Assembly: GCA_963718515.1 (NCBI GenBank)
Contig: OY970354.1
Location: 238,363-302,362, forward strand
Reading direction: 5' to 3'
DNA length: 64,000 nucleotides
Origin: an uncultured bacterium
GTDB lineage: Bacteria; Patescibacteriota; Minisyncoccia; UBA6257; 2-01-FULL-56-20
Shown here: piece by piece, positions 1-64,000 of the stretch
How positions within the stretch are numbered: the stretch's first letter is position 1
Layout: every line of letters begins with the position of its first letter
Program-made: the position numbers and the translations under genes
The notes under the pieces: generated by a model
Told to the model about the DNA's origin: nothing
Seen by the model: only the letters and a program-made list of their open reading frames with translations
Databases searched by the model: none

Positions 1-255
1 CCGAAACCGGGCACCACCGTGGAGCTCCAGAACGCCTACCACTTTTTTGGCGGCAACGGAAAAATGTTGAGAGCGACGCAAGGCGGCAGGTTCGCCCCGT
101 CCACGGACATCCCGCGGTACGTCAAACTCTATAACGCGGGCGTTTTAAAAACTGACGGCATTATTTCGCACCGGATGAAGCTTGATGACATCAACGAGGC
201 GATCGCGCTCGTGCGGCAAGGGCAGGCGGGCAGGATATTGATCGATCCGAACTAA
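1..255 (+). CDS. Zn-dependent alcohol dehydrogenase family protein, C-terminal fragment (5' end outside window)
   Basis: The frame is open to the left edge. The tail ...DIPRYVKLYNAGVLKTDGIISHRMKLDDINEAIALVRQGQAGRILIDPN resembles the C-terminus of medium-chain Zn-ADHs. Confidence 0.6.
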   Translation, partial: PKPGTTVELQNAYHFFGGNGKMLRATQGGRFAPSTDIPRYVKLYNAGVLKTDGIISHRMKLDDINEAIALVRQGQAGRILIDPN

Positions 256-256
256 T

Positions 257-1018
257 ATGAAAGATCTAAAGGAAAAGATCATCAGAATATCCACCGCCGC
301 GAACGAGGGGCACATTCCCGCGGCATTTTCCATCCTTGATATTCTCTGGGTCCTCTATGACCGGATCCTTGGGATTACTCCGGAAAATTTTGATGATCCG
401 GACAGGAATCGTTTTGTGTTGAGCAAAGGCCATGCCGCGATAGGCCTCTATATTGTTCTCGCCGAAAAGGGATTTTTTACGCTCGACGAACTGAAGGATT
501 TTGGTAAGTTCGGCAGCCGATTCGGCGGCCATCCTGACCGGACAAAAGTGCCCGGCGTCGAGGCGTCCACGGGTTCCCTCGGACATGGATTCCCGATGGC
601 AGTCGGGCTTGCGCTCGGGGCGAAGATAAAAAAAAGTGCGAGCAAGATATATGTGATCGTCGGCGATGGCGAATGCAACGAGGGGACGATCTGGGAATCG
701 GCCATGCTCGGCGCCCACCACAAACTTGATAATCTGTATTGTATCGTCGACCAGAATCATTCCGGCGACGGGCCAATGGATCCCCACGATATGAGAAAGA
801 AATTTGAAGCATTCGGCTGGGATGCGGTTTCCATCAACGGCCATGATCAAGAGCAGATCTATACTGCCTTGACCCGCAGGGGCAATGGTAAACCGCTCGC
901 GGTGATCGCAGAGACCATCAAGGGGAATGGGGCGAAAATAATGGAGAACAATGCCGAGTGGACGCATAAATACCCCACAAAAGAGCAGATGGAAGAGATC
1001 ATAAGCGGACTTACGTAA
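257..1018 (+). CDS. transketolase, N-terminal TPP-binding subunit (two-gene form)
   Basis: 253-aa ORF with SKGHAAIGLY, GGHPDR, GSLGHGFPMAVGLALG and VGDGECNEG motifs. The partner subunit gene starts 5 nt downstream. Confidence 0.85.
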   Translation: MKDLKEKIIRISTAANEGHIPAAFSILDILWVLYDRILGITPENFDDPDRNRFVLSKGHAAIGLYIVLAEKGFFTLDELKDFGKFGSRFGGHPDRTKVPGVEASTGSLGHGFPMAVGLALGAKIKKSASKIYVIVGDGECNEGTIWESAMLGAHHKLDNLYCIVDQNHSGDGPMDPHDMRKKFEAFGWDAVSINGHDQEQIYTALTRRGNGKPLAVIAETIKGNGAKIMENNAEWTHKYPTKEQMEEIISGLT

Positions 1019-1023
1019 TATCC

Positions 1024-1902
1024 ATGCGCAAACAATTACCACAAACGATCGACGACGCCCTCAAGGCGGACGGCAACGTGATTCTGCTCTACGGGGACGT
1101 GGGAACGTACGGCTTCCGGAGTTCCCAGGCGCAGTTTCCGGACCGCATCTACAATGTGGGAATTTTGGAACAGTCCATGGTGAGCATGGCTGCGGGCCTT
1201 GCGATGCAGGGCTTTATTCCCGTCGTGCACACCATCGCAACTTTTCTCGTGGAGCGTTCACTGGAGCAGATCAAAGATGATTTTGGATATCAGTGCCTTG
1301 GTGGAAATTTTATCAGCATAGGCGCCTCATATGATCTGACATCGTGGGGCTGTACCCATCAGTGTCCCGGCGATGTGGGCATTTTAAAGAACGTTCCCGA
1401 TGTGGAGATTATCGTTCCCGGATCACCCTCCGAGTTCGATGCTCTTTTTAAACAATCGTATGCCGACGGCCGCCCGACCTATTTCCGCCTGAGCGCCAAG
1501 AGCAATGCCGAAAGCCATCCGGCCGCATTTGGAAAAGCGCATGTGATCCGCACCGGCACCCGGGCCACCGTGATCGCGGTGGGTCCGATGCTCGAACGCG
1601 TGCAGGAGGCCTGTAAGGATCTGGACGTGACGATCCTGTATTACACGACGCTCCAGCCGTTCGACCATAAAACATTACGGGAGCATATCACAAAAAAAAT
1701 AATCATATGCGAACCTTATTACAGCGGTGCCCTCGCGGTTGACGTCTCCGTGGCCGCCGGAAATCATCCCGTAGAAATATCACACATCGGGGTTCCGCGG
1801 GAATTTCCCCACCACTACGGCACGGCGGACGATCTGGATGCGCTTTTTCATCTTACGGCGCACGATGTTGAAAACAGGATCGCCACTATTTTGGAGAAGT
1901 AA
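1024..1902 (+). CDS. transketolase, C-terminal pyrimidine-binding subunit
   Basis: 292-aa ORF. YNVGILEQSMVSMAAGLAMQGFIPVVHTIATF is typical of the second half of split transketolase. Confidence 0.8.
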   Translation: MRKQLPQTIDDALKADGNVILLYGDVGTYGFRSSQAQFPDRIYNVGILEQSMVSMAAGLAMQGFIPVVHTIATFLVERSLEQIKDDFGYQCLGGNFISIGASYDLTSWGCTHQCPGDVGILKNVPDVEIIVPGSPSEFDALFKQSYADGRPTYFRLSAKSNAESHPAAFGKAHVIRTGTRATVIAVGPMLERVQEACKDLDVTILYYTTLQPFDHKTLREHITKKIIICEPYYSGALAVDVSVAAGNHPVEISHIGVPREFPHHYGTADDLDALFHLTAHDVENRIATILEK

Positions 1903-1910
1903 TATCAATA

Positions 1911-2609
1911 ATGCCGAGCGTCATTCTCTACCACCACTTACTTTTGGGAGATCAGCTCATTTGCAATGGTCTCACGCGCGAATATTGCAAAAAGTACGAC
2001 CGGGTCGCGATGTTCTGCCTGCCCCGTTATTACGAAGTGATATCCTTCATGTACCGCGATCTTTCGAACCTCACGATCATACAGGGTGACGACATCGACG
2101 CGATCGAGTTCATTTTTTTCAATAGGTTCAAACGGGAATATGACGAAGCGAAGATCATCGGCACGCCCTACCTTGATCCTTATCACAATGTAAAAGATCT
2201 TTGCACGTGCGAGGAGGAGTTCTATCGCCTGGCCGGCGTGGACCCGAAAAAGAAGTGGAGCAGTTTCTATGTTGAAAGGGACAAAAAAAGAGAGGAGGAC
2301 CTTTTCCGTCGCATCGTCCCAAAGGGTGATTATGCTTTTATTCATGATGACGGGCGCTTCCGCATCGACCGCGCAAAGGTAACGCTTTCTGAGGTCGCGA
2401 CGCCGGTGATGGGGCTCACCAACAACGCCTTCGATTACTGCCTGCTCATAGAAAAGGCAAAAGAGGTGCACGTTATCGATTCTTCTTTTATGTACCTCGT
2501 GGATCTTTTGCCGGATGCCGGACAAAAACTGTTCATCCACCGTTACGCACGTCCCAATAGCATATGGACTCTGCCGTCGCTTAAAAAGGACTGGATCATA
2601 GTAAAATGA
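1911..2609 (+). CDS. hypothetical protein; the N-terminus weakly resembles the GT9/heptosyltransferase start
   Basis: 232-aa ORF tightly packed in the glycan cluster. The N-terminal LLLGDQLICNGLTREYCKKYDRVAMF pattern is only suggestive. Confidence 0.45.
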   Translation: MPSVILYHHLLLGDQLICNGLTREYCKKYDRVAMFCLPRYYEVISFMYRDLSNLTIIQGDDIDAIEFIFFNRFKREYDEAKIIGTPYLDPYHNVKDLCTCEEEFYRLAGVDPKKKWSSFYVERDKKREEDLFRRIVPKGDYAFIHDDGRFRIDRAKVTLSEVATPVMGLTNNAFDYCLLIEKAKEVHVIDSSFMYLVDLLPDAGQKLFIHRYARPNSIWTLPSLKKDWIIVK

Positions 2610-2819
2610 AAAAGATAGTAAGACCCATCATGAAGATCGTGTGGAAGATATATTGCGTGGTTTACTTTCGATGTATGATGCTGGGGCATTGGGTCAAAGG
2701 GGATATAACATTGCCGACGTTCCTCACTCTCCTGCTTCTTCCCCGCATGCGGCCACGGGACTTCGACTATTTCAAAGGCCTTACGCATCCACCGGCGAAA
2801 TTCCCCGGCACACAATGAA

Positions 2820-3935
2820 ATGAAGGTACTTCTTGTTGGTCTCCAAAAACGAGGTGGCGGTGCGCTCGACGCGTCGGGCCTTTCGAACGGATTATGCGCC
2901 AACCGTTTTTGGCATGAGATCATCGTGTCGGATGGCAACGAGCTTGCCGACGAGTTCGGCGACAACGATTACCGGCGCACGGTGCGGATCCCGACCTATG
3001 GTTCAAGCGTAAAAAGTTTCGTGCTCCACTCTCTATTATTGGCGCGCCCGCTCCGGCTTATCGCCGAGATCCGCAAGGCGCGCCCGTCGGTCGTGCATAT
3101 CGTGCATTTCCATCCATGGGATGTGTTGGTTTTTTTGGCCCGACCATTGTTTAAGTACAAGATTATTTATGGCGTGCAAGAAGATCCCTATGGCCGCAAA
3201 GATGCGAGCAACCCGCTCATCATGGGGCCGCTCGAGAGGATGTTTGTCGCGCGCGCCGACATCGTGGCTCCGTACAGTGATTATATGAAAGGGATACTTG
3301 CACAACATATTCCGGAGCAAAAAATAAAAACGGTCTATGCGGGGGACTACCGAAGGTTTTTCCCGAGTTTTAAGCACAAAGGGTTCCACACGAACGGAAC
3401 GTTAAGGATATTATTTTTCGGTCCTATCAAGGAATATAAAGGAGTGGATGTTTTGGTCGAGTCGATGGCGATGGTAAAAAAACGGGGCCTCGACGTTGCG
3501 CTCACGATCGCCGGCACGCAGGATCCCGCCGTCCACATCGTTGACCCGGCCGAAGTTGAGCGGCTCGGCATCACTTGGATCAACACGTTTTTGAGCCGCG
3601 AAGAGATCGGCGCATTGATGGAAGACGCCGATGTGATGACCATCCCGTATCGCGAAGCGACACAGACCACTCCCGGACTCCTCGCGATAACCTACGGGCT
3701 TCCGGCGATCGGTACAAGGAGCGGCGGCTTGCCGGAGCAAGTGGAGGATGGGGTGAATGGATTGCTCGTGCTGCCCGGTGACGCGGATGCCTTTGCCGCG
3801 GCCATAGAAAAAATATACAACGACCGGAGCCTGCTCAAGAAATTCAGCGAAGGGGCGCGGAAGCTGTACGAGACAAAGTTCAGCTGGGATCTCATCGCCG
3901 GCGATGCGATCCGGGAGATCTATAATAAACTCTGA
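2820..3935 (+). CDS. glycosyltransferase family 4 (GT-B fold)
   Basis: 371-aa ORF. The C-terminal LPAIGTRSGGLPEQVEDGVNGLLVLPGD matches the EX7E-type GT4 signature. Confidence 0.8.
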   Translation: MKVLLVGLQKRGGGALDASGLSNGLCANRFWHEIIVSDGNELADEFGDNDYRRTVRIPTYGSSVKSFVLHSLLLARPLRLIAEIRKARPSVVHIVHFHPWDVLVFLARPLFKYKIIYGVQEDPYGRKDASNPLIMGPLERMFVARADIVAPYSDYMKGILAQHIPEQKIKTVYAGDYRRFFPSFKHKGFHTNGTLRILFFGPIKEYKGVDVLVESMAMVKKRGLDVALTIAGTQDPAVHIVDPAEVERLGITWINTFLSREEIGALMEDADVMTIPYREATQTTPGLLAITYGLPAIGTRSGGLPEQVEDGVNGLLVLPGDADAFAAAIEKIYNDRSLLKKFSEGARKLYETKFSWDLIAGDAIREIYNKL

Positions 3936-5038
3936 TAATCGTCCGCCATTTTCTCGAGGGAGAATAATTCTTTCTTGTTGTCATCGCAGAGATTTCCCGA
4001 AATGTTCTCCGCCGCCGCGGTGAATTTTTTTATGAGGTCTGCGCGATCGTCGAAGCGATAGAGCGATCGCTCACTTGCGATCTCCCGGTTACCTCCAACG
4101 TCGGAGGCAAGCACCGGCACTTCGGTAAAGAGGCATTCGGTGAGCGTTATGGGAAGCCCTTCGTAGCGCGATGGCAGGATAAAGAGGTCGAATGCCTTCA
4201 GATACTGCGCGGCGTTATTGAGCTCTCCTAAAAGGAAAAATTTCTCTTCAAGGCCGAGTTGTCGTATCAACTCCTCGCACCGGGCCCGTTCCGGACCGTC
4301 ACCGATCACGACCGCGATGGCGTTCGGTTTGACCGCGAGAAGATCGTTGAAGGATCGAATGAGAAACTCATAATTTTTTTGATAGGACAGGCGGCCGATG
4401 GATCCTATGATGAACGCGGCGCCGACATCGCGGCCGATATTCTTTGCAATGGCGGCGCGGGCGGCATCTTTCGGCATGAACGATAGAGACGACTCGTCGA
4501 AGCCGTTGTAGATGACCGCGCCGCCCTTTACGATCCCGAGCCTGTGGGCCTCTTCGCGGTCGTGGTGGTCAACAAAGACCGCCGTATCGACATATTGCAT
4601 GAAGAACTTGAAAAAGAGCCGATACCCGAACTTCATCAGGGGAAATGTCCGGTAGTTTTTATCGAGCACCGAAAGCCCATGCACTGTGAATACCGTCCTT
4701 ATTTTTTTATCGGCATGCTTTGCCCCGAGCGCACCGGGCAGGGAATTACTGCTGTTAAATTGCACAAGATCATAAGGGTTTTTTTTCAAAAAACGCTTTA
4801 GTTCAAGAGCAAAAAGAATGGCGGCGAAGGGGTTCGCGCTCCTTTTCAAATAATGAAAGCTGAACGTCGGTATGTGTTCCCCCGAAAGCTTTGCGCTCAA
4901 GAACGCCCCCTCTCCCATGCCGACGGCAACATCACATCCTCTGTGCTTCAAGGATCGCGCGAGATTATGGACAAAGACCTGGGCGCCGCCGACGTCTCCC
5001 TTGGTTATGACGATAAGGATTTTTTTAGGCGCGGGCAT
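3920..5038 (-). CDS. glycosyltransferase family 4
   Basis: 372-aa ORF with PSRYEGLPITLTECLFTEVPVLASDVGGNREI and an N-terminal GDVGGAQVFV motif. Confidence 0.8.
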   Translation of the reverse strand: MPAPKKILIVITKGDVGGAQVFVHNLARSLKHRGCDVAVGMGEGAFLSAKLSGEHIPTFSFHYLKRSANPFAAILFALELKRFLKKNPYDLVQFNSSNSLPGALGAKHADKKIRTVFTVHGLSVLDKNYRTFPLMKFGYRLFFKFFMQYVDTAVFVDHHDREEAHRLGIVKGGAVIYNGFDESSLSFMPKDAARAAIAKNIGRDVGAAFIIGSIGRLSYQKNYEFLIRSFNDLLAVKPNAIAVVIGDGPERARCEELIRQLGLEEKFFLLGELNNAAQYLKAFDLFILPSRYEGLPITLTECLFTEVPVLASDVGGNREIASERSLYRFDDRADLIKKFTAAAENISGNLCDDNKKELFSLEKMADDYQSLL

Positions 5039-6494
5039 GGTTCGCTACAATTTCTTTTATTTCGGTAAAGAAAGGCTCTCTGATGATCCAGAGCGACGCA
5101 AAGTATACTCCCGCGCTGACCACGACGTTCACAATCACTTCGACGCCCGCGAGCGAGAGAAGGATGGTCACCACCCCCATCACGATACCGGATGCGATCA
5201 TCCTTTTCATCTTCGGAACGATCTCAAAATGATTTATCTTATTCATAATGCTCCAGAGATACCAATTGGAAGCCACCTGGGCGATGAGCGTTGCAAAAGC
5301 GGAACCGACGATCCCAAAGCGCGGAATAAGGATGAGGTCGAGCACGATATTCGAAATTCCGGCGATCGCGGAGGAGACAATAAGTCCCCGTTGATGGTCG
5401 TAGGTGAAGACGGCCGATGCAATGACCCCCGCCGGGAAATCGAACATCATGCCGAACATGAGGACGGCGAGCGACAGGCCGCCGGCGGCGTACGGCGCGC
5501 CGAAGACGAGCCGCATGACCTGGGTGCCGAGTATCATGCCGCCGATCGCGAGCGGCACCGAGACGAGAAATATAAAGCCGAGCGTCCGTTCGAACCCGGC
5601 GCGGAATCGGGCCTTATCTTCCTTGGCAAGGCGGGAAAATGCGGGGAGTGTGCTTGTTTGGATGATGCCGGGGATCACATAGAAGACCTGCACGATACGG
5701 ATGGCAGCCGCGTAAATGCCGACCTCGGAAGCGGTCCGGATCCAGCTGATGATGAGGATGTCGGTGTTCGTGAGGAGAAGACCGAGCACGCCGATGATGG
5801 CGAACGGCCACGCCGCCTGCATGAACGAGACGGCGAGTTTGGCGGAGAAATGCGGAAGTGATTTTTTAAGATAGGAAAATGTAACGATGGTGGCCGTGAG
5901 GCCGCCGATCGCCGTTCCGGCGGCGTAGCCCCACGCGAGCGCCCCCGGGGTTTTGCTGATGAAGAGGAAGATGAATCCGAATATCACGACCGCTGCATTG
6001 GTGAGAAGGAATATTGCCGCGTCCCACTCCATTTTTTCGCGCGCGCGGAGGAGCGACGAGAAAAATTCCCGGAAGCTATCGAATGCAAGGATGATGGCGA
6101 TGATGGGGATGAGCGCCTTCGCTCCGGGCAGTGTCGAAAAAGAAGGCGAGACGAAAATGATGAGAAGCACGCCTATCACGATGAGCGCCAATTTTATCGC
6201 GAATGCCGTTGAGAATACGGCCATGCGTTTTTCCTCGGGAGCCTTCGAGGTTTCGCGGATAAGAAGGAAATTCACACCGGGGTCGAGGAACAACCCCACA
6301 AATCCGGCGAGTGTCACCGCGTACGAAAATATGCCGTATCCGGCGGTATCCAGCGCCCGCGCGGCGTAAATGACGATCGCGGCTTTAATGATGCGCCCGC
6401 CGTAATTGGAGATGGAGAGCCACGCGGTGTTCTTGGCCACGGTTTGCCTTCCGGAGCGGTTCTCGAAGAGGAACGCCTTTATCTTTTTTAACAT
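5025..6494 (-). CDS. polysaccharide/O-antigen flippase (Wzx, MOP superfamily)
   Basis: 489-aa polytopic membrane ORF of about 12-14 hydrophobic segments. Its start resembles Wzx-type starts (KNTAWLSISNYGGRIIKAAIVIYAARAL), and it overlaps the GT4 gene by 14 nt. Confidence 0.75.
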   Translation of the reverse strand: MLKKIKAFLFENRSGRQTVAKNTAWLSISNYGGRIIKAAIVIYAARALDTAGYGIFSYAVTLAGFVGLFLDPGVNFLLIRETSKAPEEKRMAVFSTAFAIKLALIVIGVLLIIFVSPSFSTLPGAKALIPIIAIILAFDSFREFFSSLLRAREKMEWDAAIFLLTNAAVVIFGFIFLFISKTPGALAWGYAAGTAIGGLTATIVTFSYLKKSLPHFSAKLAVSFMQAAWPFAIIGVLGLLLTNTDILIISWIRTASEVGIYAAAIRIVQVFYVIPGIIQTSTLPAFSRLAKEDKARFRAGFERTLGFIFLVSVPLAIGGMILGTQVMRLVFGAPYAAGGLSLAVLMFGMMFDFPAGVIASAVFTYDHQRGLIVSSAIAGISNIVLDLILIPRFGIVGSAFATLIAQVASNWYLWSIMNKINHFEIVPKMKRMIASGIVMGVVTILLSLAGVEVIVNVVVSAGVYFASLWIIREPFFTEIKEIVANHARA

Positions 6495-6602
6495 GGGAAT
6501 CGTACCTTAACTCATACAGAATAGCCGAAAATACGGCCCTCGTAAATCATGCACTTCGTCCGGGCGGGTGCACAAAAAACCGGAATACGTTACAATGTGC
6601 AT

Positions 6603-7508
6603 ATGAAAATATTGGTCACGGGGGGGACGGGTTTCGTTGGCTCGAATATCGCGTTGCGTCTTATGGAGCTTGGGCACGATATCCTCATAACGGGCAGCGA
6701 CGCCGAGCAAAAACTACCTGGCTTTACGGGTAAATATTTACAGCCGGGATTGCATGGCATTGATTGGGAGGCGATCGGGCCGCTCGATGCGGTCTTCCAC
6801 GAAGCGGCCATCAATGATACGACCCTCCTTGATGAACGCGAGATGATGCGCGCGAATGTCGACGCCTCTATGGCATTATTTGAATATGCGGCGGCCCACG
6901 GATGCAAGAAGATAGTGTACGCATCTTCCACGGCGGTCTATGGCGCATCGCCTGCGCCGTATATAGAAGACAAAGGGTTGGAACCCTTGAATCCTTACGG
7001 ACGTTCCAAGCTGATCCTTGATGAGAAGGCGATGGCATTCGCCGCGTCCCACCCCGACGTCTCGGTGATCGGTCTGCGTTATTGCAACGTGTACGGCCCG
7101 GGAGAGTCCCATAAAGGAAAGAGGGCGAGCATGATCTATCAGTTGGCCGGACAAATGGTTAAGGGCAATCCGCGCATCTTCAAAGGCGGTGAGCAAAAGC
7201 GGGATTTTGCATACGTTAAAGATGTCGTGCAAGCAAATATGCTCGCGCTTGCGGCGCAGGGAAGTTTTGTGGTGAATTGCGGCGCCGGGCAGGCAACCAG
7301 CTTTAATGATGTCATTGCGGCGTTGAATAAGGTATTGGAATTGGCCCGTACTCCGGAATATATCGAGAACCCTTATGCGGATCGCTATCAGAACTTTACC
7401 CAGTGCAATCTTTCACTCGCGAAGGCAAAGCTCGGATTTGTTCCCGAGTACGGTATCGAAGACGGGATCGCGGATTATCACAAGAGCGGATCGCTTTATT
7501 TATCCTAA
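6603..7508 (+). CDS. hldD: ADP-L-glycero-D-manno-heptose 6-epimerase-like NAD-dependent epimerase
   Basis: The start was chosen at MKILVTGGTGFVGSNI (Rossmann GxxGxxG). YASSTAVYG, NPYGRSKL and LRYCNVYGPGESHKGKRASMIYQL followed by KRDFAYVKDV match HldD-specific motifs. Confidence 0.65.
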   Translation: MKILVTGGTGFVGSNIALRLMELGHDILITGSDAEQKLPGFTGKYLQPGLHGIDWEAIGPLDAVFHEAAINDTTLLDEREMMRANVDASMALFEYAAAHGCKKIVYASSTAVYGASPAPYIEDKGLEPLNPYGRSKLILDEKAMAFAASHPDVSVIGLRYCNVYGPGESHKGKRASMIYQLAGQMVKGNPRIFKGGEQKRDFAYVKDVVQANMLALAAQGSFVVNCGAGQATSFNDVIAALNKVLELARTPEYIENPYADRYQNFTQCNLSLAKAKLGFVPEYGIEDGIADYHKSGSLYLS

Positions 7509-7515
7509 TTTTATT

Positions 7516-7980
7516 ATGGCGCGGAAAAAGAAAATTGTTGTCGCTGTTTCCGGGGGATTTGACCCTGTCCACATCGGCCATGTGCGGATGTTCGAGCGCG
7601 CACGGGCGTTGGGCGACGAACTTGTGGTTATTCTTAACAACGACCACTGGCTCAAAAAAAAGAAAGGCTATGCTTTTATGCCGGAAAAGGAACGCAAGGA
7701 GGTGATCGAGGCGCTTCGCGCCGTGGATCGCGTGGTCATCACAAAGCATAAGCCGAATGATAAAGACACGAGCGTTTCGCGCGCGCTTCGCGCGATCAAG
7801 CCGGATATTTTTGCGAATGGCGGCGATCGGAAGCTCGGCAACATTCCCGAAGTTCCCGTCTGCGCCGCGATCGGGTGTGTGATGATCTTCAATATCGGCC
7901 ACGGCGGCAAAGTGCAATCAAGCTCCTGGCTTTTAAAGGAACACCAGAAACACGAGGCGTCTGTGAAGCGCAAGAAATAA
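7516..7980 (+). CDS. cytidylyltransferase-family nucleotidyltransferase (HldE domain II / RfaE-II-like heptose-1-P adenylyltransferase candidate)
   Basis: Internal ATG at 7516. VSGGFDPVHIGHVRMFERARALGDELVVILNND is the (H/T)xGH nucleotidyltransferase motif. The gene lies adjacent to the HldD-like gene. Confidence 0.65.
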   Translation: MARKKKIVVAVSGGFDPVHIGHVRMFERARALGDELVVILNNDHWLKKKKGYAFMPEKERKEVIEALRAVDRVVITKHKPNDKDTSVSRALRAIKPDIFANGGDRKLGNIPEVPVCAAIGCVMIFNIGHGGKVQSSSWLLKEHQKHEASVKRKK

Positions 7981-7981
7981 A

Positions 7982-8010
7982 ATACCCCGCAAAGGAGCGG
8001 GGTATTTTAT
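7982..8010. terminator. bidirectional intrinsic terminator between convergent genes
   Basis: ATACCCCGC-aaagga-GCGGGGTAT hairpin flanked by A-rich and T-rich tracts. Confidence 0.7.
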
Positions 8011-8012
8011 TT

Positions 8013-9350
8013 CTATTGCGGGTTGATGAAGATGGACTTCAACGTCTTCAGCACGATCGTCCAGTCGAGGATCGGCGAGCGGTTTTTTAGATAATAAATA
8101 TCGTATTGGAGTTTTTCCATCACGTCCGCGTCGGTCAGGTCTGCGCGGTGATGGATCTGCGCCCATCCGGTGACGCCGGGTTTGATGAAGAGCCGCGCTT
8201 CGTAGTAGGGGATCCGCGCCGCGAGCTGCTTTACGAATTCCGGCCGCTCCGGCCGCGGGCCGACGAATGAGAGGTCGCTACGCAGGATGTTCCACAGCTG
8301 GGGAAGCTCATCAAGGTGCGACGCGCGCAATATCCCGCCGATCGGCGTCGTGCGCGCATCGTTCTTTGATGCCCACTGGGCACCGTCCTTTTCCGCGTCC
8401 ACGCGCATGGTGCGGAACTTATAGAGCGTGAACTCTTTTCCTTTTTCACCAACGCGCACCTGTTTATAGATGATGGGGCCGCGCGAGGTGATCGCTACGA
8501 GCAAGGCAATAAGTATTTCGAATGGAATGAGGACGATCGCGATCACGAGCGCTCCGATAAACTCCGACGCGCGCTTGAGGGAATCATAGAAACGCACCTC
8601 TCCCGCGATGTTTTCGAGGAACCATGTTTCACGGATCTCGGTGATTGGCACCTTCTGCATGATAAGTTCGTAGAACGTGACGAGATCGATCACGGTGATG
8701 CCCGTCGCGAAGAGTTCGTAGAGGACCGCCACAAGTTTCGGCTCGTGCTTCAGCTCGTTCGGGATGATGATGAGGTTGAGGTTCTCGCGCCTGGTGATCG
8801 CGCGGATCGCTTCCGGCGTGGTATACGCCGTTTTTTCGTCCATCTCCGCTTTGATGCCATAGCCGAGCTGGGGATTATCTCTGAGAACTTTCTTGATCTC
8901 ATCACCGATCTCACCACTGCCGATCACCAGCACTTTGTTCGGCAGGTCGCCGAATGCCATTGCGCGGTTCAAAAATCGCCGCCAGAATATTTCAATGACG
9001 GCAAAAATGACGATGAAGAGCAGGAGGTTTGTTTTTGGAGTGATCCCAAAGACAGGCACGAGGTAAAAAAGCAATACGGCGATCGTGCCGTTTATGCCGA
9101 TGCACAGAAAGAGCGTTTTCAGGAAATCGAGATTGTTGCGGAGGCGGCGTAGGTCATAGAGCCCGGCGACGTAGAAAACGACGATCCATATTATGAAGAT
9201 GATGGTAAAGGGGAATGCGTGTGCGGTAAGGAATTGTTGATAAAAATCCCCGCCATACCGGATGAGGAGGGTAATAAAAAGCCCCGCATAGAGCGCGGCG
9301 GCGTCGGCGATAAAAAAGAGAAAGACCTTTAATTTATTCCCAAACCCCAT
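8013..9350 (-). CDS. polyprenyl-phosphate sugar phosphotransferase (WbaP/exopolysaccharide priming enzyme family)
   Basis: Start trimmed to MGFGNKLKVF (ATG at 9350). It has N-terminal TM segments and a C-terminal bacterial sugar transferase domain with DELPQLWNILRSDLSFVGPRPERPEF and KPGVTGWAQI. Confidence 0.8.
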   Translation of the reverse strand: MGFGNKLKVFLFFIADAAALYAGLFITLLIRYGGDFYQQFLTAHAFPFTIIFIIWIVVFYVAGLYDLRRLRNNLDFLKTLFLCIGINGTIAVLLFYLVPVFGITPKTNLLLFIVIFAVIEIFWRRFLNRAMAFGDLPNKVLVIGSGEIGDEIKKVLRDNPQLGYGIKAEMDEKTAYTTPEAIRAITRRENLNLIIIPNELKHEPKLVAVLYELFATGITVIDLVTFYELIMQKVPITEIRETWFLENIAGEVRFYDSLKRASEFIGALVIAIVLIPFEILIALLVAITSRGPIIYKQVRVGEKGKEFTLYKFRTMRVDAEKDGAQWASKNDARTTPIGGILRASHLDELPQLWNILRSDLSFVGPRPERPEFVKQLAARIPYYEARLFIKPGVTGWAQIHHRADLTDADVMEKLQYDIYYLKNRSPILDWTIVLKTLKSIFINPQ

Positions 9351-9357
9351 AGCGTCA

Positions 9358-10227
9358 TTATAAGCGGAATCGGGAGAAGCCGTAAATAAGCCCTTCAACG
9401 ATGACGAAGAAAACGATAATGACCCCAAGCGCAAGGATCCACTCCGCCGCCCGGTTCTCCGGCCGATACGACGTCTTCTCTCCCGCAAAACGCACCGCAG
9501 TTGATGTCGTGGTGAACGGTCGGTTGAATAGTGTTATCCAGAAATAATTGAGCGCATAGCGCAAGCCCATCGTGAACGCGCCTTCCTTCGCGAGTCGCCG
9601 CCCCGAAGAGCGGATGGAAAAATCGAACGAGAATTTTACTTTGCCCACCTTGCTCAATCGCCGCGCGAGGTCGGCGTCATCGCCATAGAATGTGAGGCTC
9701 ACGTCATGGCCGCCGATTTTTTGGAGCGCACTGCGGCGCACGATCTCACTTCCTCCCTGTATGACAGACGTATTCCGGAAAATAAAATTATTAACAACAT
9801 ACACGAGGTACGATATTCCATAGAAGACCTTCACGAGCATCCTTATCGCGATGGGCAGGTCATAATAGATGAATGGGCCGGAGAGGCATACGAGATTCGG
9901 ATCTTTTGAGAACTCACGTTCAGCGCGCGCGATCCACCCCTGCGTCATTTCTGTATCGGCGTCGAGAAATGCCACGAGCGTCCCTTTCGCAGCCATAAAT
10001 CCCGCCTCGCGCGCGCTGTTCGCACCGGGCCGTGGTTCATGGATCAGCGTGACCGCCGGGTAATCGCGCCGCACGATGTCGCACGTCTTATCGGTCGAGT
10101 TATTATCCACGACGATGATCTCGAATCCATCGCGCCCGGAGATCTCGCGGATGATCGGGTCAAGGCAGGATTTGATGTAGTCCTCCTCGTTGTATGCGGG
10201 GATCACAAAACTTATTTTCATATTCAT
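9358..10227 (-). CDS. glycosyltransferase family 2
   Basis: ISFVIPAYNEEDYI, VVDNNSTDKT and FLDADTEM (DxD) motifs. The start was trimmed to avoid overlap with the upstream gene. Confidence 0.8.
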   Translation of the reverse strand: MNMKISFVIPAYNEEDYIKSCLDPIIREISGRDGFEIIVVDNNSTDKTCDIVRRDYPAVTLIHEPRPGANSAREAGFMAAKGTLVAFLDADTEMTQGWIARAEREFSKDPNLVCLSGPFIYYDLPIAIRMLVKVFYGISYLVYVVNNFIFRNTSVIQGGSEIVRRSALQKIGGHDVSLTFYGDDADLARRLSKVGKVKFSFDFSIRSSGRRLAKEGAFTMGLRYALNYFWITLFNRPFTTTSTAVRFAGEKTSYRPENRAAEWILALGVIIVFFVIVEGLIYGFSRFRL

Positions 10228-10228
10228 A

Positions 10229-10765
10229 TCAGGTCGGACCGATAGTATCTTGATAGAGCGGATTGATGAGAATGACATAGATGCTTGCTCCCGCAAAGAT
10301 GATGGTCCATATGATGACCGCCCGCCATGGGTAGCCCAACGTTATGCCCGCGAGCGCGCCGGCGCTCACGAACGCGCCGAGTGAATCGATCTTTATCTTA
10401 CGATGGAGCGGTCGAGAGTCGCTCACATTGGGGAGCTCCCATGAATATTTAAGGACCGCGACGATGAAGAGGATCGTCATGATAAGCGCAAAATCCCAGG
10501 GGCTGCCGAAGAACAGTACCGATGCGAAATGCAGGAGGACGAGAATGGTGTCGATGATGACCTGCGAGGCTTTGCTCGCCGATATTATTTTCCCGAAATG
10601 TTTTATAGAAAAATAATCATTCCAAAGAAGAAGTGCGTAGAAAAGAATGTATGGCCACGCGAGGGCGAGATCGTTAATGGAGAGAAGAGCACCAAAAACG
10701 CCGAACAGCGCGAACATGAGTATCGATATCGTCGCTCTTTTTTTTGATGACATGGGTGGGATCAT
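10229..10765 (-). CDS. hypothetical integral membrane protein
   Basis: 178-aa ORF with about 5 hydrophobic helices, translationally coupled between two GT2 genes. Confidence 0.5.
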   Translation of the reverse strand: MIPPMSSKKRATISILMFALFGVFGALLSINDLALAWPYILFYALLLWNDYFSIKHFGKIISASKASQVIIDTILVLLHFASVLFFGSPWDFALIMTILFIVAVLKYSWELPNVSDSRPLHRKIKIDSLGAFVSAGALAGITLGYPWRAVIIWTIIFAGASIYVILINPLYQDTIGPT

Positions 10766-11478
10766 TATCGGATGTCTTTGTAGCCGCGCGCAGGGGGCTT
10801 ATGGAAGAATGCCATCCTGAGGTAGCTCATGCCATAGAGATAAAAGGTTTTTATGAGCCCTTCCTGCGCGAGCCGCCGGCCGGAACCGAGGATATAAAAG
10901 CTCATCATGAATTTTACCTTTCCTACTTTGCTCAGGCGCCACGCAAGATTGGTGTCATCGCCGTAGAACGCGATCGTGGTGTCGAGGCCGCCGATCTTTA
11001 GGAGCGCTTCGCTCCGTATGACGCAATTTGCGAAGAGCGCCATGAAACCGGTCAGCCAATACGTGGGCGCCGCGGTGATATCCCATAATAATTCCGCAAA
11101 GAATTTTTGGAAAGGAGGGAGGTCGTAATAGTGGAATGGCCCCGAGAGGCAGACGAGTGCGGGATCTTTGCCAAATTCTTTCTTTACGGTATCGATCCAC
11201 CCCGCCGGCAGTCGTGTGTCGGCATCGATAAAAGCGACATAATCACCCTTGGCCTGTGTGAAACCTAACTCACGTGCGTGCGTGGGCCCCTTTTGTGCTT
11301 CGCGGAGCACCGTCACCCCCCGGAATTTCTTTGCGATGGCAAGCGTCTTATCGCTCGAGCCGTTGTCGACGACGATGATCTCTATAATATCCTTGCTGTG
11401 TTGCTCCTGCACGCTTTGGATACAGGGCCCGATATAATGTTCTTCGTTATATGCCGGTATGACAATGCTGATTTTCAT
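10765..11478 (-). CDS. glycosyltransferase family 2
   Basis: MKISIVIPAYNEEHYI, VVDNGSSDKT and FIDADTRL motifs. It is a paralog of 9358..10227. Confidence 0.8.
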   Translation of the reverse strand: MKISIVIPAYNEEHYIGPCIQSVQEQHSKDIIEIIVVDNGSSDKTLAIAKKFRGVTVLREAQKGPTHARELGFTQAKGDYVAFIDADTRLPAGWIDTVKKEFGKDPALVCLSGPFHYYDLPPFQKFFAELLWDITAAPTYWLTGFMALFANCVIRSEALLKIGGLDTTIAFYGDDTNLAWRLSKVGKVKFMMSFYILGSGRRLAQEGLIKTFYLYGMSYLRMAFFHKPPARGYKDIR

Positions 11479-12689
11479 TGGAGGGGCTTCCCTCCATTAT
11501 AGTCTTTAATCACCTTTTCATATATCGCCTCCCATTTCTCCGCGATGGCGGCATCGGAGAATTGCTCGGCGTATGTGCGAGCGCCCGCGCCCAGCTTTTC
11601 CGCAACGTCGGGATTTTGGAAGAGATAGATCGCTTTTTCCGCGACCGCCGCCTCGTTGTTCGGTTCTACGATATAGCCGTTGCGCGCGTTCACGTATTCC
11701 GGAAGCCCGCGCGCGTTCACGCCGATTACGGGGAGCCCGGCGGCCATCGCTTGCATCATCACAAGGCTTTGCGTGTCGTCGGTGCTCGTGATGCCGAATA
11801 TCTCGGCGGCGTTGTACGCCTCGTTCAGTGTCGCGTGATCCACGAAGCCCAGGAATTTGACCGAATTCTCCACGCCGAGTGTTCGCGCGACCGTGCGTAA
11901 TTCTTTTTCCATCGTGCCGATTCCCGCAAAGGCGAGGATCGCGTCGGGAGCGGATTTTTTTATGATAGGTAAGGCTTGTATGAGCACCTCCGGATGCCGC
12001 TCTGCAGAAAGCCGTCCCGCGTGGATGATTGTGGTGTCACTGAAGCCAAATTTTTTCTTGAGCGCGGCTTTGGTCGCCGCCAGCACACGGAAGGTTTTTA
12101 TATCAACGGGATTCGACATCACCCGCTCGTGTTCTTGTTTGAATCCTAGCGTCTTCAGTTCATCAAAAACGGATTGTGACGGAGCGCTTACGAGGTCGCA
12201 ATGTTCGTAGTACCAGTTGACGTAATCGAGGACGAGTTTGTCCGCCCATGCCGTTTTGATCGGACTATATTTGAGGAATTCTTTTACTGCGGTGTGCTGG
12301 GTGCCGACGAGCGGTTTTTTAAGAAGCCATGATGCGAATGTCGCTTCAAGCCCGACGCCAAAGAAAAATTGCGTATGCATGATGTCCGGATCGAATGTGG
12401 CGATCTCGTGCGCGTGGATGCCGAGTGGGCCAAAGGGGACGACCGCCCTGCCCTGCGGTGTTCCCATGGCAAAAGGAAAAGAAAAAAATCGGTGGATCTG
12501 TATGTTTGGGCCAAGGTCGAGCTCACGATAGGGAACGCCCAGCGCTGCATAGTTTTTGGGAGCGTAGTACGGCGCGTAAAAATTAACGAGATGCCCACGT
12601 GCGACGAGCTGCTTTCCGAGGCTCAGTGCCGAATCGGAAACCCCGGAAAGCTCGGGATAAAAATTATCTGAAAATATCGCGATGCGCAT
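11475..12689 (-). CDS. glycosyltransferase family 4
   Basis: ATG at 12689 gives MRIAIFSDNFYPELSGV. The C-terminal region has SLVMMQAMAAGLPVIGVNARGLPEYV. Confidence 0.8.
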   Translation of the reverse strand: MRIAIFSDNFYPELSGVSDSALSLGKQLVARGHLVNFYAPYYAPKNYAALGVPYRELDLGPNIQIHRFFSFPFAMGTPQGRAVVPFGPLGIHAHEIATFDPDIMHTQFFFGVGLEATFASWLLKKPLVGTQHTAVKEFLKYSPIKTAWADKLVLDYVNWYYEHCDLVSAPSQSVFDELKTLGFKQEHERVMSNPVDIKTFRVLAATKAALKKKFGFSDTTIIHAGRLSAERHPEVLIQALPIIKKSAPDAILAFAGIGTMEKELRTVARTLGVENSVKFLGFVDHATLNEAYNAAEIFGITSTDDTQSLVMMQAMAAGLPVIGVNARGLPEYVNARNGYIVEPNNEAAVAEKAIYLFQNPDVAEKLGAGARTYAEQFSDAAIAEKWEAIYEKVIKDYNGGKPLQ

Positions 12690-12690
12690 A

Positions 12691-13302
12691 TTATTCCTTT
12701 TCAAGCTTTCTTGCGTAACGGGCGACGTACTTTCTTTGGACGTACGCGACGATGAGGATCACGACAACCGCGCCCGCGATCACATAACCGCCGATGTGGA
12801 GGTAGTGGTCGATCGTGTCATACGCGGTGCCAAAGTAATAGCCGAGGATGAGATAGATGAGCGACGTGGGGATCGTGATAGCGGCGGACCAGAAGGCGTA
12901 TTTTTTGATGTCCATCTTGGTGGCACCCACGATGATGAGCCCCGGCGTGGCGAGGAGCGGGATCATCTTGATGGCGAACAAAGATTTTCCGGAATGCCTC
13001 TTGGCCAATTTTTCCACGGTCGCGATCCGCCCTTTCGTTATCCCGACATAATGGCCATATTTATTAAGGAAGTTTTCTCTGCCCCAGTAACCGATGGCGT
13101 AATAGACGAGATCCGGGATCAGGTTTGCAAGAATGGAGAGCAAGAGCACGATCCACACGTTGAAATAATGGAGCGCGGCCACGAATGCGCCGGCCGCGGT
13201 GACGACCGGGCCTTCAATAAGCATGACGATAAAGAGCAGCGGGTAGCCGTGGTGGAGTATCCACTGGACGGTTCCCTGGAATCCAACCGCGATCAATGCC
13301 AT
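12691..13302 (-). CDS. DedA/SNARE-associated family membrane protein
   Basis: Only the distal 203 aa of the 334-aa ORF look real, starting at MALIAVGF (ATG 13302). HHGYPLLFIVMLIEGPVVTAAGAF is the DedA signature. Confidence 0.75.
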   Translation of the reverse strand: MALIAVGFQGTVQWILHHGYPLLFIVMLIEGPVVTAAGAFVAALHYFNVWIVLLLSILANLIPDLVYYAIGYWGRENFLNKYGHYVGITKGRIATVEKLAKRHSGKSLFAIKMIPLLATPGLIIVGATKMDIKKYAFWSAAITIPTSLIYLILGYYFGTAYDTIDHYLHIGGYVIAGAVVVILIVAYVQRKYVARYARKLEKE

Positions 13303-13320
13303 ACCTGTTATACTATACGA

Positions 13321-13971
13321 ATGCTTACGGTATTCAAAGAGCACAAAGGATTCTGGACGCCTGCGCGGAAGCGTTCGATGTGGCTCGGCGTCTTTTTGCT
13401 CGCGATCAGCATCGTTATCCAGATAACGCTTGGTGAGTATTCTTCGCGTGCGGCGGTCGGTGCGCCGTGGGTGAGTGATCTTTTTTTGAGCTTTTTGCCC
13501 GTCGTGAACCTGGGATTCGTCATCGTGGGATGCGAGATCGTCCTGTGGGTCTTTGCGTGGGTGCTTTTGATCGTCCGTCCCCGCTATCTTATCTTTGGGA
13601 CGAAGGCGATCGCACTTTTCATTATTTCTCGGGCGTTTTTCTTTAGCCTTACGCACATCGGTCCTTATCCCACGAATATTTCTCCTGGGCCGCACAACGA
13701 CGGATATGGCTTATATCATCTCGTCACGTTTTCGGGCAATTTCTTTTATTCCGGGCACACGGGATTTCCGGTCATGCTTGCGCTGATCTTTTGGGACAAC
13801 AAATTTTTGCGCTATGCCTTTATCGCCCTCAGCTTTTTGTTCGGTGCCGCCGTGCTTTTGGCGCATGTCCACTACTCCATCGATGTCTTTGCGGCACCGT
13901 TCATCGTGTACGGCGTGTTCGTTATCACGAAGAAGTTCTTCCCGCACGATTATGCCTTGATAGAACCATAG
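13321..13971 (+). CDS. PAP2_C-like membrane phosphatase/transferase (sphingomyelin-synthase-like fold)
   Basis: Only the distal 216 aa of the 429-aa ORF look real, from the ATG at 13321. The protein is polytopic, with SGHTGFP ... LLAHVHYSIDVFAAP (SGH / H-Y-x-x-D motifs). Confidence 0.55.
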   Translation: MLTVFKEHKGFWTPARKRSMWLGVFLLAISIVIQITLGEYSSRAAVGAPWVSDLFLSFLPVVNLGFVIVGCEIVLWVFAWVLLIVRPRYLIFGTKAIALFIISRAFFFSLTHIGPYPTNISPGPHNDGYGLYHLVTFSGNFFYSGHTGFPVMLALIFWDNKFLRYAFIALSFLFGAAVLLAHVHYSIDVFAAPFIVYGVFVITKKFFPHDYALIEP

Positions 13972-13994
13972 GCATACGATATCATTAATATATT

Positions 13995-14801
13995 ATGAAA
14001 AAAGATTTGCCCCCATCAGAATCGGAGCCGGTGCTCGCAGAACAAACCGTAATCGTTAGCGAGGGCTCCTCTCGTAAGCGCGATCTCTTTTTGCCGATCA
14101 GCATCCTTGCGGCGGCCATCATGGTGGGCGGGGCGATCGTATTCGCGACGTTGTATCGGGGTGGAGCAACACCCGGAACGGGAACGACGCCGGGCGTCGG
14201 TACGACAGGCAATCCTAGCGCCGCTTCCACGACGGCAAATGGTTCCGTGATGACGCTCGGCCCGCGCGATGCGATCCTCGGCAATGCCAACGCTCCCGTG
14301 ACGCTCATCGAGTATGGCGACTATCAGTGTCCGTTCTGTGGCGAGTTCTTTAGCCAGACCGAGCCATCGATCATCCAAAATTATGTGAACGCGGGCAAGG
14401 TCCGGTTCGTCTTCAGGAACTTCGCATTCCTTGGGCCCGAATCGACCGCCGCCGCGGAAGCCGCCGATTGCGCGGAGGATCAGAACAGGTTGTGGGCGTA
14501 TCACGACGCGCTCTATAGCGCTAAGGTCGCCGATGATGCCGGTGGCGGCCAGGAAGACGACGGATTCTTCAGTGCCGCAGAAGTTTTAAAGCTTGGCCAG
14601 CAAGTGGGACTCAATATGACGACCTTCACGAGTTGTGTTCAAAATAACACCGATGCCAACCTCGTTGCCCAAGAAAAAGGTGATGCGGCGAACTTTGGCG
14701 TTAATTCCACGCCCACGTTCTTTATAAACGGCGCCATGATCACCGGTGCCCAGCCGTATTCTGTCTTCCAGCAGGCCTTGGATAGCGCGTTGCAGGGATA
14801 G
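13995..14801 (+). CDS. DsbA-family thiol:disulfide oxidoreductase, membrane anchored
   Basis: N-terminal TM segment and a YGDYQCPFCGEFF CxxC thioredoxin-fold motif. Confidence 0.8.
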   Translation: MKKDLPPSESEPVLAEQTVIVSEGSSRKRDLFLPISILAAAIMVGGAIVFATLYRGGATPGTGTTPGVGTTGNPSAASTTANGSVMTLGPRDAILGNANAPVTLIEYGDYQCPFCGEFFSQTEPSIIQNYVNAGKVRFVFRNFAFLGPESTAAAEAADCAEDQNRLWAYHDALYSAKVADDAGGGQEDDGFFSAAEVLKLGQQVGLNMTTFTSCVQNNTDANLVAQEKGDAANFGVNSTPTFFINGAMITGAQPYSVFQQALDSALQG

Positions 14802-14850
14802 GACGGCGTGCCGTTTTGACTTTCGCCTCCCTCGCTCATAAAATAGAGCT

Positions 14851-15075
14851 ATGGTTCGCAAGTGGACGGAATTAATTGTTGGAATTATACTTATCATCTC
14901 GCCGTGGATGTTCGGCTTTTCTGACATCTCGGTGGCGCGGTGGTGTAATGTGTTTGCAGGATTGATATTGGTCCTCGTGAGCGCATCGGAAGTGTTTGGG
15001 ATGAAGCTCCCGCCCGCAGCGCCTGCAGAATCGGAACCGAAAAAGAAAAAACAAAATAACAACGTCGAAAAATAA
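14851..15075 (+). CDS. SPW-repeat small membrane protein
   Basis: 74 aa. IVGIILIISPWMFGF contains the SPW motif, and there are two hydrophobic helices. Confidence 0.55.
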   Translation: MVRKWTELIVGIILIISPWMFGFSDISVARWCNVFAGLILVLVSASEVFGMKLPPAAPAESEPKKKKQNNNVEK

Positions 15076-15104
15076 ATTTTTAATAATTATTTACCACTAT
15101 CATC

Positions 15105-15347
15105 ATGGCAAAAGTCATTATCTACAGCACCCCGACCTGCGTTTACTGCAAGATGGCAAAGGAATTTTTTGCCAAGAACAATGTTGCGTACGAAGAGCAT
15201 GATGTCGCGTCCGACATGAAGGCGCGCGAGGACATGATGGCGAAATCCCACCAGCTTGGCGTTCCTGTCATCGACATCGACAACAACATTGTCATCGGGT
15301 TCGATCAGAAGACGATAGAGGGATTGCTAGGATTGAAGAAGGCGTAG
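15105..15347 (+). CDS. glutaredoxin-like protein (YruB/NrdH-like)
   Basis: 80 aa. VIIYSTPTCVYCKMAKEFF carries the CxxC motif, and GVPVI is present. Confidence 0.8.
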   Translation: MAKVIIYSTPTCVYCKMAKEFFAKNNVAYEEHDVASDMKAREDMMAKSHQLGVPVIDIDNNIVIGFDQKTIEGLLGLKKA

Positions 15348-15374
15348 CAATAGTAAAATTTTAATCGAAATGTA

Positions 15375-16304
15375 ATGTACGATCTCATTATCATCGGCGG
15401 TGGGCCGGGCGGCGTTGCCGCCGGCATTTATGCCGCTCGCAAAAAAATGAAGACAGCGTTGATCACCGACACGTTCGGTGGGCAGTCTTTGGTTTCCGCC
15501 GGGATCGAGAACTGGATCGGTACGAAGTCCATCTCCGGTTTTGATCTTGCGAAGGCGCTCGAAGAACATCTTCGCGCACAGCAGGGGATCGATATTATGG
15601 ACGGCGATCTCGTGACGGCCATTGCCAAGCGTGATGACGGCACGTTTTCCATTTCCACAAAGAATGGCAAAACGCTCGACGCAAAATATATCCTGCTCGC
15701 GTCCGGTAGCCGCCGCAAACGGCTCGGCGTTCCGGGCGAGGACCAGTTCGACGGCAAAGGCGTCGTGTTTTGCACCACCTGCGACGCGCCGCTCTTTGGC
15801 GGCAAGGTCACCGCGGTCGTGGGCGGTGGTAATTCCGCGCTCGAAGGCGTGATGGATCTTTTACAGTATGCTTCAAAGATCTATTTGATCGTGCGTTCCG
15901 AAGTCTTGCGCGGCGACCCGGTCACCCAGGAAAAGATCAAGAGCCATCCGAACGTGGAGATACTTTGGAACACGGTCATTGAGGAGATCCACGGCTCTCC
16001 CGAGACCCATTTTGTGAACGGCATCAAATATAAGGATGTCAAAACGAACGAGCCAAAAGAGCTTCCTCTCGACGGCGTTTTTGTGGAGATCGGCCTTGTG
16101 CCCAACTCCGATTTCGTGAAGGACTTGGTCACGCTCGATCCGTTCGGCCACGTGGTTGTGGACCATAAGACCCAGGAGACATCGTGCCCCGGCATCTGGG
16201 CCGCTGGCGACGTGAGCGATGTTTTGTACGACCAGAACAACATCTCGGTAGGCGACTCCATCAAGGCGGTGCTGAACGTCTATGACAAGATTAAAAAAAG
16301 TTAA
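15375..16304 (+). CDS. trxB: thioredoxin-disulfide reductase
   Basis: YDLIIIGGGPGGVAAGIYAAR (FAD site), CTTCDAPLF redox-active CxxC, VVGGGNSALE (NADPH site) and GIWAAGDV. Confidence 0.8.
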   Translation: MYDLIIIGGGPGGVAAGIYAARKKMKTALITDTFGGQSLVSAGIENWIGTKSISGFDLAKALEEHLRAQQGIDIMDGDLVTAIAKRDDGTFSISTKNGKTLDAKYILLASGSRRKRLGVPGEDQFDGKGVVFCTTCDAPLFGGKVTAVVGGGNSALEGVMDLLQYASKIYLIVRSEVLRGDPVTQEKIKSHPNVEILWNTVIEEIHGSPETHFVNGIKYKDVKTNEPKELPLDGVFVEIGLVPNSDFVKDLVTLDPFGHVVVDHKTQETSCPGIWAAGDVSDVLYDQNNISVGDSIKAVLNVYDKIKKS

Positions 16305-16393
16305 AAAGATTTTTGACTTTGTTGGTACGAAGAGTAGTATTTTCGTGAGGGTGCTACCCGCATAAGTTGCGGCTGGGATCTGTACTTGTCGTG

Positions 16394-16423
16394 AAAACAG
16401 CCACTATGCGTGGCTGTTTTTAT
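16394..16423 (+). terminator. intrinsic terminator downstream of trxB
   Basis: ACAGCCAC-tatgc-GTGGCTGT followed by TTTTTATTT. Confidence 0.7.
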
Positions 16424-16573
16424 TTAACGGAGATTTAACGAACAAACAGTTATATTTTTTAGGCCTGCGTATTTGGGCCTGTAGTTTATGTGGTAAAACA
16501 GTACCCTCGACAAGTACAGGAGCGGGTTCGGACACCGCCAGGTCCGCAGGCACCGCGGTAGATCGAGCACTTC

Positions 16574-16601
16574 TTGACTCCCGCCTTTTTTCGCCTATAA
16601 T
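16574..16601 (+). promoter_or_regulatory. sigma70-type promoter of groES-groEL
   Basis: TTGACT (16574-16579), a 16-nt spacer, then TATAAT (16596-16601). Confidence 0.65.
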
Positions 16602-16606
16602 TCCTA

Positions 16607-16633
16607 TTGGCACTCACTAGTCACGAGTGCTAA
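16607..16633 (+). promoter_or_regulatory. CIRCE operator (HrcA binding site)
   Basis: TTGGCACTC-N9-GAGTGCTAA compared with the consensus TTAGCACTC-N9-GAGTGCTAA. It lies between the promoter and groES. Confidence 0.85.
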
Positions 16634-16658
16634 ATTATTCATAAATCATAAAAAACTG

Positions 16659-18635
<1,977 letters not shown>

Positions 18636-18640
18636 GTCTC

Positions 18641-18676
18641 AGCCCCTTCGCTAAAACGAAGGGGCTTACTTTTTTA
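18641..18676 (+). terminator. intrinsic terminator after groEL
   Basis: AGCCCCTTCG-ctaaaa-CGAAGGGGCT followed by a T run. Confidence 0.8.
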
Positions 18677-18906
18677 TCGGGGGCTCGTATTGCCGGATAT
18701 GCTACCGGGAATGCCATTTCTCGATGACAATCATCGTGTTGCGGCGGTGCTGGTAGTAAATGATGGAGCCCAGTCAGGTTTTGTGAGGATGATAGATCTT
18801 CGGCGTTTTATCTCCCTGGCAAAGAAAGTTTCCGTCCCTGCGTGGCCTCAGCTTATTGAGCGACCCACAATTTCGGGCCTTTCCCACCCCTGACCCCTCT
18901 CGGTTC

Positions 18907-18947
18907 CCGTCCCAATAGCGCATGCGCTTGCGGGACGGTTTTTTTAT
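18907..18947 (+). terminator. intrinsic terminator with no clear upstream gene
   Basis: CCGTCCC ... GGGACGG stem with an 18-nt loop containing the GCGCATGCGC palindrome, followed by T7. Confidence 0.55.
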
Positions 18948-18970
18948 GAATATACTGTTGCTAATAAAAT

Positions 18971-20584
18971 ATGGAAAATCCCTACGTAAAAAAGACCGAT
19001 AACGGCATTGTAATTACCCCGGAAGGCGAGGTACTTTTGCAAAAAGTGGTGACCGATTCAAAAGGCCCGGTGTACGCGTTTACGGGCGAGGCGTCGCCGC
19101 TTTTGGCCGCCGCGGCGATGGCGCGGCTTTCGCGCCGCGGGAGCGACCTGCGCGAAATATATCTCGACGAGTTCGCCGCAGTGGGCGAAGATGGCGCCGC
19201 GGCGCTCATAGATCGCGTGGTCACGGGCTACGGTGACGACTCCGTCCAACAGCTCATCACTGTGCTCACGGTGGTGGAGAGCGCATCGAACTTGCTCACG
19301 AAAAAGATCGAGTGGAGCCGGCTCGCCTCGTACCTTGAGCAATCGACGCGATATATTTTTTATGATACAAAAGACGCGGCAGGCAACTATAAATATTTTA
19401 CGCCGCGCAATCTGACGCCCACGCTCAGTGCCTCATATAAGGCATCGCTGGATCACGTCTTCGATCTTTACTCCGAGATCGCGCGCGGACTCACGGAATA
19501 TGTGCGCAAACAAAATCCGGAACCGGCGGACAAGGCCGAACGTGTAGCATGGCTTGGCGCGACGCGCGCGCAGGCGTGCGATGCCGCCCGGCCCGTGCTC
19601 CCCGTCGCCACAAAGTCCACCGTCGGCATCGTGTGCTCATCGCAGGCAATGGAATCCATGGTGCGCCGCCTGCTTGCCGATCCTTTGCAAGAATCGAACG
19701 ACACGGGCAAAAGCTTACTCGCCGAATCGCGCAAAGTGATCGGGGCATTTTTGAAGCGTGCGGATCTGCCGGAGCGCGGCCTCGCGTGGGTGGTTTATCT
19801 CCAGGAGACGAAAAAGAAGATGAAAGAGCTCGTGGCGAAATATATCCCCGGCGAGAGCAGGGATTTCGGCAGGGAAGTGACCCTGCAGTGGGCGTTTCCG
19901 GGAGATGAATTGGATCTCGTACCCGGAATGCTTTTTGAGAATAGTGAACTTTCCGAGGCGGAAATAAAGGCGGCGGTCGCAAAGATGTCGACGGCACAAA
20001 AGGAGGAAGTGTTCATGGGATACATGGGCGATCGGAAGAACCGTCGCCACAAGCCGGGTCGTGCGCTTGAGGAAGCTCACTATAAATGGGAACTCGTCGC
20101 CGATTACGGCACGTTCCGCGATTTGCAAAGACACCGCATGGTGGACGATTGGGAGTGGCAAAACCTGACGACCAAATATGGCTACGACGTGCCGGCGCTT
20201 GTCGCGGAAGCGGGATTTGAAAAACAGTTCCGTGAATGCTTTGCGGTTGCGGAGGAGCTTTTCGCACAAATGCACGCCGCCGGTTTTGCGGAAGAGGCGC
20301 AGTACGCGACACTCCTCGGCCACAAGTTGCGCTATCACTTTATGATCAACGCGCGGCAGGCGTTCCATTTACTTGAGCTTCGGACATCGCCGCAGGGGCA
20401 CCCGGGCTATCGCAAGATCTGCCAGGAGATGCACCGCCAGCTTTCGAGTGTGCACCCGCGCCTGGGGAAGGCGATGCAGTATCTTAATGTCAACGGTGAT
20501 CCCGCGCTCACGCGCATGGAGGCTGAGCGCGCGACGCAGTTGAAACTCAAGCTATTGGGCGCGGAGGAAGATGGCACCCAATAG
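18971..20584 (+). CDS. long ThyX-like protein (FAD-dependent thymidylate synthase family, about 540-aa form)
   Basis: FRDLQRHRM (ThyX RHR motif) and INARQAFHLLELRTSPQGHPGYRKICQEM (ThyX NxR...LR...Q/H..R helix). It is about twice the canonical ThyX length. Confidence 0.55.
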   Translation: MENPYVKKTDNGIVITPEGEVLLQKVVTDSKGPVYAFTGEASPLLAAAAMARLSRRGSDLREIYLDEFAAVGEDGAAALIDRVVTGYGDDSVQQLITVLTVVESASNLLTKKIEWSRLASYLEQSTRYIFYDTKDAAGNYKYFTPRNLTPTLSASYKASLDHVFDLYSEIARGLTEYVRKQNPEPADKAERVAWLGATRAQACDAARPVLPVATKSTVGIVCSSQAMESMVRRLLADPLQESNDTGKSLLAESRKVIGAFLKRADLPERGLAWVVYLQETKKKMKELVAKYIPGESRDFGREVTLQWAFPGDELDLVPGMLFENSELSEAEIKAAVAKMSTAQKEEVFMGYMGDRKNRRHKPGRALEEAHYKWELVADYGTFRDLQRHRMVDDWEWQNLTTKYGYDVPALVAEAGFEKQFRECFAVAEELFAQMHAAGFAEEAQYATLLGHKLRYHFMINARQAFHLLELRTSPQGHPGYRKICQEMHRQLSSVHPRLGKAMQYLNVNGDPALTRMEAERATQLKLKLLGAEEDGTQ

Positions 20585-20619
20585 TTGCCCCGGCTCGTAT
20601 AGCTTGGTATCATACAGAC

Positions 20620-21168
20620 ATGACCTGGATAATTCTCGCGATCGTAGTAGTGATCCTTTTGTGGCTCGTTTTGGCCTATAACGGGCTTGTTCAGTCGCGC
20701 AATCGCACGCAGGAAGCGTATTCGGACATCGACGTCCAATTGAAGCGCCGCTATGACCTGATTCCAAACCTGGTCTCCACGGTGCAGGGCTACGCCGCCC
20801 ATGAGAAGTCGGTTTTTGAAGATGTGACGAACGCGCGTTCGCAGGCGATGCAGGCGAGCGGCTCGGCAAAGGCAGACGCGGAGAATCAGCTTTCATCCAC
20901 GCTCAAGTCGCTCTTTGCCGTCGCGGAAAACTATCCGGACCTTAAGGCAAACCAGAATTTTTTGAGCTTGCAGAACGAACTGACCGACACCGAGGACAAG
21001 ATCCAGGCCGCACGCCGTTTCTACAACGGCATGGTCCGCGACTTTAATACGAAGATTCAGGTTTTCCCGACGAATATTTTTGCCAGCATGATGGGCTTTA
21101 CCAAAATGGATTTCTTCGGCAATGATCTGAGCGACGCAGAGAAGCAGCCCGTTGCAGTCAAATTCTAG
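20620..21168 (+). CDS. LemA family protein
   Basis: N-terminal TM segment. LKRRYDLIPNLV, AENYPDLKAN and RRFYN..V..FN motifs. Confidence 0.85.
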   Translation: MTWIILAIVVVILLWLVLAYNGLVQSRNRTQEAYSDIDVQLKRRYDLIPNLVSTVQGYAAHEKSVFEDVTNARSQAMQASGSAKADAENQLSSTLKSLFAVAENYPDLKANQNFLSLQNELTDTEDKIQAARRFYNGMVRDFNTKIQVFPTNIFASMMGFTKMDFFGNDLSDAEKQPVAVKF

Positions 21169-22077
21169 ATGGCAGCAAATCTCTACACACTTCAATCGTC
21201 GAATATCCGGCGCACGTGGATGCTGTTCATCGTGTTCTTCATTGTGATCGGCGCGCTTGGATATTTTATCTCGGTGTATTATGGTGATCCGGATATTCTT
21301 ATTTTCGCGCTGATCTTTTGCGTTGTGTATTCGCTCATCAGTTATTATTCTTCGGCAAGGATCGCGCTTTCGCTTGCGCGGGCCAAGCCGATCGAGAAGG
21401 CCGACAATCCGATGCTCTATAACCTAGTGGAAAATCTGACGATCACCGCGGGCCTGCCGATGCCAAAGCTTTACATCACGCCGGAGCTTCAGATCAACGC
21501 GTTTGCGACGGGTCGCGATCCCCAGCACGCAGCGGTGGCCGTGACGCAGGGCGCTTTGCAAAGATTAAATAAAGATGAACTGCAGGGCGTGCTCGCGCAC
21601 GAGCTTTCGCACGTGGGCAACCGCGATATTTTGGTCTCGACCGTGGCGGCGATCCTTGCCGGCATCATCGCGCTCATTGCGGATGTTTTCTTGCGCTCGC
21701 TCTTTTTTGGCGGCATGGGCGGCGGCTGCGGACGTGGCAACGGCGAAGCGCAGGAAATATTCTTCATCGCCGCGATCGTGCTTTCGATCCTCGCGCCGAT
21801 CGGCACGATGCTGATCCAGCTCGCGATCTCGCGCCGCCGCGAAGCGCTCGCCGACGCGTCGGGCGTGCTCCTTACGCGCTATCCGGAGGGATTAATCTCC
21901 GCTTTGCAAAAAATTCAGCAGGACGAGACGCCGATGGCCTCGGCCAAGGATTCCACCGCGCACATGTGGCTCGACACGCCGTTCAAGGGCAAGGGCGCTT
22001 CGTGGTGGCACACGCTCTTTGCGACGCATCCGCCGATCGAACAACGCATCGCGGCGCTGGAGAAAATCTCGGTGTAA
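21169..22077 (+). CDS. htpX: M48 zinc metalloprotease HtpX
   Basis: HELSHVGNRD (HExxH), four TM segments and a C-terminal HPP..QRI. The start abuts the lemA stop. Confidence 0.85.
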   Translation: MAANLYTLQSSNIRRTWMLFIVFFIVIGALGYFISVYYGDPDILIFALIFCVVYSLISYYSSARIALSLARAKPIEKADNPMLYNLVENLTITAGLPMPKLYITPELQINAFATGRDPQHAAVAVTQGALQRLNKDELQGVLAHELSHVGNRDILVSTVAAILAGIIALIADVFLRSLFFGGMGGGCGRGNGEAQEIFFIAAIVLSILAPIGTMLIQLAISRRREALADASGVLLTRYPEGLISALQKIQQDETPMASAKDSTAHMWLDTPFKGKGASWWHTLFATHPPIEQRIAALEKISV

Positions 22078-22138
22078 CGTTTTCTTCTCGGATCGGAATT
22101 TTAATAATTATTTAATCTATCTATGCTATGTTCTCGGC

Positions 22139-22867
22139 ATGGCACAGAAAATCTTTAAATTAGGAACAATTGATAGCCGTATAAAAGGAGGCAAGATTTC
22201 ACAACAACGACGACGCGAATACCCTGAAAAATATCGGGCTTTAGGCTGTAAGGTAAAAAAAGTTTTTATACAGCCGGAATATTCAACCGCATTCGCAGAA
22301 TTTATTGGGATTGTGCTTGGGGATGGAGCTATTAGTAACTATCAAGTGAGGATAACATTAGATCGATATCGCGACCGGGAATACGCCAATTTTGTAAAAA
22401 ATCTTACGGAAATCGTCTTGGGTGAGACTCCGTCTGTGGCAATTTATGAATACGATAATACAATCTCGTTAACCCTCTCGGGGATCGGTCTAGTAGAGAT
22501 GCTTGAAAGAGTGGGAATGACAAGGGGAGATAAAATCGCTCACCAGGTTTCCTTCCCTAAATGGATAAGAGATGATTTAAGCTACCGCATTGCATGCGTG
22601 CGAGGTCTTTTTGATACGGACGGTGGGTTATATTTTCACCAAAAAGCCGAGAAAAAATATTTGGGATGGTGTTTTTCAAGCAAGTCAGAACCATTACTTG
22701 TCGATGTATATGACGCATTGCGAAATTTGGAATTTAATGTTAAAAAAGCAGGAGGGTATAAACTCTGTATGTATCGCCTTAGCAGTATCGAGCGATACTT
22801 ATCGTTAATAGGATCAAGTAATCCCAAAAACGATGCGAGGATGAGATTTTATAAAGCTCAAAAATGA
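22139..22867 (+). CDS. free-standing LAGLIDADG-family homing endonuclease-like protein
   Basis: ATG at 22139. Two LAGLIDADG-type motifs are present: FIGIVLGDGAI and VRGLFDTDGGLY. The gene is clearly AT-richer than its flanks. Confidence 0.7.
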   Translation: MAQKIFKLGTIDSRIKGGKISQQRRREYPEKYRALGCKVKKVFIQPEYSTAFAEFIGIVLGDGAISNYQVRITLDRYRDREYANFVKNLTEIVLGETPSVAIYEYDNTISLTLSGIGLVEMLERVGMTRGDKIAHQVSFPKWIRDDLSYRIACVRGLFDTDGGLYFHQKAEKKYLGWCFSSKSEPLLVDVYDALRNLEFNVKKAGGYKLCMYRLSSIERYLSLIGSSNPKNDARMRFYKAQK

Positions 22868-22871
22868 AGAA

Positions 22872-22958
22872 GGAGAGGTGTGCGAGTGGCTGAAACAACG
22901 ATCCTGGAAAGATCGTATGTCCGAAAGGGCATCGAGGGTTCGAATCCCTCCCTCTCCG
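22872..22958 (+). tRNA. tRNA-Ser (anticodon GGA)
   Basis: GGAGAGG/CCTCTCC acceptor stem, anticodon loop CUGGAAA, long variable arm and T-loop GGTTCGAATCC. Confidence 0.85.
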
Positions 22959-23001
22959 CTAACTAAAAATATTCACGTCCATTGTTTGATATAATAGAAA
23001 G

Positions 23002-23415
23002 ATGAACATACTATCTATCCTCGTTTCCGCGATTGCATGTTTTATTATAGGGTTCCTGTTCCACGGACCTCTTTTTGGAAAGACGTGGATGCGACTGGCC
23101 AATGTGACGATGCCTGAGAAGCCGAACTTCAAGGACATGCTGAAGCCGATGTTCTGGAATTTTGTGACGAACATAGTGTGCGCGTCGGTGCTTTCAATGA
23201 TGATTTGGATCGCTTCATATTCGTCCATCATGGGTCCGATGACGTGGTATAAGGGTATGATTATTGGCGCATGGCTTTGGCTGGGCTTCACCGCAATGTG
23301 GACCGCGATCGATGTGATCTGGATGAAGAAATCATGGAAACTTTGGCTTTTCGATTCGATCTCTTTCCTCGTCTCCATCGTGGCAATGGGCGTGATTTTA
23401 GGTGCTTGGCGCTAG
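23002..23415 (+). CDS. DUF1761-family membrane protein
   Basis: 137 aa with 4 TM segments. The N-terminus is ...IIGFLFHGPLFGKTWMRL. Confidence 0.6.
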   Translation: MNILSILVSAIACFIIGFLFHGPLFGKTWMRLANVTMPEKPNFKDMLKPMFWNFVTNIVCASVLSMMIWIASYSSIMGPMTWYKGMIIGAWLWLGFTAMWTAIDVIWMKKSWKLWLFDSISFLVSIVAMGVILGAWR

Positions 23416-23528
23416 TGGTATTTTAAGATTTATTCAGAACTCGGTTCCACGCTGTCCGCAATTGATTCCTCAGAATCATCATGGTATAAATTGTCTCAGC
23501 AGTCCGTAATCGAGAGAGTGAGGCAAGT

Positions 23529-24200
23529 ATGAAACGCAGGTTGATATTCACCTTGGCGGTAGCGGCGTTCGGTCTTCCGGCGTTTGCACAGAGCGCGCCG
23601 CAAGCGAATTCTGCACAACCTTCAACCACCGGCATCATCGATCGCCTGAAGGATCCGGACCAGAGGAAACAGCTTGAGCAGGCGCTCGATATTCTCCAGA
23701 AAGCGGCGAACGATCAAGCCCAAGATGCGAAGTCCGGGGACCATAAGACCGTCGGCGATGCTTTGGATAAGGGCCTCGACATGGCCAAAGAAACCGTCGT
23801 CTATCTGGCGGGCAAGATCGAGCAGGTGGCTCCTCAGCTCTGGCGGGTGCTGGTCATCCAGCAGTATGTGAAGGGCGCGACATTGCTCATTCAGCCAATC
23901 GGGTTCTTGTTCTTGGTTTGGATCTATCGCCGTTTGTTGTTAAAATGGTGGAGGCCCTCGCCTAGCGACGACAACCCCGAGGAACGGCTCATTGATCCGG
24001 GCGGTGCGGATGAAATTCCTTGGCCAACGCATAAGGGTTGGAGAGGGACGCTCACGATTGCCGTTCCCTTGGTTGCGATAATTGTTGGGGGGATTTGGTT
24101 TTACACTGCGTTCACAAATGCGGCCGGCTACTTCATCAACCCCAATTACTACGCGCTGAAGGACATCATTCAGCTCGTCAGGAACCCCGCCGGATTCTAG
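23529..24200 (+). CDS. hypothetical secreted/membrane protein
   Basis: Signal-peptide-like start MKRRLIFTLAVAAFGLPAFAQ, plus two later hydrophobic segments. Confidence 0.5.
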   Translation: MKRRLIFTLAVAAFGLPAFAQSAPQANSAQPSTTGIIDRLKDPDQRKQLEQALDILQKAANDQAQDAKSGDHKTVGDALDKGLDMAKETVVYLAGKIEQVAPQLWRVLVIQQYVKGATLLIQPIGFLFLVWIYRRLLLKWWRPSPSDDNPEERLIDPGGADEIPWPTHKGWRGTLTIAVPLVAIIVGGIWFYTAFTNAAGYFINPNYYALKDIIQLVRNPAGF

Positions 24201-24227
24201 GTCGGCGGAATCGTTCACAAAAGCTTT

Positions 24228-24253
24228 AGGCGGTCAGAAATGGCCGCCTTTTA
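24228..24253 (+). terminator. intrinsic terminator
   Basis: AGGCGG ... CCGCCT hairpin followed by TTTT. Confidence 0.5.
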
Positions 24254-24337
24254 CTATCCTTTTAATACAGTTTTAATCCCTGGCCTGGTATGCTATACTG
24301 GCTAGGATAGCATAAATCCCTAGATATATAGCCAATT

Positions 24338-24859
24338 ATGGACAAAATCGCATTACGGGAGCGGATTCCTGAATCTGTGCTACCGCACCCAAAAGGAGTT
24401 TATAACCGGTCGAAGTATGCCTTCTGGAAAATGATCTACCCTCTCCATAACGCCGGGAGGGATGTCCTTTTGTCCGCCGGACTCATCCACCACCCCTATC
24501 CAAGTGGCAGGCAAGACTTCATGCTCGGAATGCTTGCACCGGATAAGTCGGTAGAGGCGTTCGTGAAACATTTAGGGGAACAAGGATTTTTTAATCACTT
24601 TATTGCCTGGAAAGATTCCGGCGAGATAGTCAGCGTGCGGCGTGCGGTGGATTTTGAATGGCAATACCACCTCCGCCTATTTGCCGATGGAGAGGTGCGT
24701 GGACATTACGAGTACACGCCGGAAAGTCATCCGATATGGCACTACTACGAAATCCGGCAGGAAGAGCGCCGACACCAGTTTTTGGAGTTTTTGGGAGATT
24801 GGATTGTGCCCGCTGCAGCTTCAGTGCACACGTCCACTTCTGCTCTCAATAAAAATTAA
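24338..24859 (+). CDS. hypothetical protein
   Basis: 173-aa ORF with no motif I recognise. Its 3' end overlaps the convergent ATP-grasp gene by 39 nt. Confidence 0.45.
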   Translation: MDKIALRERIPESVLPHPKGVYNRSKYAFWKMIYPLHNAGRDVLLSAGLIHHPYPSGRQDFMLGMLAPDKSVEAFVKHLGEQGFFNHFIAWKDSGEIVSVRRAVDFEWQYHLRLFADGEVRGHYEYTPESHPIWHYYEIRQEERRHQFLEFLGDWIVPAAASVHTSTSALNKN

Positions 24860-26080
24860 ATCCCACACGTCGCCCGCCGCATTGCGCGCCGGGCCTTTTA
24901 ATGGAAAATGATGCAGGTCGATGAATGGCAGGCTGTTGCACTCGATCACGCCGCACTTTTGCTCTTTCCACGAGCGCGCCATATCGTCCATCATGAAGTC
25001 GACGCCGACGAGCGGATCGTCGAGCACGTTTGCGATGTGTAAAAATAATCTTTCATTGTCCGGGTGGATATCCGTGATCTCCGTCGTCGATGCGCCGTAC
25101 GCACGGCTCACCTTTGGATGGATGATGACCATGCGGTCTTTTTCCGGCACGGAATCGAGCGAAAGGTTTTGATCTTTGAGGATCGCGATCGTTTCTTCGC
25201 CGAGCGGGAGTTCGTGGAATATCGGTCCGTGCCGCAGTGGATTATTATTTTCCTCCACGATGAGCTCGTGCACGGTGCGCGTGCCGTCGCCCGTTACGTG
25301 CGGCGGTTCGCGGCGCATGACGCCCGCGATGCGCCCCCCCACGAGCGTGATGCGGAAGACGAATCCCGAAAGCTCTTCTTCTACGACGACGCGCGGGGAA
25401 AGTTGCTTTGCTTTATAAAATGCGTGGCGAAGTGCGGCGACGTCCGTGATATTTACATATGTGTGGCGGCTTCGTGAACCGATCGCCGGTTTTATAATGG
25501 CGGCGTCGGTGTCGTCGCCCACGATTGCGCGGAATACTTTTTCCGCGTCCTTGAACGTGCTCACGCTCCTGCCGCGTGGAACGGGGACGCCCGCCGCACG
25601 GAATTTTTTGAGGATGACGCCTTTGTCGTCCATCCAGTCGAGCGAGGATTCGTGCGCGGCGCGCGGGCGGGGGAGTCCGTCGAAGCCGCGCGTGTCGCCG
25701 CGGTAACTTGCGTAAAATATCTCACGGGCGAGGCCGAAAGGTCGGAACTCGCGCATTACGATGCCGCGGCGCTCGGCCTCTTCCCAGAGCACCCGGGCGC
25801 GCCAATTGTTTTTTTCGTCGGCGTGCGCGACGATCTCACCCAAGCCGAGCGCCGCGAGCGTGCGCGCCGCCGCCGGCGCCAGCCGCCCTGGCCGCGTCCA
25901 CGCAACGACGGGCTTTATTCCCTGCCACACGATTGCCGGTGGCTTTTGCATATAGCCCAACAGCGCATCCGCGCGAACCGACCATCGCTCCACGAAGTGC
26001 GATACGCCCGCCGGACCGCAGTCCGGACAGTATGCGCGTGTGCTTGCGTTGGTGTGCCCACTTGCATGAGTGTCTGCCAT
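24821..26080 (-). CDS. ATP-grasp domain ligase (RimK / cyanophycin-synthetase-like)
   Basis: KKFRAAGVPVPRG..., AIIKPAIGSRSRHTYV, VVVEEELSGFVFRITLVGGR and IECNSLPFIDLH match an ATP-grasp core. The exact start is uncertain. Confidence 0.6.
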   Translation of the reverse strand: MADTHASGHTNASTRAYCPDCGPAGVSHFVERWSVRADALLGYMQKPPAIVWQGIKPVVAWTRPGRLAPAAARTLAALGLGEIVAHADEKNNWRARVLWEEAERRGIVMREFRPFGLAREIFYASYRGDTRGFDGLPRPRAAHESSLDWMDDKGVILKKFRAAGVPVPRGRSVSTFKDAEKVFRAIVGDDTDAAIIKPAIGSRSRHTYVNITDVAALRHAFYKAKQLSPRVVVEEELSGFVFRITLVGGRIAGVMRREPPHVTGDGTRTVHELIVEENNNPLRHGPIFHELPLGEETIAILKDQNLSLDSVPEKDRMVIIHPKVSRAYGASTTEITDIHPDNERLFLHIANVLDDPLVGVDFMMDDMARSWKEQKCGVIECNSLPFIDLHHFPLKGPARNAAGDVWDLIFIESRSGRVH

Positions 26081-26114
26081 ACGGGGACAGTATAAATAAT
26101 TTTTGCGCGGTGCG

Positions 26115-27629
26115 CTATGCGAACCCTGGGAAGAAGTCGGTTTTGATCTGCGAGCGCGCCACGCCCATCCCGCGGAGCGTTTTTTTGAATGCGTTCGTCA
26201 TCACGTGCGTGCCGGAAATATAGAACACGCGTTCTTTGTAATCGGGCATTTCTTTTTGGATCATTGCGCTGTCGATTCTGCTGTTCACGCCATCGTCTGC
26301 GCCGGTCGTCACATAAAGCGTTTTCAATCCGATCTTTCGCGCCGCCTCATCGAATATTCCGCGATAAGCGACTTCTTCCGGCGTGCGATTGGAATAGAAG
26401 AGCATCGCATCGCGCCGTTCGCCGCGGTCAACAAGATCTTTCACCATACTGCGGAATGGCGTGATGCCGATGCCGCCCGCGATGAATGCCAGCTTGCGCC
26501 GCGCGTCTTTTGGTAGAGTAAAGTCGCCCGCGAGTTGTCCTGCAATGATTGTCTCGCCGGGTTTGAGCGCAAGGAGCGCGCTTTTAAAACTGCTCGATGG
26601 TTCGTAGAACCGCACGCCAAGATGGACATCGTCTTCGGTGGGTGACGATGCTATCGTAAAGTAGCGCCGGTTTCCGCGCCCGTCGGTTTTTGCATGGCCG
26701 AGCGTCCACTCAAGATATTGCCCCGGCCGGAATGATAATTTTTTGTCGGTGGCATTATTGTATTGGAATGTGAAATCGTATATGCCCGCACCGACCTCTT
26801 TCTTCTCTTTCAACCTCAATATCTTTTTCCCCTTCGGACTCACCGCATACGAGAAAATATTCCCCACGAGCAGTGCGAGCTCCGGGGACGAATAAATAGA
26901 GCCGACGTGGATCGCGGGGGCGTAGAGAATGCCGACGAGCGCGCCGTATGCGATGCGCCGCGATCGCGTGGGAGGCGTGGTGAGCGGTTCGGTGATCATG
27001 ATTGAGGCAAAGAAGAGGACTGGCGTGTGCAAAAATATCTTTTGGATGGTCGCAAGCGCCGCGGTGTCCGGATGGGTGACGATGCAACTTGCCATCGCAA
27101 AGGCGAGGAAGCTGAGCGCCAGATCAAAGCGCTGAATCTTCCGGAGCACGAGAATGCCGCCGATCACGACGAACGCCATGAGCGGCAGGTTGCCGCCGAC
27201 CCACCAGCTCGCCGTCTGGTTGAACGAGAGCGCGGTCACCGCCACGGCGAACGCCGCCGGGTTGAAGATATGCTTCTTGTCTATCGTAAAGATATATTTC
27301 GACGCCATCGCGAGCACCGCGGCCCACGCGAGGAAGCTCAGCGTTGCCACGTCCGTCGGCATGCCTGGCGTGATGATGAGCGCGAGGATGAGCGCCGTGA
27401 TATAGACCGATTCAACGTTGGGCTGTGCCTTGAAGAGATGGGCGAGGACGCCGTTTGCAACCCATGCGACGATGACCAAAAAGAGTGTGGAAAAAATAAT
27501 GGCGATGGGATTGTAGGGAAGGACGCCGATCGCGCCGAACACGGCCGCGATCGCGAGCAGAATGATCAGGTAATACATCACGAGGCGATACATCGTGATC
27601 TTATTCAGAAAGCGGTCAATTAGATTCAT
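26115..27629 (-). CDS. membrane oxidoreductase: N-terminal RnfD/NqrB-like polytopic domain fused to a ferredoxin-NADP reductase-like FAD/NAD(P) domain
   Basis: The N-terminal ~270 aa are polytopic and contain KHIFNPAAFAV. The C-terminal region has RRYFTIASSP (RxYS-type FAD site) and AGGIGITPFRSM (NAD(P) site). Confidence 0.7.
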   Translation of the reverse strand: MNLIDRFLNKITMYRLVMYYLIILLAIAAVFGAIGVLPYNPIAIIFSTLFLVIVAWVANGVLAHLFKAQPNVESVYITALILALIITPGMPTDVATLSFLAWAAVLAMASKYIFTIDKKHIFNPAAFAVAVTALSFNQTASWWVGGNLPLMAFVVIGGILVLRKIQRFDLALSFLAFAMASCIVTHPDTAALATIQKIFLHTPVLFFASIMITEPLTTPPTRSRRIAYGALVGILYAPAIHVGSIYSSPELALLVGNIFSYAVSPKGKKILRLKEKKEVGAGIYDFTFQYNNATDKKLSFRPGQYLEWTLGHAKTDGRGNRRYFTIASSPTEDDVHLGVRFYEPSSSFKSALLALKPGETIIAGQLAGDFTLPKDARRKLAFIAGGIGITPFRSMVKDLVDRGERRDAMLFYSNRTPEEVAYRGIFDEAARKIGLKTLYVTTGADDGVNSRIDSAMIQKEMPDYKERVFYISGTHVMTNAFKKTLRGMGVARSQIKTDFFPGFA

Positions 27630-27633
27630 GGGG

Positions 27634-28410
27634 TTATTCGCCGTCGGCGGCGTATTTTTTAAACCCGGTCGTCATGGTGGCGATCTTGTTCTTATCTATT
27701 ATATATCCCTCAAAGCCTTCCAGTTTTTCAATAAAATTGATGCCTTCCGCGCCCATTGCGAACGCCGCCGTGGCAAACCGGTCCGCTTCGTAGATATTCG
27801 GCCCGATCACGGTCAGGCTTACGATGCCGTCGACCGGCGCGCCCGCACCGCCATTACCGCGCGGATCGTAAATATGCAGGCCGCGGATATACGTGCCCGA
27901 CGTGGCGACGCCTTCGGTCGTGACGTGCACCACTTTAATATTCTCATTTGGATTGAAAGGATTCTTTATACCCACCGCCCACTTTTTGCCGTCGGCATTA
28001 TGCCCGTGCGGCTGGATGTCGCCGCCGGCATCGACATAAAAATTTTCAAACCCCCTCTTTTGCAAAAGTTGCGCGGCGTTCCAGATCGCCCAGCCCTTCA
28101 CGAGGCCCGATGGATCATATTTTCCGTTTGGCGTTTCAATGTCAAAATAGCCGTTTGTCTCTCGCTTTGTTTCTTCGCTGAGTGCAAAAACGAGTTGCAT
28201 CTCCTCGCTTGCGTTTGCGAGGGCGAGTGAGTCGTCGTTGATAGCCGTTATCTCGCTCGTCGATTTGTATGTGCTGAATGTTTCGTCGATGTGCGTAAAA
28301 TATGCGAAGACCTCGTCAAAGATTTTTGTCGCGGCTTTTTCTGCCGCGTGCGGGTCCTCGATTATCTCGATAGTGATGGGCATACCCATCAGAAATCGTG
28401 TCTGCTTCAT
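27634..28410 (-). CDS. apbE: FAD:protein FMN transferase (ApbE family)
   Basis: FLMGMPITIEI, YDPSGLVKGWA, VDAGGD and ATSGTYIRG motifs. I see no obvious signal peptide or lipobox. Confidence 0.8.
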   Translation of the reverse strand: MKQTRFLMGMPITIEIIEDPHAAEKAATKIFDEVFAYFTHIDETFSTYKSTSEITAINDDSLALANASEEMQLVFALSEETKRETNGYFDIETPNGKYDPSGLVKGWAIWNAAQLLQKRGFENFYVDAGGDIQPHGHNADGKKWAVGIKNPFNPNENIKVVHVTTEGVATSGTYIRGLHIYDPRGNGGAGAPVDGIVSLTVIGPNIYEADRFATAAFAMGAEGINFIEKLEGFEGYIIDKNKIATMTTGFKKYAADGE

Positions 28411-28428
28411 GCGGGACGGGCCTGCAAA

Positions 28429-28881
28429 TTAACTCTTTGCCTGCGAGAGCGCCGAAGCGAGGGATTGCTGGAAGGCTTCGGAGTCTTGCGTGGCTCCCGA
28501 AACGATGTTGACGTTCGCGCTTTGCGCGGTGATCGCTTCCTGCTTGAGCGCTGGCAGGGCCATCGCGCTCACGTCGCTTGAGTGGCCGCCGCTCGGGGCC
28601 TGCGGGAAGGTGACGTTGGTGATGAGCCCGCCCTGGATTGTGACGGTCGCTTGGAGGCTTCCATAGAAGGCGTCCGCCACACTGCCGGTGTAGATACCGT
28701 CTTTATATTGGCCGGTTGGGGTGGTGGTCGTCGCAGGCGGCGGCGTGCCCGGCGTACTTGTTGGAGGCACGGTCGTCGCCACCGACGGCGCGGAACCTTT
28801 ATTGGCAAAAATGACGTATGCGACGACTGCTATCACGAGGATACCCCCAATGACGTATTTGGTAATCGATGATTTGTTCAT
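28429..28881 (-). CDS. FMN-binding domain protein, N-terminally membrane anchored
   Basis: N-terminal TM segment, a Pro/Thr linker, and an FMN_bind domain with VNIVSGATQDS (the flavinylation motif [S/T]GAT). Confidence 0.75.
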   Translation of the reverse strand: MNKSSITKYVIGGILVIAVVAYVIFANKGSAPSVATTVPPTSTPGTPPPATTTTPTGQYKDGIYTGSVADAFYGSLQATVTIQGGLITNVTFPQAPSGGHSSDVSAMALPALKQEAITAQSANVNIVSGATQDSEAFQQSLASALSQAKS

Positions 28882-28993
28882 GAGTGAAAGTATACCTTAG
28901 ACGATACGACCCTGCCAATGGTTTGGGTGCCCACTGCCGAGCCGGGCCAACGCCTGAGATATTCCCGCCGGAGTATTTTTGGCATATAATACG

Positions 28994-39539: not shown

Positions 39540-39572
39540 AGACCATCTTTGTTGGTAGGGATGCTATAATTT

Positions 39573-40115
39573 ATGAATATGTTTGCGCTTGATCAGAAAG
39601 TTTTTCAGTTCATTTACGCGGCTGGGCATCATAATACATTTTGGGATGTACTTGCGATATTCTTTGCGGAGTATCTGCCCTATTTGCTGGTGCTCGCGTT
39701 TCTCGTGCTTGTCTATTATCAGAAGGGCTGGCGGCGGAAGGTCTATCTTTTTTGCGAAGGTGCGCTTGCAATCATTCTCGCGCGCGGCGTTATTGTAGAA
39801 GTCATCCGATTCTTTTACCACGAGCCGCGGCCGTATTTTTTTTATAGTCTTACACCGCTCATTAACGAGGGCGGATGGTCTTTTCCATCGGCGCATGCGG
39901 CGTGGTTCTTCGCGCTCGCGATGATCGTCTGGTACGCCAATCGCAAGTGGGGGTGGTGGTTCTTTGGACTTGCGACGCTTATGGGTATCGCCCGCGTCTA
40001 CGCCGGCGTCCACTGGCCGATCGACATCCTGGCCGGCGCGGTGGTGGGCATCGTCTCGGCGCTATGCATTCATTGGTTGTTGAAGGGGAGTAGAAAAAAG
40101 CTGGAGGCAGTATAG
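39573..40115 (+). CDS. PAP2 family phosphatase (BcrC / undecaprenyl-diphosphatase-like)
   Basis: SFPSAHAAWFFALA and ARVYAGVHWPIDILAG (PAP2 motifs), with 4-5 TM segments. Confidence 0.75.
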   Translation: MNMFALDQKVFQFIYAAGHHNTFWDVLAIFFAEYLPYLLVLAFLVLVYYQKGWRRKVYLFCEGALAIILARGVIVEVIRFFYHEPRPYFFYSLTPLINEGGWSFPSAHAAWFFALAMIVWYANRKWGWWFFGLATLMGIARVYAGVHWPIDILAGAVVGIVSALCIHWLLKGSRKKLEAV

Positions 40116-40198
40116 CCCCCCCCGCTTTTCCCTATTTTTTAACGTCGGATTGCACGCTTGTGCAGTAGGCGCAGCGGTGGGCTTTGATAGGAATGCTA

Positions 40199-40552
40199 CT
40201 AAGGCATTCCGGGCAGACTTTTGTCGTGGCCGCGGGCGGCGCCTTTGCGGATCGAGCTTAGCTTATTTATCGGAATAACCACGAAGAAATAAATAGTGAT
40301 CGCGGTGATGACAAACGATATAAGATTATTAAAAAAATCACCATAAAGGAACTGGCTTCCGTTGATGGTGAAGGAAAAGTTCGAAAAGTTGGGCTGTTTG
40401 AAGATTGCCGCGATGAGCGGGGTCATAAGATCTTTGACGAGTGCCGAGACGACCGTGTTGAACGCCGCACCGACCATGACGCCGACCGCGAGGTCAACGA
40501 CATTCCCGCGAAGGATAAAGTTCTTGAAGCCTTTAAAAATATCCTTGATCAC
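40199..40552 (-). CDS. mscL: large-conductance mechanosensitive channel MscL
   Basis: FKNFILRGNVVDLAVGVMVGAAFNTVVSALVKDLMTPLI. Confidence 0.85.
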   Translation of the reverse strand: MIKDIFKGFKNFILRGNVVDLAVGVMVGAAFNTVVSALVKDLMTPLIAAIFKQPNFSNFSFTINGSQFLYGDFFNNLISFVITAITIYFFVVIPINKLSSIRKGAARGHDKSLPGMP

Positions 40553-40561
40553 AAAGATATT

Positions 40562-41068
40562 TTACTTCAGGGCAACTTTGGAGTCGAGCACCACAATCTG
40601 CGCGTGTTCGATGCCAAAGTCTATCGCGTCATGGACGCTCGGCATCCAGATATCCACGCGGCCGCTGAACTTCTGGCTGGTGCGATCTTCAACGGTAAAG
40701 ACCTTATCGCCGAAAAGGGCAGGGATCTCTATCCGGGTCCCAAAGGGAAGCAGGTTATCCGCCACGATGCCATCCCGCACCATCTGGCCGGAAGCCGTGA
40801 TGAGGGGGTGGTCGGACGTCTCGTCCGGCGCACTCGTATAGGCCGTTACCCAGACGGTTTGGGTGCTATCGACCGATAAGGCCGGCCCTTGAGCCGTGGA
40901 TTTTATGGTCGGCATGGCCGTAACAGCGATCGGCGATATCCGGGCGACCGTATCGGCCTGAATGGTAGCCGGGTAGGCCAATACTATGGCCATTGCCATG
41001 AGGATTCCCAGGTATTTGGCTCTTTTCCCAATAAAAAAGCCCCTCTCGGGGTAATATATACTACTCAT
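40562..41068 (-). CDS. 3D-domain (MltA/RlpA-like) cell-wall protein
   Basis: N-terminal TM or signal segment. VTAYTSAPDETSDHPLITASGQMVRDGIVA...FTVEDRTSQKFSGRVDIWM. Confidence 0.65.
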   Translation of the reverse strand: MSSIYYPERGFFIGKRAKYLGILMAMAIVLAYPATIQADTVARISPIAVTAMPTIKSTAQGPALSVDSTQTVWVTAYTSAPDETSDHPLITASGQMVRDGIVADNLLPFGTRIEIPALFGDKVFTVEDRTSQKFSGRVDIWMPSVHDAIDFGIEHAQIVVLDSKVALK

Positions 41069-41156
41069 TTATTTGTACAGTAAGGATAGCAGGCTCCTTT
41101 CCAAAAGTCAATGGGGTGTCCGGAAGGGGTGGGTTAGGGTGCTAAAAATCCTTACT

Positions 41157-42197
41157 TTACTGGGTTTTTAGGAAATCTTGGACTATTTGACGGATTTCGG
41201 CGGCGGTTTGGGCTTCCATCAGTCGAAGTCGGAGCTCTTTTGCTCCGTCGAAGGCTGGGAAGTTGCCGTTCGGGTCGGAATGGCCGGTTGTGTACGATTT
41301 GTAGTGTTTTTTCATCACGTCAAAGTTCTTGAGGCGGCCGCCTTGGCCAATGGTCTTGGGGTTGTCGCTATGGTAAAGCTTCTCAAACAGTTCCGTGTGG
41401 GCAACCAGGCGCTCGAGCCGTTTCCGGACGTCGGGCGTCCGGCCGGAGAAGAACCATGGGTTGCCAAACATGCCGGAGCCGGCCATGAAGCCGTCCATCC
41501 CGGCTGTCGCCACTTTTTCTCGCCCATCTTCCAACGACCGGACGTCGCCGTTGCCGAGGAGGACGGTTTGTGGCGCTATCTTATCTCGGAGCGCCACTAT
41601 CTTTGGCGCCAGTTCCCAGTGGGCGTCCACGTCTGACATTTCCTGGCGTGTGCGCAGGTGGACGGTGAGCGCGGCAAGATCTTCTTTTAATAACACGGGG
41701 ATCCATTCGTCTAGCTCGGCGGTGTTTGTGTAGCCGAGCCGGGTTTTAACGGAAACCGGCAGGCCGCCCGCGCCGCGCTTGAGCGCGCGGATGAGCTGTT
41801 GCGCGATCTCCGGCGTTTTCACGAGCGCCGCCCCCGCGCCGGACTTTTCCACGCCGCGGTCAGGGCAACCCATGTTGATATCGATGCCATCAAAGCCAAG
41901 TTCTTTAATGAGCGGCGCAACTGCCTCGAACTGCTCCGGCTTTGACCCGAAGATTTGGGCGACGATCGGATGCTCGAGGTCGCTGAACCACAGGTCGGTT
42001 AAAAGCCGGTCGCGCCCGCGCGAAAGCAATCCTTCCACCGACACGAACTCGGTCCAAAAGACGTCGGGTTTGCCGCACTCCGCGAACATGCGTCGAAAAG
42101 CGGCGTCCGTGACATTCGCCATCGGCGCCTGCGCCGCAATCGGGTGCGGGAGGGTGAGCCAGAAGTTTTTAGGGTCGGCCATAATGACCATTAGCAT
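41157..42197 (-). CDS. dus: tRNA-dihydrouridine synthase
   Basis: APMANVTDAAFRRM and DGIDINMGCPDRGVEKSGAGAAL (catalytic Cys context). The exact start is uncertain (alternative ATG about 42182). Confidence 0.8.
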   Translation of the reverse strand: MLMVIMADPKNFWLTLPHPIAAQAPMANVTDAAFRRMFAECGKPDVFWTEFVSVEGLLSRGRDRLLTDLWFSDLEHPIVAQIFGSKPEQFEAVAPLIKELGFDGIDINMGCPDRGVEKSGAGAALVKTPEIAQQLIRALKRGAGGLPVSVKTRLGYTNTAELDEWIPVLLKEDLAALTVHLRTRQEMSDVDAHWELAPKIVALRDKIAPQTVLLGNGDVRSLEDGREKVATAGMDGFMAGSGMFGNPWFFSGRTPDVRKRLERLVAHTELFEKLYHSDNPKTIGQGGRLKNFDVMKKHYKSYTTGHSDPNGNFPAFDGAKELRLRLMEAQTAAEIRQIVQDFLKTQ

Positions 42198-42247
42198 ACC
42201 ACACCGCCTTCACAGAATAATCGTGGTATAATGACCCTACCAAGCAT

Positions 42248-44146
42248 ATGCCTCCAAGCGGACAGGGCGGTGGATTTTTTCGAGGGTCAATGCGATCGCT
42301 CACGCGCGACGCGTCGGTGACCGAGCAGACAGTGCCGAAGGGGACGACCCGGCGGATTTTTCGTTTTGCAAAGCCATACCGGAAAGCGCTCACCATCTTT
42401 TTGATACTGATCTCCTTCGACGCGGCGCTCGGCGTCGTGAACCCGCTCTTATATAGAGAGATCATCGACAAGGGGATTGGCAATAAGGATGTGCGACTGA
42501 TCGTCATTTTGGCCCTCGTTGCCTGCGCCATCTCGCTTCTCGATGCCGTCTTGTCGCTCGTGGAGAATTACATTTCTTCCCGCATCGGGCAGGGTCTTGT
42601 GTTCGACATGCGCACAAAGGTGTTTGAGCATGTTCAGAACATGCCGCTCGCGTTCTTTACACGGACGCAGACCGGCGCGCTTGTGAGCCGCTTGAACAAT
42701 GACGTGACGGGCGCACAACAGGCGTTCACGGATATTTTGTCTTCCGTGATCAGCAATCTTATCAGTGTGGTGGCGGTGCTGATCGTGATGTTCTTTTTGT
42801 CGTGGCAGTTGACGCTTGTCTCGCTCATCCTGGTGCCGCTCTTTATCTTCCCCGCGCGATATTTGGGAAGGAAGTTGCAGGCGATCACGCGTGAGAGCTA
42901 TGACCTCTACGCAAAAATGAATAACATCATGATCGAGCGGTTCAATGTTTCGGGCGCGTTGCTCTCAAAGCTGTTCGGGCGCGCGGCGGACGACAACAGC
43001 GCTTTTCAGGATAAGGCCGGGCGCGTGCGCGACATCGGCGTGACGCAGGCGCTTTACACGAGATTTTTCTTTATCGGACTTTTCCTCGCCGCCGCGATCG
43101 GCACCACGCTCGTATTCGGGTGGGGCGGCGTGCTTTCGGTGCAAGGCGTCCTGGACGTCGGCACGCTTGTGGCCTTGAGCGTCTACCTGAGCCGCTTATA
43201 CGGACCGCTCACCGCGCTTTCGAACGTCAACGTGGATATCATGACGGCGCTCGTGTCATTCGATCGCGTGTTCGAGGTCCTCGACATTCCGCCGATGATC
43301 ACGGAAAAGCCGGATGCAAAGACGATATCGCGCGGGCCGGCAAAGATCGAGTTCGATCACGTGAGTTTTAGCTATCCCACGGCCAAGGAGGTTTCGCTTG
43401 CGTCGCTTGAGTCGGTTGCGACGCTCTCGCACGCGCCGGAGAAAGAGATTTTGGCCGACGTGAGCTTTGTCGTGGAGCCTGGGCAGATGACGGCGCTCGT
43501 CGGGCCGTCCGGTGCGGGGAAGACGACGATCTCGCAGCTCGTGGCGCGGCTCTATGACGTGCGCGCGGGCGCGGTGCGCGTGAATGGCATCGACGTGCGC
43601 GACGCGACGCTCATATCGCTCCACGCCGCGATCGGCGTCGTCACGCAAGACGCGCACATGTTCCATGACACGATCCGCGCGAACATGCTGTACGCCAAAC
43701 CGGATGCGACGGAACGCGAGATAGAAGACGCTTTAACGGCGGCGCAGATCTTGCCTTTGATAAAATCTTTATCGCAGGGTCTCGACACGCTCGTCGGCGA
43801 TCGTGGCTACCGTTTTTCCGGCGGAGAAAAACAGCGCTTGGCGATCGCGCGGCTCTTGCTCAAATCGCCGGACATCGTCGTCCTCGACGAGGCGACTGCG
43901 CACCTTGATTCCGAGTCGGAGGCCGCGATCCAGGAAGCGTTCCGCGTCGCGCTTCGCGGCCGGACGTCGCTCGTGATCGCGCATCGCTTGTCTACCATCC
44001 GCAACGCAGATCAGATCCTCGTCGTGCAGGGCGGCCGCATCGTTGAGCGTGGCAGGCACGAAGAGCTGTTGGCGCGCGGGGGCGTGTACGCGGAGCTCTA
44101 CCGCACGCAGTTTGCGGCGGGAGAGGGGAAACACGCCGCGGCATAA
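42248..44146 (+). CDS. ABC exporter, fused permease/ATPase (MsbA / multidrug type)
   Basis: Six TM segments in the N-terminal half. GPSGAGKTT (Walker A), FSGGEKQRLAIAR (signature) and IVVLDEATAHLD (Walker B). Confidence 0.85.
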   Translation: MPPSGQGGGFFRGSMRSLTRDASVTEQTVPKGTTRRIFRFAKPYRKALTIFLILISFDAALGVVNPLLYREIIDKGIGNKDVRLIVILALVACAISLLDAVLSLVENYISSRIGQGLVFDMRTKVFEHVQNMPLAFFTRTQTGALVSRLNNDVTGAQQAFTDILSSVISNLISVVAVLIVMFFLSWQLTLVSLILVPLFIFPARYLGRKLQAITRESYDLYAKMNNIMIERFNVSGALLSKLFGRAADDNSAFQDKAGRVRDIGVTQALYTRFFFIGLFLAAAIGTTLVFGWGGVLSVQGVLDVGTLVALSVYLSRLYGPLTALSNVNVDIMTALVSFDRVFEVLDIPPMITEKPDAKTISRGPAKIEFDHVSFSYPTAKEVSLASLESVATLSHAPEKEILADVSFVVEPGQMTALVGPSGAGKTTISQLVARLYDVRAGAVRVNGIDVRDATLISLHAAIGVVTQDAHMFHDTIRANMLYAKPDATEREIEDALTAAQILPLIKSLSQGLDTLVGDRGYRFSGGEKQRLAIARLLLKSPDIVVLDEATAHLDSESEAAIQEAFRVALRGRTSLVIAHRLSTIRNADQILVVQGGRIVERGRHEELLARGGVYAELYRTQFAAGEGKHAAA

Positions 44147-44180
44147 TCATTTTTTAATCTGCGGATGCTAGGATGCGGGG

Positions 44181-45245
44181 ATGAAGATAAAATATTTCTG
44201 GGGTTTGATATTCGCTATCGCGGCAGCGGCGCTTTTTATTTTTTTTGGGACGCCATTCCGATCCTCTTTTATAAACGATAATGCGTCGCAGGCTAGCGCG
44301 CTTTCTTTAATAACGGAGCCGGATGATGGCATTGCACCGGTGCTTGCCATGATTAGTGGCGCGGCGAAATCGGCGGATCTTGTGATGTATGAGCTCGATG
44401 ATCACCAGGTTGAGGCCGCGCTTGTGGCGGATGAACGTCGCGGCGTTGCGGTGCGCGTGATCTTGGGTGCGGGATATGATGGCGCATCGTCCACGCAAAA
44501 TGCCGCGGCCTATGAATTTCTCGCCGCAAACAGTGTTCCTGTGCGATGGTCACCTTCATATTTTTCTTTGACGCACCAAAAATCGCTCGCGGTCGATCAC
44601 GATCGCGCGCTCATCATGACCTTCAATTTGGTCTCAAAATATTATCCAACCGGGCGGGATTTTGGCGTGGATGATAATGATCCGCGCGATGTTGCGGCGA
44701 TCGAGCGAACGTTCGACGATGATTGGCGGGGAACTCAGGCTGGCGGCGGTGGCGCTGGTCGCGATGCCGCCGCGCCCGGTGGCAACAATGGCGATCACGG
44801 CGATGATCTTATCTGGAGTCCGGGCTCGGAGCGTCCGTTGCTCACTCTCATTCATGGGGCGCAAAAATCACTCTATGTCTATAACGAGGAGATGGCGGAC
44901 GGCGATGTGGTGAAGGCGCTTATCGAGGCCGCGGAACGTGGCGTCCAAGTATATGTGGATATGACGGATGCCGACGAATGGCAATGGCAGTTCCGCGAAC
45001 TCACGACCGGCGGCGTCCACGTGCGCACCTATGCGGATTCGCCGAGTGCGCTGCTTTATATCCATGCAAAGATGATCGTCGCGGACGGCGCGCGGGCGTT
45101 CGTAGGGTCGGAAAATTTTTCCACTACGTCGCTTGACGACAATCGCGAGCTTGGCATTATTACATCCGACCCAGCGATCATCGCGTCGCTTACGCGCACG
45201 TTCGCGGCCGATTGGCGCAACGCCATTCCGTTTATGGATGATTGA
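44181..45245 (+). CDS. phospholipase D superfamily protein with two HKD motifs
   Basis: N-terminal hydrophobic segment. THQKSLAVDHDRALIMTFN and IHAKMIVADGARAFVGSENFS. Confidence 0.75.
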   Translation: MKIKYFWGLIFAIAAAALFIFFGTPFRSSFINDNASQASALSLITEPDDGIAPVLAMISGAAKSADLVMYELDDHQVEAALVADERRGVAVRVILGAGYDGASSTQNAAAYEFLAANSVPVRWSPSYFSLTHQKSLAVDHDRALIMTFNLVSKYYPTGRDFGVDDNDPRDVAAIERTFDDDWRGTQAGGGGAGRDAAAPGGNNGDHGDDLIWSPGSERPLLTLIHGAQKSLYVYNEEMADGDVVKALIEAAERGVQVYVDMTDADEWQWQFRELTTGGVHVRTYADSPSALLYIHAKMIVADGARAFVGSENFSTTSLDDNRELGIITSDPAIIASLTRTFAADWRNAIPFMDD

Positions 45246-45419
45246 GCAAAATTTTTGAAAAGCGTTTGGGCGTGCTAAAATAGCATTGTGGAATAAGTGG
45301 TGCCTTGCACCCCGCGATCGTTACCCTGATCACAGCGGCTGTACCCATCCACATCCTTTGGGCCGGGCAACCAAAGGTCGAATGCTAAACATAACAGCGC
45401 AAAAGCGCAACATAAAAAT

Positions 45420-45620
45420 ATGGAAGAAAATGAAAAAGGCGGCATCGGAAAGATGCACGCTGACCATCGGGCGGAGACGTTCCCGATGAACAACTGGCGC
45501 GCATGGGGCTCGTGGTTCAGTTGGGGATCGCCCGTCGGTCTCGGGATCGGCTGGACACTCTTCATCGTTCCGATTGGCATCTTTCTCTGGCTTCTGCACC
45601 TCGCGAATATTATTCACTAG
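45420..45620 (+). CDS. hypothetical small Trp-rich membrane protein
   Basis: 66-aa ORF (alternative ATG at 45453) with one or two hydrophobic helices, followed by a strong terminator. There is no homology signal. Confidence 0.35.
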   Translation: MEENEKGGIGKMHADHRAETFPMNNWRAWGSWFSWGSPVGLGIGWTLFIVPIGIFLWLLHLANIIH

Positions 45621-45657
45621 AAGTGGGTGGGGCGTCGCGGTGCGGACTATAGAGGAT

Positions 45658-45693
45658 AAAACATAGCCCGGCGAGCGCCGGGCTATGTTTTTA
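45658..45693 (+). terminator. intrinsic terminator
   Basis: ACATAGCCCGGC-gagc-GCCGGGCTATGT (12-bp stem) followed by TTTTTATT. Confidence 0.75.
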
Positions 45694-45777
45694 TTGCTAT
45701 TTCTGGAACGTAAAATATACGAGCGCAAACGAAGTGCCGGATATCCTGTTCCGGCGGCCATTCCCGAAGTCTGTTAA

Positions 45778-45816
45778 TAATTAAGTATTGACTTAATTAT
45801 CGGATGAGAATAGTAT
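45778..45816 (+). promoter_or_regulatory. promoter with an overlapping inverted-repeat operator upstream of the ArsR-family gene
   Basis: TAATTAAG-N6-CTTAATTA palindrome (45778-45799) overlaps the TTGACT (45788-45793), 17-nt spacer, TAGTAT (45811-45816) promoter. The ATG lies only about 7 nt after the -10 element, so the mRNA may be leaderless. Confidence 0.5.
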
Positions 45817-45823
45817 TACTTAT

Positions 45824-46132
45824 ATGGACATATTTTCCGTATTGGCAGAGCCGACGCGGAGGACCATCGTAGAGATGCTCGCCGAGCGCGGCGCATTGCC
45901 AGCATCGGAGATCGGCGACAAGTTCAGCGCGAGCCCGCCCGCTATCTCGCAACATCTCAAGGTCCTGCGCGAGGCAAAGGTCGTACGGGTCGAAAAACGA
46001 GGGCAACAGCGCATTTATTCAGTAGATCCCGCGGCGATGCAAGAGATAGAGGAATGGGCCAGAAATACAAGGCGTATGTGGGATGAACGGTTTGATCGAT
46101 TAGATAAATTTATAAAACAAAAAACGAAATAA
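45824..46132 (+). CDS. ArsR/SmtB family transcriptional regulator
   Basis: FSVLAEPTRRTIVEMLAERGALPASEIGDKFSASPPAISQHLKVLREAKVV (winged HTH). Confidence 0.85.
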   Translation: MDIFSVLAEPTRRTIVEMLAERGALPASEIGDKFSASPPAISQHLKVLREAKVVRVEKRGQQRIYSVDPAAMQEIEEWARNTRRMWDERFDRLDKFIKQKTK

Positions 46133-46135
46133 AAC

Positions 46136-46600
46136 ATGGAAAAATATATAACAATCACAAGAACGATCGATGCTCCCGTTGAGCGTGTTTGGCGGGCGTG
46201 GGTCGATGAGAAACAGGTGCAAAAATGGTGGGCACCCCAGGGCTTTACGAATCCCACGTGCGAAGTGGATGCAAAGGTTGGCGGCAAGTTATATATCGTG
46301 ATGCAAGCCGGCGATAACATGGGCCCCATGAGCGGGATGAAAGCACCCATGGAAGGAACCTTTACTGAGGTGGTCGAAAATAAAAAGCTCGTATTTACCA
46401 ACATCGCCCTCGATGAAAAGGGCGCCCATTTGCTCGAAGGGGTAACGACGGTTACGTTTGAGGGCGTCGGCAACAAGACAAAGTTTACCGTGCATACCGG
46501 AGCGATGGGCACGACCGCGGGAGTCGACCAGATGCTTGGCGGCATGGAGCAGGGCTGGAATGAGCAGGTGAACAAGCTCGTTGCGTTCGTTACCGAATAA
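46136..46600 (+). CDS. SRPBCC / AHSA1-domain protein
   Basis: ITRTIDAPVERVWRAWVDEKQVQKWWAPQGFT is typical of Aha1-like SRPBCC proteins, which are commonly paired with ArsR. Confidence 0.75.
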   Translation: MEKYITITRTIDAPVERVWRAWVDEKQVQKWWAPQGFTNPTCEVDAKVGGKLYIVMQAGDNMGPMSGMKAPMEGTFTEVVENKKLVFTNIALDEKGAHLLEGVTTVTFEGVGNKTKFTVHTGAMGTTAGVDQMLGGMEQGWNEQVNKLVAFVTE

Positions 46601-46624
46601 AGATTGGCTAAATCGATTCAAAAA

Positions 46625-46652
46625 GAAAATCGCCGTAACGGCGATTTTCTTT
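46625..46652. terminator. intrinsic terminator
   Basis: GAAAATCGCCG-taa-CGGCGATTTTC followed by TTT. Confidence 0.7.
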
Positions 46653-46668
46653 AGGTGTCCCTACGTTG

Positions 46669-46755
46669 CGGAGACGGAAGGATTCGAACCTTCGAGGGGA
46701 TTTCTCCCCTAACATCTTAGCAGGATGCTGCCTTCAGCCACTCGGCCACGTCTCC
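46669..46755 (-). tRNA. tRNA-Ser (anticodon GCU)
   Basis: The reverse complement is GGAGACGTGGCCGAGTGGCTGAAGGCAGCATCCTGCTAAGATGT...GAAGGTTCGAATCCTTCCGTCTCCG, with a long variable arm. Confidence 0.85.
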
Positions 46756-46876
46756 ACTACTGGTAGAGTGTAAAGGATTGCAAACGTTTTCTCAAGCCGC
46801 GTGGGCTGAATGTCTTGTTCTTTTGCCGTATTTTTGCTATAATTTGTTGGAGTTTAAAACTTTAACAGCTTTTAAT

Positions 46877-48392
46877 ATGCAAAAAGAGACACTCAAAAAT
46901 ATTCCAATAAAGACTGCCCTAAAAGCTCGCCCCCCGATCGTCGTCGTGATGGGGCATGTTGATCATGGCAAGACCACATTACTTGATTACATCCGCAAAG
47001 CGAACATCGCCGCGCGCGAGGCGGGCGGCATCACGCAGGCCACTGCCGCTTACGAGATAGAGCATCGCTCGAGCGGCGCGCCCGCGGCCGAACCCGCGCG
47101 CAAGATCACGTTCATCGACACGCCCGGGCATGAGGCGTTCACCGCCATGCGCTCGCGCGGCGCGCAGGTCGCCGACCTTGCGATACTTGTCGTCGCCGCG
47201 GACGAAGGCGTAAAGCCCCAGACCAAAGAAGCGATCGAAATAATAGAGAACTCAAAGACGCCGTTCATCGTCGCTATCAATAAAGTTGATAAGACCGGTG
47301 GCAACCTGGACAAGGCACGCAACGACCTCATGGCCGCAGGAGTTTTGCTCGAAGGATATGGTGGACAGGTGAGCTATCACGCTGTTTCCGCAAAGACGGG
47401 CGAGGGCGTAGATGAACTTCTCGACCTCATCCTCCTTGCCGCAGACATCGAGAACCTTACGTACGATCCGTCGCTCGCGGCATCGGGCTTTGTGCTCGAG
47501 GCAAAGCGCGATCCGAAGCGCGGCATCGAAGCGACCGTCATCGTAAAGAACGGCACGCTCACGCGCGGCGATACGATCGCGACGCACACCGCGTCCGGCA
47601 AAGTGAAGATCCTCGAAGATTTTTTGGGCAAGACGGTTGCAATGTTTGGAACCGTCCGCGCCGGCGCTCATCATCGGGTTTGAAACAATTCCAAAAGTGG
47701 GCGAGGAATTTTCGGTGGGGGAATCAAAAGAAGAGAAAAGTGTGCCCGCGATGAGCGTGCCGACGGGATCCCTTGCAAATCAAATTGCAAGGTCCAAGCC
47801 GAACACACTTAACCTTATATTGAAGGCCGGCGATGCCGGATCGCTCGAGGCGCTCTCGGTTGTTCTGCGTGGCATCGATCAGAAGGGTGGCAAGGAGATA
47901 AATATAGTAGAGGAGGGCGTAGGCGATATCACGGACGGTGACATTCGCCATGCGATGGCGACGAAAGCGACGATCATCGGATTCAAGAACCGCGTCGAGA
48001 AGGGCGCGAAGGTGTTGGCTGATGCGCAGGCGGTGACGGTCATCACGTCGGAGATCGTGTATGATCTTTCGACCGCAGTGGAGGAATATTTTAGCGGAGC
48101 GCGCGGGCCGGCGGCGGCGGGCGAACTGGAAGTGCTCGCGCTCTTCAATCAGGAAAAACCGCAGAAACAGTTGGTGGGCGGCCGCGTGACGAGCGGCACG
48201 TTCCGCGGGAAAGTTTCGTTCGACATCGTGCGCGGCCACGTGGGTTCTGCGCCGGTGGGCAACGGCAAAGTCCTTGGCTTACGCGAAAAAAAGAGCGAGA
48301 TTTTCCAGGCGGAAAAAGGAAAAGAGATTGGCGTTTTGATCGACGCGCAGACGCTCGTGCAGGTCGGAGATAAATTATTGATCAGGAAATAA
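46877..48392 (+). pseudogene. infB: translation initiation factor IF-2 (short form) with one +1 frame disruption (about 47645-47648)
   Basis: [30 protein letters not shown] and NKVDK (G domain). ...FLGKTVAM/LEPSAPALIIGFETIPKVGEEF needs removal of one T from ATGTTTGG. Confidence 0.85.
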
Positions 48393-48413
48393 CGGCGCGG
48401 TGCGCTCAAAAAA

Positions 48414-48767
48414 ATGAACTTTCGTTCCGAGCGGGTGGGCAAATTGATTCGCGAGGAGCTTTCGAAGATGATCCTTCGCGAAGTCGAGCTTCCCGCGCTC
48501 GCGACGATCACGGAAGTTGAGGTGGACAAGAAGCTGGACGGCGCGCGCGTGAAGGTGAGCGTCATTCCGGCTATCGCCGAAAAGAAAGTACTCGACGAAC
48601 TTGCCAAGAACGCTGGTCATCTGCAGTACTTATTGCTCCGCAAGATCAACATCAAGCCGATGCCGCGCATTTTCTTCGAGATCGACCACGGTTTCGAGAA
48701 CGCCGCGAAGGTTGAAAAATTACTGGGGGAGGATACTATTAAGGGCAAGGACGAGTCGGAAAAGTAA
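48414..48767 (+). CDS. rbfA: ribosome-binding factor A
   Basis: RSERVGKLIREELSKMILREV...ITEVEVDKKLDGARVKVS. It sits in the position conserved after infB. Confidence 0.8.
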   Translation: MNFRSERVGKLIREELSKMILREVELPALATITEVEVDKKLDGARVKVSVIPAIAEKKVLDELAKNAGHLQYLLLRKINIKPMPRIFFEIDHGFENAAKVEKLLGEDTIKGKDESEK

Positions 48768-48839
48768 GGCCTAGTTGCTAAGTGGTAAAGCGAGGGACTG
48801 CAAATCCCTTATGCGGCGGTTCGATTCCGCCCTAGGCCT
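48768..48839 (+). tRNA. tRNA-Cys (anticodon GCA)
   Basis: GGCCTAG/CTAGGCC acceptor stem, loop CUGCAAA and T-loop GGTTCGATTCC. It starts immediately after the rbfA stop codon. Confidence 0.85.
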
Positions 48840-48860
48840 CATGCATGGCTAAATAAAAAT

Positions 48861-48943
48861 GCCCGGGTGGCGGAACGGTTTACGCAGAGGACTTAAAATC
48901 CTTGACCCGTAAGGGTTTGTGGGTTCGAATCCCACCCCGGGCA
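48861..48943 (+). tRNA. tRNA-Leu (anticodon UAA)
   Basis: GCCCGGG/CCCGGGC acceptor stem, loop CUUAAAA, long variable arm and GGTTCGAATCC. Confidence 0.85.
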
Positions 48944-48978
48944 CAAAAAAAGAAAGCGCGCTCTATGGGAGCGCGCTT
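48944..48978 (-). terminator. intrinsic terminator of the minus-strand gene 48993..49313
   Basis: AAGCGCGCTC ... GAGCGCGCTT hairpin. On the minus strand it is followed by TTTCTTTTTTT. Confidence 0.65.
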
Positions 48979-48992
48979 GTGACGTGAGGAGC

Positions 48993-49313
48993 TTAACGGC
49001 ATCCGTCGACCGCGTATGCAAGTTCCTTTGGGATGAAACGTTCGGGCATGATTGCTAAAAATTCCTTTGCAATACCAGGATGATGTTCGCAGAGGGCAGT
49101 GACGATCTCCATGAAATCTCTATCCTTCTCCGCGCCCTTATACAGATACGCGAATGCGTTGTGAACTTTTTTCGGGGAGCTTTCTTTGTTGCTGATGATT
49201 GCGAGCAACGCTTTCCTGATGCAGGACATTTCTGCTATTCCCTCCAGTGGGATTGTCGATCGATTGAAGAACAGCCCATATTGTATCATCTGGCAAAATA
49301 ATTTCAACGGCAT
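48993..49313 (-). CDS. hypothetical protein
   Basis: 106-aa ORF with its own terminator. I recognise no motif. Confidence 0.45.
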   Translation of the reverse strand: MPLKLFCQMIQYGLFFNRSTIPLEGIAEMSCIRKALLAIISNKESSPKKVHNAFAYLYKGAEKDRDFMEIVTALCEHHPGIAKEFLAIMPERFIPKELAYAVDGCR

Positions 49314-49330
49314 ATAATAGGAGTACTACA

Positions 49331-50299
49331 ATGGCATCTTTTGATTACGCACAGGGTCAGGCATTTTTTCGCGACTCGTTCGTGCCGTTCGCGGCGGCGA
49401 ACGTGAGCATCGCGAGCTCGCCGGTGCTGTACGGCTTGAGCGTGTACACGGTATTCAGCATCAATTGGAACGATACTGAGAAAAAACATTATGCTTTTAG
49501 ATTAAAAGATCATTATAGACGGCTTGTAAATTCTGCGGCGATCATGGATTTTAATAATTTCGCGCCGGCGTGGCCGTACGAAAAGTTCGAGGCGACGATG
49601 CGCGAGCTCTTGAAGCGCAACGCGGCTGCGATCGCGGGGGAGTCGGTGCTCGTGCGTGCCACTATTTTCGTCGACGCGCTTATCGCGGGAACGAAGATAC
49701 ACGATTTGCAACATACGTTCGCGGCGTTCGTCTATCCAATGGGCCATCTATTGCCGAGCGGCGGCGTCAACGTCTGTGTGTCGAGTTGGACGCGCAATGC
49801 CGACAACGCCATTCCGCCGCGCGCGAAGGTGAATGGCGGATACGTCAACTCATCGCTCATCAAGAACGAGGCGTTATTGAACGGCTATGACGACGCGATC
49901 GCGCTTGATGCGCACGGGCACGTCACAGAAGCGACGGTGGCAAACGTCTTCATCGTGCGCAACGGCGTTTTGATCACGCCCGGCGTGAGCGCCGATCTTT
50001 TGGAAGGCATCACGCGCGCGAGCGTCATCACGATCGCCCGCGCCGCCGGCATCGCCGTCGAAGAGCGCGCGGTGGACCGCACGGAATTTTATGTCGCCGA
50101 CGAAGTATTTTTGTGTGGCAGTTCAGCAAAGCTCGTTCCCATCCTATCCGTTGATAAACGGCCGGTAGGCACCGGTGTTGCGGGTGATGCATCCGCCGCC
50201 GTGCCAGGCCCGATCACAAAAATGCTTTTAGAAAAATTCGAGGCGGCGCAAATAGGAACCGACGGCGGTATGTACGCCGCGTGGAGAATGGAGATATAA
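49331..50299 (+). CDS. class IV aminotransferase (branched-chain amino acid / D-amino acid aminotransferase family)
   Basis: 322 aa. HVTEATVANVFIVRNGVLITP and LEGITRASVI match the fold-type IV PLP enzyme pattern. Confidence 0.7.
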   Translation: MASFDYAQGQAFFRDSFVPFAAANVSIASSPVLYGLSVYTVFSINWNDTEKKHYAFRLKDHYRRLVNSAAIMDFNNFAPAWPYEKFEATMRELLKRNAAAIAGESVLVRATIFVDALIAGTKIHDLQHTFAAFVYPMGHLLPSGGVNVCVSSWTRNADNAIPPRAKVNGGYVNSSLIKNEALLNGYDDAIALDAHGHVTEATVANVFIVRNGVLITPGVSADLLEGITRASVITIARAAGIAVEERAVDRTEFYVADEVFLCGSSAKLVPILSVDKRPVGTGVAGDASAAVPGPITKMLLEKFEAAQIGTDGGMYAAWRMEI

Positions 50300-50324
50300 A
50301 ATGTGCGTGTTGGAATGACCGAAC

Positions 50325-50606
50325 TCAATCAGAACTTTTCAGTTTATAAACTGTGTCGATATAAGCCTGTGCATCTCTCACATTTTCCTTTAGCATATTT
50401 TTTCGGACTTTCTTCGGTCCGGCTTCGTAGCCGATCATTACCCGTTTCTTTGTAACCTTGTACACTTGATAGGTTATATTGTTCTTTTTGATCACTGCAA
50501 GATCTCCCACATTTAATTTTTTGATGGGTGTCGCTTGGAAATATCCCGCTGAGATATTTTCTCGATGCTCTATTAGGGTTATGCGATGAACGCCTTTTTT
50601 ATTCAT
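50325..50606 (-). CDS. hypothetical small protein
   Basis: Trimmed to the ATG at 50606 (MNKKGVHRITL...), because the upstream part of the 133-aa ORF is the tRNA-Leu gene. Confidence 0.4.
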   Translation of the reverse strand: MNKKGVHRITLIEHRENISAGYFQATPIKKLNVGDLAVIKKNNITYQVYKVTKKRVMIGYEAGPKKVRKNMLKENVRDAQAYIDTVYKLKSSD

Positions 50607-50615
50607 ATTTTTTGT

Positions 50616-50701
50616 TGGTGCCCGAGGAGGGAGTCGAACCCTCATGACCTTGCGATCGATGGATTTTGAGTCCATTGCGTCTGCCATTCCGCCACCCGGG
50701 C
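50616..50701 (-). tRNA. tRNA-Leu (anticodon CAA), CCA encoded
   Basis: The reverse complement is GCCCGGGTGGCGGAATGGCAGACGCAATGGACTCAAAATCCATC...GAGGGTTCGACTCCCTCCTCGGGCACCA. Confidence 0.85.
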
Positions 50702-50816
50702 TTTGGGCAATTGCCAAAATCAGCATTCATCATAAGCGACGGAAGGCTTTTTTTCAACCTTGATTTTTAAGAGGTGGACTGGTATGCTCTTCGCAGAAAT
50801 AGGAAAAGGAGGTGCG

Positions 50817-51485
50817 ATGATCCGGATAAAGCGAGAAAGGATCGTGCCGATCGTGCTCACGGGAGGTCCGTGCGCAGGGAAGACAGAAGCCACTACCCAC
50901 CTAAAAGCCAAGACGATCGCCCTCGGCTGGCAGGTGCACACCATTGAAGAACCGGCGACGGCACTCTTCACCCAATGGCCAGGACTGAAGAAGCGGTTTC
51001 TTAGGGCGTTGGCCAGGGTAGACCGATCAACCTTGTTCGAGATTGAAAGTGCGATCACTCGATTTTCTCTTCAGAGTCTTCACCGGGGGGTGGGGCTTGC
51101 GGAGCTCCTCGGGGGTAGATGGATCCTTCTTCTTGACCGCGCGATCCCCGACAACCGTGTATACCTGCCGCCGGGATCTCTCGGCGATTCGATCTATGCA
51201 AGTATCTTGCGCAACCTCGGTTATCCACATCCGCGAGATGTCTTCTTGGATTACTCTGGTGTGATCAAGCTCACAACGGCGGCGCTCGGTGCAGAGCGAT
51301 TCTACACGTGCGCAAACAATGATAGCCGGAACGAATCCATCGAAGAGGCAAGAGAGTTGGACCGGCGCATCTCCACTGCCTACGCCGGACATCGCTGCTT
51401 TTACGAGATCGACAATTCCACCGATTTTGAGGGCAAGCTCGCGCGGGCGGTGGGCGCAATGAAAAAGATACTTCGGCAACGTTGA
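50817..51485 (+). CDS. P-loop NTPase (AAA_28 / NadR-kinase-like)
   Basis: The ATG at 50817 is preceded by AAAGGAGGT. IVLTGGPCAGKTEA is a Walker A motif. Confidence 0.55.
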   Translation: MIRIKRERIVPIVLTGGPCAGKTEATTHLKAKTIALGWQVHTIEEPATALFTQWPGLKKRFLRALARVDRSTLFEIESAITRFSLQSLHRGVGLAELLGGRWILLLDRAIPDNRVYLPPGSLGDSIYASILRNLGYPHPRDVFLDYSGVIKLTTAALGAERFYTCANNDSRNESIEEARELDRRISTAYAGHRCFYEIDNSTDFEGKLARAVGAMKKILRQR

Positions 51486-51559
51486 TTATCACGAGGCTTC
51501 GCTACGGCGAAGCCTTTTTATTTGTGGAAAGTGCGATAATCTCGTAAAATCAAGATAAT

Positions 51560-52385
51560 ATGGCACGCGTTATCGCGATATGTAATGCAAAGGGCGGCGT
51601 TGGGAAAACCACGACCGCGGTAAATCTCGGCGCGTATCTTGCCGCCGCGGGAAAGCGCGTTTTGCTCGTTGACTTTGACCCGCAGGCGAATGCGAGTTCG
51701 GCGCTTGGCCACAACCAGATGGCAGGCGAGCCGAGCGTGTATCACGGCATACTTGATCAGGTGACGCCGGAACAGGTGATCAAGCCGACCGTCATCTATA
51801 ATTATCACTACGTGCCGTCGGCGCCGCATCTTGCCGGGGCGCTCGTGGAATTGGTGGACGTTCCCGAGCGCGAATATTTTTTGCGGAAATTTATCAATCG
51901 CGTGCGGCACAGCTACGATTACATTTTGATCGACCTTCCGCCGTCGCTCAGCCTGCTCACGGTGAACGGCATGGTGGCCGCCGACGAGAGTATTGATTCC
52001 GGTGCAGACGGAATATTACAGCTTGGAAGGCATCGGCCAGATGCTCGAAACGGTGAATTTGATCCGCGACAATTTGGCGCACCCGGTGCGCATCACGGGC
52101 GCGGTCATCACGATGTACGACAAGCGCGAGCATTTGAGCCGCGAAGTTTCAAAAAATATCCGCCGCCATTTTCCGCACCACGTCTTTGATGTTGAGATCC
52201 CGCGCGCGGTCGCACTCGCCGAGGCGCCAAGTTTTTCCAAGCCGATCATTTTATATCGTCCCGATTCGCCGGGCGCGCAGGCGTACGAGCGGCTCGCGCG
52301 CGAGATAATAGATCAGGAGTTGGCGCTTGCCCAGGCCGTGGCGGCGCCGGTCGCAAGCGAAAATTTCGGCAATTTTAATATCTAA
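51560..52385 (+). pseudogene. parA: chromosome partitioning ATPase ParA/Soj with one +1 frame disruption (about 51989)
   Basis: VIAICNAKGGVGKTTTAVNLG (deviant Walker A). ...LTVNGMVAADE/VLIPVQTEYYSLEGIGQML... needs removal of one nucleotide in GAGAGTA. Confidence 0.85.
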
Positions 52386-52386
52386 T

Positions 52387-53457
52387 ATGTTAGGCAAAGG
52401 ACTCGAGTCGTTGATACCAAAAAATAATCAGGGGCAGGGCGCGGACGGTGATCAGCCGAACGATACCAGCACGCCGGCGCGTTCGGATTCGCCCCGTCCG
52501 GAGCCCCAGCCGTCCGCCCAGCCACATCCTGGGTTCGTTCCTCCGGCACCCGCCGTTGCGCCCGCGATTCTACCGGCGCACCCTTCGCCCCAGCCGCAAA
52601 AGCGCGATGAGCTCGCGCAGGAATCGATATTTCATATCGAGATCGAGAAGATCACGGCGAATCCCGACCAGCCCGGCGGCATTTTGACGAAGATGCTCTG
52701 CACGAGCTCGCGAGTTCCATCCGCGAGTTCGGATTCCTCCAGCCGCTCGTCGTTTCAAAAGTAGAGAAAGAAACGCCGACCGGCATCAGCAGTGGAGTAT
52801 CAGATCATCGCGGGCGAGCGCCGCTTTATGGCGGCCAAGATTCTTGGCCTCCCGCGCGTTCCCGCGATCGTCCGCAATATAAATTTAGAACGCGAGAAAC
52901 TTGAGCTCGGCGTAATCGAGAACATTCAAAGAGAAAATCTGAATCCGATCGAAATGGCGCGCGCGTTCCAGCGTCTGCAGGAGGAGTTCCGCATGACCCA
53001 GCGCGAGATCGCGGCGAAGCTCGGCAAGAGCCGCGAGGTGGTGGCGAACAGCGTGCGCCTGCTTGATCTGCCGGAATACATCCAGCGCGCGGTGGAAAAG
53101 GGCGAGCTTTCGGAAAGCAACGCGCGCCTGCTCATCGCGATCGAAGACCCGGGCGCGCAGAAGGCCATGCTCGACGATATCGTGCAGAACAAATTGACGA
53201 CGCGCGATGTGAGGGAGCGCATCCAGCGTGCCAGCGCTCCGGCGGGGACGCCTGGTTCTCACCGCCGCGGCCGGCCGCCCCTGCAAGAGGTTCGGCTCGC
53301 GCCGGAGGTGAAGGCGATGCAGGACGAACTAAGCACCACGCTCGGCGCACCCGTCGAGATCAGCAAGAACGCGAACAACGGCAAGATCAGCATCACCTTC
53401 TTTTCGGAAGAAGAGTTGGAAAGCATCCTCCGTCGCTTAGGAAAAGAGAGAGAATGA
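52387..53457 (+). pseudogene. parB: chromosome partitioning protein ParB/Spo0J with one -1 and one +1 disruption (about 52672-52675 and 52788-52791)
   Basis: MLGKGLESLIP... is followed by a Pro-rich linker, then IEIEKITANPDQP/RRHFDEDALHELASSIREFGFLQPLVV...TPTGIS/VEYQIIAGERRFMAAK. The middle 40 aa read only in another frame. Confidence 0.8.
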
Positions 53458-53474
53458 TGGGTCGCTAATAAAAA

Positions 53475-53539
53475 GAACCTCCCAGTTTTCTGTCGAATTA
53501 TTCTTATCACGAGGCAGAAAGCTGGGAGGTTCTTTTTTT
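53475..53539. terminator. long bidirectional hairpin terminator between parB and relA/spoT
   Basis: GAACCTCCCAGTTTTCTG (53475-53492) pairs with CAGAAAGCTGGGAGGTTC (53515-53532) with one mismatch. A5 precedes it and T7 follows. Confidence 0.75.
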
Positions 53540-55058
53540 ATGCCTCCCACCTTCGCGATTTTTTCTTCCGCAGCACCGACCGGATATGATCCTTCGCGAT
53601 CGTTGTCTTTACGAACCGCAGCCAGTCCTCCGACGGACGCTTTCCTTTTTGCGTGACGATCTCGACGACGTCGCCGGATTTAGAGGGTGGTCGAGCGGCG
53701 TTGCGACGCCGTTCACCTTTGCGCCCGTCGCGGCGTCGCCGATCTCCGAATGGACGTGGTATGCAAAATCGATCGGCGTGGATCCGGCGGGAAGATCGAT
53801 CACATCGCCGCGCGGCGTCACGGCAAAGATGCGCGATTGGAAGAAATCGATCTTCATCGCTTGCAGGAATTCTTCCGGATCATCAGCGTTGCCGTCAAAT
53901 CGTTCCTGCCAGTGTTTTAATTGCTGGACCCACTCGATTTCCTGCGCAAGCTTTTTTCCGGAACGGCTTCACGCCGCCGTCCTTGTTCTCTTTATAGATC
54001 CAGTGCGCGGCAACCCCGTATTCGTTCTCGTCGTGCATCTCTTTGGTGCGGATCTGGAACTCCACGCGTTTGCCGTCGGGGCCGATGACGGTCGTGTGCA
54101 GACTGCGATAGGCGTTGGGTTTTGGCATCGCGATGTAATCCTTGATGCGGCGCGGGAGCGGCGGCCACGCTTCGTGGATCACGCCGAGCGCGGCGTAGCA
54201 CTCGGGGAGCGTTTCCACGATGACGCGCATGGCGACGAGGTCATGCACGCGGTCGATGTCCATATCGCGCTTCAACAATTTTTTATACAGACTGCTGTAG
54301 CGCTTTGCGCGGATCTCGATGTCGAGCGGTTTGATATCGTGCTCCTTCAATAATTTTTTGACCTGGGGTTTTATCTTTTCCAGATATTTCGATCGTTCCG
54401 CGAATCGTTCTTTTGCCGCTCGCAAGAGCCATTCGTATTCGCGCGGGTGAAGATAGGGGAATGCGAGATCCTGCAGTTCGCCGCTCACGTTATGCATGCC
54501 GAGCCGGTAGGCGAGCGAGGCGTAGATCTCGTCGGTCTCGAGCGCGACGCGCTTTTGCTTTGCGGGCGGCAGTGCGGCGAGCGTCTGCATGTTGTGCAGG
54601 CGGTCGGCGAGCTTGATGAAGACCACGCGGAGATCCTGGCTGAGCGCCAGGATCATTTTTCGGAGATTTTCCGCCTTGCTCTGTTCCGTCGCCAATGCCG
54701 CCGCGGTCAGTGCGCCTGTCTTACCGCGTCCCTTCTCTGCGAGCGCGGCGTTGTCGCGATATTTGATATGGCCGAGCTTGGTGACGCCATCCACGAGGAA
54801 CGCCACCTCTTCGCCGAATTCTTTTTTGATCGTCTCGAGCGGTACGCCGGTATCTTCTACGGTGTCGTGCAGTAGTCCTGCGGCGACCGTCGCCTCGTCC
54901 ATGTGCCACGACTGCAAGATCTCCGCCGTCGCGAGCGCATGGTTAAAATATGGTTCGCCGCTTTTTCGCTTCTGCCCCGTGTGTGCCTTTTCCGCGAACG
55001 CATACGCGCGTCCGATAAGGCTCTCCGGATTTTTTTTGGCGAATTCTTTGACGCTCAT
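53538..55058 (-). pseudogene. bifunctional (p)ppGpp synthetase/hydrolase (RelA/SpoT homolog: HD + synthetase + TGS) with two frame disruptions (T6 run at 53952-53957; about 53679-53682)
   Basis: LLHDTVEDT (HD domain), RVIVETLPECYAALGVIH and YRSLHTTVIG (synthetase domain). ...FRKK/LAQEIEWVQQLKHW...MKIDFFQSRIFAVTPRGDVIDLPAGSTPIDFAY (TGS domain) ...HPL/KSGDVVEIVTQKGKRPSEDWLRFVKT. Confidence 0.8.
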
Positions 55059-55067
55059 AGGCTCCGG

Positions 55068-57316
55068 TTACGCTTTTTTCTTTACTACCTTTGGCTTTGG
55101 CGGATTTTCTATCCAGTGCTTCAGCGCGGCCTGGAGCTCTTCTTCCGATTCCGGTTTTTTATTCATCACGAATGTGCAGTCGGGATAGCGCGTGCAGGCA
55201 AAGAACGGTTTGCCGCGCCCGCGCGATTTTTTTTCCACGATGTCGCCGGGCTTGTCGTGGCGCTCGGGCGATGCGAGGCAGTTCGGACATTTGAATCCGG
55301 TCTTGTTCCAGATCTTCACGATGCCTTTGCACTTTGGATAATCAGTGCAGCCAAGGAAGAATCCAAAGCGGCCGCGCGTGACCTTCATCGGTTTGCCGCA
55401 GATCGGACAGCGTTCATCTTTTGTTTTTTCTTCAAGCGCTTTTATTTGCGCGGCTTCTTCCGGCATCGGGAGCGTCACCTTCACGCCCGGCTCGGGGCAG
55501 GCGAGGAATTTTCCCATGCGGCCGAACTTGATGAGCATCGGCTTGCCGCAGTGCGGGCAGGGCGTGGTAGAGATCTCCACCTGTTTTTCCACGCTCGCTT
55601 CTTTTTCGTCCAGATTCTTTTTGAACGGGCCGTAGAATTCGCGGCACACTTCGGTCCATTTCATTTTTCCCTCCGCGATCTCATCGAATTCTTCTTCAAT
55701 ATGCGAAGTGAATTTAATGTCGACGATCTCCGGGAAGTTTTCGACGAGCAGGTCGTTCACCAAAATGCCGATCTCGGTCGGCACATATTTTTTTCCAGTT
55801 TTTCCACATAGCCGCGCTCTTGGATGGTCGAAAGCGTTGGTGCGTAGGTTGACGGGCGGCCCATGCCTTCGGCTTCGAGCGCTTTCACGAGCGTTGCGTC
55901 GGTGTAGCGCGCGGGCGGTTCGGTAAAGTGCTGGAGCCGCCGGGTTTTCGCTATCGCATTCCAGCTTGGCGAGCGTGAGCGCCATATCTTTTTCGAGCTT
56001 CGGCAAGCCGCCTTCGATCTCATCGCTTGCATCTTCATCGCGTCCTTCGGTGTACACGCGGATGAATCCGTCGAACATTACCGTCTGGCCGTTCGCGCGG
56101 AAGATTTCTTTGCGCGGCGTGTTCGCCTCGATGTCCACCGGCAGTTTGTTCAAGCGTCGCTTCCTTCATTTGCGATGCGATCGTGCGCTTCCAGATAAGA
56201 TCGTAGAGGCGTGCTTCGCCGCGGTCTTTGAGGCCGATGGCACCACCGGACGTTGCCTCGAGGTTCGTGGGCCGGATCGCTTCGTGCGCTTCCTGCGCGC
56301 CTTTGCTCTTGGTGGAATAGTGCGTGGCGCAGAGAGCTGGTATTCTTTTCCAAATTCTTTGCCGATCACGCTCTGCGCCTGTGCAAGCGCCGACGCGGCA
56401 AGGTTCACGCTGTCGGTCCTCATATACGTGATGTGGCCATTTTCGTAAAGATGTTGCGCGACGACCATCGTCTGTTTCGCGCAGAAGCCGAGCTTTGCGC
56501 GCCGCTTCCTGCTGGAGCGTAGACGTGGTGAACGGCGCCGACGGGTTCCGGCGCACTTCTTTTACGGTAATGTCCGCGATCCGATAATCCGCGCCTTTCA
56601 GTCCCTCTATAATATGCTTCGCCTCCGCCTCATTCGTGATGCCCATTTTGCCGACGGCCTTGCCATTAATAGAATTGAGCACGGCAGGGAACGGCGATTT
56701 TCCTTTTGGCGGCAGGAAAGATGCCTCGATCGTCCAGTATTCTTCTTTATTAAAAGCCTGGATAAGGCGCTCGCGTTCCACGACAAGCCGCACCGCCACG
56801 CTTTGCACGCGGCCGGCGGAAAGCCCGTAGCGGATCTTGCGCCACAAGAAACGGCGAGAGCTCGTAGCCGACGAGGCGGTCGAGAACGCGCCGCGCCTGC
56901 TGGGCATCCACGAGATTGATGTCGAGCGCGCGCGGATGTTCGAGCGCTTCAGGATCGCGTCCTTCGTGATCTCGTGGAACGCGATGCGTTCGTATGGCCG
57001 CGCCGTCTTCTTTTCTTGTCGAGCTCGAGCGCGCTCACGAGATGCCACGCGATCGCTTCTCCTTCGCGGTCTTCGTCGGTTGCGAGAATGACGCGGTCTG
57101 CTTTCTTTGCGAGCGCGCTTCAAATTGTCCACCACCGGCTCGGCTTTTTTGGGGATCACATAGGTCGGCTCAAAATCGTGTGCAACGTCGATGCCGATTT
57201 TGCTCTTTGGAAGGTCGCGAATGTGGCCGTAGGATGATTCGACGGCAAATTGCTTTGCCGACGAACTTGCTGATGGTCTTTGCTTTGGTGGGCGATTCGA
57301 CGATGATGAGGTCCAT
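55068..57316 (-). pseudogene. topA: DNA topoisomerase I with about 10 single-nucleotide frame disruptions
   Basis: MDLIIVESPTKAKTISKF (Toprim), [38 protein letters not shown] (catalytic Tyr context), [19 protein letters not shown] and C-terminal CxxC zinc ribbons. The correct reading hops between all three frames. Approximate disruption sites are 57250, 57112, 57012, 56948, 56849, 56494, 56320, 56141, 55960 and 55788-55794. Gene length mod 3 = 2. Confidence 0.85.
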
Positions 57317-57338
57317 ATATATAGAGGGAGTGAATTGT

Positions 57339-58382
57339 TTATATTGTATACCCGCGATCCGATTCTTTGACGATTCCTCTTATAATAAGGAAGCTCAATG
57401 CGCGGTTGACGATTCGGGGTTCAAGTTTAGTCATCTCCACCAATTTGTCAACACTCGCGCCCGACGATATCTCCGCGAGGGCTTTTAGAATAAGGATTTC
57501 TTCGGTGGACGCGGAGACCGCCACGCGCGCCATCGCAACTTTTTTATCCACGCCATACGCCTCCATAATATCGTCCGGCGATGACACGAATTCCGCCCCT
57601 TGACGGATAAGCGCATGAGACCCTTTGAAGTTCGCGGCGGTCATCGCTCCAGGTGTCACGAATACTTCGCGGTTCTGTTCCACGGCATAGCGTGCGGTCG
57701 CGAGCGCACCGGACGATTCGGGTGCTTCGACGATGAGCGTGCCACGCGCAATGCCGCTAATGATCCGGTTTCGTTCTATGAAGCGGTACCCGTATGGCGG
57801 TTCATTGGGCGGATATTCGGAGATGAGCGCACCGCCGTGCTCGAGAATTTTGCGCGCGAGTGGTTCGTGCGTTTGGGGATAGACATCATCCAATCCCCCG
57901 GCAAGCACCGCGACGGTTGCACCGCCCGCATCCAGGCATCCCTCGTGTGCAGCGGCGTCGATACCGAACGCGAGCCCGCTCGCGATCGTAAATCCTGCGC
58001 CCGCGAGTTCGCGTGCGAACATACGCGCGGTGGTCTTTCCATCCGCGCTTGCCCGGCGGGTTCCCACGATCGCGAGCGTGAGATCATTGGCAGAGAGCGT
58101 CCCGCGTATATAGAGGCCGAAGGGGGATTGGGAAATATGGCGGAGCGGTTCCGGATATTCCTCTTCCCACGGCATCACAAGTCGCACGCCGAGGCGATCG
58201 AGCTCTCCATATGCCTCGGCGGGATCTGGAAGTATCACGCCGTTTTCTTTCGCCACGTCATTTTCTTTCAATGCGTGGTACGCGGCCTCCCAGCTTTCCG
58301 CCCCCGCCCGATATTTTTTTGCCGCATAGTGATCGCCATGCGCCGCGATGGCGATCGCGTGATAAAAAAGTGTTTCGTTCAT
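57339..58382 (-). CDS. dprA: DNA processing protein DprA (Smf)
   Basis: LAIVGTRRAS..., IASGLAFGIDAAAHEG and RNRIISGIARGTLIVEAPESSGALATA. The gene is intact and sits in the conserved position upstream of topA. Confidence 0.85.
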   Translation of the reverse strand: MNETLFYHAIAIAAHGDHYAAKKYRAGAESWEAAYHALKENDVAKENGVILPDPAEAYGELDRLGVRLVMPWEEEYPEPLRHISQSPFGLYIRGTLSANDLTLAIVGTRRASADGKTTARMFARELAGAGFTIASGLAFGIDAAAHEGCLDAGGATVAVLAGGLDDVYPQTHEPLARKILEHGGALISEYPPNEPPYGYRFIERNRIISGIARGTLIVEAPESSGALATARYAVEQNREVFVTPGAMTAANFKGSHALIRQGAEFVSSPDDIMEAYGVDKKVAMARVAVSASTEEILILKALAEISSGASVDKLVEMTKLEPRIVNRALSFLIIRGIVKESDRGYTI

Positions 58383-58474
58383 AAGGGGTTTTTTGAGCCT
58401 AGCAGATGGCGCAAAAATCGCGAAATATCTTTTAATAGTGATTTAATTTCCTTTTCTTACTATAATGAAGGGGA

Positions 58475-59005
58475 ATGGCACAGGATCGCTTTACAAAGAC
58501 ATTATGGATAAGCCTGGGGGTCATCGTGGCAAGCATAGTGATCGCCGTCATTGCGCTCGATTTTTTTAGCGGGGACCTTACCGCCCGGGCGAATACCATC
58601 GTGGCCGATCGCGCGATGGTTCAACAACAGAACGATGCGGTGGCGGAACTTGCAGGCCTCGAGGAACAGGCGTCGCATGCTACGACATACCAGGCGGCGA
58701 TGGATCAGCTCCTTCCCGATCAGGATAATGTCTTTAACTTCGCACAGTGGTTCTCCCAACTTGGACAACAATATGGCGTGACTGCGAACGCTTCATTGCA
58801 GGGGACGATCACCCCTTCGAGTGGTTCGACACCCGGAACCGCTTCATTTTCTTTCGATACCGAGGGATCGCTCAGTGACATCACCGCATTCCTCGATGCC
58901 GGCGCAAAGTCATCCACATTTCTTATCACATTCACTTCATTTGATGTGACGAGCAACGGAGGGAGCTATAAGGTCACGGGCCAGGGCACTATTTTTTCCC
59001 AATAA
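58475..59005 (+). CDS. hypothetical membrane-anchored protein (PilO-like architecture is speculative)
   Basis: N-terminal TM segment followed by a coiled-coil-like segment. No diagnostic motif. Confidence 0.45.
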   Translation: MAQDRFTKTLWISLGVIVASIVIAVIALDFFSGDLTARANTIVADRAMVQQQNDAVAELAGLEEQASHATTYQAAMDQLLPDQDNVFNFAQWFSQLGQQYGVTANASLQGTITPSSGSTPGTASFSFDTEGSLSDITAFLDAGAKSSTFLITFTSFDVTSNGGSYKVTGQGTIFSQ

Positions 59006-59006
59006 C

Positions 59007-59243
59007 ATGAAAAAATTTTTTCACTCACACCCTGACGTTATCATCGCAGTTCTCGCCGTGGTTTTTCTGGGGGTCATTATTGCGCTCTATGTGTGGGCGT
59101 TGAACGACGTTTTCCTTGAGATCCACCGGTCGCTCAGTTCTTCAGAATCACAGAGCGCCACTACGTTCAATCTTCAAGGGGCATCCAAGCTTGATCTTCG
59201 TGGCCTTATGAACGGCACGACGTCCGCACCAGCAGCTCAATGA
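59007..59243 (+). CDS. hypothetical small membrane-anchored protein
   Basis: 78-aa ORF coupled to the upstream ORF by a 1-nt gap, with one TM segment. Confidence 0.4.
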   Translation: MKKFFHSHPDVIIAVLAVVFLGVIIALYVWALNDVFLEIHRSLSSSESQSATTFNLQGASKLDLRGLMNGTTSAPAAQ

Positions 59244-59319
59244 TCGCTGGTCTTCTGCTCACCCTTGAAAAAAGAGATTGCAGGCCGTATCATGAACCTT
59301 GCCTGCGTCGCCGGTATGG

Positions 59320-59391
59320 GCGCGATTAGCTCAGTGGTAGAGCGTCACATTGACATTGTGAAGGCCGGAGGTCCGATCCCTCCATCGCGCA
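59320..59391 (+). tRNA. tRNA-Val (anticodon GAC), T-loop TCCGATC
   Basis: GCGCGAT/ATCGCGC acceptor stem, D arm GCTC-AGTGGTA-GAGC, loop UUGACAU, T arm GGAGG-TCCGATC-CCTCC (C at position 55). Confidence 0.8.
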
Positions 59392-59410
59392 CACTGCCTT
59401 AGCAGTACGC

Positions 59411-59482
59411 GCGCGTGTAGCTCAGTGGTAGAGCATTTCACTGATAATGAAAAGGTCCTTGGTTCGATTCCAAGTACGCGCA
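59411..59482 (+). tRNA. tRNA-Ile (anticodon GAU)
   Basis: GCGCGTG/TACGCGC acceptor stem, loop CUGAUAA, T arm CTTGG-TTCGATT-CCAAG. Confidence 0.85.

Positions 59483-64000: not shown

Follow-up and report, generated by a model that had tools for sequence, protein, structure and literature searches.

A compact three-gene cluster in a 64-kb stretch of DNA (hereafter the window) likely represents, in Patescibacteria (Paceibacterota/Minisyncoccia), the flavinylation-associated electron-transfer system published as NQR/RNF-like, the mechanism proposed for that system included. Patescibacteria (CPR) are regarded as fermenters without electron-transport chains. The system is real and already described, and it leaves one testable residual puzzle, namely an ApbE without a leader.

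Méheust 2021 (eLife, PMC8238504) reported the NQR/RNF-like system mainly from Actinobacteria and CPR. The class was defined by a PF03116+PF00175 fusion beside ApbE and FMN_bind, with CPR explicitly included, and a one-way flow of electrons from NAD(P)H to the outside was proposed for it (PMC8238504). Huang 2024 (mSystems, PMC11334425) modelled the system, including by AF-multimer, with an NqrB-like domain lacking the flavinylated threonine and with the NqrC-like flavin docked externally, where its position corresponds to that of the NqrB FMN. The idea of electron export in CPR is, in other words, already in the literature. The window cluster shows no essential difference from the published system: a 504-aa ORF combines PF03116 with PF00175; ApbE (PF02424) and FMN_bind (PF04205), either of which suffices for the class within five genes, both lie directly upstream; the NqrB/RnfD-like domain is without the conserved flavinylated threonine; and the NqrC/RnfG-like subunit has the flavinylation motif SGAT (Thr131), which is conserved. 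A sequence-only reading of this DNA had located the novelty in the architecture; this no longer holds, since such a fusion next to ApbE and FMN_bind has been both defined (PMC8238504) and modelled (PMC11334425).

All three genes (FMN_bind, ApbE and the NqrB/RnfD–FNR fusion) lie on the minus strand, separated by 18 nt (TTTGCAGGCCCGTCCCGC, between FMN_bind and ApbE) and 4 nt (CCCC, between ApbE and the fusion). The tight packing claimed in the sequence-only reading was reproduced exactly in coordinates and gaps, and each motif it had picked out (VSGATQDS, KHIFNPAAF, RRYFTIASSP, GGIGITPFRSM and the ApbE start MKQTRFLMGMP) was found in the ORFs. The cluster comprises the following features:

28889..28918, minus strand: promoter-like site TTGGCA-18-TATACT (10/12), closely upstream of the FMN_bind start; candidate operon promoter
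28429-28881, minus strand: FMN_bind ORF, 150 aa; NqrC/RnfG-like protein with a short basic N-terminus, one TM helix, a P/T/S-rich linker and the FMN_bind domain
28801..28857, minus strand: aa 9-27 of the FMN_bind protein, YVIGGILVIAVVAYVIFAN; N-terminal signal-anchor helix, Kyte-Doolittle 2.32
28489..28500, minus strand: aa 128-131 of the FMN_bind protein; flavinylation motif SGAT, in which Thr131 is predicted to carry the FMN phosphoester
27634-28410, minus strand: ApbE ORF, 258 aa; short leaderless ApbE-family FAD:protein FMN transferase (PF02424, 138 bits, above the gathering cut-off)
26115-27629, minus strand: fusion ORF, 504 aa
26832..27629, minus strand: aa 1-266 of the fusion; membrane domain of NqrB/RnfD fold with 10 TM helices, N-in and C-in
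27189..27221, minus strand: outward loop NQTASWWVGGN of the fusion, aa 137-147, at the position of the long NqrB/RnfD loop that carries the flavinylated Thr
26118..26831, minus strand: aa 267-504 of the fusion; FNR-type FAD/NAD(P)H domain in the cytoplasm, containing R322-x-F-T-x-x-S328 and G385-G-I-G-I-T-P391

Promoter-like sites are no more numerous in the region than shuffling leads one to expect, and the candidate operon promoter is suggestive by its position alone.

To assess gene linkage, we inspected 80 related loci, all from Patescibacteria and drawn from the closest matches listed, a sample that lies apart from non-CPR NQR/RNF-like clusters such as that of Ktedonobacter. Within 6 kb of the fusion gene, ApbE was present in 62/80 loci and FMN_bind in 68/80, and ApbE directly followed FMN_bind in 49, mostly at a spacing of -4 to +12 nt; the adjacency is thus not due to chance, and the linkage is strongly conserved among relatives. 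Only these three genes recur. The next commonest neighbour family reached 14/80 loci; among the 80, no further gene was conserved, be it for an acceptor, an FAD exporter or a Tat component, and no terminal acceptor gene was linked. The ATP-grasp gene downstream in the window (24821-26080) is a neighbour in only 7 loci, ruling it out as an operon member. FMN_bind and ApbE share a reading frame in the window, and readthrough of the stop codon would tether ApbE to an exported protein; as a conserved mechanism this was discarded, the relative frames being distributed 18/17/14 over the 49 loci.

The published survey, which counted NQR/RNF-like clusters in 127 genomes, retained only those with a predicted signal peptide or lipobox (PMC8238504), and its count for CPR is low because of this filter. 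Six peptide patterns from the window fusion protein alone found at least 134 GTDB species genomes, and a profile of the membrane domain returned 530 clusters at 50% identity (E ≤ 1e-30). Judged by these sequence matches, CPR contain the system far more often than the survey indicated.

The FMN_bind protein matches PF04205 at 24.8 bits (gathering cut-off 22), and its domain is ~50% identical over 85 aa to 8P2A (E = 8.5e-16), the crystallised, covalently flavinylated SaFMN3-D2 domain with an Em of -184 mV. The SGAT of the two proteins aligns. Among 71 homologues, 53 have SGAT and 12 SGAS, nearly always 17-20 residues from the C-terminus. The N-terminus of the window protein is basic and continues into a 19-residue hydrophobic helix, readable as a signal peptide or a signal anchor; a lipobox is absent, and the window holds no other FMN_bind gene. 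The FMN_bind assignment was borne out.

Topology was derived from charge bias and hydropathy, for the fusion as well as for the FMN_bind anchors. Net charge averages +1.87 on the N-terminal flank of the anchor and -0.01 on the C-terminal flank (71 homologues), the N-flank being more positive in 63/71 and less positive in 2. By the positive-inside rule this argues for an N-in/C-out anchor and would place the FMN_bind domain on the outer side of the membrane, the orientation assumed in the sequence-only reading. A Tat route for the CPR protein is unsupported: an RR motif occurs in only 2/71 anchors. A crude motif scan revealed no TatA or TatC in the window, and the CPR anchors equal those of the actinobacterial FMN_bind set in hydrophobicity.

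Characterised ApbE proteins typically, if not by strict definition, bear an N-terminal lipoprotein or Sec signal. The window ApbE has no signal peptide, lipobox or hydrophobic N-terminal helix. Its residue 3 aligns with residue 24 of Listeria FmnB chain 7ESA, meaning that it begins at the catalytic core, and its ORF opens at the first possible start codon past an in-frame stop, which makes an N-terminal extension impossible. Inspection of the longest-possible ORFs likewise revealed a hydrophobic leader in 0/58 full-length CPR orthologues. A mis-called start or an assembly artefact masking a signal peptide can thus be dismissed, and the oddity noticed from the sequence is real and conserved. 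Characterised leaderless ApbEs all act on cytoplasmic substrates, for example the Klebsiella fumarate reductase (PMC12052999), so a cytoplasmic ApbE with an exported substrate is without precedent. Neither PMC8238504 nor PMC11334425 discusses the leaderless ApbE of the CPR system, and we found no paper that treats flavinylation on the cytoplasmic side ahead of export.

These features would also suit a cytoplasmic FMN_bind domain (anchor N-out/C-in) that is flavinylated where it resides, the module then being either a reductase that uses NAD(P)H and faces inward or an ion transporter driven by redox reactions, rather than an electron exporter. ApbE lacks a leader in all 58 loci from CPR and in its actinobacterial counterparts, the only characterised leaderless enzymes use cytoplasmic substrates (PMC12052999), and a gene for an FAD exporter, which ApbEs outside the cell need (PMC9973259), does not recur near the cluster. 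We nevertheless consider this arrangement improbable: it conflicts with the charge bias in 63/71 anchors and with the P/T/S-rich linker, a typical feature of proteins of the envelope; SaFMN3, a close homologue, was predicted by its authors to be anchored outside the cell; and in the AF-multimer model the NqrC-like flavin is docked at the outer face (PMC11334425), where the positive-inside rule also puts the outward loop of the fusion.

The membrane domain of the fusion matches PF03116 (NQR2_RnfD_RnfE) at 43.7 bits (gathering cut-off 27.7). An AF2 model of this domain alone (pLDDT 81, pTM 0.81) retrieved, in a Foldseek search of the PDB, RnfD (TM-score 0.68-0.74) or NqrB (0.54-0.60) as all of its top 15 hits, so that the RnfD/NqrB-like polytopic domain read from KHIFNPAAF is upheld. 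Its cytoplasmic loops contain 13 Lys/Arg residues and its outward loops 0, and the basic segment SPKGKKILRLKEKKE follows the last TM helix. In the outward loop, A140, W142, W143, G145, G146 and N147 are invariant among 42 sequences, none of which has an [ST]GA[ST] motif there, and the profile alignment to RnfD 8AHX_D leaves out chain residues ~107-221. Position 141 is S33/T6/N3; with Asn in 3/42 and the motif context missing, a vestigial flavinylation site at A140-S141 is ruled out. The loop is a candidate place for the FMN carried by the FMN_bind subunit to dock or stack.

A complete 10-TM NqrB/RnfD fold, as found in the ion-pumping complexes NQR and RNF (PMC11334425), and its resemblance to Amt/Rh/urea channels (Foldseek ranks 16-27) could alternatively mean that the module works chiefly as a reduced NQR/RNF that pumps Na+/H+ by redox energy. 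Ions would then pass through the NqrB-like domain, energy from the oxidation of NAD(P)H would be conserved, and electron export would be secondary. Such a role, compatible with the preferred reading, seems to us quite improbable, given that NqrD/E, RnfA/E and the other pump subunits are missing from the window cluster and the 80 related loci and that Méheust 2021 (PMC8238504) argues for simple one-way electron flow.

The C-terminal part of the fusion matches PF00175 (NAD_binding_1) at 47.1 bits (cut-off 22). FMN_bind, ApbE, NQR2_RnfD_RnfE and NAD_binding_1 thus all scored above their cut-offs, as the sequence-only reading had anticipated, but PF00970 (FAD_binding_6) received no call in the window fusion at E ≤ 0.01. 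The FAD-binding barrel is supported all the same, because PF00970 is called on close homologues, NCBIfam flavohaemoprotein, NqrF and Fre-type alignments span residues 268-500, and Foldseek aligns the whole FNR-type module with flavohaemoglobin, the NqrF FAD domain and the SpNOX dehydrogenase domain (E down to 5e-16). Together with the C-in topology, these matches substantiate a cytoplasmic FAD/NAD(P)H reductase-like domain.

In ApbE, functional residues whose roles were assigned by mutagenesis of Ftp_Tp are near-invariant: across 59 CPR sequences, K105, S171, H179, D210 and T214 are found in 59/59, R176 in 57/59 and Y48 in 56/59. With the fold, the HMM match, the metal-binding Asp/Thr, the catalytic His/Arg/Ser and the transferase-type FAD-stacking Tyr all present, the protein is a predicted FAD:protein FMN transferase and looks catalytically intact. 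That it is instead a cytoplasmic FAD pyrophosphatase or flavin-trafficking enzyme feeding FMN to the membrane domain, with FMN_bind unflavinylated or flavinylated otherwise, is highly improbable, for although the protein is leaderless and the family includes such pyrophosphatases (T. pallidum Ftp), the isoalloxazine-stacking position is Tyr in 56/59 sequences (FSTYK; in Ftp_Tp, N55Y abolishes pyrophosphatase activity and yields an FAD-binding protein), the adjoining gene conserves the SGAT/SGAS acceptor motif and is translationally coupled to ApbE (gaps of -4 to ~+12 nt), and the 64-kb window contains no second ApbE.

Returning to the outward-facing module, we infer which way electrons flow, which cofactors lie in the membrane, what accepts the electrons and where in the cell flavinylation happens, as follows. 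NAD(P)H would reduce the FAD of the C-terminal FNR-type domain at the cytoplasmic face, and electrons would cross the 10-TM NqrB/RnfD-fold domain through at least one non-covalent flavin site. They would reach the FMN held covalently on Thr131 of the N-anchored FMN_bind subunit at the outer face, which probably docks at the invariant A-S-W-W-x-G-G-N loop. This flavin would then pass electrons to an acceptor outside the cell, such as ferric iron, O2 or some other soluble oxidant, so that an organism that has no respiratory chain regains its NAD(P)+. The flow from NAD(P)H to an extracytoplasmic flavoprotein envisaged in the sequence-only reading agrees with the proposal in the literature and with the topology derived here, its function and direction being what we continue to infer. 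The co-transcribed ApbE would transfer FMN from FAD at the cytoplasmic face while FMN_bind is being exported or earlier, as the lack of an export signal in any orthologue and the retained functional residues suggest.

That a leaderless ApbE and a related FMN_bind are common to CPR and actinobacterial MsrQ-like clusters likewise suggests flavinylation on the cytoplasmic side ahead of export. We tentatively propose, as a possibility, that a widespread subfamily of short leaderless ApbEs, linked in CPR to NqrB-like reductases and in Actinobacteria to those of the Ferric_reduct type, flavinylates outward-facing, anchored FMN_bind proteins from the cytoplasm, either ahead of export or in its course. 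In Actinobacteria export might go through Tat, and in CPR the Sec system might thread a C-terminus that has already been modified.

A self-contained conduit from NAD(P)H to the outside would provide CPR with a means of regenerating NAD(P)+, of reducing iron or of acting on a host surface. New here are the prevalence in CPR above that of the survey, the universally leaderless ApbE and an ApbE/FMN_bind pair shared with actinobacterial haem-based reductases. A leaderless, intact-looking ApbE conflicts either with the picture of an exported ApbE served by an FAD exporter or with the predicted outward position of its substrate. If correct, flavinylation on the cytoplasmic side would give extracytosolic covalent flavoproteins a second biogenesis route that dispenses with an FAD exporter, and it would also make the CPR module a haem-free counterpart of the actinobacterial NOX-like system. 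The puzzle is testable in genetically tractable Streptomyces, since an equivalent ApbE/FMN_bind pair serves the haem-based actinobacterial reductase.

Among known systems, Na+-NQR and RNF share with the window cluster the RnfD/NqrB fold of the membrane domain (TM-score 0.54-0.74), an NqrC/RnfG-type FMN_bind subunit with its N-terminal helix, C-terminal domain and SGAT threonine, and an FNR-type module resembling the NqrF FAD/NADH domain. Unlike them, the window cluster is without NqrA/D/E, RnfA/B/C/E and a 2Fe-2S domain, its covalent-FMN loop is cut to 11 residues, its NAD(P)H module is fused straight onto the NqrB-like domain, and a quinone or ferredoxin partner is not evident. As an NqrD/E or RnfA/E pair and the rest of a six-subunit complex are absent from its flanks and from the 80 loci, only three genes recur, and the NqrB/RnfD-like loop lacks the covalent-FMN Thr motif, a genuine Na+-NQR/RNF complex was rejected. 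So was Listeria-type flavin-based EET (Ndh2, EetA/B, FmnA/B, PplA): the PplA model scored 16.7 bits against a cut-off of 325, a lipobox is absent, and Ndh2 or ECF-like neighbours do not recur in the 80 loci.

The Klebsiella pneumoniae ApbE is likewise without a signal peptide and active in the cytoplasm (PMC12052999), but its substrate is a soluble cytoplasmic NADH:fumarate reductase, whereas that of the window enzyme is N-anchored and predicted to face outward. With this sole linked substrate anchored, an N-in/C-out bias and no other FMN_bind in the window, a system of the Klebsiella type was set aside.

Actinobacterial MsrQ-like clusters follow an equal three-part logic: a Ferric_reduct (PF01794)-FAD-NAD fusion, FMN_bind and ApbE. 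Their ApbE is co-linear, short and leaderless (36-38% identity, 130-134 bits to the window ApbE), their FMN_bind is N-anchored and single-domain (142-148 aa, 40-47% identity), and their C-terminal FNR-type domain is related to that of the window fusion (E = 4e-15). Gene order differs, and the FMN_bind N-terminus has an RR motif in 53/61 of these actinobacterial proteins as against 2/71 in CPR, a bias that in Streptomyces may merely mirror the Arg preference of high-GC genomes. The conduit sets the two apart, being a six-helix di-haem ferric-reductase domain in the MsrQ-like system and an NqrB-like flavin domain in the window; with no PF01794 and a membrane domain of NqrB/RnfD fold, the window cluster is not MsrQ-like. 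Bacterial and eukaryotic NADPH oxidases (for example SpNOX, 8QQ7) similarly join a cytoplasmic FAD/NAD(P)H dehydrogenase and a transmembrane electron conduit in one polypeptide, and the dehydrogenase folds match. NOX reduces O2 directly through a two-haem conduit, whereas the haem-free NqrB fold of the window protein would pass electrons to a separate covalent flavoprotein.

The cluster comprises three minus-strand ORFs, spaced by 18 nt (FMN_bind/ApbE) and 4 nt (ApbE/fusion), which lie at exactly the coordinates assigned to them in a sequence-only reading, with a promoter-like site immediately 5' of the first gene, FMN_bind:

28429-28881, minus strand: FMN_bind protein, 150 aa (ORF and Pfam FMN_bind)
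27634-28410, minus strand: ApbE, 258 aa (ORF and Pfam ApbE)
26115-27629, minus strand: fusion protein, 504 aa (ORF and Pfam NQR2_RnfD_RnfE plus NAD_binding_1)

Domain searches returned FMN_bind (24.8 bits; curated cut-off 22), ApbE (138 bits), NQR2_RnfD_RnfE (43.7 bits; cut-off 27.7) and NAD_binding_1 (47.1 bits), all above their cut-offs. The FAD domain anticipated in the fusion protein was recovered by other routes: Pfam FAD_binding_6 gave no call there, but residues 268-500 were aligned by the NCBIfam flavohaemoprotein, NqrF and Fre models, and a structure search with the full AF2 model (pLDDT 84, pTM 0.77) matched whole FNR-type modules, namely flavohaemoglobins, the NqrF FAD domain and the SpNOX dehydrogenase domain.

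A model of fusion residues 1-266 alone (pLDDT 81, pTM 0.81) had only RnfD (TM-score 0.68-0.74) and NqrB (0.54-0.60) among its top 15 PDB matches, with Amt/Rh/urea-transporter folds ranking after them. Since its ten helices obey the positive-inside rule (13 Lys/Arg in cytoplasmic loops, 0 in outward loops), the N-terminus and the FNR domain are both predicted to be cytoplasmic. Profile alignment to A. vinelandii RnfD covered chain residues 222-327 and skipped ~107-221, the loop bearing the covalent FMN. In its place, the Patescibacteria (CPR) proteins carry an 11-residue outward loop, NQTASWWVGGN, in which A140, W142, W143, G145, G146 and N147 are invariant and a [ST]GA[ST] motif is absent.

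The locus belongs to the "NQR/RNF-like system", a PF03116+PF00175 fusion within an ApbE/FMN_bind gene cluster (Méheust et al. 2021, PMC8238504). For the complex of Ktedonobacter racemifer, AlphaFold-multimer modelling showed an NqrB/RnfD-like subunit that no longer has the flavinylated threonine and an NqrC/RnfG-like subunit that docks its own flavin where the lost one used to sit (Huang et al. 2024, PMC11334425). The best-supported reading of our locus is the one published for this class, electron transfer from NAD(P)H to the outside, which is also the flow to an extracytoplasmic flavoprotein that the sequence-only reading had proposed; its observation is real and its interpretation correct. 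NAD(P)H would reduce FAD within the FNR domain, flavin site(s) in the NqrB-fold domain would carry the electrons through the membrane to a covalent FMN on Thr131 of the FMN_bind protein, and this FMN would then pass them to an external acceptor. ApbE would install the FMN on the FMN_bind protein and, as we infer in addition to the published reading, would do so on the cytoplasmic side.

The FMN_bind protein begins with a basic stretch, continues through a single hydrophobic helix (aa 9-27) and a linker rich in P/T/S, and ends in an FMN_bind domain ~50% identical (E = 8.5e-16) to SaFMN3-D2 of Streptomyces azureus (8P2A), which has been crystallised in its covalently flavinylated form and has an Em of -184 mV. 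Thr131 is the predicted flavinylated residue of the acceptor motif SGAT; SGAT or SGAS occurs in 65 of 71 homologues, 17-20 residues before the C-terminus. Across the 71 anchors, net charge averaged +1.87 in the N-flank and -0.01 in the C-flank (N>C in 63, N<C in 2), and this bias places the FMN_bind domain, by prediction, outside the membrane, as had been proposed. A cytoplasmic FMN_bind domain, the main rival, would account for an ApbE that lacks a leader, but is contradicted by this charge bias, by the composition of the linker and by the published complex model.

That the ApbE has neither signal peptide nor lipobox held up on closer inspection. Its ORF cannot be extended upstream, and alignment to the Listeria FmnB chain pairs its residue 3 with residue 24 there, which means that the protein starts at the catalytic core. 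Even in their longest possible ORFs, all 58 full-length CPR orthologues lack a hydrophobic leader or lipobox, and nearly all begin MK(Q/E)TR(I/L)(I/L)MGMP. Mutagenesis of T. pallidum Ftp has identified residues for metal binding, substrate binding and catalysis; because these are conserved in 59 CPR sequences (D210, T214, H179, S171 and K105 in all 59, R176 in 57), the CPR ApbE looks active. At the position that stacks on the isoalloxazine ring, 56 of the 59 have Tyr, corresponding to the FAD-binding transferase state. A readthrough FMN_bind-ApbE fusion was rejected as a conserved solution, the relative frames being distributed 18/17/14 across loci, and no further gene for either ApbE or FMN_bind occurs in the 64-kb window. 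Leaderless ApbEs are on record only with cytoplasmic substrates (PMC12052999), and extracytosolic ApbEs need an FAD exporter (PMC9973259). Our literature search found no paper discussing an ApbE that lacks a leader while its substrate is exported, and none discussing ApbE in CPR.

The closest relatives of the fusion protein are named Candidatus Paceibacterota or Minisyncoccia. A scan in which each GTDB species was represented by a single genome recovered 134 relatives. The best 80 of the 134 were essentially all labelled Patescibacteria or unclassified MAGs, with one short contig bearing a Gammaproteobacteria bin label. In an exhaustive profile search, the membrane domain alone matched 2,406 clusters at 50% identity (E ≤ 1e-3; 530 at E ≤ 1e-30), mainly ~500-aa fusions. 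Within the 80 loci around these best relatives, no families other than those of the fusion, FMN_bind and ApbE recurred together (77, 55 and 52 loci by strict clustering; 79, 68 and 62 by phmmer); the next commonest family reached 14 of 80, and no linked acceptor, exporter or other NQR/RNF subunit was found. Intergenic gaps of mainly -4 to +12 nt suggest translational coupling. Some CPR loci have a second FMN_bind paralogue near the cluster, and in several lineages (L015, L017, L018, L056) ApbE lies on the opposite strand, 0.5-3 kb off, although FMN_bind remains fused to the beginning of the reductase gene; these variants were noted at L017 3114-4724 (minus), L043 3041-3445 and L050 3587-4006.

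Elsewhere in the window, an ATP-grasp gene (24821-26080, minus) is found 34 nt beyond the 3' end of the fusion gene and in the same orientation, a position retained in 7 of 80 loci, all of them from the closest relatives; its product resembles the C-terminal half of cyanophycin synthetase, with an NCBIfam match (E = 1.5e-53) far under the cut-off. Two genes situated about 12 kb away from the cluster (13995-14801 and 15375-16304, plus) encode a DsbA-like thioredoxin with a membrane anchor and a TrxB-like pyridine-nucleotide disulphide oxidoreductase; they may give this small genome a further redox function outside the cytoplasm. GroEL/Cpn60 (17158-18635, plus) is split into overlapping ORFs (17158-17991 and 17988-18635) covering PF00118 positions 56-318 and 331-484, with the first ~55 profile positions absent, which could reflect a frameshift, an assembly error or a truly disrupted gene. 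GyrB (32261-34428, plus) likewise spans two ORFs ~125 nt apart (32261-33418, HATPase_c and DNA_gyraseB; 33544-34428, Toprim and GyrB_C), directly followed by a small opposite-strand ORF (34429-34752). In a local GC dip (0.46 versus ~0.54), a LAGLIDADG_3 homing-endonuclease-like ORF (22019-22867, plus) overlaps the 3'-terminal part of a gene for an M48 (HtpX-like) peptidase (21169-22077). A 537-aa ORF (18971-20584, plus) confines its ThyX (Thy1) domain to residues 358-496, its long N-terminal region having no Pfam match.

The architecture that the sequence-only reading took to be novel had already been published (Méheust 2021, Huang 2024). Three points retain value: an ApbE that is consistently leaderless, a system that has been under-counted in CPR, and its connection to a haem-based counterpart in Actinobacteria. 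The Méheust 2021 survey (PMC8238504) described flavinylation as "strikingly underrepresented" in CPR, having dropped any ApbE or FMN_bind gene for which no signal peptide was predicted. The leaderless ApbEs and signal-anchored FMN_bind proteins found in the CPR loci suggest that this under-representation is partly an artefact of the filter.

A search seeded by the SaFMN3-D2 sequence retrieved Streptomyces and Amycolatopsis loci with the "MsrQ-like system" of Méheust 2021 (PMC8238504), a Ferric_reduct-FNR/FMN_bind/ApbE cluster:

L081, 4561-7222: Streptomyces/Amycolatopsis MsrQ-like cluster (Ferric_reduct-FNR fusion, FMN_bind, ApbE)
L083, 4605-7181: Streptomyces/Amycolatopsis MsrQ-like cluster (Ferric_reduct-FNR fusion, FMN_bind, ApbE)

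They combine a Ferric_reduct(PF01794)-FAD-NAD fusion with FMN_bind (142-148 aa) and ApbE (245-266 aa) proteins. The actinobacterial FMN_bind N-termini read MRKSHPVRRAVLAGAATVSGIVLLLSLKPAS, and those of these clusters carry an RR motif (MRKSHPVRRAVLA...); in L081 the FMN_bind start has been annotated too far downstream, so that the motif is lost from the annotated protein. RRxhh occurs in 53 of 61 full-length actinobacterial FMN_bind sequences and is absent from the CPR anchors save 2 of 71. It is compatible with Tat export of an actinobacterial FMN_bind domain flavinylated in the cytoplasm, but is a weak indicator, because Arg is generally preferred over Lys in high-GC genomes and anchor hydrophobicity is equal in both sets. 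TatA/TatC are reportedly encoded by Paceibacteria.

Like their CPR counterparts, the MsrQ-like ApbEs are leaderless, and they align co-linearly with the CPR ApbE (36-38% identity, 130-134 bits), whereas canonical exported ApbEs reach only 60-70 bits in a two-piece alignment. The relationship extends to the FMN_bind proteins (40-47% identity) and to the FNR domains (E = 4e-15). The membrane conduit differs, being di-haem in the actinobacterial system and a flavin-type NqrB fold in CPR. Judged by similarity of these parts rather than by a phylogeny, the two systems look like one module with swapped membrane conduits.

Follow-up and report, generated by a model that had tools for sequence, protein, structure and literature searches.

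The ten breaks in the reading frame of topA, the gene for DNA topoisomerase I (type IA), are very probably a consensus artefact from merged haplotypes in the metagenome assembly of a Paceibacterota (CPR) bacterium. The stretch of DNA in which they lie, 64 kb in all and called the window here, is part of a metagenome-assembled genome (MAG) of this group, probably assembled from long reads.

The frame changes in topA were located by frameshift-aware protein-to-DNA alignment to three intact TopA proteins that are 90-92% identical (P0001, P0002, and P0003). Against each of the three references, 10 frame changes were found, and their signs in the 5' to 3' direction of the gene are +1,+1,-1,-1,+1,+1,-1,+1,+1,-1, with a net of +2; the length of the gene, 2249 nt, is 2 mod 3. 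These values reproduce exactly the number, sign series, net shift, and length remainder given in a preliminary description of this DNA. The same description had arranged the indels into locally compensating pairs. We found no compensation beyond chance; with a net shift of +2 and an irregular frame path (0,1,2,1,0,1,2,1,2,0,2), this reading was rejected. The start frame is never regained at the end of the gene, and a full-length product cannot be translated from topA as written in the window. An open reading frame (ORF) of 374 aa at 56035..57159 exists as described, and the four stretches quoted for it are indeed in the true frame. The corrected coding sequence, read in its two wrong frames, has a stop density of 2-3.5% per codon, and the openness of this long ORF may be unremarkable. 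Most of the indels can be placed only to within 1-3 nt, exhaustive single-base repair being ambiguous at most sites. A reference-free 7-state coding HMM recovered 7 of the 10 shifts; it also flagged ordinary gene boundaries, and each of its calls was therefore checked by hand or with Pfam. The positions of all features are collected in Table 1.

Table 1. Genes, topA frameshift sites, and the point of divergence from contig L003, in window coordinates
Feature	Position	Strand	Frameshifts	Description
topA (type IA DNA topoisomerase I)	57316..55071, stop codon ending 55068	minus	10	11 frame segments via 10 one-base-equivalent indels
topA frameshift 1	57256	minus	+1	GGC[A]AAG, extra A after third codon position; L003 has GGC AAG
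topA frameshift 2	57117..57120	minus	+1	AAG[C]GCG; extra C is the final base of the L003 alternative codon CGC
topA frameshift 3	57010..57016, near 57013	minus	-1 (seen as +2)	2 surplus bases relative to L003
topA frameshift 4	56950..56951	minus	-1	CT-, third base missing; relatives have CTC, CTG, CTT, or ATG
topA frameshift 5	56851..56852	minus	+1	CCG[T]TTC, adjoins a G/A difference to L003 (CCA TTC)
topA frameshift 6	56496..56497	minus	+1	CGC[A]AAG; CGC (most relatives) and CGA (L003) both kept
topA frameshift 7	56320	minus	-1	ATC to A-C; missing T outside a homopolymer, no known SNP adjacent
topA frameshift 8	56139..56143, near 56140	minus	+1	GCC[G]GTG; GCC and GCG alleles of relatives both present
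topA frameshift 9	55936..55960, near 55938	minus	+1	Length-variable segment; base position not exactly placeable
topA frameshift 10	55793..55797, near 55794	minus	-1	GA- without third base, then AAA AAA; relatives have GAT, GAG, or GAA
dprA	57339..58382	minus	0	Intact, end-to-end with homologues, no frameshift relative to L001; control 22 nt from topA
Loss of identity between window and L003	57414..57423			Beyond it, 69 mismatches and 9 gaps in the last ~1250 nt (BLAST)
relA/spoT-family gene	53400..55058	minus	~3	Near 53978, 53682, and 53557; the last poorly placed
parB	52387..53457	plus	2	-1 at 52675/52676, +1 at 52788/52789
parA	51560..52385	plus	1	51989/51990; GAG[A/G]TA, L073 allele (ATA) plus allele of relatives (GTA/GTG)
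pilB / type II secretion ATPase	61169..62885	plus	1	62375; GT[C][G]CAG
groES and groEL	16662..18635	plus	1 and 3	groES near 16715; groEL near 17245, 17965, and 18020; three-frame reading
gyrB	32300..34428	plus	2	Near 33395 and 33510; Pfam domains over three ORFs and three-frame reading
infB (IF-2)	46880..48392	plus	1	Near 47655; GTP_EFTU and IF-2 domains on two ORFs and three-frame reading

The defect is not special to topA. The window contains at least 24 frameshifts, all of them in highly conserved genes (groES, groEL, gyrB, infB, parA, parB, relA, topA, and pilB). None was found in the ~45 kb occupied by glycosyltransferases, peptidases, transporters, dprA, and similar genes, and dprA is indeed as free of frameshifts as the preliminary description had stated. 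In groEL, positions 1-57, 56-318, and 331-484 of the Cpn60 profile are spread over three separate ORFs. Among 10 syntenic genes, amino acid identity to L001 was 0.76-0.92 for the frameshifted genes and 0.60-0.77 for the intact ones (Mann-Whitney P = 0.008). Three doubtful tRNA calls were also compared with relatives, giving no matches. The earlier claim that topA is the densest cluster in the window held, as 0.84 shifts would be expected there from the window background compared with the 10 observed (Poisson P(>=10) = 2e-8); the excess remains when the remaining affected genes supply the expected rate (P = 8e-4). As a separate observation, the most affected gene, topA, is also the most conserved long gene locally.

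Removal of the 10 frameshifts yields a complete TopA of 744 aa with 0 stop codons. Only then do the Toprim (PF01751, 2-96/96), Topoisom_bac (PF01131, 2-410/411; 405 bits), and Zn-ribbon (Zn_ribbon_Top1, PF01396) domains stand in one polypeptide, the raw ORFs giving partial matches. Over 99% of its length, the corrected protein shares 90-92% identity with proteins named DNA topoisomerase I (92% with P0001), and the gene order dprA-topA-relA/spoT-parB-parA is common to the window, L001, and L002. In domain set, identity, and synteny, the corrected gene is thus like Paceibacterota TopA, from which the gene as written differs in that it cannot yield TopA. At columns conserved in >=95% of sequences, corrected TopA has 1 private residue, compared with a median of 3 in 60 intact homologues. 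Furthermore, the topA part of L003, a contig from the same sequencing run, differs from the window by 67 substitutions in our alignment, distributed over codon positions 1, 2, and 3 as 15, 8, and 44, a bias indicating that the two haplotypes diverged under selection for an open frame. The topA gene is not decaying and carries a signature of purifying selection; the real topA of the organism is most probably intact and functional.

These findings bear on genuine pseudogenization, in which topA would be dead along with groEL, gyrB, and infB, perhaps with complementation by a sibling strain or a host. The indels do stand in the deposited sequence, and CPR bacteria are reduced symbionts. Consistent with a dead gene as well, a search for the window's own haplotype in intact form, among the cluster members of the ten best matches and with the N-terminal 329 aa, gave no TopA above ~91% identity. 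However, ten indels have accumulated with no stop in the corrected frame and no surplus of private amino acid changes, the substitutions are uneven across codon positions with a bias to the third, and it is the most essential genes that are struck, with accessory genes untouched. Pseudogenization is therefore very unlikely.

A second haplotype over topA, in line with the mixed haplotypes that the preliminary description had named as something to look for, was found in run ERR11630394. The comparison set consisted of independent Logan contigs of this run (L003, L071, L072, L073, and L074). Contig L003 shows 0 differences to the window over 1925 nt (59348 to 57424; dprA and upstream), and the dprA product is found in it exactly. 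Among GTDB species representatives, the best DprA match was 69% identical, which places the source genome outside that set. Over topA, L003 is about 5.5% different from the window, and it carries an uninterrupted topA ORF of 382 aa that spans frameshift sites 1-7. Similarly, L073 shows 0 differences over 886 nt, followed by 26 substitutions and exactly the 3 indels that cause the parA and parB frameshifts; it is 1.8% different over these two genes, its ParA is intact at 274 aa, and the start of its ParB is open. Contigs L071 and L072 match the window at 100% identity, and over 3450 nt L074 departs from it once, by a small intergenic difference. Outside the conserved genes there is 1 event in 9.1 kb, whereas inside them there are 95 mismatches and 10 frameshift indels in 2.66 kb. 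The 9.1 kb of near-perfect match comprises poorly conserved genes, and the divergence of 2-6% starts exactly where topA, parA, and parB begin.

The reading frame is open in L003 or L073 at all 10 of the sites that they cover (7 in topA, 1 in parA, and 2 in parB). That contigs of the same run are intact at these sites, with flanks matching the window exactly, also argues against pseudogenization, as does the identity of extra bases with alternative alleles. In the conserved genes, L003 and L073 carry a 2-6% different haplotype and not the window's own. This second haplotype could itself be partly an assembly construct, because Logan contigs follow paths in a de Bruijn graph and may be mosaic. 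Look-ups of exact products gave no match for the pilin, the truncated ParA fragment, rbfA, and the ORF upstream of gyrB, probably owing to differing called start codons.

The indels lie at allelic differences. Both alleles are present in the window at 51990 (the A of L073 and the G of relatives), 52789 (ACA and GCA), 56497 (CGC and CGA), and 57117 (AAG plus the C of CGC). Judged against relatives, the same applies to 56140 (GCC and GCG) and 62375 (GTC and GTG). At eight of the ten topA sites, the indel is at a third codon position with variation among relatives, and the remaining two sites fall in length-variable stretches; frameshift 3 lies in a Lys/Glu-rich stretch whose length varies among relatives. 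The association of the indels with third codon positions is suggestive and not rigorous, because most placements are ambiguous within 1-3 nt. At 57256, 56950, and 56320, no difference to L003 adjoins the indel, and at 56320 a T has simply been lost from a second codon position, so that some of the indels may be ordinary noise.

Merging of haplotypes would have produced this pattern as follows. Reads of a sister population would have been recruited at those genes that are conserved enough to merge (topA, parA, parB, relA, gyrB, groES/EL, infB, and pilB), and the consensus there would have been built from a mixed pile-up, with the second population 2-6% different in these genes. Where the haplotypes differ, usually at synonymous third positions or by small length changes, both alleles would be kept (+1) or the column would be dropped (-1), either of which would result in a one-base frameshift. 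The error presumably arose in an assembler or polisher step. Flye is known to build consensus contigs out of strains that are 97.6-98.65% identical (PMC8302730), and polishers mix haplotypes, thereby frameshifting heterozygous coding regions (PMC8092372, Fig. 1). As in strain collapse and haplotype switching by polishers, the window has two haplotypes 2-6% apart in the same run, both or neither allele at SNPs, and broken frames. Unlike strain collapse by Flye, the collapse is local to conserved genes and the flanks are unique, a pattern that points to reads recruited from a sister population rather than to strain collapse across the whole genome.

The both-allele pattern could in principle also arise within living cells. 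The frameshifts would then be real in one co-existing Paceibacterota lineage with broken topA, groEL, gyrB, and infB, either beside an intact sibling population or as heterogeneous genome copies per cell, and the pattern would reflect recombination or repair between them. We consider this to be highly improbable.

Programmed ribosomal frameshifting or transcriptional slippage that restores the TopA frame was also considered. In some insect endosymbionts, slippage at long poly(A) tracts restores essential genes that carry frameshifts, which provides a precedent. However, the ten shifts in this single gene are of both signs, the sites have neither a long homopolymer nor a slippery heptamer (no run exceeds the A7 at 55794), intact relatives have none of the shifts, and the net frame is not restored. 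The probability of such recoding is negligible.

With merged haplotypes as the preferred reading, the topA frame breaks would be a problem of data quality and not of biology, and they carry little biological weight, since a normal topA is almost certainly present in the organism. The errors strike the very genes that serve as markers of phylogeny and completeness (gyrB, infB, groEL, topA, and parA), with accessory genes essentially error-free. Corruption of this kind would lower apparent genome completeness, place false "pseudogenes" in annotation that could pass for decay of a symbiont genome, and carry hybrid alleles into marker-gene trees. The pattern also offers a cheap, read-free diagnostic of collapsed populations, namely frameshifts that occur solely in the most conserved genes and fall on third codon positions that are polymorphic.

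Plain sequencing noise, that is, random errors from low-coverage long reads, such as homopolymer miscalls, arising independently of a second haplotype, is an unlikely source of the cluster. Some sites do resemble it: short runs change in length at 57256 and 56496 (AA to AAA) and at 56851 (TT to TTT), an A-run is involved at 55794, and the site at 56320 is unconnected to known SNPs. A Nanopore-only MAG of a relative, L028, is likewise frameshifted in nearly every gene. On the other hand, the errors in the window are confined to conserved genes, divergence from the contigs of the same run begins at gene boundaries, and several insertions lie outside homopolymers and equal the alternative allele. 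Runs at the shift sites are 2-3 nt long, except for the A7 at 55794, compared with the lengths of 8-9 and above that ONT homopolymer errors are reported to concern (PMC9262707). Homopolymer richness was examined as a cause of the topA cluster and rejected, since runs of >=4 nt occur at 13.8 per kb in topA, about the density in dprA (12.5) and below that in unaffected genes (17-20).

Long-read frameshift errors, as addressed by the IDEEL test (PMC9262707, PMC13087279), are similar to the defect in the window in that conserved essential genes are split by +/-1 indels, and frameshift errors are commoner in ONT soil assemblies (PMC13087279). Classical long-read errors are tied to long homopolymers and low coverage and are evenly spread, whereas those in the window are tied to conserved genes and allelic differences, with no link to homopolymer density. 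The same kind of defect is present in Nanopore-only MAGs of relatives, which were built with Flye and one round of Medaka (PMC12313526), and is absent from the short-read MAGs of relatives. With MAGs grouped as Nanopore-only or other from their record names, topA contained 9 frameshifts in L028, 1 in L023, and 1 in L011, all Nanopore-only, compared with 0 in ~22 other MAG loci (Fisher P = 0.006).

As written in the window, topA, encoding a type IA DNA topoisomerase I, is broken into four large ORFs plus a number of small ones. To place the frame jumps, three intact homologues of 741 to 755 aa (P0001 to P0003) were aligned to the DNA using a dynamic programme in which 1- and 2-base jumps were permitted. 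Ten jumps were found in each of the three alignments, and their signs reproduced exactly, in all three, the series +1,+1,-1,-1,+1,+1,-1,+1,+1,-1 that a preliminary description had read from the sequence alone. A net shift of +2 fits the topA length of 2249 nt, and frameshift-aware alignment gives ten changes, rather than two or fewer. As also described there, a 374-aa ORF (56035..57159) weaves in and out of the true TopA frame at the quoted stretches, and dprA, 22 nt from topA, is intact. Nothing is gained by viewing the indels as locally compensating pairs: the frame path runs 0,1,2,1,0,1,2,1,2,0,2, with no return to the start frame. Stop density in the wrong frames of the corrected coding sequence is 2-3.5% per codon.

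Frameshifts in the window, with topA sites numbered in gene direction
Feature	Position	Strand	Sign	Frameshifts	Basis
topA (type IA DNA topoisomerase I)	55068..57316	minus		10	homologue alignment
topA frameshift 1	57256		+1
topA frameshift 2	57117		+1
topA frameshift 3	near 57013		-1
topA frameshift 4	near 56950		-1
topA frameshift 5	56851		+1
topA frameshift 6	56496		+1
topA frameshift 7	56320		-1
topA frameshift 8	near 56140		+1
topA frameshift 9	near 55938		+1
topA frameshift 10	near 55794		-1
groES				1
groEL				3
gyrB				2
infB				1
parA				1
parB				2
relA/spoT				3
pilB				1

The frame-corrected topA product is 744 aa long and contains no stop codon in the corrected frame. Its Toprim domain and Topoisom_bac core are both complete, and zinc ribbons lie at the C-terminus. 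The product's nearest proteins are annotated as DNA topoisomerase I in Candidatus Paceibacterota / Minisyncoccia MAGs (90-92% identity), and the gene order dprA-topA-(variable)-relA/spoT-parB-parA is common to the window and the two metagenome contigs bearing the best matches. An alignment with 60 intact homologues gives the window TopA one private residue in columns conserved at 95% or more among them; the homologues themselves have a median of three and a maximum of thirteen. When the topA part of L003, a contig of the same sequencing run, was aligned to the window, 67 substitutions were counted, distributed 15/8/44 over codon positions 1/2/3. Ten indels without any stop and without relaxed selection are unlike a pseudogene, and topA, judged by its coding sequence, is not decaying. 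Genuine pseudogenisation of topA and the other affected genes is therefore highly improbable, since this selection signature speaks against it, the victims are the most essential genes, and the contigs of the same run are intact. Programmed recoding can be set aside almost entirely, as the contexts of the sites exclude it and the shifts are absent from relatives.

To count frameshifts across the window, a coding HMM, Pfam scans of ORF fragments, three-frame reading, and syntenic-protein alignments were combined. The defect is window-wide yet selective: at least 24 frameshifts were detected, while none were found in approximately 45 kb of glycosyltransferases, peptidases, an ABC transporter, ThyX, Dus, dprA, and others. 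Of the ten genes for which a syntenic reference exists, those with frameshifts showed 0.76-0.92 identity to their homologues on metagenome contig L001, compared with 0.60-0.77 for intact genes (Mann-Whitney P = 0.008). The most conserved long gene locally is topA (92% amino-acid and ~84-85% nucleotide identity to other species' members), which is indeed the densest cluster in the window, both against the window frameshift rate (P(>=10) = 2e-8) and against the rate in other affected genes (P(>=10) = 8e-4). Homopolymer density was rejected as the cause of the pattern: with 13.8 runs of at least 4 nt per kb, topA is not much richer than dprA (12.5) and is poorer than unaffected genes (17-20).

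The window was compared with contigs that Logan had assembled independently for run ERR11630394, from the same sample. L003 (3178 nt), found by exact-product look-up of DprA, matches the window base for base between 59348 and 57424, a span of 1925 nt; from 57423 onwards, in the final ~1250 nt, BLAST gave 69 mismatches and 9 gaps. Its topA ORF has 382 open codons up to the contig end, spanning frameshift sites 1-7. The same pattern recurs 5 kb away in L073, where 886 nt covering an AAA_28 gene and an intergenic spacer are identical to the window, followed from the parA start onwards by 26 substitutions, predominantly at third positions, and exactly three indels, at the three parA/parB frameshift sites. 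In L073, ParA is intact at 274 aa and the ParB N-terminus is open. Of three further contigs over poorly conserved genes, L071 and L072 match the window at 100% identity, and L074 departs from it at one small intergenic position over 3450 nt. In total, one event was observed in 9.1 kb outside conserved genes, against 95 mismatches and 10 frameshift indels in 2.66 kb inside them. That single event, at window 15005, is a 2-nt deletion plus one substitution in the spacer between DsbA-like and glutaredoxin genes. Divergence from L003 within topA is uneven, at ~7% over 57300 to 56350 and 2 substitutions in the last 184 nt (56166-56349), reflecting either a haplotype switch in the window consensus or in the Logan contig, or recombination between populations. 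The contigs stop at or near tRNA genes (window 50616-50701 and 59320-59483), L071 ending inside tRNA-Leu and L003 and L072 flanking a tRNA-Val/tRNA-Ile pair, which fits graph branching at sequences common to co-occurring populations.

Several indels coincide with allelic differences. At several +1 sites both alleles are present: at 51990 in parA (window GAG-A-G-TA; ATA in L073, GTA/GTG in relatives), at 52789 in parB (ATC-A-G-CA; ACA in L073, GCA/GCG in relatives), and at 56497 in topA (CGC-A-AAG; CGA in L003, CGC in most relatives). Both are likewise present at 57117, where the window reads AAG-C-GCG and the L003 codon is CGC; GCC and GCG are fused at 56140, as are GTC and GTG at 62375 in pilB. 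At the -1 sites 56950 (CT-), 55794 (GA-), and 52675, the variable base is absent. Eight of the ten topA sites lie at third positions variable among relatives and two in length-variable stretches. Sites 57256, 56950, and 56320 have no neighbouring L003 difference, a second-position T being simply lost at 56320, and exhaustive single-base repair resolved placement only to within 1-3 nt at most sites; for these reasons the apparent coincidence of indels and alleles is taken as strong at roughly half of the sites and as compatible at the others. Purely random noise could account for a few sites, but it is an unlikely source of the indels as a whole, as it explains neither their confinement to conserved genes, nor the abrupt onset of divergence at gene boundaries, nor insertions that match alleles.

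Collectively, the frame changes in topA are almost certainly an assembly or consensus artefact rather than biology. Reads or k-mer paths of a sister population, 2-6% divergent in conserved genes, would have been merged with those of the assembled organism, only in stretches similar enough to co-align. On such a mixed pile-up, the consensus may have divided some SNPs beside identical bases, and some small length differences, between distinct insertion and deletion columns, which would then be both kept or both dropped. The consensus-calling step, which we infer, is consistent with published behaviour: with Flye, strains sharing 97.6-98.65% identity end up collapsed into consensus contigs (PMC8302730), polishers mix haplotypes and may introduce frameshifts where coding regions are heterozygous (PMC8092372, Fig. 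1), and frameshift errors are a recognised problem in ONT soil assemblies, with near-finished consensus requiring ~40-fold coverage (PMC13087279, PMC9262707).

Loci of GTDB species representatives were grouped by record name alone, the MFD prefix denoting the Microflora Danica long-read project, whose MAGs derive from Nanopore reads only, with Flye assembly and a single round of Medaka polishing (PMC12313526). With this grouping by name, topA was frameshifted in 3 of 6 MFD-prefixed MAGs versus 0 of ~22 other MAG loci (Fisher P = 0.006), with nine frameshifts in L028 and one each in L023 and L011, where it is the sole local frameshift. L028 (CAVYIK010000003.1, locus 1-17000) belongs to a public Paceibacterota MAG, MFD01476.bin.2.169, Nanopore-only by its MFD record name, and carries ~30 frameshifts in 17 kb, including four each in relA and pilB and three each in parA and parB; the MAG is a GTDB species representative despite this heavily damaged coding sequence. 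As a practical warning, corruption in metagenome assemblies of mixed populations can fall selectively on marker genes.

Three ARAGORN calls, tRNA-Ser(cga) at 16475-16547, tRNA-Ser(gga) at 22872-22959, and tRNA-Leu(gag) at 35002-35074, all score below the Rfam tRNA gathering score, and two are 73 nt long, an implausible length for class II tRNAs. Indel damage to tRNA genes may be the cause, which would fit the occurrence of errors in highly conserved DNA. Two low-GC islands (22000-24000 and 36000-40000; GC 0.45-0.46 versus 0.53 for the window) may be mobile or recently acquired DNA; the former holds an ORF (22019-22867) with a LAGLIDADG_3 homing-endonuclease domain adjoining a tRNA call, and the latter zinc-ribbon and trypsin-like ORFs. 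Finally, a 429-aa plus-strand ORF at 12682-13971 is probably not a single gene: over this region, L074 shows a gene called on the minus strand and, after it, a 216-aa PAP2_C gene, and the minus-strand ORF 12691-13695 has a VTT domain. This is an ORF-shadow problem, not a frameshift.
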